DNA from: an uncultured Syntrophomonadaceae bacterium
GTDB lineage: Bacteria > Bacillota > Dethiobacteria > DTU022
Assembly: GCA_964596845.1 (NCBI GenBank)
Contig: CAZQVX010000003.1
Location: 1-24,643, forward strand
Length of the DNA stretch: 24,643 nucleotides
Direction of reading: 5' to 3'
The position numbers and the translations under genes were made by a program. Below, one piece after another: positions 1 through 24,643 of the stretch. How positions within the stretch are numbered: the first letter of the stretch is position 1; the number at the start of each line of letters is the position of its first letter. The notes under the pieces were generated by a model that was not told the DNA's origin, ran no database searches, and was given only the letters and a program-made list of their open reading frames with translations.

Positions 1-2
1 GG

Positions 3-191
3 GCCCGCTTCATGACCCTGGAGGAGCTGGAGGGGCTGGACCGTGACAACCTCGAAGGGTCAGGGGAATGCCTCTTCATCGGGCCTGACGCTCCGCCGGA
101 GAAGATCACCATGGAAGCGGAGCGGGCGCATTCCCGTACCGGAGCGAAGGGCGGCTTTATCGCCGCTTCATGGAGGAAGCCCCTGAGCTAG
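3..191 (+). CDS. 3' end of a hypothetical protein entering from the left edge
   Basis: Open frame 3 from the window edge to TAG 189-191: ARFMTLEELEGLDRDNLEGSGECLFIGPDAPPEKITMEAERAHSRTGAKGGFIAASWRKPLS*. GC3-rich codons like the host genes; family not recognised. Confidence 0.5.
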   Translation, partial: ARFMTLEELEGLDRDNLEGSGECLFIGPDAPPEKITMEAERAHSRTGAKGGFIAASWRKPLS

Positions 192-481
192 ACGGGGGGA
201 CGGGGTACGTGGCTAGATCTTGAAAAGGGGCGTAAGGGCAAAGATATGGTATAGATGAAACTGTCCACCCTTTTACCGTTTAGATCGATATGGTTTTCTA
301 CTTTTCGGGAGAGGGTGAATCCATTTTTCACTAGCACTTTTTGGGATGCAATATTCCCTGTTGATGCGCCTGCAGTGATCCTTTCCAAATTATGCTTTTC
401 AAAGTAAGCTCGATTTTTTACCTCAAAATCGTATATGTCCGACGAGTTAGTTACATTTAATAATTCAATGGTAAGTTTCAT
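188..481 (-). pseudogene. RimJ/RimL-type GNAT N-acetyltransferase with in-frame internal deletion
   Basis: N-terminal MKLTIELL..IYDFEVKNRAYFEK is joined directly to the C-terminal motif ITAGASTGNIASQKVLVKNGF..NGKRVDS. The central strands and acetyl-CoA binding motif A are absent. SD GGCGGAGGG precedes ATG 481; region is visibly AT-rich. Confidence 0.75.
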
Positions 482-579
482 TATCGGCAACCCTCCGCCT
501 TGTTTTTAGCCACTACCTTTTTCGATAAGAAGCCCCTTATCCCTTTTTCATAACCAGCTACAGAGAATCCTTACTACCA

Positions 580-602
580 GCCAAAGTACCTGTCCCTATG
601 GC
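580..602 (-). repeat. Short REP-like element GCCATAGGGACAGGTACTTTGGC (copy 1)
   Basis: Reverse complement matches the element at 24596-24623; GCCA/TGGC inverted ends; intergenic. Confidence 0.6.
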
Positions 603-667
603 TCATTGACAAGGCTGCTGCATAATTACATTTTAGGGGGGGATATTTAATAACTGGTGATGCCTTC

Positions 668-1147
668 ATGTATTTTACTAATCTGGCCGGCCCCATAACC
701 CTGGCGGTGATGACGGCAATAATGTTTTTACTCGTTCCCTGGCAAAGGATCCAGAGGCTGCTGCCGCTGGGATCACTCTTCGGAGTGGTCCTGGGGAGCG
801 CAACTTATTATATCCTGCAAAATTTGGTGCAGGCCTGGCATTTCGAGAACGCCGACCTGATCAGCCTGGCCGGCGTTCCTCTCTTCATGACCGCGGCCTG
901 GATCCCTTACGCGATTATCTATTTTCACCTGCTGGCCCAATACCGGACCATCCTGCATGTTATTTTGCTGATCCTGATAAATGCCGCGGTACCGACCTTT
1001 TTTCACTTCCTGCTGGAGAGCAACGGCATGATTGTTTTTCAGAGATGGAGCTGGCTGGACAATTTTTTTTACGCCGCCACCGTCTTCAACACCCTGGGCC
1101 TGACGGTATTCTACAGCAGGTTTGCAGCTAAAGTCACCGCCGACTAG
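668..1147 (+). CDS. Small multi-pass membrane protein (hypothetical, CBO0543-like appearance)
   Basis: 159 aa with about five hydrophobic segments; no catalytic motif recognised. Confidence 0.7.
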   Translation: MYFTNLAGPITLAVMTAIMFLLVPWQRIQRLLPLGSLFGVVLGSATYYILQNLVQAWHFENADLISLAGVPLFMTAAWIPYAIIYFHLLAQYRTILHVILLILINAAVPTFFHFLLESNGMIVFQRWSWLDNFFYAATVFNTLGLTVFYSRFAAKVTAD

Positions 1148-1195
1148 AATATCAAAGACTGCCTTTCTAATTCACTCCCCCCTGACTCACGGGGA

Positions 1196-2359
1196 TTACT
1201 GGCCTGGAGGTTTAAGGTAGCTGTTGGCGATGATGGGATACCCATTGTCAGGGTAGGCCACATAGTCTGTGTGCGCAAAGTTGTGGTTGGGGCCGTAATC
1301 TGTGCTCAAGATCTGGGCGCCGCTGGCCACGCCGTTTTGGAAGCGGGTTTCGCTGACTTCCAGGTTGCTGTCGAGCCGCGTCCGGACGATGTAGTTGGCG
1401 GAGACGAGTCTGTTGATCTCTTCAACCCGGGGATCATTATGAACGATAAATGAAGCGTAAGTATTGTCCGTATCAGTGTCTGCAGCCGCCGGGAACATGG
1501 CCATGTTGGAAAAGCCGGGATCCAGCGCAGCATAGGTGTCGGTGTACTGCCCCGGGTGCAGGATCACGATGATCTTACCCAGCAATTCAGTCAGCAGCGG
1601 CCAGCCCTTTTCCCGGACAGCCTGGTTCAGTGTTTCGCCTGGTGCGGTGATGTCACCGGGGGTGAAAAGTTTTGAACCAAGGGTTTCTCGGATCAGATCA
1701 TCGAGCGCAGACAGCTCTTTCTCACCGAAATCGCTCAGTGCCGGGTCGAGGAACATCCAATCGCCTTTCAGTTCGAGCAGGATCATGATGGGGATATGGC
1801 CTGGGTTATGCCCGGACCACATTAAAATCTCTTCCAGGGCCAGATCAAACTTGGGCGCAGTGCTGCTGTTGTCTGCCAGCGGAGCGTGGATCACCTCAAA
1901 GTCGCCCTTGCGGTAACGCAGGTCCAGTTCGAAACTTCTTATGCCGTGATTTAGTTGATCGGTTAAAGGGTTGTTCTCGTATTTGAGGGCTTCGGCCTCA
2001 ACTTTGTCGCCGAGCCCGATGATAAACTTGGCGATGGGGGAGCCCAGCTTTTTGTAGCTGTTGTGGGTGGCCAGGAGCTGGATTTCGTTTAACCTGAGGC
2101 TGCTGTTCTTCAGGTCGAAGTTGACGAACTGCTGTTCATCGACGGGGGTGTAATCCCCCCTGTATAAGGTGCGCAGCGCGGCGACATGCTCCGCCTGCGC
2201 CGCGATGTCGGCAACGCGGATCCGGCTGAAATAAACCGCCAACCCGGCGAGAATCACTAGAAGAACCCCGACAATTACAGCCAGGGCCAGCCCTATTTTC
2301 CCGGTTATTCGCAGCATTTGTCTTCTCTCCTTCCGATCTTTAGGCGGGTCATGTTTCAC
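1196..2359 (-). CDS. Membrane-anchored PI-PLC-like phosphodiesterase (Ca2+-dependent phosphoinositide phospholipase C family)
   Basis: Basic N-terminus plus one TM helix (about aa 22-44); motifs LNEIQLLATHNSY (H99), QLNHGIRSFELDL, VIH, NPGHIPIMILLELK and GAQILSTDY; SD-like GGAGCGGTGA before GTG 2359. Confidence 0.85.
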   Translation of the reverse strand: MKHDPPKDRKERRQMLRITGKIGLALAVIVGVLLVILAGLAVYFSRIRVADIAAQAEHVAALRTLYRGDYTPVDEQQFVNFDLKNSSLRLNEIQLLATHNSYKKLGSPIAKFIIGLGDKVEAEALKYENNPLTDQLNHGIRSFELDLRYRKGDFEVIHAPLADNSSTAPKFDLALEEILMWSGHNPGHIPIMILLELKGDWMFLDPALSDFGEKELSALDDLIRETLGSKLFTPGDITAPGETLNQAVREKGWPLLTELLGKIIVILHPGQYTDTYAALDPGFSNMAMFPAAADTDTDNTYASFIVHNDPRVEEINRLVSANYIVRTRLDSNLEVSETRFQNGVASGAQILSTDYGPNHNFAHTDYVAYPDNGYPIIANSYLKPPGQ

Positions 2360-2420
2360 CCTGAATCACCGCTCCAGGGGCAGGAATTAAAAAGAGGCTT
2401 GGAATGGAGCGGTTCAGGTG
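2357..2420 (-). promoter_or_regulatory. Imperfect inverted repeat pairing the activase stop region with the SD of the PLC gene
   Basis: ACCGCTCCA (2368-2376) and TGGAGCGGT (2405-2413) are perfect 9-bp complements, extendable imperfectly to 2357 and 2420. Confidence 0.45.
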
Positions 2421-3340
2421 TAGTTGGAGATGGTCACCAGGCGGGCGCCGCTGGTGAGCATGATCTCTTTCAGGCGCATCATGGCGCTTTCATTGAGCCG
2501 GGGAACCCCCCTTAGACTGTAATCCAGGCCTAGCCGCTTGTAATCGCCGGCGCAAAGGTCATTGTAGCCAAGCAAGTCAACCCGCTCAGGCGGCCTCATG
2601 TGCTCCTGGATAAAGCGCGCTGTAGCGGAGATATCTTCTTCGCCGGCGGTGCAGCCGGGGATTACCGGCACCCGGATCCAGAAGGGGATCCCCGAAGCGC
2701 CCAGCCAGGCGGCATTCTCCAGGATTTGCGCATTGGAACCGCCGGTGTAGAGCCTGTGCTTCTCGTCGTCGATCATCTTCAGATCATAGAGAACGAGGTC
2801 CGCTTCCCGGGCAACAGCCTGAAAAATGTCCGGGCTTACGCATCCCGCGGTGTCGATACAGATATGGATGCCCTTAGATTTTAGCAGCGGAATAGTTTCC
2901 AGGAGAAAGCGATACTGCAGCAGGCACTCGCCGCCGGAAAAGGTGACCCCGCCGCCGGAGCGGTCATAAAAAGGCTTGTCGCGAATCAATTTATCCACAA
3001 GTTCATCGGGCCGCACCTGCACCCCAAAGACCCGGATCGCCCGGGCGGGGCAGTTGTCTGCACAGCGCAGGCAGCGCCTGCAGGAGTCGTCAAAGATGAG
3101 ACCGCGCTCACCCTTTTGCAGAGCGCCCTGGGGGCAGTTCTCCACGCAGGTGTTGCAGCCGATACAGCGCAGCGGTTCATGGACGAGCTCCGTCCGCATG
3201 GTCAGCCCCTCCGGGTTCTGGCACCAGAGGCACCTCAGCGGGCATCCTTTCATAAAGACAGTGCTGCGGATGCCCGGTCCGTCTTCTGTGGACATTGGCT
3301 GAATATTAAAGATAGTGGCGGAAAGGTGACTATTCTGCAT
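2414..3340 (-). CDS. Glycyl-radical enzyme activating protein (radical SAM, two auxiliary ferredoxin motifs)
   Basis: IFNIQ..STEDGPGIRSTVFMKGCPLRCLWCQNPE (CxxxCxxC), CIGCNTCVENCP and CRRCLRCADNCP, GGGVTFSGGE, DLKMID, RVPVIPG. Start placed at ATG 3340 because the ATG at 3349 overlaps the -10 box. Confidence 0.95.
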   Translation of the reverse strand: MQNSHLSATIFNIQPMSTEDGPGIRSTVFMKGCPLRCLWCQNPEGLTMRTELVHEPLRCIGCNTCVENCPQGALQKGERGLIFDDSCRRCLRCADNCPARAIRVFGVQVRPDELVDKLIRDKPFYDRSGGGVTFSGGECLLQYRFLLETIPLLKSKGIHICIDTAGCVSPDIFQAVAREADLVLYDLKMIDDEKHRLYTGGSNAQILENAAWLGASGIPFWIRVPVIPGCTAGEEDISATARFIQEHMRPPERVDLLGYNDLCAGDYKRLGLDYSLRGVPRLNESAMMRLKEIMLTSGARLVTISNYT

Positions 3341-3347
3341 TGATTTC

Positions 3348-3377
3348 ATTATAAACGTCTTTGGGCGGCCGTTGCAA
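3348..3377 (-). promoter_or_regulatory. sigma70/sigmaA promoter of the activase gene
   Basis: TTGCAA (3377-3372), 18-nt spacer, TATAAT (3353-3348); predicted +1 at about 3341-3340. Confidence 0.7.
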
Positions 3378-3579
3378 GAGCAAAAACACGCGGTGCGAGA
3401 AGTCCACCCGGCGAAGAAGTGATCCGCCCGCGGCAGGAAGCGGCCTCGCTCAACTTGAATATAATGTATGGCAGCGGCTGAGCAGCAGGTATTACGCCGG
3501 CAGTGTGACGGCTTCTGAGTAGATTTTGTTTTTCTGTTCAGCCGGCAGTATAAACATCAAAGGCGAGGGAGGAATCAGG

Positions 3580-4791
3580 ATGCAATCATGGTCCGAGGTA
3601 GGGCTCCTGAAAATGGTTTTACTTCACCGTCCGGGCGCAGAACTGTTGAATTTAACCCCCCGTTATCTGAATGAGCTGCTTTTTGATGAAATCCCCTGGC
3701 TGGCCAAAGCCAGGGCCGAACACGACAGTTTTGCCAATATCCTGAGAGAACAGGGAGTTCAGGTTTTCTATGTGGATCAATTGCTGTCTGATATTTTGAA
3801 AGACCCCGGGGTAAAAAGCGAGCTAATTAAAAAAAGGATGGCCAGTTCGCTGACCGGGGCGGAGGTGGCCGGAACGGATGATCCGGTTTACAATTTTTTA
3901 AATGGGACGGAGCCCGAACAGCTTTCCCGGACGATTATTGCCGGACTGCGGAAACATGAGGTCCAGCATCTAAAAAAATACACAACCCTCAGGGATCTGA
4001 CCGTGGACAGCTACCCCTTTTGCCTTGCGCCCCTGCCTAATATGTACTTTACCAGGGATCACGGGGCCATGATCGGCAAAAATATGCAGATCAGTACCAT
4101 GTTTTTGCCGGCGCGCCGTCGTGAAACAATTTTGCTGCGGTATATCTGCAAGCACCATCCCATTTTTGAGGGAGTGGAGCTGACTTCAGAAGAAGAAATC
4201 CCTTACGGCATCGAAGGCGGCGACATGGCGGTTCTGAACAAAGACAGCCTCATGATCGGACTCAGCGAACGGACCACCGAAAAGGCCATCGAATGGGTCG
4301 CCCACAACTACCTCGTCGAAAAAGAAATGGTCAAACAAATTGTCGTTGTGCAGATCCCCTCCCGAAGGGCCTATATGCACCTTGACACCGTATTTACCAT
4401 GGTCGATCGAGATAAATTTCTGATGTATCCCGGAGTCAAAGATGATCTTTACGTTTACTGGCTGGAAAGGGGAGGCGAGGGCAGGGTTGCCGCCTCCAGC
4501 GGTTACAGCCTGCAGGGCGCCCTGGGCAGGGCGCTGGGCTTGAAGCAGGTTGAGATCATCTGTCCCTCGGCGGACGATGAGATCACCGCCGCCCGGGAAC
4601 AGTGGAACGACAGCGACAACACCCTGGCCATTAAACCCGGTACCCTGATCTGTTACGATCGCAACGAGAAGACAAATGATACATTGAGAAAACACGGCAT
4701 CGAAGTCATCGAAATCGAAGGATCGGAACTGGTCCGCGGGCGCGGCGGACCGCGCTGTATGACCCTGCCCCTGAAGAGGGAGGATATTTAA
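3580..4791 (+). CDS. arcA: Arginine deiminase
   Basis: SEVGLLKMVLLHRPG, LLFDEIPWL, PLPNMYFTRD, IEGGD, MHLDTVFTMVD, EQWND, ELVRGRGGPRCMTLP, with catalytic Asp/Glu/His/Cys present. SD GGAGG before ATG 3580. Confidence 0.95.
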   Translation: MQSWSEVGLLKMVLLHRPGAELLNLTPRYLNELLFDEIPWLAKARAEHDSFANILREQGVQVFYVDQLLSDILKDPGVKSELIKKRMASSLTGAEVAGTDDPVYNFLNGTEPEQLSRTIIAGLRKHEVQHLKKYTTLRDLTVDSYPFCLAPLPNMYFTRDHGAMIGKNMQISTMFLPARRRETILLRYICKHHPIFEGVELTSEEEIPYGIEGGDMAVLNKDSLMIGLSERTTEKAIEWVAHNYLVEKEMVKQIVVVQIPSRRAYMHLDTVFTMVDRDKFLMYPGVKDDLYVYWLERGGEGRVAASSGYSLQGALGRALGLKQVEIICPSADDEITAAREQWNDSDNTLAIKPGTLICYDRNEKTNDTLRKHGIEVIEIEGSELVRGRGGPRCMTLPLKREDI

Positions 4792-4837
4792 GCCCGGCCC
4801 CTTGAACGGTAGAAAATGGGGGGCAACATACCCTGAT

Positions 4838-6718
4838 CTAGGTCCAGATCCGGCCCGCCTCTTCGGCAAGATCCAGCCTGTTTAGCCGGTCCTTTGTGGC
4901 TACGCCTTTTTCCGGATCCATCTCCATCAGCCTGTAGAAGGACGCTTTCATCTGGTCGAATTCGATCCTGATGCCTGCCGGTTCGCCGTCCCGCGCCGGC
5001 TCGAGCATACGCGGAGTGAGGCTGTCGTCACCGGCCCTGAAGCCCAGGCGATAGTTCAGACATCTTTTCAGGTGGAAGATCCGGGCGCCCGCCTCCATGA
5101 GGGTGGCAACCGTCAGGCCGTAACCGGCCGCCGCATTGAGCAGATCCGCCATGTCCTGGATGGTCAGAGAGCGGTCGGCATACTGGCAGAGGCAGGCGCT
5201 GTTCTCGATCATTCCCAGCGCCGCTGCCAGGACCATGGTTTCGGGCTTTTTCTCATGCGTCATCGCCTCGAGGTCGAATTCAAAACCAATTTCCGGGTAG
5301 TTGCAGGCCCCTGTTTCCATGAAATGCATCGCCGTGGCTACGTGGCAGGCGCCGCGGGGGCTCACCGCATAGGCCAGGGCATGACCATGTCCGCCTCCGC
5401 GGGGATCATGCATGGGCGCCTCCAGGCCCTTGCTCTGGGCGGTGTAGGCCAGGGCATCATTTCCAATTTCCGCCGCCGCCCGTGCGCTGCCCCGGGCCAG
5501 GAGCCTGCCCAGAGACGTTTTCTTTGCGGCAATAGCAGGAAGCACTGTATTTACTACTGTTTCCATATCACCCCACCGGAGGGCGGTCCCGCCCGTTTGC
5601 CCGGGAGTGAGGTGGCCTTTTTCCCAGGCCTCCATAGCCCAGGCGATGGTGGCGCCGGCAGTGATTGAATCCATCCCCAGGTCGTTGCAGAGATAATTTG
5701 CCTTGCAGGCGGCCGCCAGATCGGCGGAGTCCAGCATGGTGCCGAAAGCGGCAATCGTTTCATACTCCGGACCGGGGCTTTCAGGGATAGCGTAGGGGCC
5801 TTCATCGACTCGAACCATCCGCTTGCAGCCCACGGCGCAATAGGCGCATGTCCGCCTCCCCGTGAGGTATTTTTCACTAAGGGTGCTGCCCGTCAGGGCC
5901 TCGCCCATCTCCTCATTGAAATTGGACTGCCAGTTGCGGATGGGTACATCTCCCGTGTAGATATGCCCCTCCAGGTTTCCCGCCGAGCCGAAGTCGCGCA
6001 GCACCATGGAGATCATTGCTTCTCTGATGCCGGGCGTAACTTTTTTGGCCAGCTCCTTGAGCCCCGTTTCATCGGCAAAACGGGGCTCAACATGTTTTTT
6101 GCCGGTAATGACGATTGCTTTAATCATTTTTGATCCCATTACCGCACCCAGGCCGCACCGGCCAAAAGCGTGGTGGGCATCATTGAGGATGCAGGCATAG
6201 AGGACCGCATTTTCCCCGGCGGGCCCGATGGTGAGGGCGGTGGATTTTTGACCGTAGCGCTCTTTCAATCTCCGCGAGGTTTCGTAGTTGCCTTTACCCC
6301 AGAGATCCCGGGCGTCTTCGATGGTTACGCTTCCCTCATCGATGAGCAGGCAGGATGGGGCGCCGGCTCTCCCGGTGATGAGCAGCCCGTCGTATCCCTG
6401 ATGTTTCAGGGCCGGTGCAAAATAACCCCCGCAGGAGGAGTCGGCAAAGGTCCCGGTGAGCGGGGAGCGGGCCGCGGCGCAGGTCCGGCTTGCGCCGGAC
6501 ATCCGCAAGCCCGCCAGCGGCCCATTTATGAACATAAGCAGACTTTCCGGTGAGAAAGGGTCAAGGGAGAAGTCCGCCCGGTCGCTGTAGATCTTTGCGG
6601 CCAGGCCGCTGCCCCCGATAAAACGGGTGTAGACCTCCCCGGGGCAGTACAGCGCCCCCACAGAGGCGGCTGTAAGATCGATCACCGCGATGACGCCGGT
6701 ATTGCCCTTCACATCCAA
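4838..6718 (-). CDS. Aldehyde:ferredoxin oxidoreductase (tungstopterin AOR family)
   Basis: RSPLTG..SSCGG, GRCGLGAVMGSKMIKAI, CAYCAVGC (Fe-S ligands), PEYET, DLGMDSI, EAPMHDPR and a C-terminal Cys in ACLCQY. Confidence 0.93.
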   Translation of the reverse strand: MDVKGNTGVIAVIDLTAASVGALYCPGEVYTRFIGGSGLAAKIYSDRADFSLDPFSPESLLMFINGPLAGLRMSGASRTCAAARSPLTGTFADSSCGGYFAPALKHQGYDGLLITGRAGAPSCLLIDEGSVTIEDARDLWGKGNYETSRRLKERYGQKSTALTIGPAGENAVLYACILNDAHHAFGRCGLGAVMGSKMIKAIVITGKKHVEPRFADETGLKELAKKVTPGIREAMISMVLRDFGSAGNLEGHIYTGDVPIRNWQSNFNEEMGEALTGSTLSEKYLTGRRTCAYCAVGCKRMVRVDEGPYAIPESPGPEYETIAAFGTMLDSADLAAACKANYLCNDLGMDSITAGATIAWAMEAWEKGHLTPGQTGGTALRWGDMETVVNTVLPAIAAKKTSLGRLLARGSARAAAEIGNDALAYTAQSKGLEAPMHDPRGGGHGHALAYAVSPRGACHVATAMHFMETGACNYPEIGFEFDLEAMTHEKKPETMVLAAALGMIENSACLCQYADRSLTIQDMADLLNAAAGYGLTVATLMEAGARIFHLKRCLNYRLGFRAGDDSLTPRMLEPARDGEPAGIRIEFDQMKASFYRLMEMDPEKGVATKDRLNRLDLAEEAGRIWT

Positions 6719-6724
6719 CCCCCC

Positions 6725-7165
6725 TTATTTTTTGCGGATGATTTTATCTTCGTAACCCATCTCCGCGAGTACCACGGGGAAAAGCTGAAAAGCCGGCCGC
6801 ACCACCGGCAGCAGCTTCAGCATAGCCGTAACCTTGCCGCCCTGTTTGATGATCCCCTTGGTAATGCCGGCCATGGGGTTTTCCAGGCCATGCCAGAAGC
6901 TGTGGGAGTGATCGGCCGGCTGTTTTGACCAGACGTCCTCTTTCAGCTCACAGGGCCCCAGGTAGTAACTGCCGTAGTAACCTTCCTTTGCGGGCGGGTT
7001 TTTCAGGTCAATGGTGATCTCAGTGTCGGGATTGGTGTAGATGAACTTGATGATAATCCCCGCCCTGGACATCTTGGTCCCAATTTTTTCATCCTGAAGT
7101 ACCCGATCCATAAAATAACCGTAGATCTCATACAGTTGATCAGCATCCCGATAATACTTGCTCAT
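6725..7165 (-). CDS. Stand-alone SCP2 (sterol carrier protein 2)-like lipid-binding protein
   Basis: 146 aa; pattern IKFIYTNPDTEITID..ADHSHSFWHGLENPMAGITKGIIKQGGKVTAMLKLLP resembles the SCP2 C-terminus (FWxGxxNPxxAxxxGxIKxxG); SD GGAGG. Confidence 0.72.
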   Translation of the reverse strand: MSKYYRDADQLYEIYGYFMDRVLQDEKIGTKMSRAGIIIKFIYTNPDTEITIDLKNPPAKEGYYGSYYLGPCELKEDVWSKQPADHSHSFWHGLENPMAGITKGIIKQGGKVTAMLKLLPVVRPAFQLFPVVLAEMGYEDKIIRKK

Positions 7166-7196
7166 GATTTTCCTCCATTCCGGTCCCCATATTATT

Positions 7197-8354
7197 CTAG
7201 CGCTGGCTGAACCTACGCTCGAAGATCATCCCGGCAATACCGATTTTGAGCATTTCGATAGTGCCTCCGGCGACACCCCAGGCCTTGGCGTCGCGATACA
7301 TCCTCTCCAGGGGCAATTCGGTGCTGTATCCATAGCCGCCAAAGATCTGCATGGCCAGGTTGGTCACCTCCACAACCATTTCGTTGGCAAAGGCTTTGGC
7401 CATGGATGCTTCGTAAATGGAGGGGAGCCCTCTGCCGGCGCTGTTGATAGCCCGGTAGACCAGGAGCCTGGCTGCATCAAGTTTTGTGGCCATGTCCACG
7501 ATCATGAACTGCACCGCCTGGCGGTTGCAGATCTCCTTGCCGAATGTTTTCCGTTCCCTGGCATAGGAGATGGACTCCTCCAGGGCCCCGCCGGCCACGC
7601 CGAGGCACATGGCTGCGTTGCCGCATCTCTCGATATCAAAGGTGAGCATCAAGTTGGCGAAGCTTCCTGCGGGGAGCACCAGGTTGCTTTTCGGTACCCT
7701 GACGTCATCGAAAAAAAGATCACAGGAGGGCATTCCGCGCAGTCCCATGAAAGTCTCCTGTTTGCCGAAGGTGAAACCGGGCATCCCCTTTTCTACGATG
7801 AGGGCGCCGATACCCCTGTAACCCTGGATATTGTCAAACCGGGTGTAGACCATGTAGTGGCTGGCGTGGCCGGCGCCGGTGATAAAGGCCTTGCTCCCAT
7901 TGAGGATGTAGCAGTCGCCGTCCTCGAGGGCGTTTGTGCTCAGTGCGGTGAGATCTGAGCCCGCATCCTGTTCAGTCATGCACACAGAGACACTGTGCTT
8001 GCCGCTGCAGACGCCGGGCAGGATCCCTTTCTTTTGTTCCTCCGTGCCGAAAAAACCGATCACCCTGGCCGGGCCGACGTTTGATTCGAAGATCGGCGCG
8101 GCGATGAGGGGGCTGAATTTCGCCAGCTCTTCAATGCAGAGGATGGCGTTGATCGAGGGCTGATCGCCACCGCCGTACTCAGAGGGCAGGGTCATCCCCA
8201 GCAGCCCCAGTTCGGCATAAAGATCGAGCAGGTGAAAGGGGAACTCGCCCGTTTGATCCACTTGCCTGGCCAGCTCTTTAAAGTTTTCCTTCCGGCCCAT
8301 GGACTTGATCGTCTCCAGCAGCATCTTTTGCTCTTCATTCAGGTTAAAATCCAT
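7197..8354 (-). CDS. Acyl-CoA dehydrogenase (IVD/LCAD-type catalytic Glu position)
   Basis: GLLGMTLPSEYGGG, CMTEQDAGSD, YILNGSKAFIT, FDDVRVP, AMQIFGGYGY..LERMYRDAK; SD AGGAGG. Confidence 0.95.
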   Translation of the reverse strand: MDFNLNEEQKMLLETIKSMGRKENFKELARQVDQTGEFPFHLLDLYAELGLLGMTLPSEYGGGDQPSINAILCIEELAKFSPLIAAPIFESNVGPARVIGFFGTEEQKKGILPGVCSGKHSVSVCMTEQDAGSDLTALSTNALEDGDCYILNGSKAFITGAGHASHYMVYTRFDNIQGYRGIGALIVEKGMPGFTFGKQETFMGLRGMPSCDLFFDDVRVPKSNLVLPAGSFANLMLTFDIERCGNAAMCLGVAGGALEESISYARERKTFGKEICNRQAVQFMIVDMATKLDAARLLVYRAINSAGRGLPSIYEASMAKAFANEMVVEVTNLAMQIFGGYGYSTELPLERMYRDAKAWGVAGGTIEMLKIGIAGMIFERRFSQR

Positions 8355-8387
8355 CTTGTTCCTCCTGTAACCTTTTTGCGGTAATGG

Positions 8388-9755
8388 CTAAATCAGTGAG
8401 GCAAGTTCCCTGATGCTATCCAGGGTTTCCATTTTCATAACCAGATCGATAACCCGGTCCACCTTTGCCGGATCTCTTTCCCCCGAAAAATGCTGAACCT
8501 TTGCGGCCAGATCACCTTCTGTCATGGGGTCGCGAGGGTCGCCCTTGGGGATTTCCACTTCACTTTCCAGAGTTTTGCCGTTCGTCATTTTCACTTCCAC
8601 CCGGCTGGCGGTGAACTCGGGGTAACGGGCCGAGATCTCGTCGTCGGGAACAACATTGACCCGGCTGGTGAACTCCATCAATTTCCCGTCCTTCAGCCTC
8701 TGTTCAGTGAGCTGTGCCGGCCCCAGTTCTCCGTCAAAGATGCAGGCGGCGACAACGTAGGGGAGGGAAAACTGGGCGGAAACGAAGCTGCCTGCCTCAG
8801 GAACCCCCTTGCCCACGGCGATGAGAGCCATGTTGTAGGTGTAGACATTGACGGATGCTATCTCCGCAGGGGTAAGACTATACTTCCTGACGAGCTCCAA
8901 TGCGGCCTGCGCCGCTCCATGGGTATGCCGGCAGGCGGTATATGGCTTGAAGTAAATATCGTTGATGGCATAATGATGACCAAGCTCATCGGTAAGTTTC
9001 TTCAGGTTGGAGCCCATAGGGTTGGTGATTTGGATAAAACCGCCCCCCAGTGCCGAACCCTCGATGATCTCCGGACACCCCGTGATTCCTTTACCGGCCA
9101 GGCCTGCAGCCATAATCCCCGCGCCGGCGGCCTGGCCGCCCTGGACTATCTTGATCGTGTAGCCGCCCATGAGCTGTTCGGCCATGGAGAGGGGCAGCAA
9201 ATAGCCGGCATTGCCCAGGGCATTAACCGTGGTATCGGCATCATAGCCGTACAACCTGGCCGCAGCGGCGGCGGCGCCGAAAGCGCCGCAGGTGCCTGTA
9301 GGCAAAAAGCCGGAGACGGTGTGGCCTGGATGGACGGCTGCGGCAACCCTGCCGGCCACCTCGTAGCCGGCGATGATCGCCTCGAGCAGCCTGTCTCCTC
9401 CGGCATTCTCGGCTTCGGCAATAGCGAGCGCCGCAGGAATTACCGCCACTCCGGGATGGTTACCGCCGAAGCGGTAGCCGTCCTGGGCCTCGATCGCCTC
9501 TCCGGTGGTTCCGTTTAAGAATGCGGCCTGCTGCAGCCCTGTTTTGAAACCGCACCCCAGGACGGTGGCCGTCTCCGTTCCGCCCAGGGGGCGGATATAC
9601 TCCACGATCACCCGGGTAGCCTCCAGCTCCAGCGAGCCGTAGACATTGGCCACGTAATCGAGAAGGCATAACCTGGCTTTTCGGGCAACTTCCGCGGGAA
9701 CCGATTTAAGGGACAGGCCGGTGGTAAATTCAGCAAGCTCTCTCGTTGGGCCCAT
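8388..9755 (-). CDS. MmgE/PrpD family protein
   Basis: ARLCLLDYV, AAFLNG, NHPG (H101), IIAGYEVAGRV, KPYTACRHTH, AQFSLPYVVA, IPKGDPRDPM; SD AGGAGGAG. Confidence 0.9.
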   Translation of the reverse strand: MGPTRELAEFTTGLSLKSVPAEVARKARLCLLDYVANVYGSLELEATRVIVEYIRPLGGTETATVLGCGFKTGLQQAAFLNGTTGEAIEAQDGYRFGGNHPGVAVIPAALAIAEAENAGGDRLLEAIIAGYEVAGRVAAAVHPGHTVSGFLPTGTCGAFGAAAAAARLYGYDADTTVNALGNAGYLLPLSMAEQLMGGYTIKIVQGGQAAGAGIMAAGLAGKGITGCPEIIEGSALGGGFIQITNPMGSNLKKLTDELGHHYAINDIYFKPYTACRHTHGAAQAALELVRKYSLTPAEIASVNVYTYNMALIAVGKGVPEAGSFVSAQFSLPYVVAACIFDGELGPAQLTEQRLKDGKLMEFTSRVNVVPDDEISARYPEFTASRVEVKMTNGKTLESEVEIPKGDPRDPMTEGDLAAKVQHFSGERDPAKVDRVIDLVMKMETLDSIRELASLI

Positions 9756-9776
9756 CACAATCTCCTCCTTCTCTTT

Positions 9777-10577
9777 TTACACGTAGCCGCGTCTTTCGTA
9801 GATCTGGATCATTCTGTTGGGATCGAGCACTTCGCGGATAAGATGCAGCTCTTCCGCGGTGGGTGGCTCCGTTTCATGGACATCAACGGCCACCTTCAGA
9901 TCCCAGGGGGTCAGGCTGATCACTTCATCGACAGTGGTGTCGGGGTGGTAGGTGGCCAGATAGGCCTCCCTGGTGTGGGGATCAAAGCGCATCACTGCCT
10001 TGTTGGTGATGATCACCTCCGGGCCTGACCCGGCGGGAAACCCCCATTTCTCACGGCTGCCCGGACCGTCCAGGTAGCCCGGTGTGGTGATGAAATCGAC
10101 CCTTTCGGCCAGGGTCCTGGAGTTGTGGACGGCAATGATGAGGGTGCGTTTGGCCAGGGCGCCGATAGGGTTGGCGCCTCCTGAGCCCGGTAAACGGCTT
10201 CTGGGGGCGCCGTAATCTCCGATCACCGTGGTATTGATGTTGCCGAATTTGTCAACCTGGCTTCCCGCCAGAAAACCTACATCCACCCAACCTCCCTGGA
10301 GAAACATGCCCATCACTTCTATGAGCCCCCCGATCATGGCTGCTCCCGGGTTAAGACAGGGGTCGCCCACGGAGAGTGCCGGCCTGAGGGGGCGGGCATC
10401 GTAAACCCCCGATTCCTGCATCAGCCTGGCGTTCGGGGCATGAGTGTGGACGGCGATATTGGCGGCCATGGAAGGAAATCCCGTACCCACGACGACAATA
10501 TCGCCATCACGTATCTCTCTGGCGCCACAGCAGGCCATCAGCTCCGGTTTGATGTAATCCATTGGATCCATGCTCAT
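9777..10577 (-). CDS. Family I CoA-transferase subunit B (glutaconate CoA-transferase GctB-like)
   Basis: VVVGTGFP, QESG with catalytic Glu (10413-10415), GFLAGSQVDKFGNINTT, RLPGSGGA, VDFITTPG. Start may be 10586 or 10577. Confidence 0.9.
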   Translation of the reverse strand: MSMDPMDYIKPELMACCGAREIRDGDIVVVGTGFPSMAANIAVHTHAPNARLMQESGVYDARPLRPALSVGDPCLNPGAAMIGGLIEVMGMFLQGGWVDVGFLAGSQVDKFGNINTTVIGDYGAPRSRLPGSGGANPIGALAKRTLIIAVHNSRTLAERVDFITTPGYLDGPGSREKWGFPAGSGPEVIITNKAVMRFDPHTREAYLATYHPDTTVDEVISLTPWDLKVAVDVHETEPPTAEELHLIREVLDPNRMIQIYERRGYV

Positions 10578-10592
10578 CAGCGTCACCCCCGG

Positions 10593-11528
10593 TTAGTAGG
10601 AATAGGATACCGGGTAACTGTAATCGAACCCGGCTTTCAGGGAAGAGAATTTTTCATAGCCATACTTCTTGATGAAATGCTCCGTGTACTGGGCGCGGTT
10701 CTTGACCCCGTAAACCCACTCGTCAAGAAAGTTTTCAAAGCCTTCTACCGTGTTAGAGGCCTGCTGGTAGTCATAACCGTAGCTCAGATCGACATCATAG
10801 AAACCGGGGGCGTACCCCGGGTGCGCGCCAAATGGCTCCTCTGTCACCGCCACAACCTTGAATCCGGGGACGATGGTCCGCGAGGGGTCTTTCCCGATCA
10901 CTTCCCGGCTGACGATGCGCTCGCAGCTGACGATGACCTTCCCTGAGGCATTGGCTCCCCACCTGCAGTCGCCGCCGATGCCCCACATTTGTGCATTTCC
11001 CTCTTCGTCGGCCTGCTGGACATGGATAATGGCTACATCCGGCTTAAGGGAAGGTACGAGCATGGTAGGGTTGCCGTCGAAGGGCGAATCGATGATTTTA
11101 AACTTGCCCTCGCCCATGAAAGAGCTCACTTTCATCAGGTCGGTGCCTGCCATATCCTTAACAGGGACAAAGGGCATCCCTGTCGCCCCCGCCATGAGCA
11201 TCAGGGGCAGCGACAGGTTGGTGTATTCCTCGATTTCAATTTTGTGGGGTATGCCTTTTTCGATGGATCTGCGGTAACAGCGGGCCAGCCCGTAAAGGCC
11301 CAGGGAAATAAATGTGGAAATAAAACGTTTCACGCATCCTGCGCCGATGAGCATGTCAAAATCATCGGCGGCATTACTGCGGGTGATGGTCAGATCGCTT
11401 TTTTTCCGGCGAATGATCTCGTGGATGGCGGCGAAGGGCGGTCTGGCAATATAACCGCCGATAAAGAGAAAATCGCCGTCATGGACAAACTTTTCTACAG
11501 CCTCAGCGGTGGTCATCACCTTGCTCAT
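10593..11528 (-). CDS. Family I CoA-transferase subunit A (GctA-like)
   Basis: MSKVMTTAEAVEKFVHDGDFLFIGG..PFAAIHEIIR, KPDVAIIHVQQADEEGN, EPFGAHP; SD GGAGGG before ATG 11528. Confidence 0.9.
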   Translation of the reverse strand: MSKVMTTAEAVEKFVHDGDFLFIGGYIARPPFAAIHEIIRRKKSDLTITRSNAADDFDMLIGAGCVKRFISTFISLGLYGLARCYRRSIEKGIPHKIEIEEYTNLSLPLMLMAGATGMPFVPVKDMAGTDLMKVSSFMGEGKFKIIDSPFDGNPTMLVPSLKPDVAIIHVQQADEEGNAQMWGIGGDCRWGANASGKVIVSCERIVSREVIGKDPSRTIVPGFKVVAVTEEPFGAHPGYAPGFYDVDLSYGYDYQQASNTVEGFENFLDEWVYGVKNRAQYTEHFIKKYGYEKFSSLKAGFDYSYPVSYSY

Positions 11529-11594
11529 CTGCATCCCTCCCGGGGTAATCAATCCATCCTTCCGGTTCGGATTGATCCGTTCTTGTTCATCCTT

Positions 11595-13985
11595 TCAGCC
11601 GCCCTGCTCAAACTCAGTGCGGCTGATGATCTCGTCCTGGGCAATTTCGCTCAGATCGATAAACTCCGCTGAATAACCGCTGACCCTGACAAAGAGGTCG
11701 CGGTATTTCTCGGGCTCTTTCTTTGCATTTTTGAGGGTTTCCGTATCGACCATGTTGAACTGGACCTGCATCCCGCCGCTGTCCATGTAAGCGCGGATCA
11801 GGTGGGCCAGGTGGGCGCTTTTCATCTTTTTTCCCTGGAAGCGCATGTTCAGGTTGGCCCCGTTGTAGAGCCGTTCTAGGGGCAGTTTCACTGCTGAATT
11901 CATCACTGCCGTGGGTCCGCTTACGGCATTCCCCGTTGTAGGCGTGATCCCGTTGCCCAGCACATCACCGGCGGACCTGCCCTCCGGGGTGGCTCCGGTA
12001 AAAGCGCCGAAAGAGATGTGAAAACCTACAGAGAAGATGCCCGGCCAAAGGAATCCGCCGCGGAAATTGTGGTGGGCGCCGATGACATCGCAGTAATGTT
12101 CAGCCACCTTCTTCGCCAGCGCATCCACGTCGTCGCAGTCATTGCCGTACTTGGGCACCCTGTTCAGCATGTACTGGCGCCACTTTTCCGAATCGTACCA
12201 GTCGTCTGTAAGCATTGCCGTCAGTTCGGACATTGTCAGGACCTTGTCTTCGAACACAGCCTTCTTAACGGCATAAAGGCTGTCGACGACATTGGCGAAG
12301 CCCATGAGCTGGACGCCGGTGGAGTTGTATACTGCTCCGCCCCGGGTCAGGTCAAGGCCTTTCTCGAGGCAGCCCGCGATGACCGCCGAGGCGAAGGGAG
12401 AGGGGACGTTGTCGGCGATGGCTTCATCGAGGATGCACATGCCCCTGGCTATCTGGCCTGCAAAATGGCTCAACTGCCGGTCATAGGCGTCCCAGAGATT
12501 TTCGAAAGAGGTGAATTGGGCCGGATCGCCCGTTTGTAAGCCCGACTGATAACCGAAGATCTGGTCAATACCATTGCTCAGCGCGAACTCGACGCACTTC
12601 AGGCCGTTGAACTGCACGGCAAAGGTGGAGCCGAAAGTCTTGCCCTGGGCATTCGGCTCAAGGCATCCCACAATGCCGTAATTGCGTGCATCTTCCAGGG
12701 TATGACCGCTGTGAAGCAGTGTTTTCACGATGGCTTCGTCGTTGAAAAAGTGCAGCAGCACCCCGTCCCGGGCGTAGTCGACAGCTTTCATCAGAAAGTC
12801 TTCGGGGGATTTGGGGGAGAGGCGCACCCCGAAGTTGGGCTGCACGGTGCGCACATCGCTGAAGGCGTCGAGACCGATATAGCTCAGCTCATTGGTGGCG
12901 TCATTCCCCTCGGTGTTGACGCCTCCAACAATGGTGTTCTGGGTCGTCTTGCCCTGGGTCCCCTCGCCGCCCGGGGTGAAAGCCTCTTCCAGCAGGTTCC
13001 AGATTTCATTGGTCTTGATGTAGAGCAGCGCAAGCAGTTCCCGGGCCTCCGCAGGGGTGAGGCGCCCGGCCTCTTTATCCCGGCGGTAGTAGGGATAGAG
13101 GATCTGGTCGATCCGGCCAAGGGATATGGAATTGCCCCCTGATTCGATCTGTGAGGTGAGATGGATAAAGTAGACGCTCTGGACCGCTTCGTGGAAGCTC
13201 TCTGCGGGATGTTCAGGCACGCGGGTGCAGACCCGGGCGATCTTCATCAGTTCCGCAGCGCGCCTTTTATCTTTTTCCTGATGGGCCATCTCGCGGGCCA
13301 GGATGCTGTAGCGGCGGGCAAAGGAGATCACTGCGCTGCAGGATCGGATCACCGCCTCGTAGAACATCTTTTTGCCGCTGTCTGCCGGGGAATTGCTGCA
13401 CCCGGCGAGCCTTTCACGCGCTTCACCAATGATGCCGCCTAGTCCTGCGGAGAGCACCCTGTCATGATCGATGGTGAAATGGCCGATCCCATAGGTAATC
13501 TCCAGCATCATGGTGAAAACATACTTATCCATATCCGCCAGCAGATCGGGCGGCATGCGGGATTCCATCACATCCTCTACGGTTTTCCCCTGCCAGAAGG
13601 GCAGGATCTCGCTCTTAAGCTCCGCTATCTCAGCGGGGCTGATCAGGGCCTTCTGCACCGCCCGGATCCCCAGGGATTCAAGGTCCCCCTCTATCCACCT
13701 CGATTTATTTTCCGGAAAGAGGGGCGCCCCCTTTAGCTTGCTTGTACGGCACCCTACAATAAGCTCGTCATCTCTGATGATGGGGGTGATGTTGTTTAAA
13801 ATGTGCTCAAAAGCCAGGCTCATCCGCTCCAGGGGATCCCGGGCCCAGTTTTCTTTCATCGATTGGGTCAGATATCTGGCTCTTTCTATGCATACTTCCA
13901 TGGGAGCGTCAATAATTTTCCATCTGAGTCGACCGACTCTGGTGTTTGGATAACCGGCGTCGTGAAAAGCGGCCTGGTGTTCCAT
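11595..13985 (-). CDS. Glycyl radical enzyme, eliminase (dehydratase/lyase)-like clade, substrate unknown
   Basis: Single-Cys loop YGIVGCLEP (C442, E444; ORF-track numbering), glycyl loop LFVRVSGYS (G771), DELIVG, PKYGND, GATPEGR. TGATG overlap with the upstream SDR puts the start at 13985. Confidence 0.96.
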   Translation of the reverse strand: MEHQAAFHDAGYPNTRVGRLRWKIIDAPMEVCIERARYLTQSMKENWARDPLERMSLAFEHILNNITPIIRDDELIVGCRTSKLKGAPLFPENKSRWIEGDLESLGIRAVQKALISPAEIAELKSEILPFWQGKTVEDVMESRMPPDLLADMDKYVFTMMLEITYGIGHFTIDHDRVLSAGLGGIIGEARERLAGCSNSPADSGKKMFYEAVIRSCSAVISFARRYSILAREMAHQEKDKRRAAELMKIARVCTRVPEHPAESFHEAVQSVYFIHLTSQIESGGNSISLGRIDQILYPYYRRDKEAGRLTPAEARELLALLYIKTNEIWNLLEEAFTPGGEGTQGKTTQNTIVGGVNTEGNDATNELSYIGLDAFSDVRTVQPNFGVRLSPKSPEDFLMKAVDYARDGVLLHFFNDEAIVKTLLHSGHTLEDARNYGIVGCLEPNAQGKTFGSTFAVQFNGLKCVEFALSNGIDQIFGYQSGLQTGDPAQFTSFENLWDAYDRQLSHFAGQIARGMCILDEAIADNVPSPFASAVIAGCLEKGLDLTRGGAVYNSTGVQLMGFANVVDSLYAVKKAVFEDKVLTMSELTAMLTDDWYDSEKWRQYMLNRVPKYGNDCDDVDALAKKVAEHYCDVIGAHHNFRGGFLWPGIFSVGFHISFGAFTGATPEGRSAGDVLGNGITPTTGNAVSGPTAVMNSAVKLPLERLYNGANLNMRFQGKKMKSAHLAHLIRAYMDSGGMQVQFNMVDTETLKNAKKEPEKYRDLFVRVSGYSAEFIDLSEIAQDEIISRTEFEQGG

Positions 13986-14830
13986 CAAACAGTCCCTCGC
14001 TTTACCTTTATATCCATGTGGCTCACAAGGATGGCATCACGCAAGCCCCCCGGGATGAACCGGTTCAGCCAGAGCAGAAAACTGCTCTGGAAATCGATCT
14101 GGTTAAAAAAGTGCACTTTATCAGACATGATCACCTGGAAGATCCTTTCCGCGGCGGCTTCCGGGTCAGGCGCCTTTTTAATGAGCACTTTGTCCCGCTC
14201 GATGAACCTGCCGGCGCGCTCGCGATAGGGGGAGCCCTCCGGCGGGAGGACATGAATCTTGGCGGCAAAACTGGTGGATACCTGAGCCGGCTCGATGACC
14301 GCCACATCTATCCCGAAATGCTCCACCTCGTATTTGATGGACTGCATCAGCCCCGTGACGGCGAATTTGCTTGCGGTATAGATGGATTCGAAGGGGAAAG
14401 GGACGCGGCCGACAAGCGAAGACATGGCGATCATTTTGCCCCGGCGCTGCTCACGCATGGATGGAAGGAAGGCCTGGAATGTGGCCGCCGCACCGATGAC
14501 GTTGATCTCCAGGCACCGGAGCGCTTTTTCCAGGTCGGCCTCCTCGAAGGGGCTGAAAAAACCGATCCCTACGTTAGAGAGCACAGTATCCACATGCCCG
14601 TACTTTTCAAGGACCCTGTCACGAAAATTCAGGATCCTTCGGCGATCGGTAATGTCGAAAGCTTCAAGCAGGTGCTCACCGCCAATTGCGGACAGCTCTG
14701 CTTCAAGTGTGGATAGTTTTTCGGAATCCAGATCAAATCCCGCAACGCTGCACCCGGCCCGGGCGAGTTTTCGGGCTGTAACCCGGCCCATCCCATCGGC
14801 CAACCCCGTAATCACCACAACCTGCCCCAC
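13985..14830 (-). CDS. Classical short-chain dehydrogenase/reductase
   Basis: TGLADGMG (TGxxxGxG), acidic GFDLD after beta2, MSS, YTASK (YxxxK), VAVIEP; SD AGGAGG before GTG. Confidence 0.92.
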   Translation of the reverse strand: MGQVVVITGLADGMGRVTARKLARAGCSVAGFDLDSEKLSTLEAELSAIGGEHLLEAFDITDRRRILNFRDRVLEKYGHVDTVLSNVGIGFFSPFEEADLEKALRCLEINVIGAAATFQAFLPSMREQRRGKMIAMSSLVGRVPFPFESIYTASKFAVTGLMQSIKYEVEHFGIDVAVIEPAQVSTSFAAKIHVLPPEGSPYRERAGRFIERDKVLIKKAPDPEAAAERIFQVIMSDKVHFFNQIDFQSSFLLWLNRFIPGGLRDAILVSHMDIKVKRGTV

Positions 14831-14852
14831 AAAAACACCTCCTTTTTAGGTC

Positions 14853-15845
14853 CTACCGTTTTGTCCTGTGAAACCGGTACCATTCCGCCAGTTGCTTCAT
14901 GGACGCCATAAAGTCCGGATAGAGCAGGTTGTAACCGGCGGCTTTAAGCTTGCTGTTATCCACCACATAGTCATCACAGAGGTATCTCACCGCATCGGAT
15001 TCAAGGTCCGGGATTTTATTTTTTCCCGCCGCGGAAGCCCCATCGATGGAGGCGACAATTTTAACGAGCCAGAGAGGGAGGTGCAGGGTGGGGCGTTTGC
15101 TGCCGAAGGCCTCTGCGGCGGCGATAAGCGCCGCCTTAACTTCCGGATGCGTATCTTCGGCGAGGTTATAGGCCTGGCCTACCGCCGGGTCCAGGCGGGA
15201 GAGATACTCTGCTGCCGCAGCTACATCCTCAACCCGGATGTTCGAAAGCAGCTGTGTGCCCTTACCGGGAATGCCGGTAATGCTCGTGGGCCGGGAGAAA
15301 GCTTTGCCCGCCCCGTCATTGCAGCCGGGCCCGTAGACGGTGCAGGGGCGCAGAATCACTGCCGGCAGGCCTTCTTTGATCCGCTTCCAGACGATATTCT
15401 CCCCATCGCGCTTGCTCCTGCCGTAGGCATCCACAGGCTCGCGCGGTGAATCCTCGGTGAAGGGGAGCCCTTTGTAGCGGCCATATACACTCGTGGAAGC
15501 GACATGGACAAAGCGTTTTACGCCGTGTTCCAGGGCCAGCGCTGTGATCCTTTCCACGCCTTCCACGTTGGTGGGGTAGAGCCCCGCGTAGGGTGTGGAG
15601 AAGTTGCAGATTGCTCCGAGGTGAAAGACGCGTTCAACGTGATCCCGAAAGAGGGGGGGAAGGGTCTCTGGTTTTGTCAAATCGGCAGGCATGTAATCCA
15701 CGCCAAGGTTATCAAAAAATGAGAGATCTTCGCGGGGCCTCGAGCTAGCGCGAACCCGCACCCCCTTCTTTACCAGGTGCTCCACCAGGTGGCGCCCCAT
15801 GAAACCCGCCGCGCCGGTGACCAGGGCGAGGCCTTCAAATTCCAC
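14853..15845 (-). CDS. Extended SDR / NAD-dependent epimerase-dehydratase (3beta-HSD/HpnA-like)
   Basis: TGAAGFMG, HLGA, NVEG, FVHVASTSVYG, YGRSK, ILRPCTVYGPG. GTG 15845 has SD AGAGAGGG; alternative start 15866. Confidence 0.9.
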   Translation of the reverse strand: MEFEGLALVTGAAGFMGRHLVEHLVKKGVRVRASSRPREDLSFFDNLGVDYMPADLTKPETLPPLFRDHVERVFHLGAICNFSTPYAGLYPTNVEGVERITALALEHGVKRFVHVASTSVYGRYKGLPFTEDSPREPVDAYGRSKRDGENIVWKRIKEGLPAVILRPCTVYGPGCNDGAGKAFSRPTSITGIPGKGTQLLSNIRVEDVAAAAEYLSRLDPAVGQAYNLAEDTHPEVKAALIAAAEAFGSKRPTLHLPLWLVKIVASIDGASAAGKNKIPDLESDAVRYLCDDYVVDNSKLKAAGYNLLYPDFMASMKQLAEWYRFHRTKR

Positions 15846-15897
15846 AGCTATTCCCTCTCTTTCCACAGCGAAGGTCGGAGGACGGCGTTATTTGCAT

Positions 15898-16431
15898 TTA
15901 TCCCTCGTTGTTATTCTTGATTTCTTCGGCCGCATGACGCAGCCAGCCGATGTAGGCTTCGTTCAACGTTACTCCCAGCTGGGCCAACAAGTTAACATAA
16001 ACACCTTGCCTGCTCCACCGGTCCCGGTTTGCCTTTCTCCGGGCCAGCTGTTTTTCATGCAGGGTAATCTGATCTTCGATGATTTGCAGGGCTCTTACGT
16101 CATCGCTAAAACCGAAAAAAGCGAACTTCAGCAGAAAGGAATCCCTCAGGATCATCGGCCGGATGGGATCTTGGGCCACCCAGCGGGAGAATTCTTCCCG
16201 CCCCCTTTCCTCAATGGTATAGAGTTTCTTTTGCGGACCGCCTTTTTGGGAGGGAGACAGTTCTTTCATGCGGATAAAACCTTCTTCTTCCAAGGCCTTC
16301 AGGTTGGGGTAGATCTGCCCAAAGTTGATTGTCCACATATGGCCGAAGTTGTTTTCAAGATGTTCCTTGATGCGATAGCCATGCATGTCGGAGTAATGAA
16401 GCAGCCCCAGTATTGCATATTTTATAGACAT
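15898..16431 (-). CDS. PadR family transcriptional regulator
   Basis: ILGLL..MHGYRIK..WTINFGQIYPNLKALEEEGFI..KKLYTIEERGREEF plus a helical C-terminal domain; SD GAAGGGGG. Confidence 0.93.
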   Translation of the reverse strand: MSIKYAILGLLHYSDMHGYRIKEHLENNFGHMWTINFGQIYPNLKALEEEGFIRMKELSPSQKGGPQKKLYTIEERGREEFSRWVAQDPIRPMILRDSFLLKFAFFGFSDDVRALQIIEDQITLHEKQLARRKANRDRWSRQGVYVNLLAQLGVTLNEAYIGWLRHAAEEIKNNNEG

Positions 16432-16452
16432 CCGGAATTTGCCCCCTTCCCA

Positions 16453-16471
16453 GTATATATAAACTATATAC
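16453..16471. promoter_or_regulatory. Putative PadR operator, GTATATA-N5-TATATAC
   Basis: Perfect 7-bp inverted repeat overlapping the -10 box and predicted +1 of the padR promoter. Confidence 0.65.
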
Positions 16472-16491
16472 GTAACTTACACAATTGTCAA
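16463..16491 (-). promoter_or_regulatory. sigma70/sigmaA promoter of the padR-GRE operon
   Basis: TTGACA (16491-16486), 17-nt spacer, TATAGT (16468-16463). Confidence 0.8.
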
Positions 16492-16626
16492 TGGATTTTT
16501 AATTGGCTGATAGCAGGGCTGCTGCGCTGTGGGTCTTTTGAGCGAGCTGGTGCAGGAATTATCTACTTGTTCAAGAATTAATTATATAGTAGAAACTATC
16601 ATCTATTTCAAGAAAGGGGATGGGCC

Positions 16627-17646
16627 ATGTCTGTAGTTAAGGTGTTGTTTTGGGGCCTCGGGGCCATGGGCAGCGGGATGGCGAAAATGCTGTTGTCCAA
16701 GGAAAACCTGCGCATCGTTGCGGTTATAGACCGGCGCCCGGAAAAAGCAGGCCGGGATGTCGGAGAATTGATCGGTTCTGACCCTCTGGGGGTAAAAGTA
16801 ACCGCCGATCCGGAGGAAGCTTTCAGCTGCAGGCCTGATCTGGCGCTGCTAGCAACTGATTCTTTCGTCAAGGATGTATTTCCGCAAATAAAATATGCTC
16901 TCAGGAAAAATGCTGATGTGATCACCATTGCTGAAGAGATGGCTTATCCCTGGTCGGCCTCGGAGGAGCTCGCGGGTGAGATTGACCGCATCGCTCGCAA
17001 ACAGGGAAATACCGTTCTGGGCACAGGGATCAATCCCGGTTTTATCCTCGACACTCTGATCATCGCTCTTACAGGTATCTGCCGTAAGGTGAGCCACATT
17101 CATGGCAAAAGGGTGAACAATCTTGCGCCTTTCGGGCCGACGGTGATGCAGATGCAGGGGGTGGGCGTTACCCCCGATGAGTTTGCCGAAGGGTTGACTT
17201 CCGGCGAGATCGTGGGCCATGTGGGATTCAAGCAGTCCGCTATGCTCATCGGCCGGGCTCTCGGCTGGGAAATCGAAGACGTGGTCGAGAAGAGAGAACC
17301 GATTATTTCTAAGGTTGAGCGGAAAACAGAGTATGTGCATATAGCCCCGGGAGATGTGGCCGGGTGCCGTCATACTGCCAGGGTTTACTGCGGGGGTAAA
17401 GAGGTCCTCTTCCTGGAGCATCCCCAGCAGGTCAGCCCGGAAGCAGAAGATGTCAGGACAGGAGACTACATCACGATTGACGGGGATCCGCCGCTCAAAC
17501 TGGCCATCGAACCGGAGATTCCCGGCGGCGTCGGCACCGTGGCTATCGCCGTAAATATGATTCCCCTGGTTGTAAACGGCCCCCGCGGGCTGGTGACGAT
17601 GGCGGATCTGCCTGTCCCGCGCAGACTGCCCGACTTGATCAGGTAG
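16627..17646 (+). CDS. ord: 2,4-diaminopentanoate dehydrogenase
   Basis: [53 protein letters not shown]; first gene of the ornithine cluster. Confidence 0.93.
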
Positions 17647-17710
17647 GGCGGATTTTATTCGCCCGCAGGATCGGGCTCCGTTGTTCGCCCTATAACCGCC
17701 CTGTTTTTCT
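17645..17710 (+). terminator. Possible intrinsic terminator or attenuator structure after ord
   Basis: AGGGCGG (17645-17651) pairs with CCGCCCT (17696-17702), followed by GTTTTTCT; shorter competing hairpins lie inside. Confidence 0.3.
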
Positions 17711-17777
17711 ACATAGAGAGAAAATATGAAAGTCCTCCCACAGTAATGAGCCATAATATAGTTGTGAGGTGATCGCT

Positions 17778-18086
17778 ATGGCCCCAAAATGCCTTGAGGG
17801 CGCCTGGGTAGAGATCCATTACATTGTTTTGGACCCCGCATCACGCCCCGGGGATCTTCCCCCCGAAACCCGCAAGGTCCCCCTGGAATGCCGGATGAAC
17901 GGCTGGGCGCTCAGCGCAAAAGAGATCGGCCGGGAGGTGGAGATCCGGACCCCGGCGGGGCGCATCGTCAAAGGCGCACTTACCCGGATCAATCCCGGTT
18001 ATGAGCACACTTTCGGACTCGCGGTGCCGGAGCTTTCCGGTATCGGCGCAGAGCTGCGCAGCTTGCTGAAGGAAGGGGAGCGCTGA
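17778..18086 (+). CDS. ortA: 2-amino-4-oxopentanoate thiolase alpha subunit
   Basis: WVEIHYIVL..R...P.ETRKVPLE..NG..GRIVKG.L..INPGYEHTFG; SD GAGGTGA; TGATG coupling to ortB. Confidence 0.92.
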   Translation: MAPKCLEGAWVEIHYIVLDPASRPGDLPPETRKVPLECRMNGWALSAKEIGREVEIRTPAGRIVKGALTRINPGYEHTFGLAVPELSGIGAELRSLLKEGER

Positions 18087-19516
18087 TGTCGCGAGATCTT
18101 TCCTATGAAGCAGTGATGGGGCGCCGCGGCGAGATCATGAAGCGGGCTCTGGGGATCGAGTACAGTGAATTCATTCGGAGCAAAATCGCCTTCGATTATG
18201 AAGAGATGATGTGCAAGGCCGGCTATTCGCTTGACGAGGTCAGGCGGATCCAGGGCGAGACAGGCGTCGGCGGCACCCCTCTGCTGGAACTAAAAAACAT
18301 TACCCGCCTCGTCCGCCGGAGTTCACCCAAAGGTTACGGCGCGAGAATCCTGATTAAGGATGAGGCGGCCAACCCCTCGGGCAGCTTCAAGGACAGAAGA
18401 GCCAGTGTATCGGTTTACCATGCTGCTAAGCTGGGTTATCCGGGCGTGTTGGCCGCTACCAGCGGCAATTACGGCGCTGCGGTGGCCTCTCAGGCAGCCA
18501 TGCGCAACCTGCGCTGCATCATCGTCCAGGAGGTTTTCGACTCTCGCGAGGTAGGGCAGCCCGAAATCATTGAAAAGTCCCGAAAGTGTGAGGCCTACGG
18601 GGCCGAAGTGGTCCGATTGAGCGTAGGCCCTGAACTGTTCTACCTGGCCCTGATCTTGCTTGAAGAGACGGGGTTTTTTAATGCTTCCCTATATAGCCCC
18701 TTCGGTATCTCCGGGGTGGAGACCCTGGGAGCCGAGCTGGTGGAACAGGTTCGGGAGAGCTACGGCAAAGACCCGGCCTATATCGTGGTCACCCATGCCG
18801 GGGGCGGCAACGTTACCGGGACGGCCCGGGGCGTACATCGGGCGGGGGCTGCAGATTCGCGGATTATCGGGGCCAGTGTGGACCTATCGGGCCTGCATAT
18901 GGCTTCAGACACCGATTTTAACAGAAAGTCATTTACTACCGGCCATACCGGGTTCGGGGTTCCTTTTGCCACATGGCCCGACCGTACCGATGTGCCGAAG
19001 AACGCCGCCCGGCCGCTGCGCTATCTGGACCGCTACGTTACCGTGACCCAGGGTGAGGTCTTTTACGTCACCGAGGCGCTGGCTCAGGTGGAGGGGCTGG
19101 AGAGGGGGCCAGCGGGGAACACTTCTCTGGCGGCGGCCATCCCGCTGGCCCGGGAACTGCCCGAAGACGAGATTGTAGTTGTCCAGGAGACAGAGTACAC
19201 CGGGGCGGGCAAACATCCCCAGGCTCAGCTGGATTTCGCCAGGCATAACGGGATTGTAGTGAAGCGGGGTGATCCGCAAGAGAATGTGCCCGGCAAGGCC
19301 ATCGTCATCCCCGAGCATTTCTCGCAGCTGGGCATGGTCGAGATGGATCTGGGGCGGATGCGCCGCTCCTATATTAGAAACGCGGTGGGAAGAAGCGGAG
19401 TCAAGGTGATCACCGGGGAAGAGCTGCGTTTTCTGGCCGCGGAGACGAAAGAGACGGAAGCCTTCGTCGCCGCGGTATTAAAAGAGATGGGGGAGGTGGC
19501 AATCGATGGGCGTTGA
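18086..19516 (+). CDS. ortB: 2-amino-4-oxopentanoate thiolase beta subunit (PLP)
   Basis: KDEAANPSGSFKDRRA (PLP Lys), ATSGNYGAAVASQAA, THAGGGNVTG, ERGPAGNTSLAAA, ETEYTGAGKH. Confidence 0.95.
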   Translation: MSRDLSYEAVMGRRGEIMKRALGIEYSEFIRSKIAFDYEEMMCKAGYSLDEVRRIQGETGVGGTPLLELKNITRLVRRSSPKGYGARILIKDEAANPSGSFKDRRASVSVYHAAKLGYPGVLAATSGNYGAAVASQAAMRNLRCIIVQEVFDSREVGQPEIIEKSRKCEAYGAEVVRLSVGPELFYLALILLEETGFFNASLYSPFGISGVETLGAELVEQVRESYGKDPAYIVVTHAGGGNVTGTARGVHRAGAADSRIIGASVDLSGLHMASDTDFNRKSFTTGHTGFGVPFATWPDRTDVPKNAARPLRYLDRYVTVTQGEVFYVTEALAQVEGLERGPAGNTSLAAAIPLARELPEDEIVVVQETEYTGAGKHPQAQLDFARHNGIVVKRGDPQENVPGKAIVIPEHFSQLGMVEMDLGRMRRSYIRNAVGRSGVKVITGEELRFLAAETKETEAFVAAVLKEMGEVAIDGR

Positions 19517-19898
19517 CGGAGGGACGGGGTACGCGTCTAGATCTGATTTTGAAGAGAGGCGCAAGCATCTGGCCGGGCTGACCGATGATCAGCTCAAGGA
19601 AAGGTTCTGGAAACTGGCCCGGGAGATTATGGAGCCGTTGGCGGAACTGGCTTTTAGCCATACTTCTCCCGCTATCGAGCGCTCTGTCGTTTTGCGGATG
19701 GGTTTTTCCAGCCTGGAAGCTCAAGCCATCGTCTACGCCGCTGAAAAAAGAGGCTGGCTCGGCAGGGGCGTAGGCCGGTTTATTCTTGAATACGCTGCGG
19801 CTAAAGGGATCGACTACCTGGAGGCCGGGCGGGGGCTGGCCGCCGGTGAAGGCTGGGCTGAACTCGCTGAAATGCTGGGGGGTGGGGAGGAGTGGTGA
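19506..19898 (+). CDS. oraS: D-ornithine 4,5-aminomutase small subunit
   Basis: FEERRKHLAGLTDDQLKERFWKL..HTSPAIERSVVLRMGFSSLEA..GWLGRG. Confidence 0.93.
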   Translation: MGVDGGTGYASRSDFEERRKHLAGLTDDQLKERFWKLAREIMEPLAELAFSHTSPAIERSVVLRMGFSSLEAQAIVYAAEKRGWLGRGVGRFILEYAAAKGIDYLEAGRGLAAGEGWAELAEMLGGGEEW

Positions 19899-22120
19899 GA
19901 AGTAAGGAACAATCTAACGACGGGGGAAATAGCTACCGGCTCGAACCGGACAGGAAGATCGACATCCATGAAATTTTAAAAGATCTGGCTCATTACCGGC
20001 CGCGCCGTTCGGGCTGGACCTGGCGAAAACGGCAGCAGGGGCAGCAGGTGGGCCCCTTTATTTACAGCGAGACGGCGGAGCCGCTGGAGCGGGCTGTCCC
20101 TCTGCCTGCGGCCAGGTATTTCGGCTTGATTGATCCCCAGCCCGACAATGTCATCACTACAGAGATCGCCTCGGGCAGGTTTGAAGACGACATCAGGCGC
20201 ATGCGTATGGCCGCCTGGCATGGCGCCGATCACATCATGGTGATCCGCACCACCGGACAGAGCCATATTGACGGCTTACTCGAAGGCACCCCCGAAGGGA
20301 TCGGCGGTATCCCCATCACCCGAAAGCAGCTCCGGGCAACGCGCAAAGCGCTGGACCTCATCGAAGACGAGGTGGGACGCCCCATCAATTTTCACTCCTA
20401 CGTTTCAGGCGTGGCCGGACCGGAAATTGCCGTGCTCTTTGCCGAAGAGGGGGTCAACGGGGCCCATCAGGATCCCCAATACAACGTGCTCTACCGCAAC
20501 GTGAATATGCAGCGCTCCTTTGTGGATGCCGCTGTGGCTAAAAAGATCATGGCCGCAAGCGGCATGCTCCAGATCGACGGCGCCCACAACGCCAATGCCA
20601 CCGCCCGCGAGGCCTGGAAGGTGATGCCGGAGCTTTTGGTGCAGCACGCTATTAACTGCGCCTTTTCGGAGATGAGCGGGATGGAGAAGGGGGATATTGC
20701 TCTTTCCTCGGTGCCGCCCACAGCGCCCCCGGCGCCGGCGCTGGCCTACGACCTGCCCTATGCCGTCTGCCTGCGCTGGCTCTTCTCGGACTACAAGATC
20801 CGGGCTCAACAGAATACACGCTACATCGAATCCGACACCCGCGAAGCCACGGTGACGCATGTGCTGAACCTGCTTGTCTCGCGGCTCACCTCGGCCCATG
20901 TGCAGAGCACCATCACCCCCGACGAGGGGCGCAATGTGCCCTGGCATTACAACAATATCGCCGCCGTGGAGACCGCCAAGCAGGCTCTTCTGGGTTTGGA
21001 CGGTTTGCAGGAGATGGTGGAGATAAAGAAAGAGGGCCCGCTGCCGGCAAAAGTGCGGGAGATGGCCGAGAGGGCGGTTCTTTTCTTGGAGGAGATAAAA
21101 GAGAAAGGCTACTTCAGCGCAGTGGCCGAAGGACTTTTCGTTGATTCCGGCGAATATCCCGAAATCCACGGTGACGGCATTGCCCGCGACCCCAACGGGG
21201 GTGTGGCCGCGGGCAGCATCGTCAAGAGGGAACCGGGCTACTATGCTCCCGTGTGCCGGCATTACGGGCTGAACAACCTGCCCGGCGACCCGGCGCGACC
21301 CTGCGAACTCATCGGCGGCTGCACCCTGTGCCGCCCTGAGAAGATCGTCTATATCGATGAGCTGGACCCCGAGGATAACGTAGGCCGCCGGCTGGCGGAG
21401 AGGGAAGAGCGTCTCGGCGACGGTGAGATCAGGCCCGAGGTGGAGTGGGCCGGCGATGGTATTATCACCTGTACCTTATTTATCCCCGAGCCGGAGACGC
21501 TGGCTGAGTATGCCGCCCTGGAGATGGCTGCAAAGATGGGGCTGCAGGAGCCCGAGGTGATCCATAAACGGGTAATCCATCCCTCGGAGGGGACCCTGGT
21601 GGAGCTCAAGGGGATCATGCCTTTTTCTGTCGACCGCGCCGCGCTTCAGATTCCAGAGAAGCCGCAGATTCTCTCAGAGGACGAGGTCAGGGCGGAGGTG
21701 GCGGAGCGCCCCCTGAAGGTGGTCTGCGGGACCGTGGGTGAAGATGAGCACTCTGTAGGCATGCGCGAGATCATCGATATCAAACATGGCGGCATTGAGG
21801 GCTTCGGGATCAAGGCTCTCTATCTGGGGACCTCGGTCCCGGTGGAGAAGATGATCGATGCGGCTATCGAAGAGGACGCCGGCGCCATTCTCATCTCGAC
21901 CATTATCAGCCACGCGGATATCCATCGGAAGAACATGGAGCGCCTGGTGCAGCTTGCCGTGGAGAAAGGAGTGCGCGACAAGTTCATCCTTGTCGGCGGA
22001 GGCACCCAGGTGAACAATGACCTGGCCTTCGAGGCGGGCATGGACGCCGGCTTCGGCCGCGGGACCAAAGGGATTGAGGTGGCCTCCTTTCTCATCAAAA
22101 AGCGACGCGAAAAGAGATAG
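19892..22120 (+). CDS. oraE: D-ornithine 4,5-aminomutase large subunit (PLP and adenosylcobalamin)
   Basis: TTEIASGRFEDDIRRMRMAAWHGADHIMVIRT, HSYVSG, EDEHSVG (His-on B12 motif), DIKHGG (PLP Lys). Start GTG 19892 or 19895. Confidence 0.97.
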   Translation: MVRSKEQSNDGGNSYRLEPDRKIDIHEILKDLAHYRPRRSGWTWRKRQQGQQVGPFIYSETAEPLERAVPLPAARYFGLIDPQPDNVITTEIASGRFEDDIRRMRMAAWHGADHIMVIRTTGQSHIDGLLEGTPEGIGGIPITRKQLRATRKALDLIEDEVGRPINFHSYVSGVAGPEIAVLFAEEGVNGAHQDPQYNVLYRNVNMQRSFVDAAVAKKIMAASGMLQIDGAHNANATAREAWKVMPELLVQHAINCAFSEMSGMEKGDIALSSVPPTAPPAPALAYDLPYAVCLRWLFSDYKIRAQQNTRYIESDTREATVTHVLNLLVSRLTSAHVQSTITPDEGRNVPWHYNNIAAVETAKQALLGLDGLQEMVEIKKEGPLPAKVREMAERAVLFLEEIKEKGYFSAVAEGLFVDSGEYPEIHGDGIARDPNGGVAAGSIVKREPGYYAPVCRHYGLNNLPGDPARPCELIGGCTLCRPEKIVYIDELDPEDNVGRRLAEREERLGDGEIRPEVEWAGDGIITCTLFIPEPETLAEYAALEMAAKMGLQEPEVIHKRVIHPSEGTLVELKGIMPFSVDRAALQIPEKPQILSEDEVRAEVAERPLKVVCGTVGEDEHSVGMREIIDIKHGGIEGFGIKALYLGTSVPVEKMIDAAIEEDAGAILISTIISHADIHRKNMERLVQLAVEKGVRDKFILVGGGTQVNNDLAFEAGMDAGFGRGTKGIEVASFLIKKRREKR

Positions 22121-22157
22121 TTAGTTACTCTGGTGCCTGGCACCAAAGTAACTAACT
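22119..22157. repeat. 19-bp inverted repeat with GGTGCC-T-GGCACC core
   Basis: AGTTAGTTACTCTGGTGCC / T / GGCACCAAAGTAACTAACT: one mismatch, followed by TTT. Confidence 0.8.
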
Positions 22158-22178
22158 TTTAGAGAAGAGAGTAGCTGT

Positions 22179-23528
22179 ATGAAGGTAGATCTGCTCGTAG
22201 CGGAAATCGGGAGCACCACCACTCTGGTGAGCGCTATCGGCCTGGAGCCGCCGCGGCTCTTGGGACAGGGCTTTGCACCCACGCTGCAGCCCGGCGGTGA
22301 TGTCACTGCAGCCCTGGAGCTGGCTGTGGCCGATCTTTCTGCCGGCTTGGGCGTAAAAGAGCTTGACTGGGGCCTGTTTATGGCCGCCTCCAGCGCCGCC
22401 GGGGGTCTTTCCATGAGTGTGCACGGCCTTGTCTTCGAGATGACGGTGAAGGCGGCCCGCGAGGCAGCCCTGGGCGCAGGCGCTGTGGTCAAGATGATCA
22501 CCGCCGGCAAGATGACGACGGCCGACCTGGAGCAGCTGCGCCGGATTAGCCCGAAGATGATTCTACTGGCGGGCGGGGTGGATTATGGGGAGAAAGAGAC
22601 CGCTCTTTACAACGGGGTGCTTATCGCCGGGCTGAAGCCGGCGGCGCCGGTGGTCTACGCCGGCAATGTCGCCGCCCGCGAAGAGCTGGCCGCGATCTTT
22701 TGCGAGGCCGGGGTGAAGGCCTACTTTGTGGACAATGTTTACCCCCGGGTGGATGAGCTGGAGGTGGAGCCGGCCCGCCGGGTGATCCAGGAGGTTTTCG
22801 AGGAACATATCGTTACCGCCCCGGGGATGAACCGCATCCGGAGCATGGTCGGCGGCCCAATCCTGCCTACCCCCGGCGCGGTCATGGAGGCCTGCAGGCT
22901 GCTCCAACCGCTCCTGGGCGACCTCTGTGCCGTCGATGTGGGCGGCGCCACCACCGATGTGCACTCTGTGGCAAAGGGCAGCCCCGAGATCCAGGCTATC
23001 CTGGAGAGTCCCGAGCCGCCGGCCAAGCGCACGGTGGAAGGCGATCTGGGTATACATGTAAACGCTAAAAATATAGCCGGGCTCGTGGACGAAAACCTGG
23101 AGCGCGATCTGGGTTTCAACCCTGCGCCTGTTCTGGAAAAGATGCAAGTAATCCCCGAAAGTGAGCAGGAGATTGCGCTGGTACAATATCTGCGGGACGC
23201 CGCCTGCAAGATGGCCTTCAAGCGTCACGCCGGCAGGATAAAACACCTTTACGGGCCCGGCGGGCGGATTACCGTTGCTTCGGGCAAAGACCTTACCGGC
23301 GTGAAGACGATTATCGGCACCGGGGGACCGCTGACCCGTCTGCCGGGCGGCAGGGATGCGCTGGCCGTTCTGGCCGGGGGGCAAGGCTATGGCCGCGAAC
23401 TCTATCCCCAGTCGGCACAGGTCGCTCTCGACCGCCGCTATATTATGGCTAGCTGTGGGGTGCTGGCGAGGCGCTATCCCGAAGCGGCGATCTCATTACT
23501 TCTGGAGAGTCTGGAGCTGAAAGCATGA
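22179..23528 (+). CDS. GlmL/MutL-like ornithine aminomutase-associated protein (putative reactivating factor)
   Basis: VAEIGSTTT, AASSAAGGL, LAGGVDYGE, VDVGGATTDVHSV, KRTVEGDLG; canonical position after oraE. Confidence 0.9.
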   Translation: MKVDLLVAEIGSTTTLVSAIGLEPPRLLGQGFAPTLQPGGDVTAALELAVADLSAGLGVKELDWGLFMAASSAAGGLSMSVHGLVFEMTVKAAREAALGAGAVVKMITAGKMTTADLEQLRRISPKMILLAGGVDYGEKETALYNGVLIAGLKPAAPVVYAGNVAAREELAAIFCEAGVKAYFVDNVYPRVDELEVEPARRVIQEVFEEHIVTAPGMNRIRSMVGGPILPTPGAVMEACRLLQPLLGDLCAVDVGGATTDVHSVAKGSPEIQAILESPEPPAKRTVEGDLGIHVNAKNIAGLVDENLERDLGFNPAPVLEKMQVIPESEQEIALVQYLRDAACKMAFKRHAGRIKHLYGPGGRITVASGKDLTGVKTIIGTGGPLTRLPGGRDALAVLAGGQGYGRELYPQSAQVALDRRYIMASCGVLARRYPEAAISLLLESLELKA

Positions 23529-24592
23529 CTTTTCCCCGACTGATCATTGATGGGCAAAAAATTGAACATAACACCCGGCTGGTGGCCGGCCTTTTAGAAG
23601 AGCAGGGGCTGCGCCTGGTGGGGGTGGCCAAGGGGACGGCGGCGCACCTTGATGTAGTCGGGGCGATGGTCAAAGGAGGCGCCGCAGCGATAGGCGACTC
23701 CCGCATCGCCAACCTGGCCCGGATCAGGGAGTGGGGTTACCAGGGTGAGACCGTCCTGCTGCGTGCTCCCGGCCCCTCGCAGTGTGCCGCCGCTGTAACA
23801 TACGCCCATACCAGCCTGAACTCAGAGGTGGGCACGGTGCGCCGTCTGGGCCAGGCGGCCCTGCAGGCGGGGCGGATCCACAATGTCATCCTCATGGTGG
23901 ACCTGGGCGACTTGCGTGAAGGGGTCACCGCGGAGCAGGCTGCGGAAGCGGCGCAGGCGATGGAGAAGGCGCCCGGCATCCGCCTGGCCGGCATCGGCCT
24001 CAATATGGCTTGCTACGGCGGGGTCATCCCCACGGTGCGGACCATGGAGCTGCTTCTGGAGGTCAAAGCGCAGGTGGAGCTCCGCATCGGCCGGGCGCTG
24101 GAGCGCATTTCCGGGGGGACCTCGGCGAATTTAAAAATGGTTCTGGAGCGGCAAGTGCCGCCGGGCGTCACAGAGCTGAGAATAGGCGAGGGCATTCTTC
24201 TCGGCAAAGAGGCAGTAAACAGGGGGCCCATTCCGGGCTGTTTCGATGATGCTTTTTTGCTCCAGGCCGAGGTCATCGAGCTGCAGCGGAAGCCCTCTAT
24301 ACCCTGCGGGGAGATCGGGCAGGATGCTTTCGGCAATGTGCCCCATTTCGAGGACAGGGGGCTGAGAAGGCGCGCTCTCATGGCTGTGGGCCGCCAGGAT
24401 GTTGATCCTGGAGGGCTTATCCCCCTGCTGCCGGGTATCGAAATCCTGGGCGCCTCTTCAGACCATCTCATCTGTGACGTCGAGGAGGCGGCCTCGCCCG
24501 TCAGCGTGGGCGACATCCTCGAATTCAGGCTCACTTACGGTGCTCTCCTCCGGGCCGGCACCTCGCCCTATGTAACCAAAACAGCCCTCTAA
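23525..24592 (+). CDS. orr: Ornithine racemase (alanine racemase family, PLP)
   Basis: GVAK (PLP Lys), DSRIANL, ILMVDLGDLREG, G.NMACYGG, ISGGTS, LRIGEGI, GASSDH; ATGA overlap; position in the ornithine cluster. Confidence 0.88.
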   Translation: MTFPRLIIDGQKIEHNTRLVAGLLEEQGLRLVGVAKGTAAHLDVVGAMVKGGAAAIGDSRIANLARIREWGYQGETVLLRAPGPSQCAAAVTYAHTSLNSEVGTVRRLGQAALQAGRIHNVILMVDLGDLREGVTAEQAAEAAQAMEKAPGIRLAGIGLNMACYGGVIPTVRTMELLLEVKAQVELRIGRALERISGGTSANLKMVLERQVPPGVTELRIGEGILLGKEAVNRGPIPGCFDDAFLLQAEVIELQRKPSIPCGEIGQDAFGNVPHFEDRGLRRRALMAVGRQDVDPGGLIPLLPGIEILGASSDHLICDVEEAASPVSVGDILEFRLTYGALLRAGTSPYVTKTAL

Positions 24593-24593
24593 T

Positions 24594-24625
24594 CTGCCAC
24601 AGGGACAGGCACTTCACTTTGGCAG
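24594..24625 (+). repeat. Short REP-like element CTGCCACAGGGACAGGCACTTCACTTTGGCAG (copy 2)
   Basis: Starts 1 nt after the orr stop; CTGCCA/TGGCAG inverted ends; matches 580-602 in opposite orientation with two substitutions and a 5-nt insertion. Confidence 0.6.
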
Positions 24626-24643
24626 GTCTCTCCAGCTAGAGGG

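Follow-up and report, generated by a model that had tools for sequence, protein, structure and literature searches.

Gene content and organization of the operon

The window (the whole 24,643-nucleotide stretch of DNA that was analyzed) contains ten genes, all on the minus strand, between positions 4838 and 16431, to which families were assigned using Pfam. In operon order, the first four are padR (15898–16431; 177 aa; PF03551 at E = 9.9e-18, plus PF10400, Vir_act_alpha_C), an extended SDR (14853–15866; 337 aa; Epimerase/3Beta_HSD/NAD_binding_4 type), a classical SDR (13985–14830; 281 aa; adh_short, 5e-45), and a glycyl radical enzyme, GRE (11595–13988; 797 aa from a TTG start; PFL-like at 670 bits, plus Gly_radical). 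These are followed by the GctA-like alpha subunit (10593–11552; 319 aa; 183 bits to 1POI_A) and GctB-like beta subunit (9777–10586; 269 aa; 189 bits to 1POI_B) of a family-I CoA-transferase, a divergent MmgE/PrpD-family protein (8388–9758; 456 aa; “PrpD-like” below), an acyl-CoA dehydrogenase, ACAD (7197–8354; 385 aa), a 146-aa protein with a predicted SCP2 fold (6725–7165), and an aldehyde:ferredoxin oxidoreductase (AOR) family protein (4838–6718; 626 aa; 337 bits against 1AOR, the enzyme of P. furiosus). The AOR gene is the last of the operon, and an arginine deiminase gene is convergent with it. A preliminary description of this DNA had reported ten co-oriented genes with small gaps, and this is borne out, with intergenic distances of 31, 22, −4 (or −1), 42, 6, 18, 33, 31, and 6 nt from the 5′ to the 3′ end of the operon (range −4 to 42). 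The classical SDR stop and the GRE start overlap as TGATG, and the database version of the GRE protein begins at the ATG at 13985, not at the TTG.

A sigma-70-like promoter (TTGACA-17-TATAGT; 16463..16491, minus strand) that matches at 11 of 12 positions lies upstream of padR. It is the top-scoring site in the 15 kb scanned (2000–17000), a region in which promoter-like sites are in no excess over chance (5 found vs. 7.5 expected). Neither its −35 box nor its −10 box varies among three related loci (L001, L002, and L068). The same three loci keep a perfect inverted repeat, GTATATA-N5-TATATAC (16453..16471; 7-nt arms, 100% complementary), which overlaps the −10 box and is a candidate PadR operator.

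The gene for a GRE activating enzyme (2414–3349, minus strand; 311 aa; TIGR02494 at 306 bits, cut-off 174) lies outside both the operon and the region 4838–16491, 1.5 kb away and past the convergent arginine deiminase gene. It has a promoter-like site of its own (3377..3348), is adjoined by a PI-PLC-like gene, and has relatives (up to 42% identity) that adjoin other GREs. Because the operon GRE is the only one in the window, the two are presumably partners.

Conservation of the gene neighborhood

The neighborhood was compared across 72 related loci from many phyla, all of them in metagenome bins, with denominators of 48–54 for individual genes. The two SDRs are the most faithful partners of the GRE (classical SDR in 50 of 54 loci, extended SDR in 48 of 54; median identities 67% and 69%), and the 146-aa protein (48/53, median identity 74%) and ACAD (47/53, 70%) are nearly as constant. 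Both transferase subunits occur in 42 of 53 loci (median identities of 76% for GctA-like and 78% for GctB-like), and the PrpD-like gene is found in just those 42; padR precedes the GRE in 39 of 54. The conserved order spans Syntrophomonadaceae, Smithella/Syntrophales, Spirochaetota, Leptospiraceae, Dehalococcoidia, Actinomycetota, SAR324, Desulfobacterota, and others, at amino-acid identities of 55–90%. Because the same order is repeated in dozens of unrelated metagenome bins, the arrangement goes far beyond chance, and comparative gene order indicates that it is a real operon, the core of which has hardly changed across uncultured anaerobes from many phyla.

Conservation with GRE homologs, proposed earlier as a check, is thus strong for the SDRs, the SCP2-like protein, ACAD, and the transferase with its PrpD-like companion. 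The AOR, however, which had been counted as part of a fixed gene set, follows the cluster in only 15 of 48 loci. In minimal clusters only four genes remain, those for the GRE, the SCP2-like protein, and both SDRs; by this comparison they form the invariable core, and the AOR is an optional module. The earlier statement that no characterized GRE locus has this gene set still stands, as we found none described in the papers and reviews of the literature searched.

Variant clusters show which functions are exchanged. In place of the AOR, or in addition to it, there can be an NAD-aldehyde dehydrogenase (ALDH) and an Fe-alcohol dehydrogenase (Fe-ADH), a pair carried by certain AOR-less loci and matched best by models for betaine-aldehyde and choline dehydrogenases. 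The transferase and PrpD-like pair is replaced elsewhere by an AMP-ligase, for which the best model is long-chain-fatty-acid CoA ligase (418–429 bits, cut-off 476), while ACAD stays. Since these replacements are non-orthologous and ACAD is kept, they support the sequence from aldehyde to acid to acyl-CoA to ACAD that had been proposed from the gene families. Cluster-associated MFS transporters are nearest to carboxylate carriers (bile-salt and lactate models), a likeness which suggests that the substrate could bear a carboxylate. An arylesterase-type gene is present in six loci and a GDSL lipase in one (L052).

A glycyl radical enzyme probably of the diol-dehydratase type

The best PDB matches of the GRE are glycerol dehydratase (GDH; 585 bits) and propanediol dehydratase (562 bits). 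Among NCBIfam models it scores 707 bits against TIGR01774 and, second best, 551 bits against HpfG (cut-off 1000), and it falls below the cut-off of every equivalog model. With the GDH of Clostridium butyricum (1R8W/1R9D; B12-independent) and the propanediol dehydratase of Roseburia inulinivorans (5I2A), it shares the superfamily, the eliminase class, and a conserved set of residues: Gly770 in the Gly loop, Cys441-Leu-Glu443, His169, and Ser286, the last two equivalent to GDH His164 and Ser282. The equivalents of GDH Cys433, Glu435, and His164, whose roles are described in a 2026 GRE review, are invariant in 120 homologs. With its CxE motif and its His164 equivalent the enzyme is, as assigned earlier, of the eliminase type.

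The distal part of the pocket is different. Leu161, Asn285, Thr348, Phe455, and Phe651 occupy the positions of GDH Asn156, His281, Tyr339, Asp447, and Tyr640, and these five replacements are likewise invariant in the 120 homologs. From the 1R9D structure we take Tyr339, Asp447, and Tyr640 to bind the C3 hydroxyl of glycerol; on the alignment, every residue assigned to that hydroxyl thus appears to be replaced (Y339T, D447F, Y640F, N156L), and the pocket is rich in aromatic residues. Identity to GDH (1R8W) is only 41%, and with the changed distal pocket and the sub-cut-off scores this marks the enzyme as no ortholog of any characterized small-substrate GRE. It probably represents a diol-dehydratase-type family of glycyl-radical 1,2-eliminases that had not been characterized before. 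Gene context differs as well: the dha and pdu genes of GDH and propanediol dehydratase loci are absent here, and SDRs, SCP2-like, Gct-like, and PrpD-like proteins, and ACAD are found instead.

The SCP2-fold protein and other partners

All 411 homologs of the 146-aa protein are named “hypothetical,” and no Pfam or NCBIfam model matches it even at E = 10. A search of PDB sequences did not confirm an SCP2 assignment either. Its AF2 model (pLDDT 84.5), however, has SCP2 folds as its top 46 Foldseek matches in the PDB (best E = 3e-7; TM-score 0.6–0.76), and 29 of 40 remote homologs match PF02036. The earlier “SCP2-like” call therefore holds for predicted fold and transitive homology and fails for direct Pfam/NCBIfam and PDB sequence matches. 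The fold resembles the SCP2 domains of MFE-2 (1IKT), SCP2, UbiJ, and alkyl-sulfatases, and that of MFE-2 is likewise associated with SDR-type dehydrogenases; some remote relatives of the 146-aa protein are fused to Fe-ADHs. In contrast to known SCP2 domains, the family is narrow and more conserved than usual (72–90% identical across phyla), with invariant polar residues (D85, S87, H88, H92, E95, N96), features that would be unusual in a passive lipid carrier. As far as model and alignments indicate, this is an orphan SCP2-fold family specific to the GRE cluster. The 2026 GRE review names no SCP2-type partner among GRE small subunits, and the words SCP2, sterol, and lipid are absent from its text outside the reference list.

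The extended SDR has the GxxGxxG and YxxxK motifs, and its best curated models (HpnA, thioester reductase, and OleD) are all far below cut-off. GctB-like carries the catalytic Glu in an ESG motif (“lmqESGvyd” aligned with “iivESGlmd” of 1POI_B), and the transferase, closest to a dicarboxylate/short-acid enzyme, does not itself point to a long-chain lipid. The same is true of ACAD, for which the best curated models concern short, branched, and cyclic acyl-CoA; the top one is AcrC (353 bits, cut-off 640), and a “DIER” motif with Gly at the position of MCAD Glu376 is invariant in 39 homologs. Of the earlier “W-AOR” label, membership in the AOR family is what could be affirmed.

Relative to IDS-epimerase (2HP0 numbering), the PrpD-like protein retains His99, Lys198, and Lys266 and has His85→Glu, Tyr145→Thr, and His150→Leu, changes that show little or no variation among 39 cluster homologs. 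Without these three residues, it is ruled out as a methylsuccinate isomerase/IDS-epimerase ortholog. A comparable triad of CoA-transferase, acyl-CoA dehydrogenase, and MmgE/PrpD protein occurs in the pseudomonad itaconate cluster Ict-Mcd-Msi, where the PrpD-family member isomerizes the free acid for a stereoselective transferase (PMC12290011); that transferase is of family III, whereas the one here is of family I (Gct-type).

Proposed pathway and candidate substrates

From the gene families, catalytic residues, conserved neighborhood, and module swaps described above, we infer which reaction takes place, how the steps follow one another, and what kind of substrate is used. The proposal is of a PadR-controlled catabolic operon built around a new 1,2-eliminase GRE family. 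The activase would install the radical on Gly770; with a vicinal diol or a 2-alkoxy-alcohol as substrate, Cys441 would abstract a hydrogen atom at the carbinol carbon; and Glu443 would deprotonate the carbinol hydroxyl while His169 protonates the adjacent –OH or –OR leaving group, yielding an aldehyde. Beyond its two reacting carbons the substrate would be hydrophobic, and the SCP2-fold protein would handle that part. The aldehyde would be oxidized to the acid by the AOR here, and probably by the NAD-ALDH in certain other lineages; the acid would be converted to a CoA thioester by the Gct-type transferase, or by the fatty-acid-type AMP-ligase elsewhere; and ACAD would act last, on the thioester.

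The preliminary description proposed much the same chain, and the aldehyde, acid, acyl-CoA, and ACAD part of it survives, although not the AOR as a core component. That chain gives no role to the SDRs, which belong to the invariable core, and leaves the PrpD-like gene without explanation; in our explanation too, the SDRs have no demonstrated place and the PrpD-like protein is unaccounted for. The previously suggested hydrophobic substrate is made plausible by the SCP2 fold, the Fe-ADH fusions, and the hydrophobic pocket replacements. Given that the proton-donor His is kept and no new acidic residue occurs at the position of CutC Asp216, an –OH or –OR leaving group seems favored over the amine of a sphingoid base, and since the residues taken to bind the C3 hydroxyl of glycerol are lost, a polyol tail (e.g., bacteriohopanetetrol) seems disfavored. 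The preferred substrate, put forward tentatively, is glycerol with a hydrophobic group at O-3 or C-3, i.e., an ether of the 1-O-alkylglycerol type or a terminal 1,2-diol that is long or bulky. The DHPS dehydratase HpfG offers a parallel, as it dehydrates a C3-substituted glycerol analog to an aldehyde that is then oxidized (3-sulfo-1,2-propanediol to 3-sulfopropionaldehyde to 3-sulfopropionate); unlike HpfG, the operon has no sulfonate-handling genes, and the mapped distal pocket is hydrophobic, not charged.

Glyceryl-ether (ether-lipid) catabolism, a specific version of this explanation, is rather unlikely in our estimate. Esterases or phosphodiesterases would strip the lipid; the GRE would dehydrate the 2,3-diol of a 1-O-alkylglycerol to a 3-alkoxypropanal, or, given a diether, could remove its sn-2 alkoxy group by elimination; AOR or ALDH would then form 3-alkoxypropionate, a 4-oxa fatty acid; and either CoA activation with ACAD desaturation or a PrpD-type beta-elimination of the free acid would break the ether, releasing a fatty alcohol and a C3 unit (acrylate/acryloyl-CoA or malonate-semialdehyde-CoA). 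Such a pathway would suit the intact diol-dehydratase machinery beside hydrophobic or smaller residues in place of those taken to hold the third hydroxyl, the SCP2-fold partner, the fatty-acid type of the AMP-ligase, and the retention of ACAD in nearly all variants. Lipid hydrolases are variably attached to the loci, the host lineages are mostly fatty-acid oxidizers, and YbiW and PflD are precedents for cleavage of ether C–O bonds by GREs. MmgE/PrpD enzymes use the C2 enolate of a free acid, PrpD itself performs a beta-elimination, and the PrpD-like protein is missing two second-carboxylate ligands (His85→Glu, His150→Leu). The case is purely inferential, however: the two SDRs would be superfluous save for a speculative sn-2 inversion, the cluster has no hydratase or thiolase, long-chain oxa-acids are without precedent as substrates of a Gct-type transferase, and the PI-PLC-like gene is kept near the cluster in none of the other loci compared. 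Alkylglycerol monooxygenase (AGMO) is relevant only under ether-lipid catabolism, as both systems would cleave the 1-O-alkyl ether of alkylglycerols; it is a di-iron membrane enzyme that requires O2 and tetrahydrobiopterin, while the GRE system is oxygen-independent and unrelated in sequence.

It is less probable that the substrate is a carboxylate-bearing polyhydroxy compound (a cutin-type dihydroxy fatty acid or the side-chain diol of a steroid or bile alcohol) or an arylglycerol or arylpropanediol derived from lignin. The MFS carrier would then import it, the SDRs would trim it, and the GRE would dehydrate it before beta-oxidation. The usual signals of PadR regulators, phenolic or hydrophobic acids, fit this, as do the 3beta-HSD/HpnA type of the extended SDR, the arylesterase in Smithella-type clusters, and the aromatic GRE pocket. 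The best model for the MFS carrier is a conjugated bile-salt transporter, the enoate reductase of locus L082 scores 530 bits to BaiCD, and the ligase scores 344 bits to a steroid-24-oyl-CoA synthetase model, but all these matches are far under the curated cut-offs, in families with few characterized members. Moreover, steroids and bile acids have no vicinal diols on the nucleus, and an internal diol would give a ketone, making the AOR or ALDH pointless.

Cleavage of polyethylene glycol (PEG), glycol ethers, or alcohol ethoxylates is improbable, although a gene is awaited: anaerobic cleavage by a diol-dehydratase-like activity is known physiologically, with no gene assigned (PMC8125441, citing Schramm and Schink, 1991). 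As such an “ether-cleaving enzyme” for 2-alkoxy-alcohols, the GRE would work like CutC or IslA with an alkoxide leaving group, producing acetaldehyde (or acetone) and a shortened alcohol; the SCP2-like protein would grip the hydrophobic tail of the surfactant, and SDRs, Fe-ADH, and AOR or ALDH would oxidize the freed alcohols. The retained CxE eliminase set and proton-donor His would allow this, many homologs come from digesters and sludge, and alkyl-sulfatases acting on surfactants share the SCP2 fold. Yet the cluster is equally common in bins from peat, groundwater, marine, and hot-spring settings, where selection by synthetic ethoxylates is unlikely, acetaldehyde would leave the module of transferase, PrpD-like protein, and ACAD without a role, and conserved Ser286 and His169 are closer to diol dehydratase.

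It is very improbable that this is an ordinary operon for glycerol or 1,2-propanediol dehydratase, or one whose GRE acts on a small polar substrate, with the 146-aa protein in either case a structural small subunit of the GRE and not a lipid carrier: the PDB matches, the best models of the variant ALDH and Fe-ADH, and the 146-aa protein, whose extreme conservation and invariant polar residues suit a complex partner, are outweighed by the low GDH identity, the replaced pocket residues (Asp447, Tyr339, Tyr640, and Asn156), the unreached equivalog cut-offs, the lack of 1,3-propanediol dehydrogenase, microcompartment shell, and phosphotransacylase genes in the operon (Pfam), and a context unlike any dha or pdu locus.

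We thus consider it probable that these anaerobes possess a PadR-controlled catabolic operon in which a GRE of the diol-dehydratase type feeds its product into acyl-CoA metabolism, and that the most likely reaction of this GRE is the loss of water or of an ether group from a greasy compound of diol type.

Operon organization

The ORF listing and family scans place ten genes in succession on the minus strand, from 16431 down to 4838. They encode, in order, a PadR regulator; two short-chain dehydrogenases (SDRs), first an extended one of the Epimerase/3beta-HSD/NAD_binding_4 type and then a classical one; a glycyl radical enzyme of 797 aa (GRE; 11595–13988); both subunits, alpha and then beta, of a family-I CoA-transferase; a member of the MmgE/PrpD family; an acyl-CoA dehydrogenase (ACAD); a 146-aa ORF (6725–7165); and a member of the aldehyde:ferredoxin oxidoreductase (AOR) family (4838–6718). 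All ten co-oriented genes named in the preliminary description, which was made from the sequence alone, were thus recovered. Intergenic gaps range from −4 to 42 nt, and the stop codon of the classical SDR overlaps the GRE start in the sequence TGATG. The consensus promoter noted earlier was also found: TTGACA-17-TATAGT (16491..16463), just 5′ of padR, has 11 of 12 matches and is the top sigma-70-like site in 15 kb. Its −10 box is overlapped by a perfect 7-nt inverted repeat, GTATATA-N5-TATATAC (16453–16471), and both boxes as well as the repeat are kept in three related loci from metagenome bins (L001, L002, and L068). We regard the palindrome as a candidate PadR operator.

The AOR gene is the last of the operon and converges on an arginine deiminase gene (3526–4791, plus strand), an insertion that separates the operon from a GRE activase gene. 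On the other side, divergent from padR, 16627–24592 (plus strand) holds a complete oxidative ornithine-fermentation gene set, comprising 2,4-diaminopentanoate dehydrogenase, OrtA, OrtB, the S and E subunits of D-ornithine aminomutase, a MutL-like reactivase, and a racemase. This set and the arginine deiminase jointly suggest an amino-acid-fermenting Firmicute host.

The activating enzyme, at 2414–3349 (minus strand), scores 306 bits against TIGR02494 (cut-off 174) and has its own promoter-like site; a candidate cognate radical-SAM activase for the GRE is present nearby, outside both the operon and the coordinates of the present finding. In other loci an activase rarely adjoins the cluster, doing so in three (L022, L030, and L052), where it follows the 146-aa gene and, in L052 (18509–19423), is itself followed by a GDSL lipase. 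A metagenome scan returned no close orthologue of the window’s activase (best 42%), and its relatives adjoin unrelated GREs, so that the activase neighborhood is unusable for substrate inference. The gene directly downstream of the activase (1196–2359, minus strand) encodes a Ca-dependent phosphodiesterase of the PI-PLC-C1 type that carries a membrane anchor at its N-terminus. We rejected it as a lipid clue, as it is found near the cluster in 0 of 85 other loci.

Active site of the glycyl radical enzyme

The GRE combines a PFL-like barrel (PF02901, 670 bits) with a C-terminal glycine-radical domain (PF01228, 92 bits), and it passes the model for the PFL2/glycerol dehydratase subfamily of the GRE superfamily (TIGR01774, 707 bits vs. 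a cut-off of 678). Its VRVSGYSAEF segment aligns with the RVxG loop that contains Gly763 in the B12-independent glycerol dehydratase (GDH). GDH is also the top solved relative (585 bits), followed by the GRE propanediol dehydratase (562 bits); PFL and the synthases of benzylsuccinate and alkylsuccinate match far less well. The third-best solved relative, at 516 bits, is an unnamed “glycyl radical protein” of 816 aa (PDB 9RCO), whose file gives no function.

Eliminases and isomerases among GREs are defined by a Cys-x-Glu motif on the Cys loop, and in GDH Cys433 abstracts hydrogen, Glu435 deprotonates the C1 hydroxyl, and His164 protonates the leaving C2 hydroxyl (2026 review, PMC13450708). The present GRE has this motif as Cys441-Leu-Glu443, invariant in 120 homologues, and the equivalents of Cys433, Glu435, His164, Ser282, and the radical Gly are kept in all of them. 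A reading of the locus as an X-succinate synthase (bbs-like) system, prompted by Smithella hosts and by a CoA-transferase, ACAD, and SDRs that recall the benzylsuccinate pathway, was rejected on two grounds: the CxE of eliminases is present on the Cys loop, and no GRE match is weaker than those to BSS and MasD (274–279 bits).

The remainder of the pocket differs from that of GDH, with which the GRE shares 41% identity. Seven substitutions are invariant across the GRE family: Asn156 to Leu, His281 to Asn, Tyr339 to Thr, Asp447 to Phe, Tyr640 to Phe, Trp445 to Ser, and His446 to Thr (GDH residues first). The positions of Tyr339, Asp447, and Tyr640, which we take to encircle the third hydroxyl of glycerol in the glycerol complex 1R9D, are occupied by Thr348, Phe455, and Phe651. 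Low identity and the replacement of these presumed C3-hydroxyl-holding residues both argue against orthology with GDH. If the assumed residue roles are right, the enzyme would keep diol-dehydratase chemistry and would expect a non-polar group in place of the C3 hydroxyl of glycerol. The evidence likewise speaks against an ordinary small-substrate dehydratase; the GRE scores below the cut-off of every NCBIfam equivalog tried, namely HypD (544 vs. 1100), CutC (502 vs. 1050), HpfG (551 vs. 1000), HpsG, PflD/YbiW, IAD, HPAD, and PFL.

Conserved neighborhood and module swaps

A scan using one genome per species yielded 79 loci, 72 of which have a GRE at least 50% identical to that of the window over at least half its length, most of them at 60–83%. 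All 72 are from metagenome bins, the closest being Syntrophomonadaceae (82–83%). Host lineages also include Smithella and other Syntrophales, Spirochaetota, Leptospiraceae, Dehalococcoidia, Actinomycetota, Binatia, SAR324, Desulfomonilia, and Desulfobacterales, among others, and the sources are digesters, peat, groundwater, and marine and spring sediments. Neighbors were counted by tblastn with the window’s proteins, using only loci with enough flank. Greedy ORF clustering was discarded in favor of tblastn and called genes, as in GC-rich bins it gave many spurious ORFs on the opposite strand.

The neighborhood is clearly conserved with the GRE homologues, contrary to the non-conservation that the preliminary description named as a refuting outcome, and the full eight-gene core occurs in the same order in 29 of the 39 loci that have both flanks. 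Upstream of the GRE, the classical SDR was found in 50 of 54 loci (median identity 67%), the extended SDR in 48 of 54 (69%), and PadR in 39 of 54 (57%). Downstream, the 146-aa protein (48/53, 74%) and ACAD (47/53, 70%) are the most frequent, followed by the transferase subunits (42/53, 76–78%), the PrpD-like protein (42/53, 60%), and AOR (15/48, 64%). Only three loci are without any neighbor, and these have the most divergent GREs (52–62% identity). In minimal clusters the GRE and the 146-aa gene are accompanied by the two SDRs only (L040, L058, and L127), and in L039, L042, and L077 the small gene is placed before the GRE.

Several variants exchange or add modules. Smithella-type clusters lack the transferase and the PrpD-like gene and read padR, SDR, SDR, GRE, arylesterase/SGL hydrolase, 146-aa gene, AOR, MFS transporter, ACAD, and AMP-ligase; in another variant the AMP-ligase and ACAD lie 5′ of the GRE, and AOR is followed by an additional Fe-S/FMN enoate-reductase-type enzyme. 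Several clusters without AOR encode an NAD-dependent aldehyde dehydrogenase (ALDH), with or without an Fe-alcohol dehydrogenase; in L005 and L126, AOR and ALDH occur together. These replacements of AOR by ALDH and of transferase by ligase are the strongest indirect evidence that an aldehyde, an acid, and an acyl-CoA are formed in succession, with ACAD acting on the last of these, and they support the chain in that order put forward in the preliminary description. The best model for the AMP-ligase is the long-chain-fatty-acid CoA ligase subfamily (418–429 bits vs. a cut-off of 476), with the steroid-24-oyl-CoA synthetase model at 344 bits; these matches, below cut-off, point to a hydrophobic acid.

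Several further genes were seen in the variant clusters. The MFS transporter (L052, 12389–13627; also L032, L035, L050, L067, L080, and L081) is 82–100% identical across lineages, and its best models, all weak, are conjugated bile-salt and L-lactate carriers, which hints that a carboxylate may be moved. In L064 (13408–14829) and L004 (8466), the genes for the two CoA-transferase subunits are separated by one for a 473-aa DUF362 protein, which in L044 (18713) is encoded downstream of the cluster. Spirochaete clusters have a small ThiS/MoaD-like ORF after AOR (L083–L085, 19247–19483; L051; L018), and none follows the AOR of the window.

Accessory enzymes

The AOR scores 236 bits (AFOR_N) and 341 bits (AFOR_C) in domain searches and 337 bits against 1AOR, and its translation carries a CxxCxxxC motif (TCAYCAVGC). 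The CoA-transferase subunits match chains A and B of glutaconate CoA-transferase 1POI (183 and 189 bits), as expected of the two-subunit family I, and the catalytic Glu is present in the beta subunit, where the ESG motif aligns. All three ACAD domains are present in the acyl-CoA dehydrogenase, which has Gly at the position of MCAD Glu376 and a Glu in the motif FDIER, invariant in 39 homologues, that presumably occupies the isovaleryl-CoA dehydrogenase-type catalytic position. Its best curated matches, acryloyl-CoA reductase and 3-sulfinopropanoyl-CoA desulfinase, are both far under their cut-offs. For the SDRs, PDB sequence searches gave generic matches only.

The PrpD-like protein contains the N- and C-terminal MmgE/PrpD domains (PF03972, 189 bits; PF19305, 135 bits) and is nearest to iminodisuccinate (IDS) epimerase and the B. 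subtilis “IRG1” homologue. In methylsuccinate utilization, too, a CoA-transferase, an ACAD, and an MmgE/PrpD protein act as a triad, and the last of them isomerizes the free acid to suit the stereoselectivity of the transferase (Gonner et al., 2025, PMC12290011). All known MmgE/PrpD members act via the C2 enolate of a 1,4-dicarboxylate; in two-base epimerases Tyr145 is the second base, and His85 and His150 are carboxylate ligands (PMC12290011; 2HP0 numbering). The present protein keeps the catalytic His99 and the enolate-stabilizing Lys198 and Lys266, but His85 is replaced by Glu, Tyr145 by Thr, and His150 by Leu in at least 37 of 39 cluster homologues. We therefore rejected it as an orthologue of methylsuccinate isomerase or IDS epimerase; judging from these residues, it probably binds an acid without a second carboxylate. 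The gene strictly co-occurs with the transferase and is absent where a ligase is used, which fits a role in readying the free acid for the transferase. Alternatively, it could catalyze a PrpD-type beta-elimination.

The 146-aa protein

Pfam, NCBIfam, and PDB sequence searches with the 146-aa protein were all empty, and PF02036, the model of the SCP2 sterol-transfer family, gave no match even at E ≤ 10. The 411 close homologues of the protein all lack a name and are about 146 aa long, and the best 120 of them are 72–100% identical; invariant polar residues of the family include D85, S87, H88, H92, E95, and N96. An AlphaFold2 model (pLDDT 84.5) has helices packed on a five-stranded sheet, and in a Foldseek search of the PDB the top 46 matches are all SCP2-fold (E down to 3e-7, TM-score 0.6–0.76), among them SCP2, the SCP2-like domain of MFE-2, UbiJ, and alkyl-sulfatase C-terminal domains. 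When 1.84 billion representatives were searched with a profile, 444 relatives emerged, and 29 of 40 remote ones (27–40% identical) match PF02036 directly (best E 2.6e-12). The predicted fold and these relatives bear out the earlier assignment of the protein as SCP2-like.

Some remote relatives are C-terminal fusions to Fe-alcohol dehydrogenases (profile-search proteins P0282, P0304, and P0378) and others N-terminal fusions to ThDP-dependent E1 dehydrogenases (P0268, P0330, and P0331), which links the sub-family to alcohol and aldehyde metabolism. We know of no description of either fusion architecture. The protein may be a lipid carrier or may be a subunit of the GRE, and its very high conservation is compatible with both.

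Proposed pathway and substrate

The locus is best explained as a PadR-controlled catabolic operon around a new diol-dehydratase-type GRE. The GRE would act on a substrate whose remainder is hydrophobic and yield an aldehyde, which AOR or ALDH would oxidize to the acid; the transferase or ligase would make the thioester, and ACAD would act on the latter. We consider this scheme somewhat better than an even bet. As substrate we favor a glycerol whose O-3 or C-3 bears a hydrophobic group; the same explanation covers a plain hydrophobic 1,2-diol.

One specific and rather doubtful version concerns ether lipids. The GRE would convert 1-O-alkylglycerol to 3-alkoxypropanal, which would be oxidized to 3-alkoxypropionate, a 4-oxa fatty acid. 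CoA activation with ACAD desaturation, or a PrpD-type elimination, would then place the ether oxygen on a beta-carbon, and the fatty alcohol would be released from there. This version would account for the changes in the GRE pocket and in the active site of the PrpD-like protein, for the presence of an SCP2-like partner and of a fatty-acid-type ligase, for the retention of ACAD, for the lipid hydrolases that occur sporadically, and for hosts that mostly oxidize fatty acids, and it has a precedent in YbiW and PflD, GREs able to cleave C-O ethers (PMC13450708). However, it leaves the SDRs without a role. AGMO is described as the sole known enzyme cleaving alkylglycerol ethers, and there is a low but appreciable chance that the operon encodes the first O2-independent glycerol-ether cleavage of membrane ether lipids, by a GRE fed by an SCP2-type lipid chaperone. 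The ether carbon would become a beta-position after oxidation and CoA activation, and the ether would collapse through reactions resembling beta-oxidation or through a PrpD-type elimination. The lipids would then be bacterial alkylglycerols, plasmanyl lipids, and possibly archaeal diethers or betaine-lipid backbones.

Among rivals to a hydrophobically substituted glycerol or diol, the GRE could be a lyase for PEG, glycol ethers, or ethoxylates, for which a physiology is known and no gene is assigned (PMC8125441). Hydroxylated lipid acids or aromatic diols are another candidate, in line with the weak bile-acid- and steroid-type matches of accessory genes. A quaternary-ammonium diol is a minor possibility: the best models for the ALDH and Fe-alcohol dehydrogenase found in variant clusters are those of betaine-aldehyde and choline dehydrogenases, but the scores are under the cut-off, and those models are generic attractors.

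Novelty and significance

Literature searches found no description of this GRE/SCP2 gene set; a paper on limonene was set aside, as it concerns a different GRE. The 2026 review contains no GRE with this gene context, and its text lacks SCP2, sterol, “aldehyde ferredoxin”, and Syntroph-, with “lipid” occurring only in two book titles of the reference list (PMC13450708). We class the locus as a new GRE eliminase family with a new partner type, the SCP2-fold protein, and a new pathway.

The GRE family is attractive for its strong conservation (60–83% identity) across many phyla of uncultured anaerobes, its compact module of eight to ten genes with clear module swaps, an SCP2-fold protein as a new kind of GRE partner, and an active site predicted to accept a substrate unlike that of any characterized eliminase. 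GREs are the main means by which anaerobes attack chemically stubborn substrates, and newly assigned families have opened pathways for choline, hydroxyproline, isethionate, DHPS, and anhydro-sugars. Synthetic genes will be needed for any test, as every relative is from an uncultured organism. Even with a more mundane substrate, the locus is a ready, testable gene set for a new GRE reaction. Should the substrate turn out to be a lipid derived from membranes, for example a glyceryl ether, the cluster would account for the anoxic mineralization of ether lipids and related necromass, which bears on sediment carbon turnover and on the interpretation of lipid biomarkers.

Follow-up and report, generated by a model that had tools for sequence, protein, structure and literature searches.

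Glycyl radical enzymes (GREs) give anaerobes access to chemistry that otherwise depends on oxygen. Each newly assigned family has so far opened a new pathway: the conversion of choline to TMA, and routes for hydroxyproline, sulfonates and anhydro-sugars. A short motif, CxE, defines the 1,2-eliminase/isomerase class of these enzymes (PMC13450708). The nearest solved relatives of the enzyme discussed here are three B12-independent diol dehydratases, namely GD (C. butyricum DhaB1, 1r8w), PD (R. inulinivorans 5i2a) and GRM3-PDH (9rco). YbiW and PflD, which open the ring of 1,5-anhydrohexitol-6-phosphate at a C-O bond, provide a precedent for a GRE that cleaves an ether C-O bond beta to a carbinol radical (PMC13450708). 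For the cleavage of alkylglycerol ethers the sole enzyme known is AGMO, which depends on O2 and tetrahydrobiopterin (PMC3617469).

How does a GRE locus with a different set of companion genes compare with these systems? We analysed a window of 24,643 nucleotides, the whole stretch of DNA considered here, to which all coordinates refer; residues of the GRE are counted from the ATG at 13985. Both the altered active site of the enzyme and the genes conserved alongside it suggest that a greasy hydroxylated compound is broken down anaerobically.

The enzyme and its family

The open reading frame 11595-13988 on the minus strand is free of stops on translation, and the start at ATG 13985 yields a protein of 796 residues. 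Its main features are the following.

11595..13985, minus strand: glycyl radical enzyme (GRE) gene, 796 aa, intact
11667..11687, minus strand: glycyl radical motif RVSGYSA, residues 767-773 with G770, invariant across the family
12654..12668, minus strand: Cys loop GCLEP, residues 440-444, with the catalytic C441 and E443 of CxE, aligned with GD C433 and E435 and invariant in the family

A PFL-like barrel domain (PF02901, E 3.9e-201) is followed by a C-terminal glycine radical domain (Gly_radical PF01228, E 4e-26) with the RVxGY signature, which places the protein in the PFL-like branch of the GRE superfamily. C441 aligns with the catalytic C433 of GD, and the family-invariant stretch C441-L-E443 with GD C433-V-E435, as in the CxE class.

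The enzyme passes the TIGR01774 subfamily model (707.5 bits against a cut-off of 678.2), the sole model cut-off that it reaches. Among the named GRE functions it attains none of the NCBIfam equivalog cut-offs, scoring 551 bits of the 1000 set for HpfG, 544 of 1100 for HypD, 526 of 1109 for the PflD type, 503 of 1000 for HpsG, 502 of 1050 for CutC, 404 of 1100 for IAD, 301 of 1150 for HPAD and 148 of 994 for PFL. Of the solved structures, the three diol dehydratases come closest (GD 585 bits, PD 562, GRM3-PDH 516), and BSS (279), MASS (274), HPAD (209) and PFL (121) are more distant. A preliminary description of the locus had excluded a true PFL and suggested a possibly new GRE reaction. Both points find support: there is a single Cys and the PFL score is far below its cut-off, and neither the NCBIfam cut-offs nor a GRE review (PMC13450708) offers a known function that matches. 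A GRE with these features is absent from that review of June 2026, and a literature search for this GRE family or gene cluster found no paper. The limonene GRE of the literature is a fumarate-adding enzyme and unrelated.

By its sequence the enzyme is a member of a discrete family without characterised function. Identities within the family are 64-83%, the next GRE cluster stands at 44%, and clustering at 50% identity leaves the family as one representative. It occurs in 189 species genomes; the 80 inspected, all of them MAGs (80/80), include Syntrophomonadaceae, Spirochaetota, Smithella/Syntrophales, Desulfobacterales, Dehalococcoidia, Geothermincolia and SAR324. Conservation is strong: across at least five phyla, GREs are 64-83% and partner proteins 51-91% identical. 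Its hosts, syntrophs and fermenters, come from digesters, peat, sediments and springs. The family is horizontally spread, and its gene cluster travels whole.

Might the enzyme instead decarboxylate a hydrophobic acid, in the manner of HPAD, IAD or PAD, or act as an HplG-type enzyme that feeds the nearby ornithine/AKP pathway? CxE had earlier been read as an argument against decarboxylases. This does not stand, for HPAD itself has Cys503 and Glu505; nor does the motif argue against isomerases, as HplG, YbiW and PflD carry it too. Ligands of PadR regulators are commonly hydrophobic or phenolic, and the cluster encodes such a regulator. In addition, ortA and ortB lie 4 kb from the GRE, and the HplG product, 2-amino-4-ketopentanoate, is their substrate. 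Against both variants stand the scores (IAD and HPAD as above, and 393 bits for the HplG structure), the complete lack of ornithine-pathway genes in the related loci (0/87), and the presence of CoA activation, an acyl-CoA dehydrogenase (ACAD) and aldehyde oxidation, which would be unexpected after a decarboxylase. We consider this explanation extremely improbable. The HplG-like function hinted at by ortAB was rejected because of the low HplG score and the absence of ornithine genes from those 87 loci.

Active-site residues and the inserted loop

Five further elements of the protein concern the active site.

13479..13481, minus strand: H169 (GIGH, residues 166-169), equivalent of GD H164, proposed proton donor to the leaving group
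13128..13139, minus strand: GGNS, residues 283-286, with N285 in place of H281 of GD and PD, and S286 corresponding to S282
12936..12974, minus strand: inserted loop PGGEGTQGKTTQN, residues 338-350, family-specific, standing for GD FGGYPMYQN
12609..12644, minus strand: strand GKTFGSTFAVQF, residues 448-459, with F455 in place of D447 of GD and PD
12018..12041, minus strand: strand GIFSVGFH, residues 649-656, with F651 and V653 for GD Y640 and S642

The motifs quoted in the preliminary description are all found in the translation (ESGGNS at 281-286, GKTFGSTF at 448-455, GIFSV at 649-653 and AFTPGGEGTQGKTTQN at 335-350). Its residue numbers are one too high, as counting began at the TTG at 13988, although the gene end it gave, 13985, corresponds to the ATG. 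A HMMER phmmer alignment with GD (1r8w, E 1.8e-174, 38% identity) reproduces all eight residue matches given in the preliminary description: H164 corresponds to H169, H281 to N285, S282 to S286, C433 to C441, E435 to E443, D447 to F455, Y640 to F651 and S642 to V653. The same alignment bears out the replacement of the FGGYPMY loop, GD FGGY--PMYQN being matched by GGEGTQGKTTQN with an insertion of two residues.

Are these differences a property of one protein or of the family? Across 36 aligned family members, whose identity to the GRE of the window is 68-83%, H169, G283-G284-N285-S286, the loop from P338 to N350, G440-C441-L442-E443, S453-T454-F455 and F651-S652-V653 are invariant (36/36). A set of 149 representatives of other GRE clusters served for comparison. 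Cys occupies the position of C441 in 147 of them and Glu that of E443 in 120, and the family motifs were found in none. The loop, PGGEGTxGKTTQN, is inserted, polar, charged, Gly-rich and invariant, and substitutes for the usual aromatic residue. That aromatic, Y or F in 67/149 representatives, is Y339 in GD and presumably F344 in PD; here E341 stands at its position. The two-residue insertion is missing from 140/149 representatives, and the loop motif occurs in 0/149. The loop also fits a Walker-A-like pattern, GxxxxGKT, which was not adopted as a sign of nucleotide or phosphate binding, chance matches arising in 3% of shuffles of the GRE protein; what we draw on is the invariance and the polarity of the loop.

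What, then, became of the dehydratase core? The Cys, the Glu and the equivalents of H164 and S282 are kept as had been claimed, but the core is retained only in part: H281 and D447, which GD, PD and GRM3-PDH all possess, have been lost here. Within the diol-dehydratase active-site set (H164, H281, S282, E435, D447 and the aromatic of GG[YF]), H164, S282 and E435 are kept. Since PD and GRM3-PDH act on a substrate without a C3-OH and yet have both H281 and D447, the loss affects the common core of these enzymes, beyond the C3-OH pocket, and the chemistry of the leaving group may consequently differ from dehydration.

The pocket had further been described as more hydrophobic. F455, F651 and V653 agree with this, but the invariant polar loop with E341, T343, K346, T347 and T348 does not. 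Val at the S642 site is indeed shared with PD (5i2a, GLYPVS), although it is hardly distinctive, being the commonest residue there (55/149). Taken as a whole, the earlier interpretation of a non-PFL GRE with conserved Cys, Glu, H164 and S282 positions is sound, whereas a simple hydrophobic pocket and the use of CxE against decarboxylases are not. An AlphaFold2 model built on the 36-sequence family alignment (pTM 0.81) has the full-length fold, with TM-scores of about 0.85 to GD, PD and CutC; pLDDT falls below 50 at 161-168, 330-348, 437-455, 652-692 and 765-781, precisely the active-site elements, where the model is unreliable.

These residues also bear on whether the enzyme is an ordinary orthologue of the B12-independent glycerol or 1,2-propanediol dehydratases. 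GD and PD are its nearest solved structures and the TIGR01774 cut-off is passed, but identity to GD/PD is 36-38%, and H281, D447 and the loop aromatic of GD, PD and GRM3-PDH are replaced by residues that are themselves family-invariant. The gene context, moreover, is conserved and wholly different: microcompartment shell, dha and pdu genes are missing from the window, and shell, dhaT and pdu genes from the related loci inspected gene by gene. We give orthology next to no chance. In all likelihood the substrate is neither glycerol nor propanediol.

The conserved gene cluster

In 34 well-flanked, non-redundant related loci, which form the basis of the counts below, a conserved cluster comprises a PadR regulator, two SDRs, the GRE, CoA activation, a PrpD-like protein, an ACAD, an SCP2-fold protein and usually an aldehyde oxidoreductase. 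The window contains the following partners.

16491-16463: promoter-like site before the PadR gene
15898..16431, minus strand: PadR-family regulator, in 30/34 loci
14853..15866, minus strand: extended SDR, 337 aa, of the 3-beta-HSD / NAD-dependent epimerase / thioester-reductase type, in 33/34 loci
13985..14830, minus strand: classical SDR oxidoreductase, 281 aa, Pfam adh_short, in 33/34 loci
10593..11552, minus strand: CoA-transferase alpha, GctA-like, Pfam CoA_trans, best PDB match 1poi (E 7.6e-53), in 29/34 loci
9777..10586, minus strand: CoA-transferase beta, with the ESG triplet in MQESGVY
8388..9758, minus strand: MmgE/PrpD-family protein, in 29/34 loci
7197..8354, minus strand: acyl-CoA dehydrogenase (ACAD), short-chain, butyryl/acryloyl-CoA type, in 33/34 loci
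6725..7165, minus strand: SCP2-fold protein, 146 aa, in the GRE cluster in 33/34 loci
4838..6718, minus strand: tungsten-type aldehyde:ferredoxin oxidoreductase (AFOR), Pfam AFOR_N and AFOR_C

The stop codon of the classical SDR overlaps the GRE start in the string TGATG. We take the ESG triplet to be the place of the catalytic Glu of family I CoA-transferases. CoA activation of any type is found in 33/34 loci, and the AMP-ligase of some loci is similar to acyl-CoA ligases of the long-chain and steroid kinds. A cluster MFS transporter is similar to those for bile salts and monocarboxylates. AFOR or an NAD-ALDH is encoded in 22/34 clusters and missing from 12/34; NAD-ALDH adjoins the GRE in 10 loci, and Fe-ADH in 5. 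The frequent AFOR and ALDH genes would fit an aldehyde product.

Of these partners, the 146-residue protein bears on the nature of the substrate. Its sequence matches no Pfam model, that of SCP2 included, and nothing informative in the PDB, and its 411 homologues are all unnamed. Its AlphaFold2 model, however, reaches a pLDDT of 95.3, and Foldseek against the PDB returns SCP2 proteins or domains at ranks 1-10 (E about 2e-6, probability 1.0, TM-score normalised to target 0.65-0.78). The SCP2 fold is thus predicted with confidence. If the model is right, the protein lends independent support to the non-polar GRE substrate proposed in the preliminary description, a claim that the polar invariant loop in the pocket qualifies.

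The PrpD-like protein keeps the catalytic His and both enolate-stabilising Lys and has lost two carboxylate-binding His; to judge by these residues and by the mechanism of its family (PMC12290011) it is probably of the enolate-forming isomerase or epimerase type. Together with the GctA-like CoA-transferase and the short-chain ACAD, it would be easier to reconcile with short substituted dicarboxylates than with long lipids.

The benzylsuccinate (bbs) pathway employs a two-subunit CoA-transferase, an ACAD and two SDRs, all of which recur in this cluster. Could the GRE be a novel fumarate-adding enzyme, similar to the X-succinate synthases, that acts on a hydrophobic compound and is followed by a bbs-like beta-oxidation of the substituted succinate? 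The SCP2-fold protein and PadR would suit a hydrocarbon-like substrate, and the MmgE/PrpD substrates known so far all have a substituted succinate backbone (PMC12290011). Yet the BSS and MASS scores lie far under those of the eliminases, CxE and the GD-type His are kept, aldehyde- and alcohol-oxidising enzymes recur in the cluster, and the two His lost from the PrpD-like protein are among those that bind carboxylates. Genes for the small FeS beta/gamma subunits are absent in the loci with genes listed. All this makes fumarate addition very improbable.

A candidate for the activation of the GRE lies further off.

2414..3349, minus strand: radical SAM GRE-activating enzyme, candidate activase, TIGR02494 306 bits against a cut-off of 174

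It is found 8 kb from the GRE, past a divergent arginine deiminase gene. Four related clusters contain activase genes of their own, with whose products it shares only 35-40% identity. Such an arrangement inside the cluster is rare (4/34 loci), and the distant enzyme possibly activates this GRE. A PI-PLC-like gene beside it was considered as a link to lipid head groups and dropped, as it is not conserved in related loci.

Proposed pathway and comparison with known systems

On balance we lean towards a new GRE of the 1,2-eliminase type. Its hydroxylated substrate, hydrophobic or amphipathic, would be converted to a carbonyl product, which would then be oxidised and activated with CoA. The anatomy of the enzyme, residue conservation, synteny and the SCP2 fold are observed; from them we infer what type of reaction takes place, in which order the steps follow and what the substrate is like: probably poorly soluble, amphipathic and hydroxylated.

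In this proposal, an activase would put the radical on G770, from where it would move to C441. The C441 thiyl would take a hydrogen from the carbinol carbon of the substrate while E443 removes the proton of the carbinol hydroxyl; a group on the neighbouring carbon — water, alkoxide or amine — would depart, aided by H169 and S286, and the carbonyl product would regain the hydrogen from C441. F455, F651 and V653 may face the hydrophobic part of the substrate, and a polar or anionic group may be held by E341, T343, K346, T347 and T348 of the family loop. The SCP2-fold protein is probably the carrier of the greasy substrate or product, and the two SDRs could prepare, or oxidise further, hydroxyl and carbonyl groups. 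The aldehyde would be oxidised by AFOR, or by NAD-ALDH in other genomes, and the acid activated by the CoA-transferase, accompanied by the putative enolate-forming PrpD-like enzyme, or by the AMP-ligase. Dehydrogenation of the CoA ester by the ACAD would lead to beta-oxidation, and the PadR repressor may sense the compound.

It is less easy to say what leaves. The enzyme might be a lyase or isomerase and not a dehydratase, expelling an ether oxygen or an amine by the same radical logic, be it through elimination of an alkoxide or aryloxide, ring opening as in YbiW, PflD and HplG, or loss of NH3 from an amino alcohol, for instance a sphingoid base. CxE is common to isomerases and to C-N and C-S lyases, H281 and D447 of the diol-dehydratase set are gone, and many non-GD clusters have a strand motif similar to FGST. 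A freed fatty or aryl alcohol could be oxidised by the SDRs, Fe-ADH, AFOR and ALDH, and the SCP2-fold protein would suit a greasy substrate or product. On the other hand, the leaving group is not identifiable from sequence, the presumed acid catalyst H169 is kept exactly as in dehydratases, and the PrpD-like protein and GctA-like CoA-transferase are left without an explained role. We therefore judge such a departure from dehydration unlikely, though deserving of some weight.

The preliminary description had suggested ether cleavage as a new GRE reaction, and here YbiW and PflD take precedence. A different novelty would be the first anaerobic pathway that cleaves non-activated lipid ethers (alkylglycerols, archaeal or bacterial di-ether lipids) or lignin-type aryl ethers. 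The GRE would then attack the glycerol head group, taking a hydrogen from its free carbinol and driving off the adjacent hydroxyl or alkoxy group, so that a 3-alkoxy-aldehyde, a fatty alcohol or both result. Through AFOR or ALDH, then CoA activation and the ACAD, the 3-alkoxy acid would become a vinyl-ether thioester that collapses when hydrated and releases the second alcohol, the lipids being shuttled by the SCP2-fold protein. We regard this as a long shot.

The rebuilt active site, the protein with a lipid-carrier fold and the tungsten aldehyde oxidoreductase together suggest that anaerobes have an unrecognised route for some hydrophobic, hydroxylated natural compound. If true, this would matter for carbon turnover in methanogenic systems, and it might offer a new radical biocatalyst. 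The case is directly testable, since genes for the GRE, for candidate activases and for every partner are available.

The enzyme resembles GD and PD in its full-length fold, its glycyl radical motif and its single catalytic Cys, and it also keeps the Glu of CxE together with the counterparts of H164 and S282. Whereas GD and PD belong to a context of dha, pdu or microcompartment genes, this GRE has around it the SCP2-fold protein, a pair of SDRs, AFOR, an ACAD and the enzymes of CoA activation. The eliminase logic of CxE is likewise shared with CutC, the sulfo-lyases IslA/IseG/HpsG and the hydroxyproline dehydratases HypD/HpyG/HpzG, as are the sites that set eliminase specificity: the residue before the conserved Ser, the loop around 334-340, the strand after the Cys loop and that around 640-645. 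Against the models of these enzymes the GRE scores 500-550 bits with cut-offs of 1000-1100, and none of their substrate-binding residues, such as the sulfonate triad Arg/Gln/Arg or HypD D278, S334, F340 and Y450, are seen in the family motifs. YbiW, PflD and HplG share CxE and match more weakly (417-453 bits for the YbiW/PflD structures, and the lower HplG score given above); they act on polar sugar phosphates or an amino acid and lie in gene contexts unlike that of this cluster.

Along similar lines, the partner genes can be compared with described modules. The methylsuccinate module of Pseudomonas and Cupriavidus combines a CoA-transferase, an MmgE/PrpD isomerase and an ACAD (PMC12290011), the same adjacent trio as here, but the CoA-transferase of the present cluster is GctAB-like, unlike that of the module. 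Relative to the active-site set of IDS epimerase, the PrpD-like protein has H85 replaced by E, H150 by L and Y145 by T. In some genomes of the family the trio is swapped for an AMP-ligase, with the PrpD-like gene absent. The 146-residue protein, finally, shares its predicted fold with human SCP2, the SCP-2L domain of MFE-2 (1ikt), the C-terminal domains of alkylsulfatases and UbiJ; at 10-20% identity to known SCP2 proteins and 20-30 residues longer, it forms a family of its own.

Anatomy and family of the glycyl radical enzyme

The open reading frame at 11595-13988 on the minus strand is free of internal stops and, counted from the ATG at 13985, encodes a glycyl radical enzyme (GRE) of 796 residues. 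Every string quoted in the preliminary description is located in the translation; the residue numbers given there are one too high because counting had begun at the TTG at 13988.

Motifs of the GRE, in residues
166-169: GIGH
281-286: ESGGNS
335-350: Gly-rich segment AFTPGGEGTQGKTTQN
440-444: GCLEP
448-455: GKTFGSTF
649-653: GIFSV
767-773: glycyl radical motif RVSGYSA

In Pfam the protein shows a complete PFL-like domain (E 3.9e-201) together with a glycine radical domain (E 4e-26). Among solved structures, the B12-independent glycerol dehydratase (GD) of C. butyricum (1r8w, E 1.8e-174) is nearest, followed by the propanediol dehydratase (PD, 5i2a) of R. inulinivorans and the GRM3 propanediol dehydratase (GRM3-PDH, 9rco). 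All correspondences to GD given in the preliminary description are reproduced by a residue-level HMMER alignment, and with the quoted strings in place this confirms the original observation. An AlphaFold2 model from a shallow family alignment drops under a pLDDT of 50 throughout the active-site segments; its overall fold agrees with those of GD, PD and CutC (TM-score ~0.85).

Positions of GD and their GRE equivalents in the HMMER alignment
H164: H169
H281: N285
S282: S286
C433: C441
E435: E443
D447: F455
Y640: F651
S642: V653
FGGY--PMYQN: GGEGTQGKTTQN, with a 2-residue insertion

Among family models, the GRE passes only the broad subfamily model TIGR01774 (707.5 bits, cut-off 678.2). It stays far under every equivalog cut-off: HpfG (551 bits against 1000), HypD (544 against 1100), PflD-type (526 against 1109), HpsG (503 against 1000), CutC (502 against 1050), IAD (404 against 1100), HPAD (301 against 1150) and PFL (148 against 994). 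A June 2026 review of the superfamily (PMC13450708) lists GD, PD, HpfG, HypD, HpyG, HpzG, CutC, IslA/IseG and HpsG as CxE enzymes and HplG, YbiW and PflD as CxE isomerases; none of its CxE enzymes is a counterpart of the present family. The CxE motif had been thought to argue against a decarboxylase. It cannot do so alone, because HPAD carries Cys503 and Glu505 and Glu502 is essential in IAD; decarboxylases are excluded by the low scores on their models instead.

A large protein database holds many homologues of 793-796 residues that are 69-83% identical, none of them there with more than a generic name. Scanning one genome per species confirmed relatives in 189 genomes, from which 80 loci, all from MAGs, were retained. 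The closest belong to Syntrophomonadaceae (82-83%), and further hosts include Spirochaetota/Leptospirales, Smithella and other Syntrophales, Desulfobacterales, Thermodesulfobacteriota, Dehalococcoidia, Geothermincolia/Anoxymicrobiaceae and SAR324. When proteins are clustered at 50% identity, the family collapses into a single representative (65% identity, 1187 bits), and the next cluster follows at 44% and 769 bits. A literature search found no paper on the family. The GRE is a real, intact member of a discrete, widespread and apparently uncharacterised family.

The nearest representative outside the family (P0122, 44% identity) has Gly in place of the catalytic Cys (IAGGVEL), and its glycyl radical region reads RFGGYPER; it may be a non-canonical or non-catalytic relative.

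A partly retained, probably amphipathic active site

Within a 36-member family alignment H169, G283-G284-N285-S286, G440-C441-L442-E443, S453-T454-F455-A-V-Q-F459, F651-S652-V653 and the Gly motif are invariant, as is the loop P338-G-G-E-G-T-x-G-K-T-T-Q-N350. How much of this is particular to the family? Judged against 149 representatives drawn from the closest GRE clusters outside the family, the catalytic Cys (147/149), the Glu of CxE (120/149) and the His (121/149) are so frequent that they are general features. Val at position 653 is not diagnostic either, being the commonest residue there (55/149). F455 and N285 fall outside the seven commonest residues at their positions, the insertion at 343-345 has no counterpart in about 140 of these representatives, and Glu at 341 stands where 67 of them have Tyr or Phe.

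These comparisons modify the pocket as first described. Its more hydrophobic character is borne out by the changes D to F, Y to F and S to V, but not by the loop, which is invariant, longer and polar or charged (E341, T343, K346, T347, T348), and stands where other eliminases supply an aromatic contact. In HypD, S334, D339 and F340 of the equivalent loop touch the substrate and are required for activity. The loop also fits GxxxxGK[ST]; since 3% of shuffles of the protein match as well, we read it only as a possible site for an anion or polar group.

The dehydratase core, too, is kept in part: the equivalents of His164, Ser282, Cys and Glu stand, while H281 and D447, common to GD, PD and GRM3-PDH (SSGHS and GWHD in the alignment), are lost. 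Propanediol, the substrate of the latter two, is without a C3-OH, and the loss therefore extends beyond a C3-OH pocket into the core that the diol dehydratases share. For D447, H281, Y640 and S642, the functions in GD are assumed here; for C433, E435 and H164 they are given by the superfamily review (PMC13450708). The pocket is probably better described as amphipathic, with a catalytic core retained only in part. An ordinary GD or PD has a close to negligible probability, as both the defining residues and the genomic context differ. We consider a different leaving group, an ether oxygen or an amine, or an isomerase outcome rather unlikely; the loss of H281 and D447 is compatible with this reading. 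Ether cleavage had been proposed as a possible new GRE reaction; YbiW and PflD already break an ether C-O bond (PMC13450708), and it is the expulsion of a free alcohol that would be unprecedented.

The conserved gene cluster

The GRE gene is part of an apparent minus-strand operon, with a promoter-like site (TTGACA-17-TATAGT, 16491-16463) directly upstream of padR.

Genes of the cluster, all on the minus strand
15898-16431: PadR regulator
14853-15866: extended SDR
13985-14830: classical SDR
11595-13985: GRE
10593-11552: CoA-transferase alpha subunit, GctA-like
9777-10586: CoA-transferase beta subunit
8388-9758: MmgE/PrpD-family protein
7197-8354: acyl-CoA dehydrogenase (ACAD)
6725-7165: 146-aa protein, no Pfam match
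4838-6718: aldehyde:ferredoxin oxidoreductase (AFOR)

The SDR stop overlaps the GRE start as TGATG (gtTTGATGgaa, 13983-13988, minus strand), which suggests translational coupling. The beta subunit has an ESG triplet, which we take to hold the catalytic Glu of family I CoA-transferases. A bona fide GRE activase gene lies 8 kb from the GRE (2414-3349).

Gene order is strikingly conserved across 87 related loci. Counted in 34 non-redundant loci with sufficient flanking sequence, the extended SDR, classical SDR, ACAD, 146-aa protein and a CoA-activating enzyme each occur in 33, PadR in 30, the PrpD-like protein in 29, AFOR or NAD-ALDH in 22 and the activase in 4. NAD-ALDH adjoins the GRE in 10 loci and Fe-ADH in 5. 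In some Smithella and other loci an AMP-ligase resembling long-chain-fatty-acid and steroid-24-oyl-CoA ligases replaces the CoA-transferase and PrpD-like genes; these loci also gain an MFS transporter (bile-salt/lactate transporter-like) and an SGL/arylesterase-type lactonase. Cluster proteins are 51-91% identical between phyla, which points to horizontal spread of the entire cluster under strong constraint. That the GRE is a new fumarate-adding enzyme whose downstream module resembles bbs is very unlikely: similarity to BSS and MASS is low, small subunits are absent, and aldehyde and alcohol enzymes recur.

Two additions were observed in subsets of loci. In six (L010, L016, L017, L032, L033, L042) a 473-aa gene, for example L017:13397-14818, lies between the CoA-transferase subunit genes; its product may, from the sequence alone, be DUF362-like, and its sole family match is weak, to an uncharacterised NCBIfam family (Npun_F2552). 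In three (L087:15014-16939 and two more) AFOR is followed by a 641-aa old-yellow-enzyme/pyridine-nucleotide-disulfide oxidoreductase fusion. By type this is a 2,4-dienoyl-CoA reductase or enoate reductase, a hint that the pathway may include an alpha,beta-unsaturated intermediate.

The 146-aa protein has 411 homologues, all unnamed, and neither it nor they match Pfam. Its AlphaFold2 model (42 sequences) is confident (pLDDT 95.3), and Foldseek ranks 1-10 in the PDB are sterol carrier protein 2 (SCP2) domains (E ~2e-6, probability 1.0), with SCP2-like domains of alkylsulfatases and UbiJ below. Ligands of such domains are fatty acids, acyl-CoAs, sterols, alkyl chains and isoprenoid quinones. The modelled fold of this dedicated cluster protein independently indicates a pathway that acts on something hydrophobic, and it is the strongest support for the non-polar substrate tail first proposed. 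The protein may serve as a carrier or as an accessory subunit of the GRE.

The window also holds a complete oxidative ornithine fermentation cluster (16627-24592, plus strand: 2,4-diaminopentanoate dehydrogenase, OrtA, OrtB, OraS, OraE, MutL-like reactivase, racemase) and, on the opposite side of the GRE cluster, an arginine deiminase gene (3526-4791, plus), from which the host is predicted to be an amino-acid fermenter. These genes are absent from all 87 related loci, so their adjacency is incidental. This weighs against an HplG-like enzyme; together with the low scores, it makes a decarboxylase or HplG-like function extremely unlikely. Directly downstream of the activase lies a Ca2+-dependent PI-PLC-like domain protein (PF16670, E 2.2e-53; 1196-2359, minus), without an NCBIfam match and not found in related loci. 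At the left window end, a 159-aa ORF (668-1147, plus) without a Pfam or NCBIfam match adjoins a 100-aa ORF (188-490, minus).

A proposed pathway and its known relatives

We somewhat favour a general model in which a GRE eliminase step is followed by product oxidation, CoA activation and dehydrogenation, with an SCP2-fold carrier and PadR sensing. The radical would be kept on G770 and handed to C441, whose thiyl radical would abstract H from a carbinol carbon of the substrate. With the hydroxyl deprotonated by E443, the adjacent substituent would depart, aided by H169 and S286, and the carbonyl product radical would regain H from C441. AFOR or ALDH would oxidise this product, in the simplest case an aldehyde, and the resulting acid would be CoA-activated, after epimerisation or isomerisation where a stereospecific transferase operates, before an ACAD dehydrogenates it. 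Either ahead of the GRE step or following it, the two SDRs, and Fe-ADH where it occurs, could interconvert hydroxyl and carbonyl groups; the SCP2-fold protein would transport the greasy species and PadR sense it. What the analysis shows directly is the anatomy, the conservation, the synteny and the SCP2 fold; reaction type, sequence of steps and class of substrate are inferred. The boldest reading, in which the cluster cleaves lipid or aryl ethers without oxygen, is distinctly unlikely.

The superfamily review emphasises entire GRE clades without assignment (PMC13450708). Uncharacterised clades are to be expected, which tempers the surprise. The conserved cluster, its ecology and the putative lipid-carrier partner recommend it as a good candidate for a new anaerobic pathway, and one that can be tested directly. 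Downstream, CoA-transferase, MmgE/PrpD protein and ACAD together correspond to the enzyme triad of the methylsuccinate module in Pseudomonas and Cupriavidus, in which a PrpD-family enzyme acts on the free acid as an epimerase, via an enolate (PMC12290011). Compared with IDS epimerase, the PrpD-like protein retains the catalytic His (H99 to H101) and both Lys (K198, K266) and conservatively changes an acidic residue (D88 to E90), whereas H85, H150 and Y145 are replaced by E87, L152 and T147. With His and Lys kept and three residues replaced, its substrate may be an enolisable carboxylic acid less polar than a plain dicarboxylate. The GRE itself is no new category, but a CxE-class enzyme with a rebuilt and probably amphipathic active site.
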